From: an uncultured Acidobacteriota bacterium
GTDB lineage: Bacteria; Acidobacteriota; Vicinamibacteria; Vicinamibacterales; CAVPJW01
Direction: 5' to 3'
DNA: 64,000 nt
NCBI GenBank assembly: GCA_963826865.1
Contig: CAWGYQ010000007.1
Location: 103,725-167,724 of the forward strand
Under the pieces are notes generated by a model. The model made no database searches and was not told where the DNA came from. It saw only the letters and a list, made by a program, of their open reading frames with translations. The position numbers and the translations under genes were made by a program. Shown piece after piece: positions 1-64,000 of the stretch; position 1 is the first letter of the stretch, and every line of letters starts with the position of its first letter.

Positions 1-70
1 TTTGGTGCCACCACCCCCGCCGAGGGTTCGGCCTGAACCCGACCCTTCGCCACCGCGTATAGTCGTTCAG

Positions 71-1042
71 ATGGATGCACCCGAGGCCGTCGAGATCCCC
101 ACACAACCGGCGGTGCCGCTAGACTCGCCAGCCGTCGTCCGGCTCGATGGTGTCAGCGTCGCCTATGGCTCGGCCTGGGCCCTGCGCGATGTCACGGTGA
201 GCTTTCAGTCTGGAGCTGTGGGCCTGCTGGGGCCCAACGGCGCCGGTAAGAGCACCCTCCTCAAATCGCTGCTGGGCTTCATCGTGCCCGACCGTGGCCG
301 CTTGACGGTGCTCGGTCTGGACGTGGCATCGTCTGCGCCAGCGGTGCGTGCGCGGATCGGCTACATGCCTGAGAACGACGCGCACATTCCGGGGATGAAC
401 GCCGTGACCTTCGTCGCCTATTGCGGAAGGCTCTGCGGCTTGCCCGCAGTCGATGCCATGCAGCGAGCTCACGAGGTGCTCTATTACGTGGGGCTGGGAG
501 AGGCGCGGTACCGCAATCTGGAGACCTATTCGACCGGCATGAAGCAGCGCATCAAACTGGCGCAAGCGCTGGTCCACGACCCGGATCTTCTATTTCTCGA
601 TGAGCCGACCAATGGCATGGATCCGAAGGGTCGCGACGAGATGCTCGAGCTCATTCGGGATCTCGGGCACGACCAGGGCGTCAGCCTGATTGTCTCGTCG
701 CATCTCCTGCCCGACGTGGAGTACACGTGCGACCACGTTGTCGTGCTCGACAAGGGGGAGGTGGCTGCCGACGGATCGATCGAACGCCTCAAAGGATCCA
801 GCGGTCAGGTCTTCGAGTTGCGCGTCAAGGGCGACCTCGAGAGTTTCGTCCGCGTCCTGCGCGCGAGAGGCATCGACTGCCACGAAACCGACGAGGATGT
901 GATGCGGGTCTTCGTCCCCGCCGGACATGGCGCCGAACTGCTGTTTCAGCTCGCGGCGCGGCAGGGAGTGCAGGTTCGCCACCTCCGTGCCAGCGTTCCC
1001 ACGCTCGAAGACGTGTTCGCGCGCGCCGTCGGGGACGAGTAG
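71..1042 (+). CDS. ABC transporter ATP-binding protein
   Basis: ORF 2..1042. Walker A GPNGAGKST, ABC signature YSTGMKQR, Walker B LLFLDEPT. The frame is open to the window edge and the first ATG is at 71, so the 5' end is uncertain. Confidence 0.85.
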   Translation: MDAPEAVEIPTQPAVPLDSPAVVRLDGVSVAYGSAWALRDVTVSFQSGAVGLLGPNGAGKSTLLKSLLGFIVPDRGRLTVLGLDVASSAPAVRARIGYMPENDAHIPGMNAVTFVAYCGRLCGLPAVDAMQRAHEVLYYVGLGEARYRNLETYSTGMKQRIKLAQALVHDPDLLFLDEPTNGMDPKGRDEMLELIRDLGHDQGVSLIVSSHLLPDVEYTCDHVVVLDKGEVAADGSIERLKGSSGQVFELRVKGDLESFVRVLRARGIDCHETDEDVMRVFVPAGHGAELLFQLAARQGVQVRHLRASVPTLEDVFARAVGDE

Positions 1043-1882
1043 ATGCCCATCCATCACCAGGGCTACCGGCGGTACGGCGGAGCGCGTGACGGTCTGGGCC
1101 GGGCTTGGACGGTCATTGCCGCGACCGGCGTGCGAACCCTCCTTCGACGACGGCTGTTCCTGCTGCTGCTGCTCGTCGCCTGGGGGCCGTTCATCGTCCG
1201 AGCGGTCCAGATCTACGCCACCGTCAACTTTCCGGGCGCATCGTTTCTGTCGGTCACGTCCGGGACATTCCGCGACTTCCTCGATACGCAGGGATGGTTC
1301 GTCTTTTTCATCACCGTTTACGTGGGAGCAGGTCTCATTGCCAACGATCGGCGGGCCAATGCACTTCAGATCTACCTGTCGAAGCCGCTGACACGCGCCG
1401 AGTATGTCGCCGGCAAGCTCGCCACCCTGATGTTCTTCCTGCTACTCGTCACCTGGCTGCCGGCCATCCTGCTGCTCGTCGTGCAGGTGGTCTTCGCCGG
1501 CAGCGTCTCGTTTCTGAGGTCGAACCTCTATCTGATTCCGGCCATCACCGTCTTCTCGTTGCTGCAGGTTCTGGTGGCATCGTTCACGATGCTGGGCCTT
1601 TCGTCGCTTTCGCGTAGCAGCCGGTTCGTCGCCGTCATGTACGCCGGATTGGTGTTCTTTTCCGAAGCGATCGCAGACGTCGTCGGAGCCGTTACCGGCG
1701 GCACCTCTTCGGCCTGGGTCTCCTTCTCGGCCAATCTGGCCCAGTTGGGGGATGCGATCTTCAGATTGCCGCATCGTTACGACATGCCTGTGGTCGTGTC
1801 GCTGGCCATTCTGTTCGGCTTGGTCGGCCTGTCAATCCTGGTGCTCGACCGCCGCGTCCGCGGCGTGGAAGTCGTCACGTGA
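1043..1882 (+). CDS. ABC-2 type transporter permease
   Basis: 279-aa ORF with multiple long hydrophobic segments. Its ATG directly follows the upstream stop (TAGATG), suggesting translational coupling to the ATPase. Confidence 0.7.
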   Translation: MPIHHQGYRRYGGARDGLGRAWTVIAATGVRTLLRRRLFLLLLLVAWGPFIVRAVQIYATVNFPGASFLSVTSGTFRDFLDTQGWFVFFITVYVGAGLIANDRRANALQIYLSKPLTRAEYVAGKLATLMFFLLLVTWLPAILLLVVQVVFAGSVSFLRSNLYLIPAITVFSLLQVLVASFTMLGLSSLSRSSRFVAVMYAGLVFFSEAIADVVGAVTGGTSSAWVSFSANLAQLGDAIFRLPHRYDMPVVVSLAILFGLVGLSILVLDRRVRGVEVVT

Positions 1883-2820
1883 TCTCGCCCGCCGTCCGGC
1901 CGCCGCTCGTGCAGGCGGAGCATCTGTCCAAGTGGTATGGCCAGGTGATCGGATTGAACGACGTCAGCGTGACGCTCCCACCAGGCATCACTGGGTTGCT
2001 GGGCCCGAACGGGGCCGGCAAATCGACCCTGATGAAGCTCATTACCGGTCAGCTCAAGCCCAGTAAGGGTGACATCCGCGTTCTCGGCCAGCCCATCTGG
2101 GGTAACCATGCGCTCTACACCCGTCTCGGCTTCTGTCCGGAACAGGATGCGTTCTACGAGCGGATGACCGGGCTGGACTGGGTGACGGCGCTGGTCAGCG
2201 TAAGCGGCTTCGGCGATCGCGAAGCACGTGCCGCCGCTGAAAAGGCCCTGGCGGCCGTCGATTTGACCGATGCGGCGCACAAAAAAATCGGCGCGTACAG
2301 CAAGGGCATGCGCCAGCGGGTGAAGCTGGCCCAGGCCATTGCCCACGAACCCGAGCTGCTGATTCTCGACGAACCCCTGGCCGGGATGGATCCGCTCGGC
2401 CGACGGAAGACCATTCGCCTCATCAAGGACTGGGCGCGTCGCGGCCAGAGCATTCTCGTGTCGAGCCACATCCTGCACGAGATTGAAGCCATGACTGCCA
2501 GTATCCTCCTCATCAACAACGGTCGAATCGTGGCCGAGGGCAACGTTCATCAGATCCGCGATCTCATCGATGAACATCCGCATACCGTCCACATCCGCGC
2601 CGACGAGCCTCGAACCCTCGCTCGCATCATTCTGGCGCAGGACGACGTGCTCAGCCTGAAGCTGGAACGGGAGGCTGTCGTGGTGGAGACCGCACGCCCC
2701 GATGCGTTCTACGCGCGATTGACGGACCTGGCCGCCAGCGGCGAAGCGGGAGTTGTGCACGAAGTAACGTCTCCCGACGACAACCTGCAGGCGGTGTTCA
2801 AGTATCTGGTGAAGCAATGA
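1879..2820 (+). CDS. ABC transporter ATP-binding protein (second cassette)
   Basis: Walker A GPNGAGKST, signature YSKGMRQR, Walker B LLILDEPL. The GTG start overlaps the upstream stop (GTGA). Confidence 0.85.
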   Translation: MISPAVRPPLVQAEHLSKWYGQVIGLNDVSVTLPPGITGLLGPNGAGKSTLMKLITGQLKPSKGDIRVLGQPIWGNHALYTRLGFCPEQDAFYERMTGLDWVTALVSVSGFGDREARAAAEKALAAVDLTDAAHKKIGAYSKGMRQRVKLAQAIAHEPELLILDEPLAGMDPLGRRKTIRLIKDWARRGQSILVSSHILHEIEAMTASILLINNGRIVAEGNVHQIRDLIDEHPHTVHIRADEPRTLARIILAQDDVLSLKLEREAVVVETARPDAFYARLTDLAASGEAGVVHEVTSPDDNLQAVFKYLVKQ

Positions 2821-3632
2821 AGTTCCTCGCGGCCTCGCTGAAGATTTTCGATCTCTCGCTCGGCGAGATGCTCTGGTCTCGGCGCACCATTTTCATGGCC
2901 CTGGTCGTGGGCGGTCCGGTCATCATGGCCCTTGTCTTTCGGGCGCTCGAGCTGGCTGGGTTTCCGGCGCTCCGGGTCAACGGCGCCCGCCTTGGCGGGC
3001 CGGCCATCTTCGGGATCGTCGTCTGGTTCGTCTACCTGCGATTCATCGTGCCGGTGCTCGGCGCCTTCTACGGAACCTCGCTCATCGCCGACGAGGTCGA
3101 CGACAAGACGATCACCTATCTTTTCACCCGCCCCATCCCTCGGGGCGCGATCGCCATCGGCAAGTACTTGAGTTACCTGGTCTGCACCGGACTGGTCGTG
3201 CTTCCGTCGGTCGTCCTGGTCTTCTTCCTGGTCGTCCCAATCGGCGGAGGAGCGATCGCGTCCGCGTTTCCCGGACTCGTCCGCGACATCGTGCTGCTCG
3301 GTCTGGGGCTGGCGGCCTACGGGGCTTTTTTTGCCTTCATTGGCGCACGCTTGAAGCGCCCACTGCTCTTCGGGCTCGGCTTCGCGTTTGGATGGGAGAC
3401 CGCCGTGCTCCTGTTTCCCGGTTACCTGCGCCGCCTGACGATTGCGTACTACCTCCAGTCGCTCGTGCCGCACGCCGCGCCCCGGGATGACCTGGCCAGC
3501 CTGTTGCGGTCTGTTTTCCCGGATCCGCCGTCAGCCTGGGGTTCGGTGCTCGCGCTCCTGATCATCACCGGGACCTTTCTCGCCTGGACCGCGCACACCG
3601 TGGCCCGGCGGGAATACGTCCTGGAACAGTAG
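2817..3632 (+). CDS. ABC-2 type transporter permease (second cassette)
   Basis: 271-aa hydrophobic multi-helix ORF with an ATGA overlap onto the upstream ATPase gene. Confidence 0.7.
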   Translation: MKFLAASLKIFDLSLGEMLWSRRTIFMALVVGGPVIMALVFRALELAGFPALRVNGARLGGPAIFGIVVWFVYLRFIVPVLGAFYGTSLIADEVDDKTITYLFTRPIPRGAIAIGKYLSYLVCTGLVVLPSVVLVFFLVVPIGGGAIASAFPGLVRDIVLLGLGLAAYGAFFAFIGARLKRPLLFGLGFAFGWETAVLLFPGYLRRLTIAYYLQSLVPHAAPRDDLASLLRSVFPDPPSAWGSVLALLIITGTFLAWTAHTVARREYVLEQ

Positions 3633-3697
3633 CGCGCCGCACCGCAGGAACCGGCTTGCCCGCACGATTCGTATATGCTGTCGAGGGCGTCGAATCG

Positions 3698-4684
3698 ATG
3701 ACGAAGGGCACTCGTTATTTCATCTGGGGCGCGCTTGCGACCCTGGGCATCGGCCTGAGCGTGGGGCTGGTGGCCTATTACGCGGGCTTCCCCCTGGGCG
3801 CACGCTCGCAGGCCGACGACCTCGCCGAGCTTCAATACGTGCCCCGGGATGCCGATGTGGTCGCCTACGCGAACGTGCGCGACGTAATGGATTCCGAGCT
3901 CCGGCAGCGATTGCGGACACGCGAATCGGGTGCCGAGCGTGACGGACAGGCGGAGTTCCAGAAGCGCACCGGGATCAACATCGAGACCGACGTGGATAGG
4001 GTGGTGGCTTACATGACGCACCGCCCCGGCGAGGCCTCGTCCGAAAACGGGCTGGTACTGGCGCGTGGCCGGTTCGACACAGTGCGGCTCGAGGGACTGG
4101 CGCGCGAGCACGGCGGAACGGTCGAGGATTACAAGGGCAAGCGTGTTCTGACGCACCGGGGCGATTCGACCGACAAGGACATGGCGGTGGCGTTTCTGGA
4201 GGCCGGCCTCGTCGCGGTTGGCAGTGACCGTGTCGTGCGTCAGGCCATTGATGTGGCCTCCGGCGGGCAGAACGTCACCGCGAACGGCGAGCTCATGAGC
4301 CTCGTCCAAGACCTCGACGACGGCAATGCGTGGGCCGTGGGCCGTTTCGACGCGCTGACCAGTTCGGGCCGGTTGCCCGAAGGCGTGCTGACACAGCTGC
4401 CGGCCATTTCGTGGATCTCGGCCAGTGGCCGTGTCAACGGCGGCGTGACGGCGACTATCCGGGCGGAGACACGTGACGATGCGGCAGCCGACAGCCTCCG
4501 CGACGTCGTCCGTGGCATCGTGGCGCTGGCCGAGCTCCAGGGCAAGTCTCAGCCGGGCGTGGATACGGTTCTGCGATCGGTCCAGCTGGGTGGAACCGGG
4601 CGGACCGTCTCGCTATCGTTCACCGTGCCCGCCGAAGTCTTCGAGGCGGTCACCGCAACCAGTCCGGGGTCGCCGCAGCCATAG
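3698..4684 (+). CDS. membrane-anchored hypothetical protein
   Basis: ORF 3656..4684. ATG at 3698 gives MTKGTRYFIWGALATLGIGLSVGLVAYYAG, an N-terminal TM anchor followed by a soluble domain. It follows the ABC genes on the same strand. No family recognised. Confidence 0.55.
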   Translation: MTKGTRYFIWGALATLGIGLSVGLVAYYAGFPLGARSQADDLAELQYVPRDADVVAYANVRDVMDSELRQRLRTRESGAERDGQAEFQKRTGINIETDVDRVVAYMTHRPGEASSENGLVLARGRFDTVRLEGLAREHGGTVEDYKGKRVLTHRGDSTDKDMAVAFLEAGLVAVGSDRVVRQAIDVASGGQNVTANGELMSLVQDLDDGNAWAVGRFDALTSSGRLPEGVLTQLPAISWISASGRVNGGVTATIRAETRDDAAADSLRDVVRGIVALAELQGKSQPGVDTVLRSVQLGGTGRTVSLSFTVPAEVFEAVTATSPGSPQP

Positions 4685-4692
4685 CAGGACGC

Positions 4693-4721
4693 TTGACTCG
4701 GTCCAGCCGGTCCCCTACACT
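4693..4721 (+). promoter_or_regulatory. putative sigma70-type promoter
   Basis: TTGACT (4693-4698), 17-nt spacer, TACACT (4716-4721), about 60 nt upstream of the ATG at 4782. Confidence 0.35.
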
Positions 4722-4781
4722 CGCTCTCTCACGGAACAAGCAGACGACAGCCACTCGAAGGTGCACCGCGACCCGCGAGCC

Positions 4782-5183
4782 ATGTCCACGCGCGTCTTCT
4801 TCTACGGCACGCTGCGCACGGGGTTCAGCCGGCGTCCGCGCACGGGCGTGGAACCCAAGCTCACCTTCATAGGCCACGGATCCATCGAAGCCGCCCTCTT
4901 CGACGTCGGGTTGTACCCAGCCGCCGTGCCGACACCGGACTCTCGCGTGTTTGGCGAAGTCTTCGAGATGGAGACACCCGACGAAGTGCTCGCAACGCTT
5001 GACGAGTTCGAGGGCTATCGTCCGTCCGAACCGGATCGCAGCCTGTACACGCGCGCCGAGACGCTGGTGACATTGGATGACGGTTCCATCGAGCTCGCGT
5101 GGGTCTACTTCTACAACGCGCCGCTCGGGCGCGCCGGCCGAATCCCGTCTGGCGACTATCTGCAGCACCTTCGCGCCAAGTAA
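4782..5183 (+). CDS. gamma-glutamylcyclotransferase family protein (AIG2/GGACT-like)
   Basis: The internal ATG of ORF 4473..5183 gives MSTRVFFYGTLRTGF... with the YGTL motif and later FGEVFE and EFEGY, typical of the AIG2-like fold. The upstream part of the ORF overlaps the previous gene and looks non-coding. Confidence 0.75.
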   Translation: MSTRVFFYGTLRTGFSRRPRTGVEPKLTFIGHGSIEAALFDVGLYPAAVPTPDSRVFGEVFEMETPDEVLATLDEFEGYRPSEPDRSLYTRAETLVTLDDGSIELAWVYFYNAPLGRAGRIPSGDYLQHLRAK

Positions 5184-5249
5184 CGCGAGTACGCGCGTCA
5201 AGCACGGCCCTCTCGGGCTCACCACCGACGTGTCCTGCCGCCGACAGAG

Positions 5250-5518
5250 CTAAGCCGTCAGCCGACCCGTCCTGACGGATTCGAGAAATTCGTCGATGGC
5301 TGTCTGGGCTCGTGTCGATGAATCGACGAGCTCGACGCCGGAGCGATAGACAACCGTGTCCCGTTCGATGTCGGTGATGGGTGAATAATCCGTCCCTTGA
5401 AGACGATGGAGCGATCGCTGAGGGTGGGCCGGAAATCGTGGAGGGAATCGTCGACATTCAGATCCCCGAGAAGCCGCACGCGCTCGACGGCCCGTTTGCT
5501 CTGATCGTCGGACGCCAT
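5250..5518 (-). pseudogene. small conserved-looking hypothetical protein, frame broken (missing base)
   Basis: ORF 5258..5521 reads MASDDQSKRAVERVRLLGDLNVDDSLHDFRPTLSDRSIVFKGRIIH and then turns low-complexity. Shifting at the CCC run (plus-strand GGG 5379-5381) gives PITDIERDTVVYRSGVELVDSSTRAQTAIDEFLESVRTGRLTA with a stop at 5250-5252. Confidence 0.45.
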
Positions 5519-5549
5519 CACGCGCGGCTCTCGCAGGGTCTGCGCACCC

Positions 5550-5933
5550 TCAGTTCATTCGGAGGGCGACCTGCGGGGTGAACAGGTCGTCGGCCATCCG
5601 CGTGAAACGCTCCTCCTCGTCCTGACCCTCGTATTCGGTCGTATAGGTCAGTACCGGAATCTGGCGCGTCTCATCATCGATTTTCAACATCGAGAGGAGA
5701 TGAAAACCGTCGAGATCCTCGATCCGCACACAGAGAACGATCAGATTCGGCCGCATCGTCTTGATTTCGGAGTACGCGCGGTCGCTGGCGTCGACGAACG
5801 CCAGATCGTATTGCCCTGCATCGAGCACCGTCTCGAGGAGATCGATGACGTCGCTGCTCCCGTTGACGACTGCGACCCTGCAGCTTTGATGCGGCACTTG
5901 CATTTTCCGTTCGACCTCCAGGTGTTCGACCAT
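5550..5933 (-). CDS. stand-alone receiver-like (pseudo-receiver) domain protein
   Basis: 127 aa with a CheY-like pattern (VAVVNGSSD...LIVLCVRIEDLDGFHLL...IPVLTYT). The acidic pair is replaced by NG and the phospho-acceptor Asp position reads Cys. Confidence 0.6.
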   Translation of the reverse strand: MVEHLEVERKMQVPHQSCRVAVVNGSSDVIDLLETVLDAGQYDLAFVDASDRAYSEIKTMRPNLIVLCVRIEDLDGFHLLSMLKIDDETRQIPVLTYTTEYEGQDEEERFTRMADDLFTPQVALRMN

Positions 5934-6140
5934 GGCGGCCCTCCGTGTCGTCTTTCCTATTCAAGAATCACGCCACACGACGCCCGACTAAAACGGCACG
6001 AATCGGCCCGAAACTGCCGTGCTCAGATGAGCATACCCTCCGCCGTTTCGCGGATGGCTCCAAAATGAAGCAGTCAGTGGTCCAATCCGCGTAATCGGAG
6101 TTTTCGCGGCTTGCACGGCCGCAGCTGAGTACGGCACTCT

Positions 6141-7655
6141 GTGGCCGTCATGGCAGTAACAACCAGTGCGGACAGGGCCACCTACAGCAATTTCATCGAC
6201 GGAACATGGGTGCCGGCTGGAAATGGCGCCGTGTTCGAGAACAGGAATCCCGCGAATCCGGACGACGTGATCGGACTCTTCCAGCAGTCGGACAAGCGTG
6301 ACGTCGAGGCAGCCTTGGCGGCAGCTCAACGGGCGTACGCGGGTTGGCGCCTGGTACCGGCTCCCAAGCGCGCTGAGCTCCTGTTTCGCGCGGCCTCGTT
6401 GCTCGTGGAGCGTAAGGAGGCGTTTGCCCGCGACATGACGCGGGAGATGGGGAAGATTCTCGACGAAACGCGTGGCGATGTGCAGGAAGCCATCGACATG
6501 ACCTATTTCATGGCCGGGGAAGGCCGGCGTCAGTACGGCCAGACCGTGCCCTCCGAGCTGCGCGACAAGTTCGCGATGTCGGTACGCCAGCCCCTCGGGA
6601 TTTGCTCGATTATCACGCCGTGGAACTTCCCGATGGCGATTCCGTCGTGGAAGATCATCCCGGCCCTCATCTGCGGCAACACGGTGGTCTTCAAACCGGC
6701 AACCCTCACGCCGTTATCCGCGGTGAACTTCGTCAAGGTCCTTGAAGAGGCGGGTGTGCCTGCCGGCGTCGTGAATCTGGTGACGGGCGGCGGCAACGAG
6801 GTGGGCACGGCCATGGTGGTGGACGACGACGTCCGCGTCGTGTCGTTCACGGGCTCGACGGCGGTCGGCCGGATCGTGTCGGAAAAGGGAGCGCCCGGGT
6901 TCAAGAAGGTCCATCTCGAGATGGGTGGCAAGAACGTCATCATGATCATGGACGATGCCAATCTCGAGCTCGCGGTGGACGGATGTCTCTGGGGTGGCTT
7001 TGGGACGAGCGGCCAACGCTGCACGGCCGCCAGCCGCGTCGTCGTGCACCGCAAGGTGTACCGGGCGTTTCTCGAGGCGTTCGTCGCCCGAGCCAAGGCG
7101 CTCACCGTGGGCGATGGTCTCAATCCGTCGACCCAGATGGGTCCGGTCGTCAGTCGTGGCCAGCTTGAAACCGTGATGGAGTACGTCGAAATCGGCCGGA
7201 ATGAAGGCGCAACCCTGGCAGCTGGTGGTCATGCCCTGGAGGGCTCGGCGTTTCGAAACGGACATTTCCACGAACCCACGGTCTTTGCCGACGTCGGTTC
7301 GGGCATGAGAATCGCGCAAGAGGAAATCTTCGGACCCGTCGTCTCCGTCATCCCGTGTGATTCGTTCGAGGAAGCCGTCGAGATTGCCAACGGAGTCGCT
7401 TACGGACTATCGGCCTCCATCTATACGCAGGACGTCAACCGCGCCTTCTCGGCGATGCGCGACGTCGATACGGGAATCTTCTACGTCAACGCCCCGACGA
7501 TCGGCGCCGAAGTCCACCTGCCGTTTGGGGGAACGAAGGCGACCGGAAACGGTCACCGCGAGGCCGGCACGGCGGCGCTCGACGTCTTCTCGGAGTGGAA
7601 GTCCGTGTATGTGGACTTCAGCGGACGACTGCAGCGGGCACAGATTGACGCGTAG
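6141..7655 (+). CDS. NAD(P)-dependent aldehyde dehydrogenase
   Basis: 504 aa. ALDH hallmarks: [26 protein letters not shown] (catalytic Cys), EEIFGPV. The start could be GTG 6141 or ATG 6150. Confidence 0.9.
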
Positions 7656-7735
7656 CGCCGGTCATCGCGTGTCCTGAGGCGCCCCGCTCGCCACGCGCCG
7701 AAGAGCAGCGGCACAGATTGATGCGTAGATGATCG

Positions 7736-8494
7736 TCAGCTGCCCGCGCGCCGCTTCTTCAGATCTTCCTTGAGCCTGGGGTTCACTTTGAACCCCGCCT
7801 GCTCGGCCAGCCGCACTTCGTTCTCCGCGTCGTCCAGCCGGCCGTTGATCATGTAGATGACGGCGAGGTTGTTGTGAGCTTCGCCCATGCGCGGACTGAC
7901 GCTGATGGCGGCCAGGTAGGCCGTCTCGGCTTCCGGCAGATCGCCGGCACGGAAGTAGGCGCTCCCGATGGCCAGTGAGACCTCGGAGGGCGTCCTGAAC
8001 TCGCCCACCCCCGTCAGGCCGTCGTTGCGCGTTTTTTCCAGATCGCGCACGCGATCCTGCATCCGGTTGCGAGTGAGCGGATTCACGTTCTTGATTCGGT
8101 TGCTATCCATGGCTGCCAAAGTGTCCTCGAGCTCGCGAATCTCGTCATCTTGCCGACGCTCGACCGCCATCTTGTTGGTGGCAGCCAGGTTGTGGAGCGA
8201 GCGGAAGGCCTCGCGGCACGCTGAGTACGCCCGGATCGCGCTTCGATACTCCTTGAGGCCCATGTAGGCCTGCCCGAGCCCATAGTGTGCGAGCGTCAGG
8301 AGCGGGTCGATCTTGATCGCCGCGTTGAATCGCTCGGCAGCCTTCTCGTACTGTTCGGCCAGCAAGAGCTCCTGTCCGGCGCGATACTCCTCGAGCGCGG
8401 CTTTCCGGGCCGTTTCATCGACCAACTGCTGACCGACGGGTCCACCTGCGGAGATGACGACGAGAGAGGCCACGAGAAACGACAGAAGTCGCAT
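7736..8494 (-). CDS. secreted TPR-repeat protein
   Basis: 252 aa. N-terminal signal-like MRLLSFLVASLVVISAGG, then repeated TPR-like A/Y/L patterns (AHYGLGQAY, GSAYFRAGD, HNNLAVIY). Confidence 0.7.
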   Translation of the reverse strand: MRLLSFLVASLVVISAGGPVGQQLVDETARKAALEEYRAGQELLLAEQYEKAAERFNAAIKIDPLLTLAHYGLGQAYMGLKEYRSAIRAYSACREAFRSLHNLAATNKMAVERRQDDEIRELEDTLAAMDSNRIKNVNPLTRNRMQDRVRDLEKTRNDGLTGVGEFRTPSEVSLAIGSAYFRAGDLPEAETAYLAAISVSPRMGEAHNNLAVIYMINGRLDDAENEVRLAEQAGFKVNPRLKEDLKKRRAGS

Positions 8495-8521
8495 GTCACA
8501 CCGCCTTGGGGGGCCGCCAGG

Positions 8522-8558
8522 AAAACAAAAGGGGGGTCACCTAAGTGACCCCCCTTTC
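8522..8558 (-). terminator. Rho-independent terminator after the OMP gene
   Basis: Perfect 10-bp stem GGGGGGTCAC/GTGACCCCCC (8531-8540 / 8545-8554) with a 4-nt loop. On the minus strand it is followed by TTTTGTTTT. Confidence 0.8.
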
Positions 8559-8583
8559 TAGCACGAACCGATCGACGCCGCTT

Positions 8584-11508
8584 CTAGAACTGGAAGCGCA
8601 CGCCGAGCCGCAGGTAGAACGGCCGATTCAGGCGGGCCTGATTGTCGACTGCCGGCACGCCGTAGTCGGGATTGAGGACGGTCGGGCTGGTTTCGGTAGC
8701 CTGATCGTAGTCCCGAGCCTCCTGCGAGTTGAACAGGTTGAAGATGTCGGCCAGCAGCGTGAGCCGCCGGTTGCCGCCCATGGCGAACGAGTAGTCGGTG
8801 TGGAAGTTCACGTCGTACTCGAACGGCGTCCGGGTGCGGAAGCCATCGTCAACGGTTTCGATCCCAGATCCGCGGGGACCCTCGGGGATTTCGCCGTCGC
8901 TCTCGTAGATTGGATTGGCGGCGAAAGCGGTCAACGGACGACCCGAGCTGAGAATCACCCCGGCGCCGAAGTTGAGCCCGTTGTCCATGGCGTAGCTGCC
9001 GTACGTCTTGAACTGGTGCGTACGGTCGTTCGGGAGTGGACCTTCACCGAGCGCGCCGAGGAACCGGATGTCGCCGCGGTAGCCGAACTGCGGTACCCCG
9101 ATTTCGGTGTAGCTCGGATCGTTCGTCGGGAAGTCGAAGAGCGACGTGATGGCAGGGTCGGACTGGCCATTGTCGTTCCGGAAGAAGCCCTCGAACGTGC
9201 CGTCCAGCTTCGACCAGCGATAGGAGCCTTGCAGCGCCCAGTTGTCGCGGAAGCGCTTGTCCGCCGTGAGCTCAACGGCATGGTAGTGGTGGATCGGGTC
9301 CTCGAAGGCGCCCACGTTGTCGATCGTGGCGGGGTAGCCGTCACGCGGATTCGTGATGAAGTACTCGACGCTATCCAGGCCAGGCGCACCCTGCGAGTAG
9401 AGCACCATCGCGGCCGAGCCGATGTCCTCGAGCACGCGCGGCATGTCGCGGTAAACGTAGCGGATGCCGAGGTTGAGGCCTGGGGCTGCCTCGTACTCAC
9501 CACCCACCAGGAACTCGTCCTGGTAGGTCGACTTCGACGTGTCGTCGATGATCGCCGGGTCGAGACCAGCCGTCACGAAGTGTGTCGTCTGGCCGGCGGC
9601 GAGCGTGCCGTTGGGAACTTGCTGGGTCAGGCCCGCATCGAAGTAGTCGTCGCGGGTCACGCCAGCATCAGCCGAAAGCGCGCGCGCGGCCAGGTCGTTC
9701 GGGATCTTGGCGAAGAAACGGCCCCAGGCGCCGTAGATCTTGGAGCGGCCGTTGCCAACCGGGTCGTAGGTGACGCCCAGGCGAGGCGCCCAGTTGCCGT
9801 CCCACTGAAACTCGGCGAGATTACCCACGAGCTTCTGCTGCTCGTAGCGGAGGCCAGGCTTGATCGTCAGCCGAGGCCCGACCTTCCAGGTGTCCTGGAC
9901 GAAGAAGTTGAGGTACTCCTGCTCGGTCTCTCGAACTTGTTCGAAGTTGGCGCGTGAGACGCGGTAGATGCGACCGAAGACGGGGTCCGGTAACACCGTG
10001 ATTTCCGCGCCGGTCACCGTTGGCGTGCCGTTCCGGGCCGTGTAGCCCGGGCCGGTCCGGTCGATGATGTTGTCGTATTTGATGTCCTCGTAGGTGAAGC
10101 CGTAGCGAACATTGTGATCGCCGAAGATGTGTGTTGACTTGACGGCGTACTGCATGTTCGTGCCTTTGTTCCCGACTTCGTAGAAGCCGATCCCGCCAGT
10201 CCGCGTCTGCGGCGTCACTGTTGTATCGAGGACGAACCTGTCATCGATTGAGGGGGTTTCTTCGATGTTGTTGAAGGCGCGGGCGAAAGAGGCTTCTATC
10301 AGCCAGGTCGGCGAGACGACACCATCGTAGCGAACGACCTGATTGTGCCCGCCGTATTTGATCTCGCTGAAGCCCGCCGTGTCCTGCCGCAGGAGCGACG
10401 TCAACCGCTGCGGGCCGTTGTCACCGGTCGCCGGGTCGCCGAAGAACGAGGCGTCGATCTTGTGGCTGCTGGTGAGCTGATAGCTGCCCTTGGCCGAATA
10501 CGTCACAAGCTGGCGCTTCCGCTCCACTTCGCCGAGACTTTCGAGGGGGAAGCCGACCGGCGCGACCAGCGTCCGCGTTTCCCACTGCGGGTCCAACGCA
10601 CCGAAGAAGAACAGCTTGTCCCGGATGATGGGACCGCCCACCTCGAATCCGACGTCGTGCTGGGTCTGTGCGGTCGTGTTGATCGTGCCATTCACGGAAT
10701 CGACCTGGTCGTAGGACGATTCGAGCGCGTTGGGCTGGAAGTAACTGAACGCACTGCCGCGCAGGTTGTTCGTGCCGCTCTTGGTGAGGACGTTGATCAC
10801 GCCGCCCGTGGACTGCCCGAACTCAGCTTCGTAGCCGGCGGTCTTGACTTCGATTTCCTTGATGAAGTCGAAGGTGACGCCGTTGCCGAGCGATCCGAAC
10901 ACGATGGAATAGGAGCCGATGGCGCCATAGCCGCTGTTCGTGATGTTCACGCCATCGACGATGTACTGGTTCTCGAGCCCGCTGCCGCCGCCCATGGAGG
11001 GGTTCGCGTTGCCCACGCGACCGCTGCTGCTGACGCCAGGTGCGATGTACAGCGCGTCGGTCATTCGGCGACCGATCGGGACGCGCGTCAGGAGCTCGCT
11101 ATCCAGGTTGGCGCCAGCCGTCGTGGTGCTCATGTCGATGATGGGGGATGTCGCCGCAACCTCCACGACTTCGGAGATCGCGCCGACCTCCATCGCCAGA
11201 GGCAGTTCGACGGTCTGCGAGAGCCGGACGGTGACGTTCTGTCGCTCGACCGACTTGAAGCCCTGGAGCTCGGCGCGGACAAGGTAGTCGCCGGGGACCA
11301 GGAACGGAATCGAATAGCGACCCTCAGAATCGGTGACGCCGGAACGCGTCCCCTGAGGACCCTGTGCCGTGACCGTGGCGCCCGGCATGGCCAGCCCCTG
11401 AGAATCGGTGACGCGGCCGCTAATCGTGCCTGTCGTGCCCTGTGCAAACGCTGTTGCAACCCCGGCGAGCAGGACGATCGCGAGCACTGCCAAACTACGC
11501 AATCGCAT
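8584..11508 (-). CDS. TonB-dependent receptor-type outer membrane protein with N-terminal CarboxypepD_reg-like domain
   Basis: 974 aa. Signal peptide (AFAQG), then GTISGRVTDSQG...GATVTA...TDSEGRYSIPFLVPGDY (carboxypeptidase-regulatory fold), plug-like IEVKTAGYEAEFGQSTGGVINVLTKSG, and C-terminal beta-barrel ending LRLGVRFQF. Confidence 0.85.
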   Translation of the reverse strand: MRLRSLAVLAIVLLAGVATAFAQGTTGTISGRVTDSQGLAMPGATVTAQGPQGTRSGVTDSEGRYSIPFLVPGDYLVRAELQGFKSVERQNVTVRLSQTVELPLAMEVGAISEVVEVAATSPIIDMSTTTAGANLDSELLTRVPIGRRMTDALYIAPGVSSSGRVGNANPSMGGGSGLENQYIVDGVNITNSGYGAIGSYSIVFGSLGNGVTFDFIKEIEVKTAGYEAEFGQSTGGVINVLTKSGTNNLRGSAFSYFQPNALESSYDQVDSVNGTINTTAQTQHDVGFEVGGPIIRDKLFFFGALDPQWETRTLVAPVGFPLESLGEVERKRQLVTYSAKGSYQLTSSHKIDASFFGDPATGDNGPQRLTSLLRQDTAGFSEIKYGGHNQVVRYDGVVSPTWLIEASFARAFNNIEETPSIDDRFVLDTTVTPQTRTGGIGFYEVGNKGTNMQYAVKSTHIFGDHNVRYGFTYEDIKYDNIIDRTGPGYTARNGTPTVTGAEITVLPDPVFGRIYRVSRANFEQVRETEQEYLNFFVQDTWKVGPRLTIKPGLRYEQQKLVGNLAEFQWDGNWAPRLGVTYDPVGNGRSKIYGAWGRFFAKIPNDLAARALSADAGVTRDDYFDAGLTQQVPNGTLAAGQTTHFVTAGLDPAIIDDTSKSTYQDEFLVGGEYEAAPGLNLGIRYVYRDMPRVLEDIGSAAMVLYSQGAPGLDSVEYFITNPRDGYPATIDNVGAFEDPIHHYHAVELTADKRFRDNWALQGSYRWSKLDGTFEGFFRNDNGQSDPAITSLFDFPTNDPSYTEIGVPQFGYRGDIRFLGALGEGPLPNDRTHQFKTYGSYAMDNGLNFGAGVILSSGRPLTAFAANPIYESDGEIPEGPRGSGIETVDDGFRTRTPFEYDVNFHTDYSFAMGGNRRLTLLADIFNLFNSQEARDYDQATETSPTVLNPDYGVPAVDNQARLNRPFYLRLGVRFQF

Positions 11509-11954
11509 GTGTGTGACTCCTTGAAGAACTATTGCCTGCGTGCGGAACCCGGCGGCTGGAAGCCCGCCGACGAACTTATCCCTAGAATCAAGCTATCTAT
11601 CCCATTAACAAAAGCGATACCACTCGAATTGATTTTGTATCTGCATGATATAGAAAGACTTACAGCGCTGTGACGAATGGTGGAGAACCTAGTTATCCAA
11701 CCATACGTTTATCGACATCCAAAAAACAGGATTTTGGATCGGGCGTAGTTGACCCGCGTCAAGAAATGGCCCTCCATCACAAAAGAATCGTGCTTCATCA
11801 CTCCCGGTTATTGACCACGACGGTCGTGATTATGATCAAGAAAATACAGCTGAGCGACCGGTTTCGCTCAGCCGGGCCGAAAGGCAGCCGCCCTCCGAGC
11901 GCCCTCAGCTGACCCCGAATGGCCTCTCAACTGCTTTGGTATGATCCCCACGAC

Positions 11955-13160
11955 ATGCCGGTGCGAGAGGTCGTGATTCTGAGTGCCGCCCGGACTCCCA
12001 TCGGTAGGTACGGCGGGGCCCTCAAGAGCGTCCACCCGGCTGAGTTGGGAGCGGTTGCCACCCGTGCCGCCCTTACCCGGACGGGTATGGCGGCCTCGCA
12101 GATTTCGGACGTCTGGTTCGGTCACGGGCGACAAGCGGGGTCGGGCCCCAACCCCGCTCGACAGGTCGCGCATCGAGCCGGCATTCCTCACGACGCTCCA
12201 GCACAAACCGTGAACAAGGCATGCGCGTCGGGACTCCAGGCCGTCGCGTCCGCTTCCCAGGCCATCCAACTCGGTGAGGCCGATTTCGTCGTGGCCGGCG
12301 GCATGGAGTCGATGAGCCGCATGCCGTATCTCATCGATGCCGACGTGGCGCGATGGGGACACCGGATGGGGCATTTTCCACTCGTCGACGCGATGTATCG
12401 CGACGGGTTTCAATGCCCGCTGTGCGACTTGCTCATGGGCGAGACGGCCGAAATCCTCGCGCGCGAGTACGCCATTTCACGGGAGGAGTCCGACCGATTT
12501 GCACTGGGCAGTCAGCAGAAGGCGGAGGCCGCCGCCGCCGAGGGCCGGCTGACCGACGAGATTGCGCCAGTCTCGATAGCTGACGGGAAGGGACGGACGA
12601 TCCTCGTCGAACGAGACGAGCATCCACGGCCCGGGACGACCCTCGAAAGTCTGGCGAGGTTGCCGCCCGTGTTTGGAGAAGTCGAAGGACATCCAGGCAT
12701 CATCACGGCGGGTTCCTCATCCGGGATCACTGACGGTGCCGCGGCTCTGGTACTCGGAGCGGCTGACGCCGCGGTGCGAAACGGCCTGCATCCGTTGGCC
12801 AGAATACTCGGGTGGGCCAGCGCGGGCGTAGACCCCCGCATCATGGGCATCGGCCCGGTGCCGGCCGTTCGCAAGCTGCTCGAACGACTGCGACTCACGC
12901 TCGATGATTTCGATCTCGTGGAGCTCAACGAGGCGTTCGCCGCGCAGGTGCTCGCCGTGCTGCACGACCTGCCCATTCGAGCCGATCGGCTGAACGTGAA
13001 CGGCGGAGCGATTGCGCTGGGTCATCCGATCGGGTGCACGGGCGCACGCATCCTGGTCACATTGCTCTACGAGATGGAGCGGCGTCGCGCCCGGCTCGGT
13101 CTTGCCACGCTCTGTGTGAGCGGTGGGATGGGAATGGCGATGGCGATCGAGAGACTCTAG
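11955..13160 (+). CDS. acetyl-CoA C-acetyltransferase (thiolase)
   Basis: ORF 11919..13160. The thiolase N-terminus VVILSAARTPIG follows ATG 11955. Active-site regions NKACASGLQA, NEAFAAQ, NVNGGAIALGHPIGCTGAR. Confidence 0.9.
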   Translation: MPVREVVILSAARTPIGRYGGALKSVHPAELGAVATRAALTRTGMAASQISDVWFGHGRQAGSGPNPARQVAHRAGIPHDAPAQTVNKACASGLQAVASASQAIQLGEADFVVAGGMESMSRMPYLIDADVARWGHRMGHFPLVDAMYRDGFQCPLCDLLMGETAEILAREYAISREESDRFALGSQQKAEAAAAEGRLTDEIAPVSIADGKGRTILVERDEHPRPGTTLESLARLPPVFGEVEGHPGIITAGSSSGITDGAAALVLGAADAAVRNGLHPLARILGWASAGVDPRIMGIGPVPAVRKLLERLRLTLDDFDLVELNEAFAAQVLAVLHDLPIRADRLNVNGGAIALGHPIGCTGARILVTLLYEMERRRARLGLATLCVSGGMGMAMAIERL

Positions 13161-14233
13161 ATGCGCGACTTCCGTCTGGCCGTCATTCCGGGCGACGGCA
13201 TTGGTCGGGACGTCACGGCCGAGGCGTTGAAGGTCATCCGCGCTGTCGGGGATGTGTTCGGGCGCTCGTTCGAGCTGGAGACGCTGCCCTACGGAGCCGA
13301 TTACTTTCTCGAGACCGGCATCAGCATGCCTCCCAACGGATATGCGATGCTCCGCGACGATTTCGACGCCGTCTTCGTGGGAGCGCTCGGCGACCCGCGA
13401 GTGCCCGACATGCGCCACGCACGCGACATTCTCCTGGGCACGCGGTTCGAGCTCGACCTGTACGTCAACTATCGCCCCGTCAAGCTGCTGGACGAGCGGC
13501 TGTGTCCTCTCAAGGGGCGGACGCCCGATCAGGTGAACTTCGTCGTGTTCCGGGAGAACACCGAGGGACTCTATGTCGGCATCGGCGGCCGGTTCAAGGC
13601 CGGCACCGATCAGGAGATCGCGATTCAGGAGGAAATCAACACCTATCGCGGCGTGTCGCGCATCATCGACTATGCCTTCGAGTTTGCCAAGAGCTCGCGG
13701 GCCTCGGCGAGTCTGCATGGCCGACAAGAGCAATGCCATGACCGATGGCCACGCGCTCTGGCAGCGGGTCTTTCGAGAGCGCTCGGCTCGATCGACTGAC
13801 GTGGAAGCCACGCATCTGTTCATCGATGCCCTGGTCATGCAGATGGTGAAAGATCCGTCGCAGTTCGACGTCATCGTGACGAACAATCTGTTTGGCGACA
13901 TCATCACCGACCTCGGTGCCCAGCTGCAGGGTGGACTGGGTATGGCGGCGTCCGGCAATATCCATCCGGGCCGGACATCGATGTTCGAGCCGGTGCACGG
14001 ATCGGCACCGAAGTACGCAGGGAAGAACGTCGCCAATCCGATCGGCGCGGTGCTCTCCGCCGGCCTGATGCTCGAGTACCTCGGCCTCGAAGCCGAGGCG
14101 CTGGCTATCGACGCGGCCGTGCGATCCGCCGTTACGTCCCGGAACATCACCGCCGACGTGGGCGGCGCGCTCGGCACCCGCGAGACCGGCGACTACATCG
14201 TCGACACGAATTCGGCACACCACACCGCAATAG
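13161..14233 (+). pseudogene. isopropylmalate/tartrate/isocitrate dehydrogenase-family enzyme, frame broken
   Basis: The N-terminal half is in ORF 13161..13799 (AVIPGDGIGRDV, FRENTEGLY). The C-terminal half is in the frame of ORF 13573.. (RRVCMADKSNAM, NLFGDIITD, FEPVHGSAPKYAG). The switch is near 13692. As sequenced there is no in-frame stop before the next gene. A second skip near 14205-14215 would give a TAG at 14231-14233 and a typical ~356-aa length. Confidence 0.75.
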
Positions 14234-14250
14234 GCCTGGACGCCAACACG

Positions 14251-15435
14251 ATGCCCTCCCCGGTCTTCATCCTCGGCGGCGCCCGGACACCGATGGCCAC
14301 TTACGTCGGGGCTCTCAAGGATGTCTCGGCCATCGAGCTCGGCGCCGTGGCTGGGCGCGCGGCGCTCGAACGATCGGGCACGAAGCCCGAGTGGATCGAC
14401 CACGTCGTCTTCGGTAACGTCCTGCAGACGAGCGCGGATGCCGTGTACGGCGCACGCCACGTTGCGCTCAAAGCTGGCGTGCCTGTCGAAGTGCCTGCCC
14501 TGACCGTCAACCGTTTGTGTGGATCGGGAATCCAGGCCGCGGTGAGCGGCGCGCAACTGATCCAGCTCGGTGAAGCGGGTCTCGTGCTGACTGGTGGCAT
14601 GGAGAGCATGAGCCAGGCGCCGCACGTCATTCGCGGCCTTCGCACCGGGCTTCGATTGGGCCAGGGCAAGCTCGAGGACTCCCTCTGGGAGGCGCTGCTC
14701 GACACCCACTCGGGCTGCACGATGGCGATGACGGCCGAGAACTGTGCCCGTCAGTACGGGATTTCACGTGCCGAGCAGGACGAGTATGCCTTGCGCAGCC
14801 AGCAGCTGGCTGCCAAGGCCTGGCAGGAAGGCCGCCTCGCCGAAGAGGTGGTGGCGGTCGAGATCAGGGTGCGCAAGGGTCTCGAGCTGTTCACGCAGGA
14901 CGACCATCTTCGCCCGGACACGACCATCGAAAAGCTGGCGGCGCTTCCACCCGCCTTCAGCAAGGACGGGTTCGTCACCGCCGGCAATGCCAGCGGCGTC
15001 GTCGATGGCGGTGCGGCCCTCGTGCTGGCGTCGCCCGATGCGGTTGAGAGACACGCGCTGAAGCCACTGGGGCGGCTGGTCGGTTGGGCGGCGGTGGGTG
15101 TCGAGCCGCGTCTCATGGGCATGGGGCCCGCGCCTGCCACGCGTCAGCTGCTCGACAAGCTGGGTCTGACGCTCGACGACATGGATCTCATCGAGGTCAA
15201 CGAAGCGTTTGCGGGTCAGTACCTGGCGGTCGAGAAAGAGCTCGGGCTCGATCGCGCGAAGGTCAACGTGAACGGCGGCGCCATCGCACTCGGGCACCCG
15301 CTGGGGATGACGGGCACGCGACTCCTGCTGACGCTCCTGCTCGAGCTCCGGCGTCGCGGCCAGCGCCGTGGCCTCGCCACAGCGTGCATCGGCGGCGGCC
15401 AGGGGATCGCTGCCGTGGTCGAAGCCGAAAACTAG
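14251..15435 (+). CDS. acetyl-CoA C-acetyltransferase (thiolase), second copy
   Basis: ATG 14251 gives MPSPVFILGGARTPMATY. Also NRLCGSGIQA, NEAFAGQ, NVNGGAIALGHPLGMTGTR. About 395 aa. As sequenced it lies in the same open frame as the preceding dehydrogenase fragment. Confidence 0.88.
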   Translation: MPSPVFILGGARTPMATYVGALKDVSAIELGAVAGRAALERSGTKPEWIDHVVFGNVLQTSADAVYGARHVALKAGVPVEVPALTVNRLCGSGIQAAVSGAQLIQLGEAGLVLTGGMESMSQAPHVIRGLRTGLRLGQGKLEDSLWEALLDTHSGCTMAMTAENCARQYGISRAEQDEYALRSQQLAAKAWQEGRLAEEVVAVEIRVRKGLELFTQDDHLRPDTTIEKLAALPPAFSKDGFVTAGNASGVVDGGAALVLASPDAVERHALKPLGRLVGWAAVGVEPRLMGMGPAPATRQLLDKLGLTLDDMDLIEVNEAFAGQYLAVEKELGLDRAKVNVNGGAIALGHPLGMTGTRLLLTLLLELRRRGQRRGLATACIGGGQGIAAVVEAEN

Positions 15436-16280
15436 TACTTGTAGAACCCCTCGCCGCTCTTGCGGCCCAGTCGACCGGCCAGGACCATCCGCTTCAAGAG
15501 CGGCGGCGGTGCGAAGGCGGGATCCTTGAACTCCTCGAACATGATGCCCGCAATGTAAAGCGTCGTGTCCAGCCCTACGAAATCGAGCAGGGTGAACGGG
15601 CCCATCGGATAGCCGCAGCCGAGCTTCATCCCCTTGTCGATGTCCTCGATCGTGCCGAGGCCGCTCTCGTACACGCGGATCGCTTCCAGAATGTACGGCA
15701 CCAGCAGCCGATTGACGATGAAGCCCGGTCGATCGGGCGCCGTAATCGGGTCCTTGCCGAGCGCCCGGGCAAACGAGAATACCGTCTGATATGTCTCGTC
15801 GCTCGTCGTCAACGCGCGAACCACTTCGGTGAGTTTCATGAGCGGCACGGGGTTGAAGAAGTGGAGCCCCGCAAAGCGATCTGGTCGCTTCGTTCGCGCG
15901 GCCAGCTCGGTGATGCAGAGCGACGACGTGTTCGACGCGAAGATGGTGTGCGCGCCGACAAGAGGCTCGAGGGCGGCGTAGGCCTGTGATTTCTCGTCGA
16001 GGTTCTCGACGATCGCCTCGATGACGATGTCACAGTCGGCGAGGTCGCGAAATTCCGTCACCCCGGACAAGTTGCCCAGCGTCGTGTCGCGACTCTCTGA
16101 CGTGAGTTTTCCTTTGGCGACGCCGTCGGCGAGGAATTTCTGGATGCGTCCGAGGCCGCGCTCGAGGGCGGAGCGGTCGACCTCACGAACGATCGTGCGG
16201 TAGCCGGCCTGCGCGGACACCTGCGCGATGCCCGATCCCATCAATCCACATCCCAGCACACCCACCGTTCGAATTTGCAT
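15432..16280 (-). CDS. hbd: 3-hydroxybutyryl-CoA dehydrogenase
   Basis: 282 aa. Rossmann motif VGVLGCGLMGSGIAQ, then HFFNPVPLMKLTEV and C-terminal GRLGRKSGEGFYKY. Its stop overlaps the convergent thiolase stop (CTAG). Confidence 0.88.
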   Translation of the reverse strand: MQIRTVGVLGCGLMGSGIAQVSAQAGYRTIVREVDRSALERGLGRIQKFLADGVAKGKLTSESRDTTLGNLSGVTEFRDLADCDIVIEAIVENLDEKSQAYAALEPLVGAHTIFASNTSSLCITELAARTKRPDRFAGLHFFNPVPLMKLTEVVRALTTSDETYQTVFSFARALGKDPITAPDRPGFIVNRLLVPYILEAIRVYESGLGTIEDIDKGMKLGCGYPMGPFTLLDFVGLDTTLYIAGIMFEEFKDPAFAPPPLLKRMVLAGRLGRKSGEGFYKY

Positions 16281-16292
16281 GATGTCCGACCC

Positions 16293-17055
16293 TCAGGGCT
16301 CGAGCGTTCCGAGAAGGGCTCGAGCGTCGCCCTTGAATTGATGATCTTCGGGCGTCCAGTCAGGATCGAGCGGGGCGTCGAGTACCTTCTGCAACTCGGC
16401 GCGCGCCTCGGGTTCCCGGCCGTCGGCGATGAGCGTTTCCGCCAGAAAGAAGTGAGAGGCCGTACTGTTCGGGATCGTACATGAGCGACTTGCGCAGATG
16501 CTCTTCGGACTTCTTCCGGCTTCCGCCGAACAGGCCGGGCACCTTGTAGTACCAGCGGCCGAGCGCACGGTCCGCCGATCCCTTCTGGAACGACGCGTCG
16601 AGCTTCAGCACCGTTTCGAGCTCGCGCTTGATGGCCCCGCGGTACTTGAGTCCGGCCCGCATACCGAACGATTCCGCCATCGCACCCATGTTCGCCGCGG
16701 TCCAGAAGTGTCCCTCGGGACGGTTCGGCTCCACGGCCGACGCCTGATTGCCGGCCTCAATCCCGCGCTCGTACATCCTGCGTTGCCCGTCTTCGGGACC
16801 GTGGCCACCGAGCCAGTAGGCCGCGCGGGCCAGCTTCCACGCAGATTCGAAATCGCGTGGGTTTGCCCGCAGTCGCGCGTCCCAGATGGTGAACGCTCGT
16901 TCGGCGCTGCCGGGATCGGCGCGCCTGGCGTAGAGCGCATCCGGGTCGTCCGTGGACGCCTGCACGGGCGCGGCCGAAGATGGCGTCTGCTCGGACGGGA
17001 GCGCGGCGACGCGCCCCGGCGAGGCCAGGATGGTGAAGTACAATACCGTCGCCAT
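16293..17055 (-). pseudogene. secreted TPR-like protein (TatT-like), frame broken
   Basis: ORF 16360..17178 carries ...GSADRALGRWYYKVPGLFGGSRKKSEEHLRKSLMYDP. The sequence continues sensibly only in the frame of ORF 16293..16568 (...ASHFFLAETLIADGREPEARAELQKVLDAPLDPDW...). The switch is within 16459-16474. Family assignment is tentative. Confidence 0.55.
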
Positions 17056-17653
17056 GGAAGCGCTCATCAGACAGCTCATCCTCGAGCTTGGCGAAGATCC
17101 GGATCGGGAGGGACTCGTCAAGACGCCGCTCCGTGTCGAGAAGTCGCTTCGATTTCTTACGAGCGGGTACACCACCAACGTCGATCAGGTCCTGAACGGT
17201 GCGCTCTTCGCCGTCGATTATAGCGAGATGGTCATCGTTCGCGACATCGACTTCTTCAGCTTGTGCGAGCATCATCTGCTCCCGTTCTTCGGAAAGTGCC
17301 ACGTGGCCTATATTCCGAGCGGCCGAGTGGTGGGCCTCAGCAAGATTCCACGCCTCGTGGAAATCTTCAGCCGGCGGCTTCAGATTCAGGAGCGTCTGAC
17401 GGCGCAGATCGCAGAGACGATCGACGACAAGATTCAGCCGCTGGGCGTCGCGGTCGTGATCGAGGCCACGCATCTGTGCATGTCGATGCGCGGTGTGGAG
17501 AAGCAGAACTCCTTCGCGGTGACCAGCGCCATGCTCGGTGCGTTCCGCGACAATGCGCGCACCCGGATGGAGTTTCTCGAGCTGGTCAAGCTGCGTGCGG
17601 CTCCGCGCACGGTTGACGCCAGCGCAGGGGCCACCTGCCTCGCCGACGTGTAG
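17030..17653 (+). CDS. folE: GTP cyclohydrolase I
   Basis: [65 protein letters not shown]. Start is ATG 17030 (MVKYN) or 17054 (MEALI). Confidence 0.9.
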
Positions 17654-17661
17654 GTCGCGCG

Positions 17662-18330
17662 GTGTCCGCAGCCCGAAATCTGACGCGTCGCACGATCGGA
17701 GCGTTGGCGGTGCTGGCGCTCGCGCTCTCAGTGGGCGCGGCCGGTCAGACCCGAAAGCCTCCGACCAAGCCGGCCGCGACGGGCTTGCAGCGTGCACCGG
17801 CCGACATCACCTGTCCGGCCGAGCTCGGCATCGGGGTCAAGACTCGACGGCGGTTCTGTGATGTCCTGACGGGACGAGACCTCTCCGATGGCATCCTCGT
17901 CCGGCTGCCATCCCGGCGCGGCACGGCTACCCTCAGCTTCAATCTGCACAACCGGCACACCTATTCCGAAGAGCTCGTGAGGACCAATCGGGCCTACACG
18001 CGCTACACCGCGACCGTGGGCGTGCTGTCCCCCGACAATACGCTCCTCGCGCGCGGGGTGGTTGAAACCGAGTTCCGCACGGAGTCCGACTTGCTCGATC
18101 GCATCGAGGGCGGCGCCGGGCCTGGCGGGATCAAGGCGGTCGCGCCCAGCGGCCGCGAGCGTGTGAGCGTCACGATCCCGGCCGACGCCCCCAGCGTGAG
18201 CATCCTCGGCGAGAAGTTGACGGTGGAGCGGCTCGACGGCACCTCGACGTACTCGGCCCCGGGACGGCCGATGGCCGTGATCAGCGACGTGCAGATCGAG
18301 TACCGGCCCGCTCCAGCGCGCCGACGGTGA
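17662..18330 (+). CDS. secreted hypothetical protein
   Basis: 222 aa. Signal-like RRTIGALAVLALALSVGAAGQ. GC3-rich coding look. No family recognised. Confidence 0.55.
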   Translation: MSAARNLTRRTIGALAVLALALSVGAAGQTRKPPTKPAATGLQRAPADITCPAELGIGVKTRRRFCDVLTGRDLSDGILVRLPSRRGTATLSFNLHNRHTYSEELVRTNRAYTRYTATVGVLSPDNTLLARGVVETEFRTESDLLDRIEGGAGPGGIKAVAPSGRERVSVTIPADAPSVSILGEKLTVERLDGTSTYSAPGRPMAVISDVQIEYRPAPARRR

Positions 18331-18366
18331 GGCGAGCGAGAGCGGCGCGTACATGAAATACGACGG

Positions 18367-18385
18367 ATCGAATGCCGCATTCGAT
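18367..18385. repeat. palindrome ATCGAATGC-C-GCATTCGAT (copy 1)
   Basis: Perfect 9+1+9 palindrome 37 nt after the stop at 18330. The core CGAATGCNGCATTCGAT recurs at 20652-20668. Confidence 0.7.
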
Positions 18386-18419
18386 GGAGCGAGTACCGGT
18401 TGGTCCCGTCGAGTCACGA

Positions 18420-19200
18420 GAGGCCCGGTTTTATTGATGATTCAGGCTCGTTCACGTTCGGCGGCGTGCCTTCCTGCGCAGGTGTGGCGCAATCCGTGAA
18501 ACCTAATCCGTCGCACACCTGATGTCTTAGATCAGCCGATCGAACTCCTGCTGCCCGATGTGGTTCGCTTGGAGCGGCTCGCCGAGCACGTCCCGGCTTC
18601 GCGTCAGCTCGCTGTGCTGCTTGGCGAACGATCAGCCCGTGATCGTGGTAGTGCTGCCGGTTCTTCATCTTCAGCGCGGCCTGTGCTGGCCTTGTGTGTC
18701 TTCAGGAGTTCGATCGTCTCCGCGGAGATTTCGATGGCCCGCGGCGTCTTGTTCTTCACCGGCCCCAAGGCGCTGACCCAGGCTTCACAGGTTGCCGCTG
18801 TGCGGTGAGACGCGCCGCCGGCATGTCCAGGTCGACCACTTCAGGCCGCACAGCTCGGCCTTCCGCATCCCGGTCTCGATGGCCAGCGTGTAGAACGCTG
18901 CCGGCTGCGGCCCGGCGGCTCTTGCGTCTCGAGGAACTTACGCGCTTCGTGCGCCTCCACACGTTCGCGAGCACGTCCGGATGACCTTGCGGGGCGTGCG
19001 GCTTGCCGGTCACGAGCTTCGCGACGTTTCGCTGTAGGAGTCCACCACGCACCGCCGCTTCAAGCCCGCCGGTGGACGATCTCGAGAAGTCGCCCGAGCC
19101 GATGTTCGCCTGGCATTGGTCTCGATCATGCGAACGACGAGCCTGCCGTGATGCAGTAGCCGGTATGACGCATTGGGCACCGAACGTTTCAGGTGATGGC
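18420..19200 (-). pseudogene. tyrosine recombinase / phage-type integrase remnant (multiple frameshifts, 3' truncated)
   Basis: Minus-strand fragments in three frames: LAIETGMRKAELCGLKWS (about 18810-18880), PVKNKTPRAIEISAETIELLKTHKA, LGEPLQANHIGQQEFDRLI, and VRRIRFHGLRHTCA (about 18478-18520, the HxLRHT box). No single long ORF, and the region that would carry the catalytic Tyr is missing. Confidence 0.7.
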
Positions 19201-19216
19201 GCACAATGTCGAGGGG

Positions 19217-19250
19217 AGAAAAAAATGGCGGGGCCATCGGGCCCCGCCAT
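19217..19250 (-). terminator. Rho-independent terminator after the PEP-CTERM gene
   Basis: Perfect 11-bp stem ATGGCGGGGCC/GGCCCCGCCAT (19225-19235 / 19240-19250) with loop ATCG. On the minus strand it is followed by TTTTTTT. Confidence 0.8.
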
Positions 19251-19304
19251 GTTCGAGACGATGTGACCGAGACGCGCGATGGTAACGCGCGCGCCGTCGG
19301 CAAA

Positions 19305-20005
19305 CTACGAGCGGTTCTTCAAACGCTTCCGCGCCTTCGAAGCCATCAGGAGCAGACCGCTGCCCAGCAGCGTGAGGCTAGCCGGCTCGGGCACGGTTGT
19401 CAGCTGCGGCGTGGGCAGGCCCGGCGTGTTGGTCCCAAACAGGGCAAAGTGGGAGAAGCTGCCGCCGGTCATCGACGCGACACCCGAGAGTCCGCCCGCC
19501 TGGAGGCTCAGCAGGAAGACGCCCCACTTGGGATCGGAGCCGTCCTTGATGCCCAGCGCGTATGCGAGAAAGTCGCCAGCCGCCGCGTCGTTGATCGCGA
19601 AGTTCGTGGACGTATTCGTCGAGTTCGAGAAGGTCAAGCCGTTGACTGCCGACCCCTGGTCCGTTGCTCCAGGTATCTGGTGGACCCGATGAAGCTCCAC
19701 GTCAGATTGAAGCGCTCTTCGTTCGGAAGCGATCAGCCTCTGTATCAAAGGAACTGATGAGTTGCCGAGGTCGTTGACGCCGTTTCCGTCCAGGAAGTCG
19801 TTGTTGTTAATGGCAAGGTTTCCATCGCCCCAAACGCAGTCGATCGGGCGGGTCGTCCCGGTGGTATTAACGTGTGTAGTTGTTGGACTGATCGCCCGTC
19901 AACGGATTCGGGGCAACTGAGCGCATCGGCCTCAGCGCGCGTCGAAACCATCGTGGCGAGCAGGAATACACCGGTTACGACGCCAAGAGATCTGGCAACA
20001 AACAT
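19305..20005 (-). pseudogene. PEP-CTERM sorting-domain protein, frame broken
   Basis: Signal peptide MFVARSLGVVTGVFLLATMVSTRAEA in one frame (ORF 19745..20005). The body NTTGTTRPIDCVWGDGNLAINNNDFLDGNGVNDLGN...FSNSTNTSTNFAINDAAAGDF... and the C-terminal VPEPASLTLLGSGLLLMASKARKRLKNRS (PEP-CTERM anchor) are in another frame. At least two one-base skips are needed (about 19925 and 19872). Confidence 0.7.
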
Positions 20006-20088
20006 ATGAAGCGCCCTTCTTCCTCAAGCGGACGGTGAACGAAACCAAATTCATCGGCGGTTTATGCAAATTTGCGACCACCAGCCTG

Positions 20089-20580
20089 TCATGGTTTAAT
20101 GACCATTTGTTTGTATAACTTACAAAGATGAGCCAGTGCTGAAAAGTCATCTTGGAGAGCGACTAAACTCATCCATATCATCCATGTGGACAACTTCTGC
20201 CTCTTCCCGCCGGCCGATCGGCGTGTGAGGTAACCAGCGATTCCAGCAGGTGGATGCGCGCCAGTTCCCTGAGCGTCAGGTCGACGACCGCCTCGGCCTC
20301 GGGGACGCTGTTCAGGCCAATTGCCGGCCATCGCTTGGGACTCGTGGCCCCGTCACACTGCCGCCCAGCGCGCCGCGGTCGGGTTGACCGTACACCTGCA
20401 CACGCGCCCGATCGTAGACCGCCACTTCCGCGCCCAGCTGCTCCGTGTGCGTGGTGGAGACTCGTGGATACCTCAGATCGCTCCTTGTCGTGCGGCCGAA
20501 GCACCAAGAATACATCCTGAACGAAATCCCGCTAATCGATGATGTCGCGACCCCTTCGATGAGCCCGATTTCGACCCGTT
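20089..20580 (-). pseudogene. degraded gene of unknown family
   Basis: Protein-like minus-strand stretches are split over two or three frames (RDFVQDVFLVLRPHDKE / LRYPRVSTTHTEQLGAEVAVYDRARVQVYGQPDRGALGG / PAIGLNSVPEAEAVVDLTLRELARIHLLESLVT) and end in an AT-rich tail. No intact ORF. Confidence 0.3.
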
Positions 20581-20604
20581 AGCGTGTCTGTCCGCTTCAC
20601 GCCC

Positions 20605-20640
20605 GAAAAGAAAAAAGGCCCGGAAGTCCGGGCCTTTTGG
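20605..20640 (-). terminator. Rho-independent terminator after the radical SAM gene
   Basis: Stem GGCCCGG/CCGGGCC (20617-20623 / 20628-20634), loop AAGT. Flanked by an A-run on one side and a T-run on the other. On the minus strand it is followed by TTTTTTCTTTT. Confidence 0.8.
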
Positions 20641-20651
20641 TCGGCTGGCAC

Positions 20652-20668
20652 CGAATGCGGCATTCGAT
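20652..20668. repeat. palindrome CGAATGC-G-GCATTCGAT (copy 2)
   Basis: Same arms as 18367-18385 with a complementary central base. It lies between the radical SAM stop (20692) and its terminator. Confidence 0.7.
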
Positions 20669-20691
20669 CAGCCGCTGGACGGTGTCGATGA

Positions 20692-22806
<2,115 letters not shown>

Positions 22807-22929
22807 AAAGGCTTGGTTTCTCCTCTGGCGCGGAGACGGACCGGACACCATTCGTCCCGTCGGGACACCACTGCCTCCCGAGGCCGCCCCGGCCACCCGG
22901 CATAGTAGGACGAGACGGCGCCCCCGAGA

Positions 22930-22956
22930 TGGCGTTTCCAGCCGATTGGCGTTTCC
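22930..22956. repeat. direct repeat TGGCGTTTCC x2 in divergent intergenic region
   Basis: TGGCGTTTCC at 22930-22939 and 22947-22956 (17-nt period), between the radical SAM gene and the flavoprotein gene. Candidate regulator binding site. Confidence 0.35.
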
Positions 22957-23026
22957 GGCGGGTCAGTGGGCAGAAGGGCGGTCCCCCGGACGGCCGGGCG
23001 GTCGCGTCTATGGCAATATCCCTCCC

Positions 23027-24036
23027 ATGAACATTCGTGATCTGGTCATCGTGGGAGGGGGGCCAGCCGGTCTGGCGGCGGCGATTGCGGCGAAGGGCGC
23101 CGGGCTCGACTACGTCGTGCTCGAAAAGGGTGTGCTGGTCAACTCGATCTACCGGTTTCCGCCGAACATGGTGTTCTTCACGACACCGGAATTGCTCGAG
23201 ATTGGCGGACTTCCGCTCGTGTCGCCCTTCGAGAAGCCGACACGGCTCGAAGCGCTCCGCTACTACCGCCGCGTCGTCGAGACTTACGCGATCGCGATCG
23301 AATACCAGCAAGAGGTACTTGCCGTTCGCCGCCAGCCACTCGGCGCCGACGACGGGTTCGTGCTCGATACCAGAGACGGGCGGGGCATGGCTGGCACCAT
23401 TCGTGCGCCACTCGGTAATTCTGGCCATTGGCTATTACGATCATCCGAATCTGCTGAGTATTCCCGGCGAGCAGCAGCCACACGTTTCGCACTATTACAC
23501 CGAGGCGCATGCGTACATCGGCCGCCGCGTCGTCGTGGTCGGTGGCGGCAATTCAGCGGCGGAAGCTGCTCTCGATCTCTATCGAGGCGGTGCAGTCGTC
23601 ACGCTCGTGCACTATCGGGACAGCTTCAAGCCGACCATCAAGTATTGGGTGAAACCGGATATCGAGAACCGCGTGAAGGAAGGCTCGATCGTCGGGCGGT
23701 TCAACACCCGCCTCCTCGAGATCCGGCGCGACGTCGGTCGTCATCGAAACGGGCCAGCGCGTCGACGAGCTGCCGGCGGACGCCGTGTTTCTGCTGACGG
23801 GCTACCATCCCGACTTCGATCTGTTCAGCCGGGCGGGTGTGGAGGTGGACAGCGTGACGGGCGTCGCCCGCTACGATCCTGAGACGCTCGAGACCAACGT
23901 GCCGGGGCTCTTCATCGCAGGCGGCGCGATCTCGGGGAAGGACACGGCGCCCATCTTCATCGAGAACGGGCGCTTCCATGGCGATCAGATCGTCAAGGTG
24001 CTCGTCGATCGGCAGCGCGCGATTCGGGCTCAATGA
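23027..24036 (+). pseudogene. YpdA-like FAD-dependent pyridine nucleotide-disulfide oxidoreductase, frame broken twice
   Basis: MNIRDLVIVGGGPAGLAAAIAA... in the frame of ORF 22523... Then FVRHSVILAIGYYDHPNLLSIPGE...VVVVGGGNSAAEAALDL in the frame of ORF 23037... Then VVIETGQRVDELPADAVFLLTGYHPD...GLFIAGGAISG in the frame of ORF 23785..24036. Switches are near 23399 and 23731. Confidence 0.8.
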
Positions 24037-24663
24037 GTCGCGGCGCGGCCGTACGGTGTCCGCGCCGTGATCAGTTTCATCTCGACGAGTTCGATGAGCG
24101 AGCGACAGCGCGCAAGCGCCCCAGCCTGCTCGAGCAGCGCGAGCTTCTCGAGCGGCTCGAGATCGAGGGTACTGCGCAAGGGCATTGATCAGCTCTTCGT
24201 CGGTCACGGCGTCCGAGAGCCTGGGCTCCGGGGCGAGGTGTTCGCCTGCCATGCGGATCAGGCGGTCGAGCTTCCGGCGCTCGCGTTCGAGAGCGGCCGC
24301 ATCGTGGCCGCCCACCTCGTCGGAGAGCACGTCGACGTGAGCCAACCGATAGGGCCGGGTGTGCTCCTCACCCACGACCCGAAACCTCTGAAGGCCTCGC
24401 AGGATGATGTTGTAGCGGTCCTCGGGCAGCCGCTCCGCGTGCGTGATGAGGCCTGCGCACCCGATGGGAAACACCGGCGGCCGTCCGGCGTAGTCATCCA
24501 TCCCTTCGGGTTTCAGCAGCACCATGCCAATCACCCGGTCGCCGCTCAGCGCATCACGCACCATCGCACGATATCGCGGCTCGAAAATGTGCAACGGAAG
24601 GAAGACACCCGGAAAGAGCACGACGTTGGGCAACGGAAAGATGGGAATGGGGGAAGACAGCAT
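24030..24663 (-). pseudogene. LON N-terminal (substrate-binding) domain protein, frame broken once
   Basis: MLSSPIPIFPLPNVVLFPGVFLPLHIFEPRYRAMV... up to INALAQY. It continues LDLEPLEKLALLEQAGALARCRSLIELVEMKLITARTPYGRAATH only after skipping one base in a G3 run (24167-24169). Stop at 24030-24032. Confidence 0.8.
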
Positions 24664-24668
24664 CGGAA

Positions 24669-25943
24669 TCAGTGCACCGTTCTGGTCTTTTTCGTCATGT
24701 AGTCCATCAGCACGTACTGGCCCAGCGTGTACCGGGTCGTGAAGTACGCTTTGCCGCGGCAGATCTCGGCGACTCGACGGACGAAGCTGACCAGATCGTG
24801 ATCGCGCGCGAGCATGAAGGTGTTGATCATGATCCCGCTCTGCCGGCACGCCCCGACCTCGGCGATCGTTTCCGCGACGATGAAGGGATCGAGGCCGAAG
24901 GCGTTCTTGTAGATGCGCCCGTCGGGCTGCGTCAGTGCGGACGGCTTTCCGTCGGTGATCATGATGATCTGTCGCATGTCCTTCCGCTGGCGTTCGAGGA
25001 TGCGGCGGGCGAGGCGCAGCCCTTCGCGGGTGTTCGTGTAGTAGGGCCCGACGCGCACCCGCCCCAGCTGCTGCAGCGGGACCTCCTCGGCAGAGTCGTG
25101 GAACAGCACGAGCTTGAGCACGTCGCCGGGGTACTGCAAGCGGATCAGATTCGACAGCGCGAGGGCCACTCGCTTCGCCGGGGTGAACCGATCCTCGCCG
25201 TACAGGATCATGCTGTGGCTGCAATCGAGCATGAGGACGGTCGCGCAGGAGCTCTGATACTCGCCCTGAGCCACCATGAGATCTTCGTAGCGCACGTCGA
25301 TGCCGCCCTCGGGGGTGGCTCGAGCTGGCCGCAGCGCGGCGCACGGCGTTCAGAATCGTGCTGCTGGCGTCCAGATTGAGCGTATCGCCGAACGCATACG
25401 GCTTCGGCGCCGCGGTGGCCTCAATGCCGGTGGACGGTTCGCGCGTATCGTGACGGCCGAAGCTGCTGCGGCCGAGCCGATCCCAGCAGATCTCTCAGGG
25501 CCCGGTAGCCCAGAAAATCGAGACTCTTGTCGGTCACCTCGAACTTCACCGGCGGACTCGGCTCCCCGGTGTCGGCGCCCGTGCCCTGCCGGTGCCGTCG
25601 TTCGGCGTCCAGGTCGGGTGCGGTCGTGATGAATCCCTGTTCCTCGAGCCGACGGATGATCTCGTCGATCAGCTCGTCAAGGGTCGACCGCGACGATGAT
25701 TGATCCCCGTCGGCCGGGTCGCCCATCAGCTGATTGAGCATCTCCTCGGAGAGCAGCCCGCCGGAGAACAGGGCTTCGAGGATGGCCTCGCGCAGCGCAT
25801 CCATCGTCCGATCGTCTTCGCCGTCGCCGTACGGATTCTGGAAGCCGCTCGAGAGGAGCAGATCGGACAGACGGCGAGATGAGCTCGTCGAGATCGAGCG
25901 TCTCGAGATCCTCGCCGGCAAACCGGGTGTAGCGGTAACGCAT
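24669..25943 (-). pseudogene. von Willebrand factor A (VWA) domain protein, frame broken three times
   Basis: MRYRYTRFAGEDLETLDLDELI, then RLSDLLLSSGFQNPYGDGEDD...FLGYRALRDLLGS, then [45 protein letters not shown], then [13 protein letters not shown]...[10 protein letters not shown]...[11 protein letters not shown]. Switches are near 25875, near 25475, and in the G5 run 25321-25325. Confidence 0.8.
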
Positions 25944-25959
25944 CGGCGCGAACGCCAGC

Positions 25960-27494
25960 TCAGTTGTAGTACCTTCTTCCGGCCCGGGAGCGGCAGGCCG
26001 TCGTCCAGCGACACCGGCTCGGTCCGCGGCTCGCGGCGGCGCGCCTGTTCGGCGGCCTGATAGCCACGCTCGTCGCTGCGGCCGATTTTCTTCAGCGAGT
26101 AGAGTCCCTCGAGCACGAAATCGACGGCGGACGCCAGCTTCGGCGCCGACGGGTTCGGTCCGAGGCCGGCCTGGCGTGGCCAGCTCGACCAGGCCCTGCA
26201 CAGCACCCGCCTTTTCGAGCACGTCGCTCGCCGACGTCACGTCGTCCGAAATCAACGAGCCGCCAAGCTCGAACCACTCGACCACAGGGCGCGTGTCGAG
26301 GTGTCCGAAGCGCTCCGTGAACACGTTGCCGACCGCTGCCCGAATCAGCTCGCGGGCGAGCGCGTCGGCTCCCCGCAGCTCGCCCTCGTACTCGAGCTCG
26401 AACTTGCCGGTGATCGACGGCAGCGCCGCGTACACATCGGTGACACGGGGAACAATCGGCGTCTCATTCCCGAGCAGCGCCCGTCGTTCCGCGTTCGACA
26501 CGACGTTTTCGAGGCACGTGATCGGCAGCCGCTGGCTCACACCCGACCGTTTGTCGATCCGTCGATCGGCGCGCGCCTGGAAGGCGATCTCTTCCACGAT
26601 GTCCTGCACGAAGTCCGGTACGTCGATCGGGCAGTCGACGTCGATGATCCAGGCTTCCTGCGCCGTGATGGCGAGCGCGCTGCTCGCGTGTCGCCGGATA
26701 GTGCGTGCGGATCTCCGACCCGATCCGATCCTTGAGGGGCGTGATGATCTTGCCGCGGGCGGTATAGTCCTCGGGATTGGCCGTGAAGACGAGCAGCAGA
26801 TCGAGCGGCAGCCGGACCGGGTAGCCCTTAATCTGGACGTCGCCTTCCTGCAGGATGTTGAACAGGCCCACCTGAATCTTGCCGGCCAGATCCGGCAGCT
26901 CGTTGATGGCGAAGATGCCGCGGTTGGCCCGAGGCAGCAGCCCGTAGTGCATCGTGAGCTCGTCCGAGAGCTGAAAGCCACCACGTGCGGCCTTGATCGG
27001 ATCGATGTCGCCCACCATGTCGGCGATCGTCACGTCGGGCGTCGCCAGCTTCTCGACGTAGCGTGAGGTCGCGGGGCAGCCAGCCGATGGGCGTCCTGTC
27101 CCCCTCGTCCGCGATGCGCGTCCGGCAGGCGCCGCAGATCGGCGCCAGCGGGTCATCGTTGATTTCGCAGCCGGCGACGACGGGCACGAGCTCGTCGAGG
27201 AGCTCGGCGAGCCCGCGCATGATGCGGCTCTTCGCCTGGCCCCGCAGACCGAGCAGGATGAAGTTGTGATGCGAGAGAATGGCGTTCTGACATCTGCGGC
27301 ACGACGGTCTCGTCGTAGCCGATGATGCCGGGGAAGACGGCCGCACCCGAACGGAGTCGCAGGATGAGGTTGTGTCGAATCTCGTCCTTGACCGACCGGT
27401 GGCGCCGGATGGGGCTCGTGGGGTCGTCCAGCGCGTGCCGCAGGTCGCCGAGCGTCGTGATCGTGGCGTCGTGAACGCGCCCGGTGGTGTGCAT
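25960..27494 (-). pseudogene. AAA+ ATPase (ChlI/MoxR-like, often annotated sigma54-interaction-domain protein), frame broken five times
   Basis: [18 protein letters not shown]...[12 protein letters not shown], then [23 protein letters not shown] (Walker A-like), then [26 protein letters not shown]...[11 protein letters not shown]...[13 protein letters not shown]...IRTHYP, then AITAQEAWI...KRSGVSQRL..., then AGLGPNPSAPKLASAVDFVLEGL... Switches are near 27290, 27064, 26678, 26176 and 25972. The proposed stop TGA at 25960-25962 lies 16 nt before the VWA ATG. Confidence 0.75.
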
Positions 27495-27584
27495 TCTGCG
27501 ATTCTATCACGCAGGTTTGAGCGCTTCGGTTCGCTGAGCCCATCGCCGTCCGGTGGCGATGCTTGTGGCACACTACGCGCTTCG

Positions 27585-28391
27585 ATGCCCCATCCTGCGG
27601 TCTCATCCAATCGGCCGCTCGTCTTCGCGCACCGCGGCGGGGCAGCGCTTGCTCCCGAAAACACGATCGCGGCCTTCGATCGAGCGCTCGCCTGCGGGGC
27701 CGACGGTCTGGAACTCGACGTTCGGCTATCGCGTGACGGGATCGTGGTCGTTCTGCACGATGCCCGGCTCGACAGAACCACGGATGCCACCGGTCCTGTT
27801 GCGACGTGGACGGCCAGTGAGCTTGGGCGCGTGGATGCGGGGGCTCGCTTCGGGTTGGCCATCGGCGCACCGCATCGCGGCAGGGGCATTGGCGTGCCGA
27901 CCCTGGCGGAGGTACTGGCCCGCTACCCGGCGGCGCGTTTGATTGTCGAGCTCAAGGAGAACACGGATCGGTTGGCACGCGCCGTCGTGAGCGACGTGAT
28001 ACAGGCTGGCGCGGACGATCGCGTGTGTCTGGGGTCGTTCGGCCAGAGAGCGCTCCAAGCCATCCGGCGCCTGGCCCCGACGCTCGCCACGGGCGCGAGC
28101 CGGACCGAAGTGCGGGTGGCGTACTACCGATCGCGTCTGGGCTGGCCGGTGTCCCGCCCGGCCTATCAGGCGTTCCAGGTTCCGGAACGATCGGGGCGGA
28201 CGCTCATCGTGACGCCGCGATTTCTGGCCGCCGCCCGGCGGGCCGATGTCGTCGTGCAGGTCTGGACGGTTGATGATCCCGCTGACATGCGGCGGCTTCT
28301 CGCGTCAGGTGTCGCCGCCATCATTACAGACCGGCCCGACGTCGCGGTGACGACCGTGCGGGGGGCGATCGAGGAGAATGCACGGTTATGA
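27585..28391 (+). CDS. glycerophosphodiester phosphodiesterase
   Basis: ATG 27585 within ORF 27372..28391. [36 protein letters not shown], and C-terminal VQVWTVDD...AIITDRPD. Confidence 0.85.
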
Positions 28392-29365
28392 CAGCCGTCA
28401 CCAGTCTGGCTGCGCCCGGCCTGCTCGATATCTACGCGGCTCGCCGCCGCATCTCACGTGTGCTCTCCCCGACGCCCTTGATGCGCTATCCGGTGCTCGA
28501 TGCGGAACTCGGGTGCGAGGTGGCCGTCAAGCACGAGAACCACAATCCAACGGGTGCATTCAAAGTGCGTGGCGGGCTCAATCTGATTGGGAGTCTCGGC
28601 ACCGAGGATCGCCGCCGAGGTGTCATCAGCGCCAGCACGGGCAATCACGGCCAGTCGCTGGCGTTTGCCAGTCAACGCGAGGGCGTGTCGTGCACGATTG
28701 TCGTGCCGCGCGGCAACAATCCCGAGAAGAACGCCAACATGCGCGCTCTCGGCGCGAGAGTCGTGGAGCACGGGCGGGACTTCGACGAGGCGCGCGAATA
28801 TGTCGAGAAAGTGAGCCTCGACGAAGGGCTTCGCTACGTCCACTCCGCCAACGAGCCGTTGCTCATCGCCGGCGTCGGCACCTATGCGCTCGAGGTCTTC
28901 GAAGCCATGCCCGACGTTGACGTGGTCTTCGTCCCGATCGGCGGCGGAAGCGGCGCGTGCGGGCTGGTGACGGTGCGGAGCGGCATCGGTGCCCGCGCGC
29001 GGGTGATCGGGGTGCAGGCCGAGCGCGCCGACGCGTTTGCGCGGTCGTGGCGCGGCACGGCGCGTGTGGTGGGAGAGCGTGCCGACACCTTCGCCGAGGG
29101 GATGGCCACCCGGGTCACGTTCGACCTGACGTTCGGCATCCTTCGTCAGGCGCTCGACGACATCGTGCTGTTGAGCGAGGATGAGATCGCGGAGGGTGTC
29201 AGGCTCGCGCTCCGCACCACGCACAATCTGGCCGAGGGCGCGGGCGCCGCACCACTCATGGCCGCTTGGAAAAGCAGAGACAGCCTGCGGGGCAAGAAAG
29301 TGGTGTGTATCATGAGCGGCGGCAATATCGACGCCGCCACGCTCGGTCGGGTACTCGGGAATTGA
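28388..29365 (+). CDS. threonine/serine dehydratase (PLP-dependent, short form without regulatory domain)
   Basis: 325 aa. NPTGAFKVRG (PLP lysine), SASTGNHGQSLAF, PIGGGSGACG. ATGA overlap with the upstream gene. Confidence 0.85.
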   Translation: MTAVTSLAAPGLLDIYAARRRISRVLSPTPLMRYPVLDAELGCEVAVKHENHNPTGAFKVRGGLNLIGSLGTEDRRRGVISASTGNHGQSLAFASQREGVSCTIVVPRGNNPEKNANMRALGARVVEHGRDFDEAREYVEKVSLDEGLRYVHSANEPLLIAGVGTYALEVFEAMPDVDVVFVPIGGGSGACGLVTVRSGIGARARVIGVQAERADAFARSWRGTARVVGERADTFAEGMATRVTFDLTFGILRQALDDIVLLSEDEIAEGVRLALRTTHNLAEGAGAAPLMAAWKSRDSLRGKKVVCIMSGGNIDAATLGRVLGN

Positions 29366-29582
29366 CGCGCGACGGTCGCCGAGCGACCGCCTGGCCTCGG
29401 CGGCTTCAGCCGGGCCGCCTCGCGGTCTACAATAGGGAGAACCGCTCGCTCAGCTGCTACGCTCTCCCGCCGATGACGCGCTACAGTTGTCACGCGGGTG
29501 CACCGAGAAGCCGGTCGGCATCGGTCTGGGACCCTGGGCGCGAAGACCGACGCGCTCCGTACGTGAAGGACGTTGGCAGGCC

Positions 29583-32261
<2,679 letters not shown>

Positions 32262-32306
32262 GCCACCGCGGCATCGCCGCGCGTCCGGTCGAGAGGGTCG
32301 CCACAC

Positions 32307-33728
32307 GTGTCCACAGAATTCAAGTTGCCCGAGCTTGGCGAGAACGTTCAGTCCGGAGATGTCCTGCGCATTCTGGTCAAGCCCGGCGACACCATCGCCC
32401 GCGATCAGCCGGTCGTCGAGCTCGAAACCGACAAAGCCACGATTGAAGTGCCATCGTCGGTCGCTGGCCGCGTGGTCGACCTCAAGGTGAAGACCGGGGA
32501 GAAGGTCAAGGTTGGCCAGGTGATTTTGACCGTTGACGAGGCAGGGGAGCCCCAGGCCGCGGCTGCCGCGACGCCATCTTCTTCGACACCAGAGAAGCCT
32601 TCATCACCACCGGCCGACGCCGCGGCGGCGACCAAGCCAGACCGAACCCGTGCCGTCGAACAGGCGGCCGAACCCTCGGGTGAGGACGACGACGAGGGCG
32701 ACGACGACGACGAACCATCATCCGTCCCCGAAGCGCCCGCCCCTCGTGCCCGGCGCGGCGAAGTCGTCGAGATGGCTCGCCCGCCGCGTCCGCAGGCCGA
32801 TTCCTCGTCCAGCGCGCCGTCTTCGGCGCGTCCCGCTGCACCCGCCGCGCCCTCGACGCGCCGGCTCGCGCGCGAGCTCGGCGTGGATATCGACGCCGTC
32901 GGAGGCAGCGGACCAGAGGGGCGCATTTCGGTCGACGATGTGAAGGCGCATGCCAAGAAGCTCCTGAGTCGCGGCGGGACCGACCGCGCGTCGGCGGGCG
33001 AGCCGCTCCCGGACTTCAGCAGATGGGGCGCGGTCGAGCGCAAGCCGCTTCGAGGGGTCCGTCGCAAGACGGCCCAGCACCTGGCTCACGCGTGGGCCAC
33101 CATTCCGCACGTCACCCAGTACAATCGCGCCGACATCACCACCCTCGACGCGACGCGGCAGAAGTACGCCAAGCAAGTGGAAGACGCCGGCGGCGCGCTG
33201 ACGCTCACGGCCATCGCCACCAAGGTGATTGCCGCCGCGCTGAAAGTATTTCCGCAGTTCAACGCTTCGATCGACATGGCCAACGAGGAGCTGATCGAGA
33301 AAAAGTACGTGCACGTCGGCGTCGCAGTCGACACCGAGCGCGGCCTCCTCGTCCCCGTCATCCGCGACGCCGACCAGAAGAACCTCGTGGCGATCTCCCG
33401 CGAGCTGACTGATCTGTCCGCCCGCGCGCGCGAGGGCAAGCTCACCCTCGAGGAGATGCAGGGCGGTTCCATCAGCATCTCGAATCTCGGGGGGATCGGC
33501 GGAACGGCGTTTTCGCCAATCGTCAACGCGCCCGAGGTGGCCATCCTGGGCATCGCCCGAGCCAGCATGCAGCCCGTCTTCATCGACGGGCAGTTCCAGC
33601 CCAGATTGCTGCTCCCCTTGTCGTTGTCCTACGACCATCGTGTCATCGACGGCGCCGATGCGGTCCGCTTCCTGCGGTGGGTGATCGAGGCCCTTGAACA
33701 GCCACTCGTGATCAGCCTCTTCGGATGA
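32307..33728 (+). CDS. aceF: dihydrolipoamide acetyltransferase (E2)
   Basis: Lipoyl domain ELETDKATIEVPS, Ala/Pro/acidic linker, E3-binding segment PSTRRLARELGVD, catalytic domain ending LSLSYDHRVIDGA. Confidence 0.92.
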   Translation: MSTEFKLPELGENVQSGDVLRILVKPGDTIARDQPVVELETDKATIEVPSSVAGRVVDLKVKTGEKVKVGQVILTVDEAGEPQAAAAATPSSSTPEKPSSPPADAAAATKPDRTRAVEQAAEPSGEDDDEGDDDDEPSSVPEAPAPRARRGEVVEMARPPRPQADSSSSAPSSARPAAPAAPSTRRLARELGVDIDAVGGSGPEGRISVDDVKAHAKKLLSRGGTDRASAGEPLPDFSRWGAVERKPLRGVRRKTAQHLAHAWATIPHVTQYNRADITTLDATRQKYAKQVEDAGGALTLTAIATKVIAAALKVFPQFNASIDMANEELIEKKYVHVGVAVDTERGLLVPVIRDADQKNLVAISRELTDLSARAREGKLTLEEMQGGSISISNLGGIGGTAFSPIVNAPEVAILGIARASMQPVFIDGQFQPRLLLPLSLSYDHRVIDGADAVRFLRWVIEALEQPLVISLFG

Positions 33729-33767
33729 CGCGGCGGACGATCACTCTGGCCTCGCGATCCGAATGAC

Positions 33768-35204
33768 ATGACCACTCGCCAAACACGGCTTGCTGTGCTC
33801 GGTGCCGGCCCCGGGGGCTACGCGGCCGCGTTCCTTGCCGCCGATCTGGGGTTTCAGGTCACGCTGATCGATCGCGAAGCCAATCCCGGAGGTGTCTGCC
33901 TGTATCGAGGGTGCATCCCATCGAAGGCGCTGCTTCACGTGGCGCGCGTCATCGACGAGGCGTCCCATGCCGAGCGCTGGGGCGTGCGGTTCGCAAAGCC
34001 CGACATTCAGGTCGAGCGCGTGCGCGGTTGGAAGGACGAGGTCGTGCAGAAGATGACCGGAGGGCTCGGGGTGCTCTCCCGGCAGCGGCGCGTTCGCTAC
34101 GTTCAGGGTGAGGCGTCGCTGGTCAATCCGAACACGTTTCGAGTCCAGCCGGCAGCCAAGAAAGGTGAGGGGCCGGAAGACGTCGCCTTCGACTACGCCG
34201 TCCTGGCCACGGGGTCGCGTCCCTCGTCGGTCCCGGCGCTGTCGATTGACAGCCCCCGCGTGCTCGACTCGACCTCCGCCCTCGATCTGGAGAACATCCC
34301 GCGGACGCTGCTCGTCGTTGGGGGAGGCTACATCGGCTTGGAGCTCGGGACGGTCTACGCCGCGCTTGGCAGCGCCGTTTCAGTCGTCGAGATGACGCCG
34401 GGCTTGCTTCCCGGCGCCGATCGCGATCTCGTGGCAGTGCTTTCGCGACGAATCGAGAAGATGTGTCATGCGGTCATGCTCAACACGCGAGTCACCAAGG
34501 TGGCCGACACCGGATCCAGTCTTCGAGTGAGCTTCGAGGGTCCCAGCCTCGACCGTCCCGAGCAGGAGTTCGAGAAAGTGCTCGTCGCGGTCGGACGACG
34601 GCCCAACTCGGCCATCCCGGGGCTGGAAGGCACGCGGGTGGAGCTCGACCCACGCGGCTTCATCAAGGTCGACTCGCAGCGGCGAACGGGCGAGCCGTCG
34701 CTCTTCGCGATTGGGGACGTTGCCGGCGAGCCGATGCTCGCCCACAAGGCATCGCACGAGGCCCGAGTCGCTGTGGAGACGATGGCCGGACACAAGGCGG
34801 CGTTCGACCCGCGGGCCATTCCCGCGGTGGTGTTCACCGATCCCGAGATCGCGTGGTGCGGAGTGACCGAGGCCCAGGCCGCCCTAGCGAAGCAGCCTGT
34901 CCAGATTGCCAAGTTCCCATGGGGAGCCTCGGGTCGTGCCACCACACTGGACCGCTCAGACGGCTTGACCAAGCTGGTCGTCGATCCGGCCACCGAGCGC
35001 GTGCTCGGCGTCGGCATTGTCGGGCCCGGCGCCGGCGAGCTGATTGCCGAAGGGGTGCTGGCCATCGAAATGGGTGCCGTGGTGCGGGATCTCGCGCTGA
35101 CGATCCACGCCCATCCAACGCTCTCGGAAACGCTCATGGAGGCGGCCGAGGTGTTTTTCGGCCAGGCCACGCACTACTACCGGCCAAAACGGGAACAGGC
35201 CTAA
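33768..35204 (+). CDS. lpd: dihydrolipoyl dehydrogenase (E3)
   Basis: GAGPGGYAAA, redox-active GGVCLYRGCIPSK, second Rossmann motif VVGGGYIGLELG, C-terminal HAHPTLSE. Confidence 0.92.
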   Translation: MTTRQTRLAVLGAGPGGYAAAFLAADLGFQVTLIDREANPGGVCLYRGCIPSKALLHVARVIDEASHAERWGVRFAKPDIQVERVRGWKDEVVQKMTGGLGVLSRQRRVRYVQGEASLVNPNTFRVQPAAKKGEGPEDVAFDYAVLATGSRPSSVPALSIDSPRVLDSTSALDLENIPRTLLVVGGGYIGLELGTVYAALGSAVSVVEMTPGLLPGADRDLVAVLSRRIEKMCHAVMLNTRVTKVADTGSSLRVSFEGPSLDRPEQEFEKVLVAVGRRPNSAIPGLEGTRVELDPRGFIKVDSQRRTGEPSLFAIGDVAGEPMLAHKASHEARVAVETMAGHKAAFDPRAIPAVVFTDPEIAWCGVTEAQAALAKQPVQIAKFPWGASGRATTLDRSDGLTKLVVDPATERVLGVGIVGPGAGELIAEGVLAIEMGAVVRDLALTIHAHPTLSETLMEAAEVFFGQATHYYRPKREQA

Positions 35205-35241
35205 TATTAGAATTTATTATCTAATCGTAAGAAATATAACT

Positions 35242-35271
35242 TTGACGCGTCACGACCGGCCGGACTATAAC
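35242..35271 (+). promoter_or_regulatory. putative sigma70-type promoter for the pheA-ilv cluster
   Basis: TTGACG (35242-35247), 18-nt spacer, TATAAC (35266-35271). It sits at the edge of a conspicuous AT-rich patch (35202-35262), about 225 nt upstream of pheA. Confidence 0.35.
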
Positions 35272-35495
35272 CAGCAGACCAGAGCGGATTGACTTCGTGC
35301 GCGCCCTCATTTTCCTCGCTCGTGGCGTCGTCGTCGTTATCGGCGGCCGGTTCCGGCCGCACGAGACGAGCGGATGATTTGCCGGTTGGACGCGTGAGGG
35401 ACGACAACGGGCCATCATCCGATAAAGGGTGTGGCCCTTTTGCTTTTTATGTGGGGACCCCGGTGGGTCGCGCGGGATGAGAGTGAGGCACGGCG

Positions 35496-36380
35496 GTGCG
35501 CATCGCGTATCAAGGTGAGCCAGGCGCCTTCAGCGAAGCGGCGGGGTTGCGTTTCAAGGCTGATGCCGAGATGCGCCCGTCGGAGACCTTCGACCAGGTG
35601 TTCGCGGCCGTTCAGAGCGGCAAGGTCTCGCACGGCATTCTGCCCATCGAGAACTCGATCGGCGGCAGCATTCATCGCAACTACGACCTGCTGATCGAGC
35701 ACGACCTGCCGATTGTGGGTGAAATCGAAGTCCGCATCGTCCATCACCTGCTCGCGTATCCGGGCACGACACTCGAGCAGATCAAGCGCATCTTCTCGCA
35801 TCCCCAGGCTCTCGCGCAGTGCGAGCACTTCCTCAGATCGATGCCGCACGTCGAGGTGGTCGCCACCTATGACACGGCCGGCAGCGCCAAAATGATCCGC
35901 GAGAAGGGTCTCAGGGACGCGGCGGCGATCGCGTCTGAACGCGCGGCGGAAGTGTTCGATCTGACGATCCTCAAGTCGGGCATCCAGGACTTCGACGACA
36001 ATATCACTCGGTTTCTGCTCGTCGGCCGTGCGGCGACGCCGCTCGGCGTGCCAGACAAGACCACGGTCGTCTTCACGATGGAACGCAATGAGCCGGGCTC
36101 GCTGTTCAAAGCGCTCAGCGTGTTCGCGCTGAGGAACATCGATCTGACCAAGCTGGAATCGAGGCCGCTTCGCGGGAAGCCCTGGGAGTACCTCTTCTAC
36201 GTAGACGTGGCGGCGGGCCGCGAGGATCTGCCGTGCGCGCGGGCGCTGGTTCATCTGGCCGAGTTCGCCCGATCGCTCCGCACGCTTGGCTCGTATCCGA
36301 GCTGGCGACAGCGCGAGGCTGAGGAAGCCAAAGCGGCCGTGCGGGCCTCGGCCGCCGTGGCGGGGCAGGAGCCCAGATGA
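35496..36380 (+). CDS. pheA: prephenate dehydratase
   Basis: GTG start giving [16 protein letters not shown] domain with TRFLLV, then an ACT domain with ESRP ([21 protein letters not shown]). Confidence 0.9.
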
Positions 36381-38053
36381 GCGAGCAGGCGGGTCAGCCG
36401 CGGAGCGCGGCGTTGACACAGGGCATCTCGCGTGCGCCGGCGCGGGCGATGTTGAAGGCCGTCGGATTCACGGACGACGACCTGAGGCGGCCGATCATCG
36501 GCATCGCCAACACGTGGATCGAGATCGGTCCCTGCAACTTCCACCTGCGCCAGGTGGCTCACGCCGTGAAGGAAGGCGTGCGTGCCGCGGGCGGCACGCC
36601 GATGGAGTTCAACACCGTCTCGATCTCCGACGGGATCACGATGGGTTGCGAGGGCATGCGCACGTCCCTCGTCAGCCGCGAAGTGATTGCCGACTCCATC
36701 GAGCTCGTGGCGCGCGGCAACCTGTTCGACGGCATCGTGGCGCTCGCAGGTTGCGACAAGACGATTCCAGGCACGGTGATGGCGCTGGCGCGCCTGAACG
36801 TGCCCGGGCTGGTGCTCTACGGCGGTTCGATTGCGCCGGGTCATGTGGGTGGGCGCGACATCACGATTCAGGATGTGTTCGAAGCCGTCGGGGCGGTGGG
36901 AGCAGGAAAGATCACCAACCAGCAATTTCTCGACATCGAGAACCATGCGTGTCCCGGTCCGGGCGCCTGCGGCGGCCAGTTCACGGCGAACACGATGGCC
37001 ACCGTGTGCGAATTTCTCGGCATCTCGCCGATGGGAAGTGCCAGCGTTCCGGCCATGGACCCGCACCGGGACGGCGTAGCCAGACGGGCGGGCGAGCTGG
37101 TCCTCGACCTGGTGCGTCGTGATCTCAAGCCGCGCGCCGTGATCACGCGCGAGTCCATCGAGAACGCCATCGCGTCTGTGGCGGCCACGGGCGGCTCGAC
37201 GAATGCCGTGCTTCACCTGCTGGCGATCGCCCGAGAGGCAGGCGTGGTCCTGGACATCGACGATTTCGATCGCGTGAGCGCCCGCGTGCCGCTCCTGGCC
37301 GATCTGAAGCCTTCGGGGCGCTTCGTGGCCACCGACCTCTATCGTGCCGGCGGATCGGCGCTGGTGGCGCGGCGCCTCAGCGAAGCGGGGCTGCTCCATG
37401 CCGATGCCGTCACCGTCACCGGGCGGACCATTGGCGCGGAAGCTGCCGAGGCGCGCGAGACCCCCGGGCAGGAGGTCGTCAGGCCGAACGACCGCCCACT
37501 CAGTCCGTGGGGCGGTCTCGTGATTCTCAGGGGCAACCTGGCGCCCGAGGGCGCGGTCGTCAAGGTAGCCGGCCACGAGCTATGGCGCCACCGCGGCCCG
37601 GCGCGGGTGTTCGACAGCGAAGAGGCGACGTTCGAGGCCGTTCAGCGCGGCGTCGTCCGCGCCGGCGACGTCGTGGTCATCCGGTACGAGGGTCCGCGCG
37701 GCGGACCAGGAATGCGCGAGATGCTCGCCGTCACCGCCGCCATCGTCGGCGCGGGGCTCGGCGATTCGGTGGCGCTCCTGACGGATGGTCGGTTTTCTGG
37801 CGCCACTCACGGGCTGATGGCGGGTCATGTGGCGCCGGAGGCGGCCGTGGGCGGCCCCATTGCCGCCGTGCGTGATGGCGACATGATCGTGTTCGACATT
37901 CCGGCGCGCCGGCTCACCGTCGAGTTGTCCGACGCGGAGTTGTCGGCGCGACTGGCCGCCTGGACGGCGCCACGCGCGCGCTTCGAGAGTGGCGTCATGG
38001 CGAAGTACGCCCGTTTGGTGTCGTCGGCGGCGATCGGTGCGGTGACGGGGTGA
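36377..38053 (+). CDS. ilvD: dihydroxy-acid dehydratase
   Basis: 558 aa. [50 protein letters not shown] overlap with pheA. Confidence 0.93.
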
Positions 38054-38065
38054 GGAGTGTCAGTC

Positions 38066-39814
38066 ATGCCTAAGAAAACCGGCGCACAGATCCTGTGGGA
38101 ATGCCTCGTCAACGAGGGTGTGACGACCGTGTTCGGGTATCCGGGCGGCGCGATTCTGCCTGCGTATGACGCCATGCTCGCCTATCCCATCCACCACGTC
38201 CTCGTTCGTCACGAGCAGGGCGCCACCCACATGGCGGACGGGTATGCGCGCGCCAGCGGGCGGGTCGGCGTTGCCGTGGCCACCTCGGGCCCGGGCGCCA
38301 CGAACATGGTCACCGGGATCGCGACGGCGATGATGGACTCGGTGCCCATTGTCTGCATCACCGGCCAGGTTGGCAGCAAGCTCATTGGCTCCGACGCGTT
38401 TCAGGAGACCGACATCACGGGCATCACCCTGCCGATCACCAAGCACAACTATTTGGTCACCCGGGCCGAGGACGTGGCGCCTGCTGTCCGCGAGGCGTTC
38501 TACATCGCGGCGTCTGGACGCCCGGGTCCCGTGCTCATCGACATCACCAAGGACGCGCAGCAGTCGTCAGCGGAGTTCGACTGGGAAGCGGCCGCACCGA
38601 AGCCGGCGGGGTACCGCCCCGATCACCGCCCGCGCAGGGCAGACGTCAAGGCCGCTTTGGATCTCATCAACGGCGCCAAGCGTCCGCTGATCCTCGCGGG
38701 TCACGGCATCATGCTCTCGGGCGCGGGCGACGTCGTCGTCAGGTTTGCCGAGAAGGCACACGTGCCGATTGCCATGACGCTGCTCGGCATCGGGGGCGTG
38801 GCCGCCTCGCATCCGTTGAACCTCGGCATGATGGGGATGCACGGCGAGGCATGGGTGAACACGGCCATACAGGAGGCCGATCTGCTGCTCGCGTTCGGCA
38901 TGCGGTTCGATGATCGGGTGACGGGAAACATCAAGACCTACGCGCCGAATGCGAAGAAGGTCCATATCGATATCGACCCGGCCGAGATCGGCAAGAACGT
39001 CGCGGTGGATGCCGGCCTCGTCGGCGACCTTCGCGACATCCTGGAGGAGCTGCTGCCAGGGGTGGCGAAGGGTGATCGATCGGACTGGCTCCAGCACATC
39101 GACGACCTGAAGGGAGATGCGGCGGTTCGCGACATTCAGAACCTGCCCGACAACGGACACCTGTACGCCGCCCATGTGGTGAACGATCTGTGGCGTCTCA
39201 CCAATGGCGCGGCGATTGTGGTGACCGACGTTGGTCAGCACCAGATGTGGGAAGCGCAGTACTACAAGCACGAGTCGCCGCGAACGCTCATCACCTCGGG
39301 CGGGCTGGGCACGATGGGCTTTGCGCTCCCGGCCGCGATTGGCGCCAAATTCGCGTGCCCGGAATCGGAGGTCTGGGTGGTGGCTGGCGACGGAGGCTTT
39401 CAGATGACCCAGGCCGAGCTGGCGACCATTGCGCAGGAGCACCTGGACATCAAGGTGGCCATCATCAACAACGGCTATCTGGGCATGGTGCGGCAGTGGC
39501 AGGAGTTCTTTTACGAGAAGCGATACGCGGCGACCCCTTTGCTCAGCCCGGATTTCTCGAAGCTGGCCGAGGCCTACGGCCTGGTGGGGATGACGGTGAC
39601 GAAGCGCGACGAAGTGGCACCGGCCGTGAACGCGGCGCGGGCTCATCGCGGCGCCGTGGTCCTCGATTTCCAGGTGGAGCAGGAGGACTCGGTCTATCCG
39701 ATGGTTCCTGCCGGCGCCGACCTGGACAAGATGATTCGGCGTCCCGAGCCGACGCCGCTGGCCGAGACCGGAGCGGATCCGGTGGAGGTCGAAATCGAAC
39801 GCGTGGGTGACTGA
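38066..39814 (+). CDS. ilvB: acetolactate synthase large subunit
   Basis: ATG 38066 with GAGGAG 8 nt upstream (the ORF opens at GTG 38057). GYPGGAILP, TSGPGATN, ThDP motif GDGGFQMTQAELAT...NNGYLGMV. Confidence 0.93.
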   Translation: MPKKTGAQILWECLVNEGVTTVFGYPGGAILPAYDAMLAYPIHHVLVRHEQGATHMADGYARASGRVGVAVATSGPGATNMVTGIATAMMDSVPIVCITGQVGSKLIGSDAFQETDITGITLPITKHNYLVTRAEDVAPAVREAFYIAASGRPGPVLIDITKDAQQSSAEFDWEAAAPKPAGYRPDHRPRRADVKAALDLINGAKRPLILAGHGIMLSGAGDVVVRFAEKAHVPIAMTLLGIGGVAASHPLNLGMMGMHGEAWVNTAIQEADLLLAFGMRFDDRVTGNIKTYAPNAKKVHIDIDPAEIGKNVAVDAGLVGDLRDILEELLPGVAKGDRSDWLQHIDDLKGDAAVRDIQNLPDNGHLYAAHVVNDLWRLTNGAAIVVTDVGQHQMWEAQYYKHESPRTLITSGGLGTMGFALPAAIGAKFACPESEVWVVAGDGGFQMTQAELATIAQEHLDIKVAIINNGYLGMVRQWQEFFYEKRYAATPLLSPDFSKLAEAYGLVGMTVTKRDEVAPAVNAARAHRGAVVLDFQVEQEDSVYPMVPAGADLDKMIRRPEPTPLAETGADPVEVEIERVGD

Positions 39815-40392
39815 TGGCCAAGAACTTCAAGACTCTTCGCACCGTGGTCGTGCTCGTCGAAGACCGTCCGGGTGTGCTCAACCGGGTCGCCTCGCTGTTC
39901 AGACGGCGTGCGTTCAACATCGAGTCGCTGACGGTCGGCCGCACCGAGGCCGCGGGCATCTCGCGTATGACCATCGTGGTGAACACCGACGAAGCCGGCG
40001 CGCGACGCCTGGAAGCACACCTCTACAAGCTGGTGAACGTGCTGAAAATCGACGATCTGACTGAGGAGTCGGCCGTGTCGCGCGATCTGGCCATGATCAA
40101 GGTGGCGGCCAATGCGGAATCGCGGTCGCACGTCATGCAGCTCGTCAACGTGTTCCGCGCCCGCGTCGTGGATGTCTCGCCAGATTCTCTGATCATCGAA
40201 ACGACCGGGACCGAGGAGAAGATCGACGGGCTCGTCGAGATGCTCATGCCGTACGGTGTGATTGAGATGGCGCGGACGGGCCGCGTCTCGATGGCGCGTG
40301 GCGCGCACGGCCTCGAATCGCACGTCATCACGTCGGGCTCCCTGCCGGGCGACGAAGGCTCCGGCGAGGATCACGTGTCGTACTCGGTATAG
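39814..40392 (+). CDS. ilvN: acetolactate synthase small (regulatory) subunit
   Basis: 192 aa. ACT domain [33 protein letters not shown] overlap with ilvB. Confidence 0.9.
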
Positions 40393-40481
40393 GCTCGTTT
40401 GCTGTTATTTTCGGCCGCCCAGGCTTCTCCTTATTCACTCCGCCGGCCGTGTGCCGGCGATTCGCGCCCGAGGGTGTTGCG

Positions 40482-41501
40482 TTGACAACGATCTACTACG
40501 AAAGCTCGGCCGATCCCGAACTCATCAAGCAGAAGCGCGTGGGTATCATCGGGTACGGATCACAGGGACATGCGCACGCCCTCAATCTGACGGACAGTGG
40601 CGTGAGCGTCAGGGTGGGCTTGCCCGAAGGCAGTCGCTCGCGCGCAAAGGCACAGGCCGCGGGGCTCGTCGTCCAGGACCCGGCTGCCGTTGCCGAATGG
40701 GCCGACGTCATCATGATTCTGGTGCCGGATACCCGTCAGCCGGCGCTTTACCGGGACGCGATCAAGCCGCACCTCACCGCCGGCAAGATGCTGATGTTTG
40801 CCCACGGCTTCAATATCCGCTTCGACACCATTCAACCGCCCGCCGACGTCGACGTCACCATGGTCGCGCCCAAGGCGCCCGGTCACCGCGTTCGTGAAGT
40901 GTTCATCGAGGGCGGGGGCACTCCCTCACTCCTCGCCGTCCATCAGGACGCGACAGGTCACGCGAAAGCGCTGGCGCTGTCCTACGCCCGTGCGCTCGGC
41001 GCCACGCGAGCCGGAGTGCTCGAGACCACCTTCACGGAGGAGACGGAGACCGATCTCTTTGGAGAGCAGGCCGTGCTCTGCGGAGGTGTCAGCGCGCTCG
41101 TCAAGGCGGGCTTCCAGACACTCGTCGATGCGGGCTACCAGCCGGAGATCGCCTATTTCGAATGCCTGCACGAGCTGAAGCTCATCGTCGATCTGATGTA
41201 CCAAGGCGGATTGAACTACATGCGCTACTCGGTGAGCGACACGGCCGAATACGGCGACTACACCGGCGGTCCGCGCATCGTCACCGACGAGACGCGCGCC
41301 GAGATGCGCCGCATGCTCGACGAGATTCGGAACGGCGCGTATGCGCGGACGTGGATTGCCGAGAACGAGAAGGGCCGCCCCTCCTTCAACGCCATGCGAC
41401 GCAAGGAGCAGGATCAACTGATCGAGCGCGTCGGAGCTGAGCTCAGAAGCATGATGCCCTTCCTGAACCCCGTCACCGTGAAGCCAGACGAACAGGGGTA
41501 G
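40482..41501 (+). CDS. ilvC: ketol-acid reductoisomerase
   Basis: ORF opens at GTG 40449. A TTG at 40482 gives the typical N-terminus (M)[45 protein letters not shown]. Confidence 0.9.
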
Positions 41502-41521
41502 AGAAAAGCCGGCGACGCGTT

Positions 41522-42238
41522 TCACGCTGAGCGCGATATATCGAGCCGGGCCTGCCTGAAGATCCCTTCGAGCATCGGAGCGGTCAGCCTTCCCGTGTTC
41601 GTGTTCTGCCGGCTGGGGTGGTAGGACGCAATCAGCGTGGGCGCGCCTTCGTGCGCGTAGCGTCGGCCGTGGGCAAACGCCGGCCTGGGTCGTGGCAGCG
41701 TGGCCTCGCGTGACGGCTTCGCCCATCTCCCGCGGGCCACGAGCCTCCAGTAGGTCTCGAACGCAATTCGACCGAGCGCCACCACGACCTGCACACGCGG
41801 CAGTTCGCCGATTTCGGCTTCGAGATGGGAGAGACACGCGGCGAGCTCTTCAGGCAGGGGCTTGTTATCGGGCGGAGCACATCGCGCTGCCGCGACCAGA
41901 TACACATCCTCGAGCCGAAGCCCATCGTCCTGATGGCTGGATGTGGGGAGGCTCGCGTAGCCGCACCGGTGAAGTGCGGCCATCAGGAAGTCGCCGGATC
42001 CGCCCCGCCCATCACCCGTGAACATCCTTCCGGTACGGTTGGCGCCGTGCGCCGCAGGAGCCAGCGCGAGGATCAGCAGCCGCGCCCGTGGATCGCCGAA
42101 GCCCGGCACGGGTCTGCCCCAGTAGGTGTCATGCCGGTAGGCGGCCCTCTTCTCGCGAGCAATCCGCTGGCAATACTCGCGAAGCCTGGGGCATCGCGTG
42201 CAGCTGACGATCTGTCTCTGGACGCTGGCAAGCGACAT
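41522..42238 (-). CDS. uracil-DNA glycosylase superfamily protein (family 4/5, Fe-S type)
   Basis: 238 aa. CTRCPRL, LILALAPAAHGANRTGRMFTGD (family-5-like motif A), C-terminal SYHPSRQNTNTG. Confidence 0.8.
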   Translation of the reverse strand: MSLASVQRQIVSCTRCPRLREYCQRIAREKRAAYRHDTYWGRPVPGFGDPRARLLILALAPAAHGANRTGRMFTGDGRGGSGDFLMAALHRCGYASLPTSSHQDDGLRLEDVYLVAAARCAPPDNKPLPEELAACLSHLEAEIGELPRVQVVVALGRIAFETYWRLVARGRWAKPSREATLPRPRPAFAHGRRYAHEGAPTLIASYHPSRQNTNTGRLTAPMLEGIFRQARLDISRSA

Positions 42239-42247
42239 CGGCCGCGT

Positions 42248-43234
42248 TCAGGACGACGATTGGGTTCTGGCTTCGTACGCGTCGGCCTGTTCGTGCGCGT
42301 GGTAGGAGCTTCTCACGAGGGGGCCGGATTCGACGTGAACGAACCCCAGGTCGAGCGCCGCGCCTTTGAGGGCACGGAACTCGTCTGGATGGTAGTAGCG
42401 GCTCATCGGGGCGTGTGCGGCCGACGGGCGCAGGTACTGCCCGATCGTAAGGATGCTGCACCCCACTTGCCGGAGATCGGTGAACGTCGCGACGAGCTCG
42501 TCCCATTCTTCACCGAGACCAACCATGACGCCGGTCTTCGTCGGGACATCAGGCGCGTACACGCGCGACCGATCGAGCAGTTCCAGCGTGCGCGCATAAC
42601 GGCCGCCTGAGCGCGCCATTCGATACAGCCTCGGCACCGTCTCCGTATTGTGATTGAGCACGTCCGGGCGTGCGTCCAGCACGGTGTGCAACGCAGCCAG
42701 GTCGCCCTTGAAGTCAGGGATCAGTACTTCGATGCGGCAGGTCGGCACGCGACGCCGGGTCTGTCGAACCGTTTCGGCAAACGCCGACGCGCCGCCGTCG
42801 CTGAGATCGTCCCGATCGACCGAGGTGATGACGACGTAGCTCAACCCAAGCGCCTCGACAGCCGTTCCGACCCGTTCAGGCTCGAGGGGGTCGAGCGCGA
42901 GGGGCTTTCCGTGCGCGACTGCGCAATAGGCGCAGGCCCGCGTGCACACGTCCCCCAGAATCATGAACGTGGCGGTGCCGTGGTGCCAGCACTCGCCGAT
43001 GTTCGGACAGCGGGCCTCTTCACACACGGTGTGCAGATGAAGCTCGCGCATGAGCTCCTTGAGGCGCAGGTAGGCGGCCGAGCCCGGCGCGCGGACCTTC
43101 AGCCACTCGGGCTTCGGCTGGCGCGAGCCGATGAATGCGACGGGAGAGACGGTGTCCACTGGCTCAGATGTTAGCGTCTCGGCGCCTGAGTGTAAATTGA
43201 CTGCTCTCTCGTCCGGCCGGATAATCACCTGCAT
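42248..43234 (-). CDS. lipA: lipoyl synthase
   Basis: ORF 42248..43387. The probable start ATG 43234 (MQVIIRP...) sits about 41 aa before KPEWLKV. CEEARCPNIGECW and the radical SAM motif CTRACAYC. Confidence 0.9.
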   Translation of the reverse strand: MQVIIRPDERAVNLHSGAETLTSEPVDTVSPVAFIGSRQPKPEWLKVRAPGSAAYLRLKELMRELHLHTVCEEARCPNIGECWHHGTATFMILGDVCTRACAYCAVAHGKPLALDPLEPERVGTAVEALGLSYVVITSVDRDDLSDGGASAFAETVRQTRRRVPTCRIEVLIPDFKGDLAALHTVLDARPDVLNHNTETVPRLYRMARSGGRYARTLELLDRSRVYAPDVPTKTGVMVGLGEEWDELVATFTDLRQVGCSILTIGQYLRPSAAHAPMSRYYHPDEFRALKGAALDLGFVHVESGPLVRSSYHAHEQADAYEARTQSSS

Positions 43235-44889
43235 GGAAGAGACGGAGACCCGCGCGCACGTCTCCTTCGAAACGAGTCCCGAGCAGTACCGCCACTGGAA
43301 GATGCAAGTCGATGGCGCCGTCGCGACGCTCGCGATGGACGTGCGCGAGGACGCCGGCCTCTCATCCTCGTATCGGTTGAAGCTCAATTCCTACGACTTG
43401 AGCGTCGACATCGAGCTGGCCGATGCGATTGCGCGTATTCGCTTCGAGCATCCCCAGGTCCGTTCGGTGGTCGTGACCAGTCTGAAGGAGCGAATCTTCT
43501 GTGCCGGGGCGAACATTTTCATGCTCGCCAGCGCTTCGCACGCCTTCAAGGTGAATTTCTGCAAGTTCACGAACGAGACCCGGCTGGCGATCGAAGATGC
43601 CAGCGCGGCGTCCGGCGTCACGTTCATCGCCGCGCTCAACGGCATTTGTGCCGGCGGCGGCTACGAACTGGCCCTGGCCTGTGACGAGATCGTGCTCGTG
43701 GACGACGGGAATTCTGCGGTGAGCCTGCCAGAAGCCCCGCTGCTGGGCGTGCTGCCTGGCACGGGTGGTTTGACCCGACTCGTCGACAAGCGGGGGGTCC
43801 GGAGAGATCTGGCCGATTACTTCAGCACCCTGGTCGAGGGTGTGCGCGGCAAGCGAGCCGTCGACTGGCGGCTGGTTGACCGAATCGCGGCACCGAGTCA
43901 GTTCAAGGCTGCGGTCGCACGCCGCGCAGCGGAACTGGCGGCCGCCTCGGGTCCCGACGTCAGCGCAGAAGGCGTTCGGCTGGAGGAGCTCTCTCCCCTG
44001 GTACACGACGATCACTGGTCGTACCGGTTCGTCACCGTCGCACTGGACAGGCGTCGCCGGGTGGCAGAGCTCACCATCAAGACACCTGGTTCCGCGCCGC
44101 CGGAAACACTAGAAGCCATCACAGCCGCGGGCAGCGACTTCTGGCCACTCCGGACATTTCGTGAGCTGGACGATGCGTTGCTGCGCCTTCGGTTCAACGA
44201 ACCGGAGATCGGCACGCTGGTCGTTCGAACGGTGGGCGATCCGGCCGAGGCGCTCGCCGTCGATCGGGCTCTCGACGCCCATGGCAGTCATTGGTTCGTG
44301 CGCGAAGTACGCCTTCTGATCAAACGAACATTGAAGCGGCTCGATCTCACCTCGCGCACCGTCTTTGCGCTCATCGAGCCGGGTTCGGCGTTTGCCGGGA
44401 CGCTGTTCGAGCTGGCGCTCGCCGCGGATCGGGCCTACATGCTCGACGATCCCGACCGGCCAGCCAGCGTGGCGCTGTCGGCCGCAAACGCCGGGTGGTA
44501 TCCCATGAGCAACGGGCTGTCTCGCCTCGAGACGCGGTTTCTGGGCGAGCCGCCTCGCGTGGCCGAACTGCTCGCCCGGTCGGGGGCCTATGACGCGCGG
44601 GACGCCCACGACGCCGGCCTCGTGACCTTTGCCCCGGATGAGCTCGATTGGGAGGGCGAGGTGCGGCTGGCGATCGAGGGCCGTGCCGCGCTGTCCCCGG
44701 ACGCCCTGACCGGCCTCGAAGCCAACTTGCGCTTCGCCGGGCCGGAGACGATGGAGACGAAGATTTTCGGCCGACTGAGCGCCTGGCAGAACTGGATCTT
44801 CCAGCGGCCCAACGCCGTGGGCGAGCACGGCGCGCTGAAGTCTGTACGGCACGAAGGGACGGCCGACGTTCGACTGGAGAAGAACGTAG
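43233..44889 (+). CDS. boxC: benzoyl-CoA-dihydrodiol lyase (BoxC), frame disturbed about 50 nt before its end
   Basis: N-terminal half of ORF 43131..46307. PEQYRHWKMQVDG, YRLKLNSYDLSVDIEL, KVNFCKFTNETR, GGGYELALACDEIVLVDD, PGTGGLTRL. Skipping one base near 44841 gives ...GALKLYGTKGRPTFDWRRT with a TAG at 44887-44889 overlapping the boxB GTG. Confidence 0.8.
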
Positions 44890-46307
44890 TGATCTTGGAA
44901 GAACGCATTCCGAACAACGTCGGTCTGGCCAGCAACCGCCGGCTGCTGCGTGCGCTCGAAGAATGGCAGCCGCGCTACCTCGACTGGTGGCGTGACATGG
45001 GCCCGCAGGGTTTTCAGGATCATCATCACGTCTATCTCCGCACGGCGATCAGCGTCGATCCGGACGGCTGGGCCCACTTCGAGTACGTCAAGTTGCCCGA
45101 TTACCGCTGGGGAATCTTTCTCGCCGATCCCGTGGCGGACCGTCGAATCGGTTTCGGCGATTTCTACGGCCAGCCGGTGTGGCAGGAGGTCCCCGGGGAG
45201 TTCCGCAATCAGCTCCGTCGACTGATCGTCACCCAGGGTGACACCGAACCGGCCAGTGTGGAGCAGCAGCGGCAGCTCGGCACGCGATGTCCGAGCCTGT
45301 ACGACCTCCGGAATCTTTTCCAGGTGAACGTGGAAGAAGGCCGTCATCTGTGGGCGATGGTCTACCTGCTGCACTCCTACTTCGGCCGCGACGGCCGTGA
45401 CGAGGCCGAGGAGATGCTGGCGCGCCACAGCGGCAACGCCGACAAGCCGAGGATCCTGGAGGCGTTCAACGAGCCAATCGAGAACTGGCTCGATTTCTTC
45501 ATGTTCACGATGTTCACGGATCGCGACGGCAAGTCGCAGTTGATGTCCTTGTCCGAGAGCTCGCTCGATCCGTTGTCCCGGACGACACGCTTCATGCTGA
45601 CCGAAGAGGCCCACCACATGTTCGTCGGTGAGACGGGTGTGGCTCGAATCATCGAACGGACCTGTCAGCTCATGAAGGATGCGGGCTTCGCGGAAGATGT
45701 CCGCCCGCTCGGAGGCATCGATCTCCCGACGATTCAGAAGCACCTGAACTTCTGGTTCAGCCGCAGCCTCGATCTTCACGGCAGCGAGATCTCGAGCAAC
45801 GCCGCCTCGTATTTTGCGAACGGTCTCAAGGGCCGCGCCAAGGAAGAGACCTACGAGGACCATGTGCTGAGCGGCGCCGCCTACACGCTCGAAATGATGG
45901 ACAACGGCGAGGCGGTCAGCCGTGAAGTGCCGATGCGCAATGCGCTGAACGAGGTGCTGCGCGACTGGTATGTCGGCGATTGCGAGGCGGGTGTCGAGCG
46001 CTGGAACAAGATCTTCGAGCGTCACGGGATGGCGGACCGGCTGCGCATTCCCGACCGCAAGTTCAATCGCGCCATCGGCACCTTCGCCAATCATCAGTTC
46101 GATCCCGATGGACGACTCATCACGGCCGAGGAATGGGCGCGGCGGCGCGACGAGTGGCTGCCCACGCCGGCCGACAAGGCTTACCTTCTGAGCATCATGG
46201 CCGAGCCCGTGTTCGAGCCCGGTATCTTCGCCAACTACATCGCTCCTCCGATCCGCGGCATCAACCGTCAGCCGGTCAACTTCGCCTACGTGCGGACGGA
46301 AGACTAG
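44889..46307 (+). CDS. boxB: benzoyl-CoA oxygenase/epoxidase component B (diiron)
   Basis: GTG 44889 gives (M)ILEERIPNNVGLASNRRLLRALEEWQPRYLDWW. Diiron-type EEGRHLW and TEEAHHMF. About 472 aa. As sequenced it is in-frame with boxC. Confidence 0.85.
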   Translation: MILEERIPNNVGLASNRRLLRALEEWQPRYLDWWRDMGPQGFQDHHHVYLRTAISVDPDGWAHFEYVKLPDYRWGIFLADPVADRRIGFGDFYGQPVWQEVPGEFRNQLRRLIVTQGDTEPASVEQQRQLGTRCPSLYDLRNLFQVNVEEGRHLWAMVYLLHSYFGRDGRDEAEEMLARHSGNADKPRILEAFNEPIENWLDFFMFTMFTDRDGKSQLMSLSESSLDPLSRTTRFMLTEEAHHMFVGETGVARIIERTCQLMKDAGFAEDVRPLGGIDLPTIQKHLNFWFSRSLDLHGSEISSNAASYFANGLKGRAKEETYEDHVLSGAAYTLEMMDNGEAVSREVPMRNALNEVLRDWYVGDCEAGVERWNKIFERHGMADRLRIPDRKFNRAIGTFANHQFDPDGRLITAEEWARRRDEWLPTPADKAYLLSIMAEPVFEPGIFANYIAPPIRGINRQPVNFAYVRTED

Positions 46308-46320
46308 GGCCGCTCAGCGG

Positions 46321-47037
46321 GTGTCACCAGTCCCTTCGCGCACGCTCGCGATCACATGGCTGGGCCACGCCACGTTCCTCCTCGACTCTCCCGGCGGCCG
46401 TCGCATCGTCCTCGACCCCTGGCTCACCGACAATCCGGCGTGTCCCGACGGGCATCGGCGGATTGAGCGCGCCGATCTCGTGCTGATTACTCATGGCCAT
46501 CACGATCACATGGGCGACGCGTTGTCTGTAGCGCGGTCGACCGGGGCGACAGTGGTGGCCAATCCGGAAATCTGTCACTGGCTCGAGCAGAAGGGCCTCA
46601 GGAACCTGAGTCCGATGAACGTCGGAGGCAGTCTGGCGGTCGGCGCCATCGAGGTGGTGATGGTACCGGCCGTGCACAGCAGCTCAACCTTCAACGAAGG
46701 GGTCCCGGTCTATCTCGGGGAGGCTTGCGGATTCGTTCTGCGGTTCGAGAACAGGATCGTGCTCTACTGCGCAGGCGACACCGCGCTCTTCGGCGACATG
46801 CGACTCGTCGGCGAGATGTACCATCCGGACATCGCGATCCTTCCGATCGGCGGTCGCTTTACGATGGGGCCGGAGGCGGCGGCCCGAGCGTGCCAGTGGC
46901 TGGGCGTGCGGCAAGTCGTGCCGATGCACTACGGGACATCCCCGATGCTGACCGGCACGCCGGCGCGGCTCAAAGAGCTCGTGGCTCCGCTCGGGATCGA
47001 CGTGCTCGAGCTGGTGCCTGGTGAGACTGCGAAATGA
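46321..47037 (+). CDS. metallo-beta-lactamase-fold hydrolase (UPF0173-like)
   Basis: 238 aa. ITWLGHATFLL, LITHGHHDHMGDA, later PMHYGT. Confidence 0.75.
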   Translation: MSPVPSRTLAITWLGHATFLLDSPGGRRIVLDPWLTDNPACPDGHRRIERADLVLITHGHHDHMGDALSVARSTGATVVANPEICHWLEQKGLRNLSPMNVGGSLAVGAIEVVMVPAVHSSSTFNEGVPVYLGEACGFVLRFENRIVLYCAGDTALFGDMRLVGEMYHPDIAILPIGGRFTMGPEAAARACQWLGVRQVVPMHYGTSPMLTGTPARLKELVAPLGIDVLELVPGETAK

Positions 47038-47849
47038 GGCGCGTCATGCCCTATGAGAAGATCCGCTATCGTGTGACTGACGGTGTGGGCCTGATCACGC
47101 TCGACGATCCACCGGCGAACACCTACAGCTACGACATGATGCGCGAACTCGACGACGCGGTGCTCGATGCCAGGATGGACCGCGACGTCCACGTGCTGGT
47201 GCTGATCGGCGCGGGTGAAAAGTTCTTTTGCGCGGGCGCGAACATCGCCATGCTCACGGAAGCAGAGCCCGATTGGAAGTACTGGTTCTGCCTGCACGCC
47301 AACGAAACGTTGAATCGGCTCGAGCAGACGCCGAAGCTGGTCATTGCAGCCCTGAACGGTCACACCGTGGGCGGGGGACTCGAGGTGGCGCTGGCTGCAG
47401 ACCTCAGGATTGCCCGTCAGCACGCCGGCCGCATCGGCCTGCCCGAAGTCTCTCTGGGCGTGCTCCCTGGAACCGGCGGGACGCAGCGCCTCGCCCGTCT
47501 CCTGGGCAAGAGTCGGGCGATCGAGTTGATGATTACCGGGCGGCTGATGGACTTCGGTGAAGCCCGCACGATGGGACTCGTCAACGACGTGTGGGACGAA
47601 GCCTCGCTGAACGGCCGCGCGTTCCTGGATGCCGTGCTGGACTACGCCCGCGCGTTCGTGCCGCCCAATGGCGCGAGCCTCGCCGTGGGCCGCATCAAGC
47701 GCGCGGTCCAGTCGGGGCTCGAAGCGGGCTTCTCGGAAGCTCTTGCGCTCGAGCGGGAGCTCCAGCAGCAGCTCTTTGAAAGCGCCGATGCGCGCGAAGG
47801 GCTGCGGGCGAATCGAGAGAAGCGCAAACCGGTGTTCAGCGGGAAGTAG
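47034..47849 (+). CDS. enoyl-CoA hydratase/isomerase family protein
   Basis: 271 aa. Crotonase motifs FCAGANI, ALNGHTVGGGLEVALAADLRIA, LGVLPGTGGTQRL. ATGA overlap with the upstream gene. Confidence 0.88.
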   Translation: MRRVMPYEKIRYRVTDGVGLITLDDPPANTYSYDMMRELDDAVLDARMDRDVHVLVLIGAGEKFFCAGANIAMLTEAEPDWKYWFCLHANETLNRLEQTPKLVIAALNGHTVGGGLEVALAADLRIARQHAGRIGLPEVSLGVLPGTGGTQRLARLLGKSRAIELMITGRLMDFGEARTMGLVNDVWDEASLNGRAFLDAVLDYARAFVPPNGASLAVGRIKRAVQSGLEAGFSEALALERELQQQLFESADAREGLRANREKRKPVFSGK

Positions 47850-47864
47850 AAGATCAGAGGGGCC

Positions 47865-49325
47865 ATGTCGACCAGCGCAACCATCGCGGACCAGCTGTTC
47901 ATCAACAACGAGTGGCGGGCGGCGGCCTCCGGTGAGACGCTCGACGTCGTCAATCCAGCCACGGAAGAGATTGTCGCGAAGGTGCCTGCGGCCGGCGACG
48001 CGGATGTGGACGCGGCCGTGTCGGCCGCGCGCGCGGCGCTTCAGGGTCCCTGGGCGAAGCTCTCGGCCAGGGAGCGCGGACGATTGTTGTGGCGCCTGGG
48101 CGAGCGGCTCTTCGAGCGCGCCGACCATGTCGCGCGGCTCGAGACCCTGCACAACGGGAAGCCGATCTTCGAGTCGCGGCAGATTGAGATTCCGGCGTCG
48201 GCGGAGTGCTTCGAGTACTACGCGGGCTGGGCCGACAAGATTCAGGGCGAGACGATCCCTGTGAAGGGACACCATCTCACCTACACGTTGCGAGACCCGG
48301 TCGGCGTGGTCGCGGCCATCGTCCCCTGGAACTTCCCGCTTCTGCTGACGGCCTGGAAGGTCGCGCCCGCGCTGGCTTGCGGCAACACGGTGATCATCAA
48401 GCCCGCGAGCCAGACGCCGCTGACGGCGCTTGCGCTTGCCGAGATCGCCCTCGAAATCGGTCTTCCCCCGGGTGTGCTCAACGTGGTGACCGGGCCCGGC
48501 GCGCGCGTGGGACGGCGCCTGGTCGAGCATCCCGGCATCGACAAGATCGCGTTCACCGGGGACACGAAGACAGGCCGCGAGATCATGCGTGGCGCCTCCG
48601 AGACCCTCAAGCGCATCACGCTCGAGCTCGGCGGCAAGTCGCCCAACATCGTCTTTCCAGACGCGGACCTCGACGCGGCGGTACGCGGCGCGACGATCGG
48701 GATTTTCTACGGGAAAGGCGAAGTCTGCGCGGCGGGTTCACGCTTGCTCGTGCATCGCGCCATCAAAGAGGAGTTCCTGGCGAAGGTCGTGGCGCGCACG
48801 AAGAAGATGGTTCCCGGCGACCCGCTCGATCCCAAGACGCGCCTCGGCGCGATGGCCTCGAAGGCGCACTTCGAGCGCGTGCTCGGCTATATCGAGACCG
48901 GCAAGAAGGAAGGGGCGTGCCTCGTGGCTGGCGGCAGCCGTGCGGACATCGGGACAGGCAAAGGCTACTTCCTCCAACCAACGATCTTCGCTGACGTGAC
49001 ACCGACGATGACCATCGCGCGCGAAGAAATCTTCGGACCGGTGCTGGCGGTCGTCGATTTCGAGGAGGTTGACGAAGCGATCGAGCGCGCGAACGAGTCG
49101 AGCTACGGGCTGGCGGCCGGGGTCTGGACCAGAGACATCAAGAAGGCGCACGACGTCGCGCGGAGGCTGCAGGCGGGCACCGTCTGGATCAACACCTACA
49201 ACGTGTACGACGCGGCCGCGCCGTTCGGTGGCTACAAGCAGAGCGGATTCGGCCGAGAGCTCGGCGCGCACGCGCTGGAGCACTACACGCAGGTGAAGAC
49301 CGTCTGGGTGGACCTCAATCAGTAG
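47865..49325 (+). CDS. NAD-dependent aldehyde dehydrogenase (candidate BoxD-type role)
   Basis: 486 aa. VPWNFPLLL, FTGDTKTG, ELGGKSP, GEVCAAGSR (catalytic Cys), EEIFGPV. The BoxD role is inferred from context only. Confidence 0.88.
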   Translation: MSTSATIADQLFINNEWRAAASGETLDVVNPATEEIVAKVPAAGDADVDAAVSAARAALQGPWAKLSARERGRLLWRLGERLFERADHVARLETLHNGKPIFESRQIEIPASAECFEYYAGWADKIQGETIPVKGHHLTYTLRDPVGVVAAIVPWNFPLLLTAWKVAPALACGNTVIIKPASQTPLTALALAEIALEIGLPPGVLNVVTGPGARVGRRLVEHPGIDKIAFTGDTKTGREIMRGASETLKRITLELGGKSPNIVFPDADLDAAVRGATIGIFYGKGEVCAAGSRLLVHRAIKEEFLAKVVARTKKMVPGDPLDPKTRLGAMASKAHFERVLGYIETGKKEGACLVAGGSRADIGTGKGYFLQPTIFADVTPTMTIAREEIFGPVLAVVDFEEVDEAIERANESSYGLAAGVWTRDIKKAHDVARRLQAGTVWINTYNVYDAAAPFGGYKQSGFGRELGAHALEHYTQVKTVWVDLNQ

Positions 49326-49341
49326 GTGGTAGGCACGGATC

Positions 49342-50199
49342 ATGATCAACAGCATTGCCGTGCTCGGAGCCGGAACGATGGGGCACGGCATCGCGTATGC
49401 AGCGCTCGCCGGGGGCTTCGAGGCATCGCTGTACGATGTGTCGTCGGGGCCGCTGCAGTCCGCCCGCCAGCAGATCGAGAGGCTGGCGCGTCAAGCCGAG
49501 AAGCTCGGCAAGCTCGCAGGGAACGACGTTTCGTCGCTGCTCGACCGCCTCACGACCACGACCGACCTGGCGACCGCGGTCAGCGGAGCCGACTTCATCA
49601 TCGAGGCCGTGCCCGAACAGATGCCGCTCAAGCTCGCGACCCTCGCCGAGGTGGAACGGGTGGCCCGTCCGGAGGTCGTCGTCGCCTCGAATACGTCGTC
49701 GCTGAGCATCACCGAGATGGCGAGTGTGCTCGCGAACCCCGGCCGGGCCGCCGGGATGCACTTCTTCAATCCCGTTCACAAGATGAAGCTCGTCGAGATC
49801 GTGCGCGCGCTCGAGACGTCGGCCAATACTCTGGAGCAGGTCCAGGAAGTGGCCCGGAGGATGGGGAAGGAAACGGTGGTCATCAAGGAGTCGCCCGGCT
49901 TCGTCACGAGCCGCATCAACGCCATGATCGGCAACGAGGCGTTCTACATGCTGCAGGAGGGCATCGCCTCGGCGCGGGACATCGACAAGGCGCTCAAGCT
50001 GGGCCTGAACCACCCGATGGGGCCATTCGAGCTCGTCGACCTCGTGGGCCTCGACACGAGGCTGAGCGTGCTGGAATTCATGGAGCGGACGCTCGGCGAA
50101 AAGTATCGACCGTGTCCGCTGCTCGTGGAGTATGTGAAGGCCGGACGGCTGGGCCGCAAGACGGGCCGCGGCGTCTACGAATATCCGGCTGATTCCTGA
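49342..50199 (+). CDS. 3-hydroxyacyl-CoA dehydrogenase
   Basis: 285 aa. IAVLGAGTMGHGIA, HFFNPVHKMKLVEI, GRLGRKTGRGVYEY. Confidence 0.88.
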   Translation: MINSIAVLGAGTMGHGIAYAALAGGFEASLYDVSSGPLQSARQQIERLARQAEKLGKLAGNDVSSLLDRLTTTTDLATAVSGADFIIEAVPEQMPLKLATLAEVERVARPEVVVASNTSSLSITEMASVLANPGRAAGMHFFNPVHKMKLVEIVRALETSANTLEQVQEVARRMGKETVVIKESPGFVTSRINAMIGNEAFYMLQEGIASARDIDKALKLGLNHPMGPFELVDLVGLDTRLSVLEFMERTLGEKYRPCPLLVEYVKAGRLGRKTGRGVYEYPADS

Positions 50200-50233
50200 T
50201 CCGGCCGCCGCTCGCCTCAGGTCACCAGGGCGT

Positions 50234-51538
50234 TCAGTTGCCCGTCATCACGGCGGGTGACGGTCCCCGTTCCTTCTGCAGCCTCGCCGCGTCCCGCTCC
50301 GCCGCGCGCATCACGCGCAGCACATTCAAGCCGAGAATCTTCCGGATGTCCTCGTCGGTGTACCCGCGTCGCAGGAGCTCGGCGGTCAATGCCGGATAAG
50401 TCGAGACGTTCTCCAGGCCCTGCACCACGGCCGTGATGCCGTCGAAGTCACTGCCGAGACCCAGGTGGTCGATGCCGGCGACCTTGCGAATGTGGTCGAC
50501 GTGATCGGCGACCTGCGCGACGGTGGCCCGAGGGGCGGGATGCGCCTGACGCCATTGCGCCATGCCCGCCTTCTGAGAGGCCTCGTTCCCCGCGAACTGT
50601 TGCTCGAGCCGGGCTTGCTCGGCGTCTTCGAGCTTCGAGTGAGCCGCGACCTCGGCCGAGATGAAGTCGGGTACGAAGGTCACCATCACGAGACCGCCGT
50701 TCTTCGGCAGCAGTCGGAGGATGTTGTCGGGGACGTTGCGCGGGTGATCACAGATCGCTCGTGCCGAAGAGTGCGAGAAGATCACGGGCGCCGTCGAGAC
50801 ACGGATCGCGTCGTCCATCGTCTCGGGCGAGACGTGGCTGAGATCGACGAGCATGCCGAGCCAGTTCATCTCGCGCACGACCGTCTCGCCGAACGGGCTC
50901 AGTCCACCGAGCTTCGGCGTGTCGGTCGCCGAATCGGCCCAGGGAACGTTTCGGCCGTGCGTCAGCGTCATGTAGCGAGCGCCGAGCCGGTAGAACATGC
51001 GCAGCGCTCCCAGCGACGAATCGATGGAGTGTCCGCCCTCCATGCCCATCATCGAGCCGATACGGCCGGCCTTGAAGATCCGTTCCACATCGTCGGCGGT
51101 CGACGCCTGCTCGAAGACATCGGGGTAGCGGCGGAGCATCTGATGGACGATGTCGATCTGTTCGAGCGTGGCCGTCACCGCGCTCTGTCCGGCGAGCGTG
51201 GCCGGCACGTAGACCGACCAGAACTGGCCGCCGACGCCCCCCGCGCGCAGTCGCGCGATGTCGGTGTGGATCGAGGGCTGGGACTGCCGGATATCGAGCT
51301 TCGAGAGATCGCGCTCGCCCTCCTGCCGAACGGTCCACGGGTAGTCGTTGTGGCCGTCGATGAGCGGCACTTCACGTGCGAGCGCACGGGCCCGCTCGTC
51401 CGGCGTGTTCGACTGTCCCGATGCGGGAATCGTGCCCAGCGCAAGGAGCGCGCCGCAAAGCCCAGCGCAAGTCAGTCGAGCGGTCGTGGTCATCCCAATC
51501 CTCCGAGGCGCGGTGCGCACGCTCATCGATGCATTCAA
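50234..51538 (-). CDS. membrane dipeptidase (peptidase M19)
   Basis: 434 aa. Signal-like N-terminus, IDGHNDYPW, VDLSHVS, FSHSSARA, GLGSDFDG. Confidence 0.88.
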   Translation of the reverse strand: MNASMSVRTAPRRIGMTTTARLTCAGLCGALLALGTIPASGQSNTPDERARALAREVPLIDGHNDYPWTVRQEGERDLSKLDIRQSQPSIHTDIARLRAGGVGGQFWSVYVPATLAGQSAVTATLEQIDIVHQMLRRYPDVFEQASTADDVERIFKAGRIGSMMGMEGGHSIDSSLGALRMFYRLGARYMTLTHGRNVPWADSATDTPKLGGLSPFGETVVREMNWLGMLVDLSHVSPETMDDAIRVSTAPVIFSHSSARAICDHPRNVPDNILRLLPKNGGLVMVTFVPDFISAEVAAHSKLEDAEQARLEQQFAGNEASQKAGMAQWRQAHPAPRATVAQVADHVDHIRKVAGIDHLGLGSDFDGITAVVQGLENVSTYPALTAELLRRGYTDEDIRKILGLNVLRVMRAAERDAARLQKERGPSPAVMTGN

Positions 51539-51614
51539 TCACGACATGCGCAAACAGTCCACCGCGCCATGCGGCTCGCCGGCTGGTATGGTGCGACGGC
51601 ACGTACGAAGACGG

Positions 51615-52983
51615 CTACTGGTCGATTCGGTACTTCGCCAGGTAGTAGCTCAGCGCGCGCTGGCTGAGTCCCATCAGCTCGGCGGCGTCTTTCTTCACCC
51701 CGTTCGACGCGTCGAGAGCCCGGCGGATGGTCTCGCGCTCCACCCACTCGATGTTCTGATGCAGCTTCAACGACGGCAGGCTCGTCGAGGTGTGCGCGCT
51801 GGCGCCGAGTATGGAAATGGCCCGGAGCGTGACGACGGGGCCCGGCGAGAGCACGACCGCGCGCTCGATCGTGTTCTCGAGCTCACGCACGTTGCCGGGC
51901 CAGTCGGTACTGCTGAAGCGCGCTGAGCGCGCCGTCTTCGACCCGCTCGATCCGGCGCCCCGTCCGCTGCTCGTGCTTGCGGACGAAGTGCTCCACGAGG
52001 ATGGGGATGTCGTCCGGTCGCTCCCTGAGGGGCGGGATGTGAATGGGAATGACGTTGAGACGGTAGAACAGGTCCTCCTGAAAGCGCCCGTCACTGACCA
52101 GGAGTCGGAGGTCGCGATTGGTGGCCGCGATGACGCGCACGTCCACGCGCTCGCTGCGCTCGGAGCCGAGTGGCTCGAACTCCCGCTCCTGCAGGACTCT
52201 GAGCAGTTTCGCCTGGACGGTCGTGCTGAGCGTGCCAATCTCGTCGAGCAGAATCGTGCCGCCATCGGCCAGCGCGAAGCGCCCCTTCTTGCTCGTCGTG
52301 GCTCCCGTGAACGCGCCCCGAACATGGCCGAAGAGCTCGGATTCGAGCAAGGTGTCCGGGATGGCGGCGCAGTTCACCTTGATGAGCGGCATGTCGCGCT
52401 GCGCGCTGCGGCTGTGGATGGCGCGCGCCACCAGCTCTTTGCCCGTCCCGGTCTCGCCCGTGATGAGCACCGTGCTCTTCGTCTCGGCCACGAGCTCCGC
52501 GCGTCTGATGACTTCTTCCATGTTTCGGCTCCGGCCGACGATGCCGTAGTGGTTGAAGTCCTCTTCACGCTCGCTGAGAAGATAGGAGTGCTGGGTCCGC
52601 AGGCGCTGGTGGTCCATCGCCCGCCGCACGGCTACCAACAGTTCCTCGACCTCGAACGGCTTCTGCAGGTAATCGAACGCGCCGAGCTTCATGGCTTCGA
52701 TCGCGTTTTCGACCGTCGCATGTGCGGTCATCATCAATATCTGGGGGCGGTCATCGTCGGCGCCCGACCCAATCAGGCTTCGGATGAGATCGAGGCCCGT
52801 CAGCTCGGGCATGAGATTGTCGACCACGAGCACGTCGAACGGGCGGGAGGCGAGCAGCCGCTCGGCTTCGCGCGGGCTGGCCGTTTCGATGACATCATGC
52901 CCATCGCCGCGAAGGGCGCGTCCGAGCGTCTTGAGAATTTTTTCTTCATCGTCGACCAGAAGGATCGCGCCGCGAGTGGTCAT
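51615..52983 (-). pseudogene. sigma54-dependent response regulator (NtrC family), frame broken before the DNA-binding domain
   Basis: ORF 51883..52983 has the receiver (LLVDDE...[13 protein letters not shown]) and AAA+ domain ([14 protein letters not shown]). It stops at ...[14 protein letters not shown]. Skipping one base at about 51906 continues [17 protein letters not shown]... to the HTH (AAELMGLSQRALSYYLAKY) in the frame of ORF 51615..52325. Confidence 0.85.
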
Positions 52984-52986
52984 CGA

Positions 52987-54831
52987 CTACGCCCGATCCG
53001 GAAACACACCGGCAGGTTGTGCCCCGGCGTCGGCGCGGGGATCGCGCGGCAATTCGATGCGGACTTCGCAGCCGCTCGGAGAGGTGCTCGTGACGGTGAT
53101 GCTGCCTCCCAGGCCTTCCACGATGTTTCTCGCAATGGGGAGGCCGAGCCCCGTGCCGCGGCGTTTGGTGGTGAAGTACGGGTCGAAAATTCGCGACGCG
53201 TCATGCAGTTCGATGCCGATCCCTCGATCGCGGACGGAAATGATCGCGCGTCCTGACGCGCCGACGGCGGTCGACATCACGACGTCGTCCAGCTCGGCAA
53301 CCGCCACGGCCGCTCCCTCTTCGGACTTCGAAGCGCGCGAGCGTCGAGCCTGCTGAGCGGCCACGGCGTGCCGGGCGTTGGCGAGCACGTTGACGAGCGC
53401 CAGCCGCAGGCGCTCCGGGTCCGTCACCACCAGCGGCAACGAGGAGTCTGGCTGGAACCGGCAGGCCACGGCCGCATCGTCTGCGGTCGCCGCCCCCATG
53501 GCTTCACGGCACAGCCGGTTCAAATCGCACTCGGAGTATTCGAACTGGATCGGCTTCGCGAAATCGAGGACGTCGTTGACCACGCGGTTCAGCCGCGCAA
53601 CTTCCTCGTCGATGTCAGCCACGGCTTCGCCGCGTTCCTGGCGCGTCGTGTCGTCCCGCTTGAGTACGCGAAGTGAGCCTTTGATGATCATCAGCGGATT
53701 GCGAATCTCGTGCGCCACGACGGTCGAGAGCCGACCGAGTGACGAGAGCCGTTCCCGTTGGGCGGCCTCGCGCTGAAAGCGGGCAATGGAATCGGTGAGC
53801 CTGTTGAAGGTCGCCGCCAGCAGGCGCGCGTCCTCGTCGTCCCATCCGGCGCGGCTGGTCAACGTAATCTTCCGGGTCAGGTCGCCCGTGGCGGCCATCT
53901 CACGCATCCCTGCCGTAATCGCGGCCAGTGGCCGTGTCACCGTGCGTGCCACGGCATAGCTCAGGACGGTGCCGAGAAATACCGCCAGCAGCGCCGTTCC
54001 AGCCAGCGCGGTATGAATGGCGTTCAGAAAGCGCAGGCGCTCGGTGCGCGATCGCAGAATCAGCGCGGTCGGATTCGTGGTCACCTGTCCCGTGGCGGTA
54101 CCGAAGGGTCGGGAAAGAGCCACGTACTCGTCGCCGCCGATGCGCGTACGCACCATGCTGCCGGCCCCCAGCAGGCCCGCGAGCAGGGGGCGCTCGACGT
54201 CGGGAAGCGTGGTCGCGCGAATCTGCCCGTCCATGGCGAACGCAATCTCGCTGTCGGTCAGTGTTCGAAACTGCGCGGCCAGCTCGTTGTCGAGCAGAAA
54301 CCCGACACTCAAGGCCCCGAGCAGTTCCGGCGGCTCGAGCCCGATGGAGATCGGTACGGTGACGACCTGCAGCACACCGTTCGGATGCGGCCAGAAGCCG
54401 CTGACGACCTCGCCGGCCAGCGCCCGCTCGGCGGCCGGCCAGGAGGCCGCGATGTCGCCCACTGTCGGCGGCCGGCCAATGGCCGCCAGCACGCGTCCTG
54501 AGCGGTTCGTCACCACCAGCAGCGCGGCGCGAAGCTGACGCTGATAGTCGCCGGCGACCGGGTGGACCGTCGGCGGGTCGTCGGTTGCCACGGCTGCCTT
54601 GAGCTTCGGGAGATCCGCGATGGTGCGGGCGAGCAGCGTGTAGGTGTCGAGCAGCGTGGCTCGATGCTGGTCGAGGAGCGTGGCGGCTTCCTCCAGGCCG
54701 CGTTGGAGTTCCCGCTCGGCCTCGGCCGTGACGCGAACGTTCACGAAATAGATGGCGAAGGCGATCGCCAGCACGGCCAGGGCGGCGCTGGCCAGAAAGA
54801 TGCGATTGGTGAGCGAAGAGAGAAGCTTCAT
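52987..54831 (-). CDS. sensor histidine kinase
   Basis: ATG 54831 within ORF 52987..54948 gives MKLLSSLTNRIFLASAALAVLAIAFAIYF (TM), a second TM segment, the H-box STVVAHEIRNPL, the N-box LVNVLANARHA, DRGIGI and GTGLGLPIA. Confidence 0.88.
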   Translation of the reverse strand: MKLLSSLTNRIFLASAALAVLAIAFAIYFVNVRVTAEAERELQRGLEEAATLLDQHRATLLDTYTLLARTIADLPKLKAAVATDDPPTVHPVAGDYQRQLRAALLVVTNRSGRVLAAIGRPPTVGDIAASWPAAERALAGEVVSGFWPHPNGVLQVVTVPISIGLEPPELLGALSVGFLLDNELAAQFRTLTDSEIAFAMDGQIRATTLPDVERPLLAGLLGAGSMVRTRIGGDEYVALSRPFGTATGQVTTNPTALILRSRTERLRFLNAIHTALAGTALLAVFLGTVLSYAVARTVTRPLAAITAGMREMAATGDLTRKITLTSRAGWDDEDARLLAATFNRLTDSIARFQREAAQRERLSSLGRLSTVVAHEIRNPLMIIKGSLRVLKRDDTTRQERGEAVADIDEEVARLNRVVNDVLDFAKPIQFEYSECDLNRLCREAMGAATADDAAVACRFQPDSSLPLVVTDPERLRLALVNVLANARHAVAAQQARRSRASKSEEGAAVAVAELDDVVMSTAVGASGRAIISVRDRGIGIELHDASRIFDPYFTTKRRGTGLGLPIARNIVEGLGGSITVTSTSPSGCEVRIELPRDPRADAGAQPAGVFPDRA

Positions 54832-54860
54832 GCGCAGTCGGTCAGAGGGGCATCGAGACG

Positions 54861-55571
54861 CTATTGAATGATGAAGTCGACCTCGGCCGCGCTGCCGTCT
54901 GACGGTACGACGACCGTCCGCGTCTGACGATTCTCGCCGTCGTTCCACGCATTCACCGTATACACGCCCGGTGGCACCCCGGCGATTCGATAGCGACCGT
55001 CGGTATCGGTCAGCGCAAAAAATCGATGGCTGAACACGAGTACGAACGCGCTCATGTGCGAGTGAATGTCGCAGAAGACCCGGACGATGCCGGGCCGGTC
55101 GAATCGCACCGATTTCGAATCGCCCCTCGGATAGCGACCGAGATCGAAGCGCTTGGTCTTCGACAGCGAGAATACGTTGTGGTAGATCCGATCGCTATTG
55201 GGAAACTCCACGACGGTGCCGACGGTCACAGCCAGCACATAGGGCACGAATGTCTCATTGCGCTGATCGAGCGTCGCCCGTGCGCGTTCGAGATCCTCGA
55301 ACGCACCGCCTGGAGCCGTCTCCAGGTACACGACCGATCGGGTGCGATCCGCGAAATCGCGCCCCCCCGGCATGCCGAGCTCACTGACACCTGGCCGTCG
55401 CTCGGTCGCAGCGGGCACGCGGCGCACGTCCACGCGTCCCCGAATCATCCCGCGAACAGCCGACGGCTGCGACTGTGCGGCCAGGACGAGCGTGCCGGAC
55501 ATGACGGCCATGACGGCGATGAGCGGGGGGATTCCACGCCGTCGGGATGAGGCTTCCATTTTCAGAACCAT
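54861..55571 (-). CDS. secreted cupredoxin-like + carboxypeptidase-regulatory-like domain protein
   Basis: 236 aa. Signal-like PLIAVMAVMSGTLVLAA, FPNSDRIYHNVFS...FDLGRYPRG...VFCDIHSHM (cupredoxin-type ligand pattern), then TDTDGRYRIAGVPPGVYTVNAW. Confidence 0.65.
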   Translation of the reverse strand: MVLKMEASSRRRGIPPLIAVMAVMSGTLVLAAQSQPSAVRGMIRGRVDVRRVPAATERRPGVSELGMPGGRDFADRTRSVVYLETAPGGAFEDLERARATLDQRNETFVPYVLAVTVGTVVEFPNSDRIYHNVFSLSKTKRFDLGRYPRGDSKSVRFDRPGIVRVFCDIHSHMSAFVLVFSHRFFALTDTDGRYRIAGVPPGVYTVNAWNDGENRQTRTVVVPSDGSAAEVDFIIQ

Positions 55572-56763
55572 ATTGAAGCTGTGCCGCGACGATCCCGAGG
55601 CGTCGGTATTCGTCGCTGTCGCGCCAGTTGAACTGGTACGTCAGCTTGGCGATGACGGTGCGTTGCAGGTAGTACCCGGCACCGGCCTCGACACGCGTGA
55701 CCGGCGCATCCCACGTCACGAGGCGGCCGCCGCTCTCGAGGCGACTGAAGTCCTGCCGATCGACTCGACCGGCCACGAAGAGCCCGGGGCCAACCTTGTA
55801 GCGGGCCTCCGCCAGCCAGGCCGACGTGCGAACATCGCCGATGCCCGGCATCTTCCACGCGCTCAACAGCCATTCAGCGCGGAGCAACCAGTATCCAGCC
55901 GAATATTCAGCGTCGAGCCCGGCGACGCGCTGCGTGAATTCGCCAATGGTTCGCCCCTCCGGCAGCACCTCCGCGAGATCTCTGGACAGATAGGGCCCCC
56001 GTGCGCCCGATATCCCAATCACGAGGCCGGTGATCGGACGAGCCGCCACGCGCGTGGACACCTGGGGCCCGTCGTTATCGTCGCGAATGCGCGGGTCGCC
56101 GAGGGTGCCAGTCGTCACGGCCACGCTTGCTTCGAGCGGAGAGTCGCCCACCCTGAGCTGGACTCCCGTGTCCCAGCGAAAGGCCGAGACCATCGGCAGT
56201 CCTGCGGCAGCAACGTCGGCGCCGAGCGAATACGAGACCAGCCAACCTTCTCCGCGCAGGCTGAGCAGCTCGTCGACCGATGCGGGCAGCGCGTCCGGCC
56301 GAATCGTGGTCAGATACTGATAGGCGAGGGGGTAGCCGATGAGGGGATTGTCGGTTTCGTAGGCGCGCCGGGCGAAAGCCCCGAAATTCGGCGGGATGCG
56401 TCCGGCCTGGATGTCGATCGGACGGTCTTTCCACGGGTGCACGCGCACATAGAAGGCGTACGGCTGGACGCCGTCCCAATTCTCGGTCCGGATCTCGCCG
56501 AGCACGAACACCCGATCCGTCGCCCTGAGCGCGGCGCTCATGCCCAGCCGGATCAAACGCAGGGTGTTGTGCTCGTAATCGGTGTAGTTGAACCAGCCAG
56601 GGTCGTCTTTGTTCGACGAAACAGACACCGAGGCCTGGCCGCTGACCACAAGGCGTCCGTCACCGAGACTGATCGGCTCGGAGGGGAGACCCTGAGCCCG
56701 CGCCAGGGAAGGAAGCGCGAGTGTCAGCGCGAAGGCGACGGCCACGAGAGGCACGCTACTCAT
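55562..56763 (-). CDS. outer-membrane beta-barrel (porin-like) protein; probable missing base at the last codons
   Basis: ATG 56763 gives MSSVPLVAVAFALTLALPSLARAQG, followed by alternating beta-strand patterns. As sequenced the ORF runs on to 55381 through a low-complexity tail that overlaps the next gene. Adding one T in GGTTCTGA (55562-55569) gives ...IVAAQLQYGF-stop, a classic OMP terminus, with an ATG...TGA overlap onto the next gene. Confidence 0.6.
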
Positions 56764-56789
56764 CTGGCTGACCGCAAAGACAGGCCACA

Positions 56790-56797
56790 ATTATAAT
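56790..56797. promoter_or_regulatory. palindromic -10-like element ATTATAAT in divergent intergenic region
   Basis: Reads TATAAT on both strands, between the minus-strand porin operon (ATG 56763) and the plus-strand gene at 56852. No convincing -35 on either side. Confidence 0.3.
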
Positions 56798-56851
56798 GCG
56801 CCGTCTCTTTCCGTCCGGATCCGGGCCTCGTCCCTGGTCGTGATTTCTCCA

Positions 56852-57328
56852 ATGCTCGTCATCCTGGCCCTTCTTTCGTGGGCCCAAGCCGCGCCACCCA
56901 TCCGCTCGATCAGCCTGCCCCGACTGCTGGCGACGCTGAAACTTGGCGAGCAGAGCCCGCCGCTGGCCCGGCAGTTCACGCCTCGTCATGCCCCGATTGG
57001 GACCTATGAAGTCTTCGTTACGGATGAGCCGATCGATCGCATGACGAGCAGACTGCAGCGACTGGCTGGGAGCGACGAGCTCCAGGGCGCCTGGCTGGCG
57101 GCGCCCGCCGAAATCTGGGAAGCCTTCGGCACTGTGGGACCCTATGATCGCGGCCGGCTCGCCCGCTTGTACGGCGGAAGGCGGCCGTGGCTCGCGCGGG
57201 GTCCCGTGATTCGCTCGGGCGCCGTCGTCGCGTCGCTGACGCTCATCAGTCCTCATCCGGACGCGGATCTGACGAGGCTCGAGCCTGGCACGATGACGAT
57301 TGCCACGGACCTGCGCCAGCTGCCTTGA
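56852..57328 (+). CDS. secreted hypothetical protein
   Basis: ATG 56852 within ORF 56840..57328 gives MLVILALLSWAQAAPP (signal-like). No family recognised. Confidence 0.5.
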   Translation: MLVILALLSWAQAAPPIRSISLPRLLATLKLGEQSPPLARQFTPRHAPIGTYEVFVTDEPIDRMTSRLQRLAGSDELQGAWLAAPAEIWEAFGTVGPYDRGRLARLYGGRRPWLARGPVIRSGAVVASLTLISPHPDADLTRLEPGTMTIATDLRQLP

Positions 57329-57408
57329 CCCGACTGAACCGTGCGGATAGAGTGAACAGAGACAACAACTTGCACCGTTGCACCCGCAACGGAATGATGT
57401 GGGGGCGA

Positions 57409-57684
57409 GTGGCGTATATCATTTGCGAGCCGTGCGTGGGAACGAAGGATACCGCGTGCGTGGATGTCTGTCCGGTGGACTGCATCCATCCCCGCAAGGG
57501 CGAACCGGGTTTTGCCGCTGCGGAAATGCTCTACATTCATCCCGATGAATGCATCGACTGCGGCGCCTGCGTCCCGGCGTGCCCGGTAGAAGCCATTTTT
57601 TCTCTCGACGAGACGCCAGACAAATGGGCGGACTACATCGTCACCAATGCGCGGTATTATCAGGAAGCGTCGGCCGAGCGCTGA
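57409..57684 (+). CDS. ferredoxin (FdxA-like, two Fe-S cluster motifs)
   Basis: A GTG at 57409 gives (M)AYIICEPCVGTKDTACVDVCPVDCIH and later CIDCGACVPACP. ATGs at 57394/57397 are alternative starts. Confidence 0.8.
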   Translation: MAYIICEPCVGTKDTACVDVCPVDCIHPRKGEPGFAAAEMLYIHPDECIDCGACVPACPVEAIFSLDETPDKWADYIVTNARYYQEASAER

Positions 57685-57714
57685 AGCCGTCCAGGAGCTA
57701 GGGACCGTCACCTT

Positions 57715-58251
57715 ATGGGCCTTCTCGAGCATCGCTTTGAAGACAACTTCATCACCACCAATCTCGACAAGGTGTTGAATTGGGCGCGTGAATCCTCGCT
57801 GTGGCCCATGGGCTTCGGCCTGGCGTGCTGCGCCATCGAGATGATGGCGGCCTCCGCCTCCCGGTACGACATTGCCCGGTTTGGAGCCGAGGTGTTTCGT
57901 GCCTCGCCGAGGCAGGCGGACCTGCTCATCGTGGCGGGCACCGTCACCAAGAAGATGGCGCCTGTGCTTCGGCGGCTCTACGACCAGATGCCCGAGCCCA
58001 AATGGGTGATCTCGATGGGCAGCTGCTCGAATGCCGGTGGGCCTTTCCCCACTTACAGTGTGCTTCAGGGCGTCGACAAGATCGTGCCCGTGGATGTGTA
58101 TGTCTCAGGCTGCCCTCCGCGCCCGGAAGCCTTGCTGTACGGGCTGATGCGCCTGCAGGACAAGATTCGCAAGGAAGGCACGGTGCTCCGGCGTGAGCGC
58201 GTGATTCGGCTGGGTGAGTCGGAGCCGGTTCTCGTGGGAGAGCGTGCGTGA
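57715..58251 (+). CDS. nuoB: NADH-quinone oxidoreductase subunit B (NuoB / NiFe-hydrogenase small-subunit-like)
   Basis: 178 aa. [41 protein letters not shown] (the N2 cluster cysteines). Confidence 0.9.
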
Positions 58252-58709
58252 AGGACTTTCTCCGCCGAATCTTTCTGATCGATCTCCTCAAGGGACTCTG
58301 GGTCACGCTGCGATACACGCCGCAGCCCGCGTTCACGTTTCAGTACCCGGCTGAGCGCCGTCCCGTCGCTCCGCGGTTTCGCGGCGTGCTGCGTCTTCAG
58401 GTCGAGCCCGAAACTGGCGCGGCTACCTGTATCGTCTGCGACCAGTGCGCGAAGGCGTGCCCGGACGACCTCATTGCGCTCGGCGGCCACCGGGAGCCCG
58501 GACAGAAGATCAAGGTGCTCGACTACTTCGATTTCAATCTTTCGCGCTGCAGTTTCTGTGGCCTCTGTTCGGAGGTCTGTCCGACCAAGCCGATCAAGGC
58601 CCTCATCATGAGTGAGGACTACGAGCTGGGGACCTACAGCCGTGAGACGCAGATTCTCAGAATCGACGAGATGTACGACGGGGTGCCCATCGAGCAGTAC
58701 ACGCGCTGA
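58248..58709 (+). CDS. nuoI: NADH-quinone oxidoreductase subunit I (2x[4Fe-4S])
   Basis: 153 aa. [42 protein letters not shown] overlap with nuoB. Confidence 0.88.
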
Positions 58710-58786
58710 CCGCGGGCGGCCCGGCCGCCTCGATTCTCTGTCCGGAGGGACGCTCCCAGCGCGCCCTCCGCAATCCTGAGGGAACC

Positions 58787-60316
58787 GTGAGCCTCATTCT
58801 CAGGCTTCTTGCGGCCGCCGCCCTCATCGCCGGCACCGCTGCGGCGGTCCCGCGTCTCCTCGCCGGCTCTTCCGACCTCGCGGAGATTCAGCTTCAGCTC
58901 GGCAATCAGCTGTTCCAGGAAGCGCGTTATCTCGAAGCGCTCGACGCCTATGAGCGAGCGCTGCGGGACGGCGAAGGGCCAACCTTGGTTCGTGCGCGCA
59001 TGGGTGTGGTGCGCACGTCCCTTCGGGTGGCGGAGTTTTCCCGGGCCCGGGCAGAAGCCGCCGATCTCCTCAAGACTCGCGCGGACGACGTGGAGATCGT
59101 GGCCCTATACGGCGACGCCCTGTGGGCCACCGGGCTCTTTGTCGAGGCGGAGGATGTGTTTCGCGACGCGCTCGCGCTCGACCCCGAGTACGGACGTGCG
59201 CGGCACGGGCTCGCCCGCGCGCTGGCCGCCAGGGGCCGTCTCCAGGAAGCCCTGAATGAAGCCCGGGCGGCGCTCAAAACCAGCCCGAATGACGCCGAGA
59301 TCCACCACACCACTGGCGACGTGCTCGAGCGGCTCCGGCGGTTCGACGAGGCCAGCGAAGCCCTCACGCAGTATCTCAACCTGCTGCCCAACCGAGACCG
59401 GAGCGTCAAAGCCGCCTGGGCACGCAACGAGATCGAGTTTCTCCGATCGTTTGCAGGGCGCACGCCGTTTGACATCCCTGATCGGGCCCGAGGCGTGCTC
59501 CACACGCTTCCCTTCAGGCTGATTCGAGACAAGGTCGTCGTGCGCGGCCGCATCAACGACGATCAGAACCTGGACTTCGTCGTCGACACGGGTTCGGAGC
59601 AGACGGTCATCGCGGAACGTACGGCGAGCCGCATGGGTGTGCGGCCGATCGTTCGCACGCTCAGTGCCGGGATCGGCGAGGTCGGATTCCGCGGCTTGCA
59701 GCTGGGACGGCTCGATTCGCTCATGATCGGGACGATGCGCCTCGAGAACGTCCCTGTGCTGATCAAGAGCCCCGCCCTGCGCGGGATTCCAGTGCGGGAG
59801 GGTGAGAGTTTCTCGCCCCTGGCGCTCGGCTTGTCGATGACGATCGACTATGGCCGGCGTCAGCTGACGATCGCCTCGACCATCCCGGAGGAGCCGTTCG
59901 ATTTCGAGCTGCCGCTGCGCGTGCACCGCCTGGCGCTCGTCCGCGGAACGGTCGAGGGCGATCCGGTGAACTTCATCATCGACACCGGCGGCGAAGTCAT
60001 CTCGATCAGCACCGACACGGCCAGCTCAATCGAACGCGAGCCACAGTCTCGACGAATCCCCCTCAAGGTCTACGGGACATCCGGCTGGGATCGCGACGCG
60101 TTTCTGATGCCGGGGGTCAACCTGGCGTTCGATCAGATCCAGTTCCGCAATTTCCCGCTGGTCGTTCTCAACCTGCGGGCGCCGAGCGTCTTGCTCGGCT
60201 TCCAGGTGGGTGGCATCGTCGGCCACCGGTTTCTCAGCAAGTACCGTGTCGGAGTCGATCTCGATCGCAGCGTGCTGCGTCTCACGAAGCTGAGCGTCCC
60301 CCCGCGCACCGGGTGA
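58787..60316 (+). CDS. secreted TPR-repeat protein with tandem retropepsin-like aspartyl protease domains
   Basis: 509 aa. Signal-like N-terminus, TPR-type repeats (YLEALDAYERAL, GDALWATGLF, ARHGLARALAARG), then two D-T-G motifs (FVVDTGSEQTVI and FIIDTGGEVISI). Confidence 0.7.
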   Translation: MSLILRLLAAAALIAGTAAAVPRLLAGSSDLAEIQLQLGNQLFQEARYLEALDAYERALRDGEGPTLVRARMGVVRTSLRVAEFSRARAEAADLLKTRADDVEIVALYGDALWATGLFVEAEDVFRDALALDPEYGRARHGLARALAARGRLQEALNEARAALKTSPNDAEIHHTTGDVLERLRRFDEASEALTQYLNLLPNRDRSVKAAWARNEIEFLRSFAGRTPFDIPDRARGVLHTLPFRLIRDKVVVRGRINDDQNLDFVVDTGSEQTVIAERTASRMGVRPIVRTLSAGIGEVGFRGLQLGRLDSLMIGTMRLENVPVLIKSPALRGIPVREGESFSPLALGLSMTIDYGRRQLTIASTIPEEPFDFELPLRVHRLALVRGTVEGDPVNFIIDTGGEVISISTDTASSIEREPQSRRIPLKVYGTSGWDRDAFLMPGVNLAFDQIQFRNFPLVVLNLRAPSVLLGFQVGGIVGHRFLSKYRVGVDLDRSVLRLTKLSVPPRTG

Positions 60317-60801
60317 GCATGGATCTCACCCCGAAGCCGGCTTCCGAGTCGGCTACCGAGATGGTGCAGGTCGTCCTGCCCAACGACGCCAATCCGCTCG
60401 GCTACATCCTCGGCGGCACGGTGATGCATCTCATCGACATTGCCGCCGCCATTGCGGCGCACCGTCACACGCGCAGTCTGCTCGTCACGGCCGCGGTGGA
60501 CGGCTTGCAGTTCCTGCACCCGATCAAGGTGGGCGATCTCATCATCCTCGAGTCGCGGGTGACGTGTGCGTTCAACACATCGCTCGAAGTCGAGGTCCAC
60601 GTGTTCTCGGAGGAGACCCTGACGGGGCGCCGTCAGCTGACCAGCCACGCGTTTCTCACCTTCGTGTCGGTGTCACGAGAGGGCGCACGGCTTCGTGTGC
60701 CCCCGCTTCGGCTCGACACCGACGACGACCGCCTTCGCTCGGAAGAAGCGCACCGGCGGCGGGCCGAGCGTCTGCGCAAACGGCACGGCAGCGAGCCTTG
60801 A
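60313..60801 (+). CDS. acyl-CoA thioesterase (hotdog fold)
   Basis: 162 aa. VLPNDANPLGYILGGTVMHLIDIAAAIAA and VTAAVDGLQFLHPIKVGD are typical of YciA/Acot-type thioesterases. Confidence 0.8.
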   Translation: MSMDLTPKPASESATEMVQVVLPNDANPLGYILGGTVMHLIDIAAAIAAHRHTRSLLVTAAVDGLQFLHPIKVGDLIILESRVTCAFNTSLEVEVHVFSEETLTGRRQLTSHAFLTFVSVSREGARLRVPPLRLDTDDDRLRSEEAHRRRAERLRKRHGSEP

Positions 60802-60828
60802 GCACGCCGGGCGAGCCCGACCTGCCGT

Positions 60829-61065
60829 TCAGTTTCTGGTGTGGTGGTCGATGAACACGCGCAGGCGGCTGCGAAGTTCCGGCGGCAGATCGTCTTCGCT
60901 CAGCGAGCCCAGCAACGACACCGTCGAGCGGTAGGTGTGGACGTACTGCACGCAGCTCCCGCAGGCTGCGAGGTGATCCTCGAGCTCGGCGTGGAGCTCA
61001 GGCGACAGCCGGCCTTCCAGATAGTCGAAGAGCAGACGCAGAAGCTCGGAGCAGCAAGCCATCAC
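60829..61065 (-). CDS. zf-HC2 (anti-sigma-factor-type zinc finger) small protein
   Basis: 78 aa. C-x...LEDHLAACGSCVQY matches the H-x3-C-x2-C anti-sigma zinc-finger pattern. No TM segment, and no ECF sigma gene in the window. Confidence 0.6.
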   Translation of the reverse strand: MMACCSELLRLLFDYLEGRLSPELHAELEDHLAACGSCVQYVHTYRSTVSLLGSLSEDDLPPELRSRLRVFIDHHTRN

Positions 61066-61104
61066 CGTCCGCTCATCGAGCCTCGGCCATTCACCCGCCT
61101 CACT

Positions 61105-64000
61105 CTAGAAGTCATAGCCGACCCAGATATAGAACTGCGGGCGGCGGAACTCCTCGCTGCCGCCGTTGGCGGCAAACAGGGCATCCTCCCACTGGCGGTT
61201 GAAGAGCGTTCGCCATGACCAGTCGAAGTGAATCGGGAATCCTAGGGCGAAGGTTTCCAGCCCGATCCCGTAAGAGGCTCGACCGTCCCGCAGGCGGAAG
61301 CCGTCGATGAGCACGGGAGGCCCCTGCACCTCGACCGGAATGCCATTCGCATCGAGGTTGTAGCCGATAATGGGCGTGAAAATCTCGTTATCGGACGTGT
61401 AGAACTTCAGATCCTGCTGATCGAAGCCGGCCATGCCTGCATTGAAGAACAAGACGCCGCGAATGCCGCCCATAATCCCAATCGGAGTGAGCATGGCCTC
61501 GATGAGCGGGAATCGCAGCTCAGCGTTGCCGAAGAAGGCGTCCTGTCCCAGGAACTCGAGGTACTCGTACCCGCGCATCTCGGAGTTGCCGCCGAAATAC
61601 ATGAAGTCGGGAGCCTCGCCCCAGCTCTTGAACCCGCGAGCCCGGAGCGCCAGGAGCCCGCTGCCACCGAGACGCAAATAGTACCGCGCGTCCACATCGG
61701 CCGTCTGGCGCGACAGGACGCTCCCCATGTCCGGCGAAACCTCGTAGGAGAGTCGCACGGTGTTACCGGCCAGCGGGCCGAACTCGCGGAACACGGTGGT
61801 TTCCTGGATGAACGACACGCCGAGCGGGACGAAGGTGCCGTTTCGGAAGAGGACCGCGCCGTAGGTATCGAGCTGATACTGCTGGGAGTAGGCTTCGAGC
61901 GACGGATCGTTGAACTCCTCGTTGTAGTTCACGATGCCGGCCGACAGCTCCAGGCGCCGATACCGATTGAAGGGATGGATGCCAAAAGCCGTGCCCCCAC
62001 GCATCGTGCGCGTCGCTTGTGCCAGGTCGCGATCGATGATGCCCGCAAACGCCGGGTCGTAGAACAATCCCGATTGCTGTCCGTAGAAGAACTGCGTTTG
62101 CGAGAAGCCCTGGAGGGCGTACTGCAACCGGCGCGACAGGTTCACGTAGGAGAACGACAGGGTGCGGTACTGCGAGATGGACGCCGCGAACATGTTGAAC
62201 TGCTGATCCCCGAGCACGTCGCTGAAGGAAATCTGGGTTCCGCCGAACACGTTTCCGCCCGAGGTGACACCGAGACCTACCGGCGGACGGCCGTCGAGGA
62301 ACATTTTCTCGAACTTCCCCTTCTTGTGCTTGTTGTCGGCGATGAGCGTGTGCTGCAGCGGCGCCTGGAAGTCGATGACGGGCCCCGGGGCGCCGAAGTC
62401 GGCCGACGAGGCGGTGATGAGCGGCTCGCGGCGTTCGAGCACGTGCAGCCCGTACTCGCTCTTGTCATAGCTCACGAACGCGATGCGCGGGGGCGTGCCG
62501 GCGAGAACCACCGGGGACGCATTGCCGCCCAGTGCATCGGTCCATTGCCGGAGCTCGCCGGTCTTGAGATTGAGGGTCCAGATGTTGTAGATGTTGCCGT
62601 TCCGGGCGATTTCGGCGTCGATCGGCGTCGCCGGATCGGTCGCGGTCGAGGGGAAGACGATCGTTTCGGCGTCCAGGAACTGCGCGCCGCCGTCGTCGTG
62701 CGTGCCGAATGTGATTTGGGTCTTCTGCTTGGTGTCGAAGTCGAATCGAAAGAGCTTCTGATTGCCGCTGATACGGGCCGCATACACGAGGTAGGTGCCG
62801 TCGGGCGAGTGGGTCGGCGCGAAGTCGAAGAATTCGTCCTGTGTGAGGTTGGTGATCGCGCTCGTCTCCAGATCGACGAGAAAAATGTCGCCCACGGCAT
62901 TCTGCAAGCCGGCAAACGCGACGGTCCGTCCGTCGGGCGAGATATCCGGGGACTCCGGCTCGTCGAGGACGCGCATGGGGATCCGCTTCTCTATGCGTCC
63001 TGACACGACATTCTGCAGAATGAGCGTCCTGTCCTTTTCTGTCCTCACGAAAAAGGCGAGTCGATCGCCGCGAGGCGACCACGACATCCACGGCACCGCG
63101 TTGAACCTCGAGGGCTCGCTGGGAAAGCTGATGTACTCGAATCCCCGATCCTGATCGAAGCCGCCGGTCAGGCTCCGGACGACCGAGCCGTCTTTCGCGG
63201 AGAGCAGGACGATGTCGAGCTCGCGGTCCTTGCGGTTGCCCGTCATGGCGGCGAGCAGATCGCCCGACGGTGAGGCTTCGACCGACAAGACGCTCGAATA
63301 GCGTGACTTGCGCGGGTCCGGGGCGAGATTGCGGCCGTAGTCGGCCGGGCGCTCCTTGTCCCGGAACGGCTTGAAGCGATCCTTCAGATACTTGTCGAAC
63401 TGCTGATCGAACTCCTCCGGCTCGAGCCCGAGCGATTCCTGGTAGGCGTCCTCGCCGCCGCCGATGATGCTCTTGCGCAGCGAGAAGAGAAACTGGCGAA
63501 TCCCTTCCTTGCCCCAACGCGATTCGATGAACTCGAAGGCGGCATGGCCCAGGTTGTAGATCACGCGCGGGTTTCCGTACTCGCCGTAGCCTTGGAGCTC
63601 GCTCATCTTCGGAATGATGTCGGCCACGGCCGCATCCCGTACCGTCGCGAGGTCGGTCGGCTGCCAGTCGCCTCGTTCGTAGTCGGACAGCCCCTCGTTG
63701 ATCCAGAGCGGCATATCGCGGCGGATGAGCGAGGTGGGGATGATGTCGAACTCGAAGATGTGCGTCAGCTCGTGCACGATCAGCCCGTAGAGCCGATCGG
63801 GCGGTTCGTCGATCGGCAGCACCATGCGATTCCGAGACGGCTCGGCGAAAGCGGCCACGCCTTCCCCCGCTACGCCGGGAATGATGTTCTGCTGCTCGAA
63901 CTCGCTATGGGTGGCGAAGAGCACCAGGGGCACTTTGAACGCCAGATCGTGCTTCAGGTCAGAGCTGACTTTCTGATAGGCGCTCTCGGCGTACGAGGCG
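61105..64000 (-). CDS. very large outer-membrane protein: peptidase-MA-like (HExxH) + TolB-like beta-propeller + Omp85/surface-antigen-like barrel; 5' end outside window
   Basis: The frame stays open past 63933 to the window edge. HELTHIFEFD...WINEGLSDY. Propeller-type repeats (SPDGRTVAF, SPDGTYLVYAA, GNIYNIWTLNLKTGE). C-terminal barrel ending QFYIWVGYDF. Confidence 0.75.
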   Translation of the reverse strand, partial: ASYAESAYQKVSSDLKHDLAFKVPLVLFATHSEFEQQNIIPGVAGEGVAAFAEPSRNRMVLPIDEPPDRLYGLIVHELTHIFEFDIIPTSLIRRDMPLWINEGLSDYERGDWQPTDLATVRDAAVADIIPKMSELQGYGEYGNPRVIYNLGHAAFEFIESRWGKEGIRQFLFSLRKSIIGGGEDAYQESLGLEPEEFDQQFDKYLKDRFKPFRDKERPADYGRNLAPDPRKSRYSSVLSVEASPSGDLLAAMTGNRKDRELDIVLLSAKDGSVVRSLTGGFDQDRGFEYISFPSEPSRFNAVPWMSWSPRGDRLAFFVRTEKDRTLILQNVVSGRIEKRIPMRVLDEPESPDISPDGRTVAFAGLQNAVGDIFLVDLETSAITNLTQDEFFDFAPTHSPDGTYLVYAARISGNQKLFRFDFDTKQKTQITFGTHDDGGAQFLDAETIVFPSTATDPATPIDAEIARNGNIYNIWTLNLKTGELRQWTDALGGNASPVVLAGTPPRIAFVSYDKSEYGLHVLERREPLITASSADFGAPGPVIDFQAPLQHTLIADNKHKKGKFEKMFLDGRPPVGLGVTSGGNVFGGTQISFSDVLGDQQFNMFAASISQYRTLSFSYVNLSRRLQYALQGFSQTQFFYGQQSGLFYDPAFAGIIDRDLAQATRTMRGGTAFGIHPFNRYRRLELSAGIVNYNEEFNDPSLEAYSQQYQLDTYGAVLFRNGTFVPLGVSFIQETTVFREFGPLAGNTVRLSYEVSPDMGSVLSRQTADVDARYYLRLGGSGLLALRARGFKSWGEAPDFMYFGGNSEMRGYEYLEFLGQDAFFGNAELRFPLIEAMLTPIGIMGGIRGVLFFNAGMAGFDQQDLKFYTSDNEIFTPIIGYNLDANGIPVEVQGPPVLIDGFRLRDGRASYGIGLETFALGFPIHFDWSWRTLFNRQWEDALFAANGGSEEFRRPQFYIWVGYDF

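Follow-up and report, generated by a model that had tools for sequence, protein, structure and literature searches.

The eleven frame changes that break four neighbouring genes of a soil acidobacterium in the 64,000-nt stretch of DNA analysed here (the window) are, with a probability of about 0.9, consensus errors of the assembly, that is, spurious single bases, of which most are G or C and most lie clear of homopolymers. The variant bases are missing from a same-species contig, unrelated genes and both strands are affected, and the pattern recurs in one class of assemblies. Our analysis suggests that the frame changes reflect neither gene decay nor recoding and hold no new biology. The four genes underneath are intact and under purifying selection.

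Extra bases and corrected products of the four genes

The initial annotation had read the four genes as full-length proteins provided that one nucleotide is skipped at each of 11 points, all in the same direction. This reading was reproduced by codon usage, by protein alignment and by comparison with the same-species contig L081. A codon-usage Viterbi segmentation of the entire window, which detects frame switches on one strand, placed them at 23399/400, 23722/3, 24168/9, 25318/9, 25493/4, 25869/70, 26174/5, 26676/7, 27061/2 and 27288/9. Frameshift-aware protein-to-DNA alignment to six single-ORF orthologues per gene yielded 2 + 1 + 3 + 5 = 11 events in ypdA, lonN, vwa and the ATPase gene, respectively. 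All 11 require that one nucleotide be skipped, including the one at 25972/3 near the ATPase stop.

The extra bases were placed exactly by alignment to the 96%-identical L081 (Table 1). One vwa event had been assigned to a run of five G at 25321–25325; the run really lies at 25311–25315 and is unchanged in L081, and the extra base is C25325. The alignment at 23407 is slightly ambiguous, since an extra C of L081's own sits 23 nt upstream. Left uncorrected, the base at 25973 makes the ATPase ORF read through into the VWA gene.

Table 1. The four genes and the extra bases located in the window. Letters are given for the + strand.
Feature	Position	Strand	Remarks
ypdA, YpdA-family flavoprotein disulfide reductase	23027..24036	+	335 aa after removal of two extra bases
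lonN, Lon N-terminal (substrate-binding) domain and nothing else	24030..24663	-	210 aa after removal of one extra base
vwa, VWA-domain protein	24669..25943	-	423 aa after removal of three extra bases
ChlI/BchI-like AAA+ ATPase	25960..27494	-	509 aa after removal of five extra bases
Extra G in ypdA	23407	+	Absent from L081; frame switch by Viterbi and protein alignment
Extra G in ypdA	23733	+	Absent from L081, flanks identical for 20 bases upstream and 15 downstream; frame switch by both methods
Extra base in lonN	24169	-	GG to GGG; protein alignment, absent from L081
Extra base in vwa	25325	-	C, outside the nearby G5 run; protein alignment, absent from L081
Extra base in vwa	25476	-	G; protein alignment, absent from L081
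Extra base in vwa	25875	-	C; absent from L081 amid 20 identical bases per side; protein alignment
Extra base in ATPase, three codons before the stop	25973	-	C to CC; protein alignment, absent from L081
Extra base in ATPase	26175	-	C; protein alignment, absent from L081
Extra base in ATPase	26679	-	G; protein alignment, absent from L081
Extra base in ATPase	27068	-	G to GG; protein alignment, absent from L081
Extra base in ATPase	27291	-	C; protein alignment, absent from L081
Extra T splitting the isocitrate/isopropylmalate dehydrogenase (Iso_dh) gene	13695	+	Absent from L081; Viterbi frame switch
Extra T near the Iso_dh gene end	14201	+	Absent from L081; stop lost, ORF continues into the thiolase gene
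Extra base in TPR/TAtT-like gene	16470	-	Absent from L081; single-ORF orthologues align in two frames

The corrected lengths (335, 210, 423 and 509 aa) are those anticipated, none of the four proteins has an internal stop, and the gene identifications were right by profile matches. Corrected YpdA is a full-length member of its family above the curated cut-off (TIGR04018 Bthiol_YpdA, 396.4 bits vs 339.9; profile positions 1–314 of 316) and matches Pyr_redox_3 at E = 1e-76. The LonN protein spans positions 2–198 of the 200 in PF02190 LON_substr_bdg (E = 5e-37), and its orthologues, of about 213 aa, are each one ORF. The VWA protein scores 33.8 bits with VWA_2 (cut-off 27); its 423-aa orthologue in L081 holds PF27098 Rv0959_3rd and VWA_2. 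Full-length homologues of the AAA+ ATPase, about 505 aa long, number in the thousands and are labelled 'magnesium chelatase subunit I' by JGI. The ATPase itself scores 43.1 bits with TIGR02030 BchI-ChlI against a cut-off of 466.95, the AAA+ core alone aligning, and matches PDB 8osf at E = 4e-11. On such scores its resemblance to ChlI is only distant, and it would fall outside the Mg-chelatase subunit I family. The ATPase, VWA and LonN genes form the minus-strand operon described earlier. The genes called on L081 have the same spacing, 16 and 5 nt, and together with ypdA the three genes are syntenic and conserved across Vicinamibacterales. An Rfam scan of 17.5–28 kb of the window gave no matches.

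A same-species contig and the clustering of events

L081 (ERZ25039469 contig_151135) was compared directly with 21 kb of the window, between 13.7 and 37.4 kb; judging by its coordinates, the full contig should cover the window from end to end. Its DNA is 96% identical, and it is therefore of the same species; the genome-contig scan yielded other species only (83–91% aa identity), and a JGI protein search gave no match above 82% identity. None of the 11 extra bases, nor any of the three outside the region, occurs in L081, and around most of the 11 the flanks are identical. Its VWA and LonN genes are intact, and so is the ATPase gene save for L081's own errors. The frame-breaking indels of L081 itself occur at sites that differ from those of the window (three in thiolase, and others at 16166, 16641, ypdA 23384, ATPase 27339 and PDH E2 33122), with a further compensated pair at 26248/26287 in the ATPase region; nine of these ten are insertions, the other a deletion. 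A 2.27-kb segment (18385–20654) is present in the window strain and missing from L081. The events of the window flank it, at 13695–16470 on one side and at 23407–27291 on the other.

The events are not restricted to the four genes, the same type being also found elsewhere. For instance, the Iso_dh gene around 13695 matches Pfam profile positions 2–179 in one frame and 174–347 in the next, and owing to the base at 14201 a single 620-aa ORF contains the Iso_dh C-terminus and the thiolase. Similarly, the two alignment frames of the TPR/TAtT-like gene meet at 16468–16472. Since these three extra-base frameshifts lie in unrelated genes of housekeeping type, the effect is not limited to the ATPase-VWA-LonN module. 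All 14 frame-breaking events confirmed in the window are +1 insertions, with no deletions, and they occur on both strands (ypdA on the plus, the operon on the minus, and Iso_dh and the TPR gene besides). Two further indel candidates in the window, at about 55583 and at 60311–60801, lie beyond the 21 kb compared with L081.

The clustering is well outside chance expectation. The probability that at least 11 of 14 events fall within one given 4.5-kb stretch is P = 6e-11, and in 200,000 simulations the maximum per 4.5-kb stretch was never above 8–9. The local rate, whose comparison with the rest of the contig had been suggested, is about 2.5 events per kb vs at most about 0.1 elsewhere. The region from 27.6 to 44.8 kb is clean as claimed: direct comparison with L081 gives zero frame breaks in 27.5–37.4 kb, and the codon model gives zero up to 44.8 kb. 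The radical-SAM gene (20.7–22.9 kb), which adjoins the strain-specific segment, is also clean.

Against L081, dN/dS is 0.128 (dS 0.110) for the four corrected genes and 0.093 (dS 0.115) for 11 flanking genes. The corrected genes are thus on par with intact neighbours, and selection is not relaxed. The mismatch density in 23–27.5 kb (1.4–5.2% per 500 nt) is no different from that in the flanking sequence, on which ground a generally unpolished patch was rejected. As for the context of the 11 sites, three of the extra bases lengthen an existing run, the longest run containing one being 3, and eight lie outside homopolymers; no motif common to the sites, slippery motifs included, was found. Methylation-motif errors were considered and rejected: at six of the 11 sites a GATC is present within about 25–40 nt, but in no case does it coincide with the extra base, and no common motif exists at the exact positions. 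A consensus artefact at SNP sites, in which both strain alleles are emitted, was likewise dismissed, most extra bases lying within stretches identical to L081.

Frame switches across assembly classes

In 80 orthologous loci from related species, frame switches were counted per gene in the same four genes. A switch was present in 25 of 86 genes in MFD 'contig_N' MAGs (Nanopore-only, Flye/Medaka), in 1 of 156 genes in short-read assemblies, that one at a run of N, and in 0 of 28 genes in other long-read chromosomes (Fisher P = 8e-12). Extra bases account for 54 of the 66 events in the MFD MAGs and missing bases for 12, and the uniform direction is therefore typical of that class. The frameshift rate varies widely from one of these MAGs to another. 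That the four genes are error-prone by nature across species was ruled out, since in the MFD MAGs they carry 0.35 switches per kb vs 0.27 per kb in flanking genes. The MFD-LR MAGs were produced from Nanopore R10.4.1 data by Flye in meta mode with one Medaka round; short-read polishing is not described in the assembly methods, and the authors mention Nanopore-associated errors at lower coverage (PMC12313526).

The errors in the window would arise from a long-read metagenome assembly, most likely a Nanopore-only one of the Flye plus Medaka type, the platform being judged from the relatives. Within a broader error-prone neighbourhood at 13.7–27.3 kb, which encloses the strain-specific segment missing from L081, the events are densest in the patch at 23.4–27.3 kb. 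Poor or strain-mixed local read support would probably account for this density.

The value of this result is mainly practical. An annotation that took the region at face value would record four pseudogenes, or about a dozen ORF fragments, and falsely imply that a conserved ATPase-VWA-LonN module had been lost. In this order, Nanopore-only MAGs contain insertion-biased single-base errors, often outside homopolymers, at a mean of about 0.3 per kb and locally much denser. Gene-content and pseudogene analyses of such MAGs therefore need frameshift-aware gene calling.

Alternative explanations and comparison with known systems

The initial annotation left a choice between a locally error-rich assembly and a recent, uniform inactivation of the ATPase-VWA-LonN module. 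The former is favoured by L081, the unrelated genes, dN/dS and the assembly class. It is not free of difficulty: a density of about 2.5 per kb is 7–10 times the Nanopore MAG mean (about 0.3 per kb) and is matched by the worst loci only, such as L008, substitutions are not elevated along with insertions as they would be in a simply unpolished patch, and most insertions do not sit in the textbook context of Nanopore error. Nevertheless, genuine and very recent pseudogenisation, with eleven real +1 insertions inactivating ypdA and the operon, is very unlikely, even though the dense breaks fall mostly within genes that are conserved together. L081 carries none of the extra bases, Iso_dh and the TPR gene, 7–10 kb away, are affected alike, and in other species such frameshifts are tied to one assembly class, being common in Nanopore-only MAGs and near-absent in short-read assemblies. 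It would take a long neutral period to fix eleven indels, but dN/dS and dS are as in intact neighbours, with neither in-frame stops nor eroded motifs. Bacterial indel spectra are biased towards deletions, whereas the 14 events are all one-base insertions, with no deletions or longer indels among them.

Alternatively, the insertions could have come from a real local burst of mutation, for example by error-prone gap-filling synthesis during recombination beside the 18385–20654 segment. The position of the confirmed events on both sides of that segment, together with a normal substitution density and an excess limited to insertions, would suit such a process. However, the radical-SAM gene directly beside the segment is clean, L081 has errors of its own in the same neighbourhood without possessing the segment, and the association with assembly class accounts for the pattern without a burst, which makes it extremely improbable; to our knowledge, no mutational process gives +1 insertions alone and outside runs. 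That the extra bases are real in the sense of a +1 burst around the 2.27-kb segment which knocked out ATPase-VWA-LonN-YpdA too recently for any other decay is highly improbable. Programmed recoding, by which +1 ribosomal frameshifting or transcriptional slippage past the extra bases would still allow the proteins to be made, agrees with the same +1 correction at all events and with the full-length corrected products, yet its chance is practically nil. The sites share no slippery motif, and their homopolymers never exceed 3 where transcriptional slippage takes about 7 or more. The first stop in the zero frame comes 18–184 codons downstream, with none found for one of the sites, and therefore no ribosome pause is expected at the sites; programmed +1 frameshifting is marked by a conserved shift-prone site paired with a stop codon or a slow codon, and no such pairing was seen. 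The sites are missing from L081 and from all orthologues, and we know of no bacterial precedent for eleven recoding sites in four genes. Recoding would require conservation in relatives, and from the sequences compared it may be taken as refuted for practical purposes.

Consensus error, the preferred reading, is best compared with the gene-splitting indels of Nanopore assemblies, which are revealed by ORF-length screens of the IDEEL type and have been discussed for R10.4 and for the MFD-LR MAG catalogue (PMC9262707, PMC12313526). The likeness lies in single-base indels within conserved ORFs, the link to assembly class, the variation in rate from MAG to MAG, and the absence from short-read assemblies of relatives. 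The literature emphasizes homopolymers, whereas 8 of the 11 extra bases here are outside any run; the window also differs in having insertions only, a local density roughly tenfold that of the class on average, and no elevation of substitutions. With frameshift-born bacterial pseudogenes the window shares multiple frame-disrupting indels in genes intact in relatives, but selection is not relaxed, the insertions are exclusively +1, a same-species contig lacks the events, and unrelated neighbour genes are affected alike.

The module itself would be a distant relative of Mg-chelatase ChlI/ChlD: its AAA+ core can be aligned with ChlI structures and a VWA partner is coupled across the 16-nt gap, yet the scores are far under the equivalog cut-offs (43 vs 467 bits). 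The VWA protein resembles the mycobacterial Rv0959-type protein, namesake of PF27098, in combining an Rv0959_3rd domain with a C-terminal VWA domain. What sets the present arrangement apart from a ChlI/ChlD or Rv0959-type pair is that the ATPase and VWA genes are followed by a protein with the Lon N-terminal domain only, adjoining a YpdA-family reductase.

Frame changes in four adjacent genes

A codon-usage model was trained on the long ORFs of the window and run as a seven-state Viterbi segmentation. It placed 10 same-strand frame changes at 23.4-27.3 kb, none of them at a gene boundary, and in each piece the coding signal ends tens to hundreds of nucleotides ahead of the stop codon of its own frame. 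A blastx of the window against stop-to-stop ORFs of related loci, a comparison proposed in the initial annotation, found the orthologues to be single ORFs, with the window's similarity jumping from frame to frame. Frameshift-aware protein-to-DNA alignment, using six intact orthologues per gene, resolved two events in ypdA, one in lonN, three in vwa and five in the ATPase gene, all of the kind that skips one nucleotide. The 11 same-direction changes noticed by that annotation are thereby confirmed. One ATPase event lies three codons ahead of the stop and is backed by the conserved C-terminus of the orthologues. Deletion of one base per site yields proteins of 335, 210, 423 and 509 aa, which are free of internal stops and of the family-typical lengths foreseen. 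Each extra base is a G or a C, and 8/11 extend no run. A vwa event had been assigned to a G5 run; this run lies at 25311-25315, and the extra base is C25325.

A same-species contig and selection on the corrected genes

A search with the corrected ATPase protein retrieved one protein at 95% identity, encoded on ENA ERZ25039469 contig_151135 (L081), a contig of the same species whose DNA is 96% identical to window 13681-18385 and 20654-37392. L081 lacks all 11 extra bases, mostly with 20 identical nucleotides on either flank, and therefore settles their exact positions. Its VWA and LonN genes are intact (423 and 210 aa). L081 carries at least 10 frame-breaking single-base indels of its own, at positions other than those of the window: three in the thiolase gene, one each in ypdA, the ATPase N-terminus and PDH E2, and two at about 16.2-16.6 kb in genes on the minus strand. 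The 3HCDH side is likewise affected. Inside the ATPase gene an insertion and a deletion compensate each other, with 13 codons scrambled; judged by the orthologues, L081 is out of frame there and the window in frame. Housekeeping-type genes are broken in both assemblies, at differing places. A 12-nt in-frame length difference from L081 (GGTGAGGACGAC), located where the 2-oxoacid dehydrogenase E2 gene encodes an acidic stretch, looks like a real length polymorphism and not an error. In the 230-nt intergenic region from the radical-SAM gene to ypdA there are five single-base length differences, the window having one extra base and four missing relative to L081; these may be real or may be errors in either assembly.

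Between the window and L081, the four corrected genes have a pooled dN/dS of 0.128 (dS 0.110), and 11 flanking genes 0.093 (dS 0.115). The substitution density of the patch per 500 nt equals that of the flanks, and neither measure gives a sign of decay in the four corrected genes.

Events elsewhere and the origin of the extra bases

The window holds 14 confirmed frame-breaking events in total, every one an extra base. Outside the four genes, two split an isocitrate/isopropylmalate dehydrogenase gene, where the second deletes the stop and fuses the ORF to the thiolase gene, and one lies in a TPR/TAtT-like gene, which in orthologues is a single ORF of 270-290 aa. Frameshifting is specific neither to the ATPase-VWA-LonN module nor to the window's assembly. 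Elsewhere the codon model gave only two further candidates, at which the coding signal quits 202 and 128 nt short of the stops of the enclosing ORFs; they may be more frameshifts or overlapping genes.

Features in the window and positions of frame-breaking events
Feature	Position	Strand	Remark
Isocitrate/isopropylmalate dehydrogenase	13161-14260		extra T at 13695 and 14201
Thiolase	14263-15435
TPR/TAtT-like gene	16302-17166	minus	extra base at 16470
GTP cyclohydrolase I	16934-17653	plus
Segment absent from L081	18385-20654		2.27 kb
147-aa ORF	19305-19748	minus
Radical-SAM protein	20692-22896	minus
Five single-base differences	22883-22994		versus L081
ypdA	23027-24036	plus
lonN	24030-24663	minus
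vwa	24669-25943	minus
ATPase gene	25960-27494	minus
GDPD phosphodiesterase		plus
12-nt difference	32679-32690		versus L081
469-aa ORF	55381-56790		no Pfam match
Candidate frame change	~55583	minus	202 nt before stop
Small genes	56696-58709		ferredoxin-domain, NuoB-like
Candidate frame change	60311-60801	plus	128 nt before stop

Frame switches were scored in the same four genes across 80 related loci. Microflora Danica (MFD) long-read MAGs (records MFD…bin… contig_N) have a switch in 25/86 genes, against 1/156 in short-read style assemblies, that one at a run of N (Fisher P = 8e-12); other long-read chromosome-level records have 0/28. In the MFD MAGs the four genes, at 0.35 switches per kb, are affected no more than flanking genes, at 0.27 per kb, and the rate differs greatly among MAGs, some having none and others about 2 per kb. 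The affected MFD genes contain 54 extra-base and 12 missing-base events in frameshift-aware alignment; at this ratio the chance of 11/11 in one direction is about 0.11, so the uniform direction needs no special explanation. For the MFD-LR catalogue, Nanopore R10.4.1 reads were assembled by Flye (meta mode) and polished in a single Medaka round; short-read polishing is absent from the described methods, and the authors report Nanopore-associated errors at lower coverage (PMC12313526).

The best explanation of the 11 frame changes is erroneous insertions in the consensus of a long-read metagenome assembly, at four genes that are intact and under selection. Of the two alternatives offered by the initial annotation, a locally error-rich assembly is upheld by the lack of all 11 bases in L081 and by the association with the MFD class. 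The other, a recent and uniform inactivation of the module, is not supported: fixing 11 neutral indels would need a neutral period that should have raised dN/dS; the ratio is not raised, and unrelated genes are broken as well. Programmed recoding was rejected: the sites share no motif, have no homopolymer longer than 3 and are conserved in no relative. Without a shift, translation would run on for 18-184 codons before reaching a stop, and at one site no such stop turned up. The window's sequencing platform we infer from its relatives and the error signature.

The clustering of events is highly non-random. Their density at 23.4-27.3 kb is about 2.5 per kb; the 13.7-16.5 kb stretch has three in all and 27.5-37.4 kb has none, in keeping with the clean stretch described earlier beyond 27.6 kb. 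A 2.27-kb segment that L081 lacks lies within the error-prone neighbourhood, and L081's own errors concentrate on the same side, which together suggest thin or strain-mixed reads; such read support around a strain-variable segment may account for the dense error patch. The segment has a low coding signal, and its Rfam search returned nothing. It holds a 147-aa ORF whose C-terminus resembles a PEP-CTERM sorting signal (VPEP, a hydrophobic stretch, basic residues).

Gene order and the corrected module

The window DNA (GC about 65%) comes from a member of Vicinamibacterales (Acidobacteriota), and the closest species-representative genomes by its VWA protein are Vicinamibacterales MAGs at 83-91% amino-acid identity. 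These relatives keep the gene order around the four genes: a radical-SAM protein, the YpdA-family flavoprotein, the Lon N-domain-only protein, the VWA protein, the ChlI-like AAA+ ATPase and a GDPD phosphodiesterase. The large radical-SAM protein, beside ypdA in relatives too, has an HMPTM-type N-terminal zinc ribbon (PF23545); its gene lies a few kb from that of GTP cyclohydrolase I, and the two may be a pterin-related pairing. Farther away, the run of small genes for 4Fe-4S ferredoxin-domain proteins and a NuoB-like (Oxidored_q6) subunit appears to consist of separate genes, not fragments.

After correction the minus-strand trio is as tightly coupled as first described, its genes lying 16 and 5 nt apart, and the YpdA-family reductase gene is convergent with it, an arrangement found repeatedly across the order. 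The corrected YpdA protein scores 396 bits against TIGR04018 (cut-off 339.9), the LonN protein is a stand-alone Lon N-domain that matches PF02190 end to end, and the VWA protein, with an Rv0959_3rd domain, lies above the VWA_2 threshold. The corrected ATPase bears only a distant likeness to ChlI and scores far under the cut-offs of the chelatase models; it belongs to a very large family for which the usual label is 'magnesium chelatase subunit I'.
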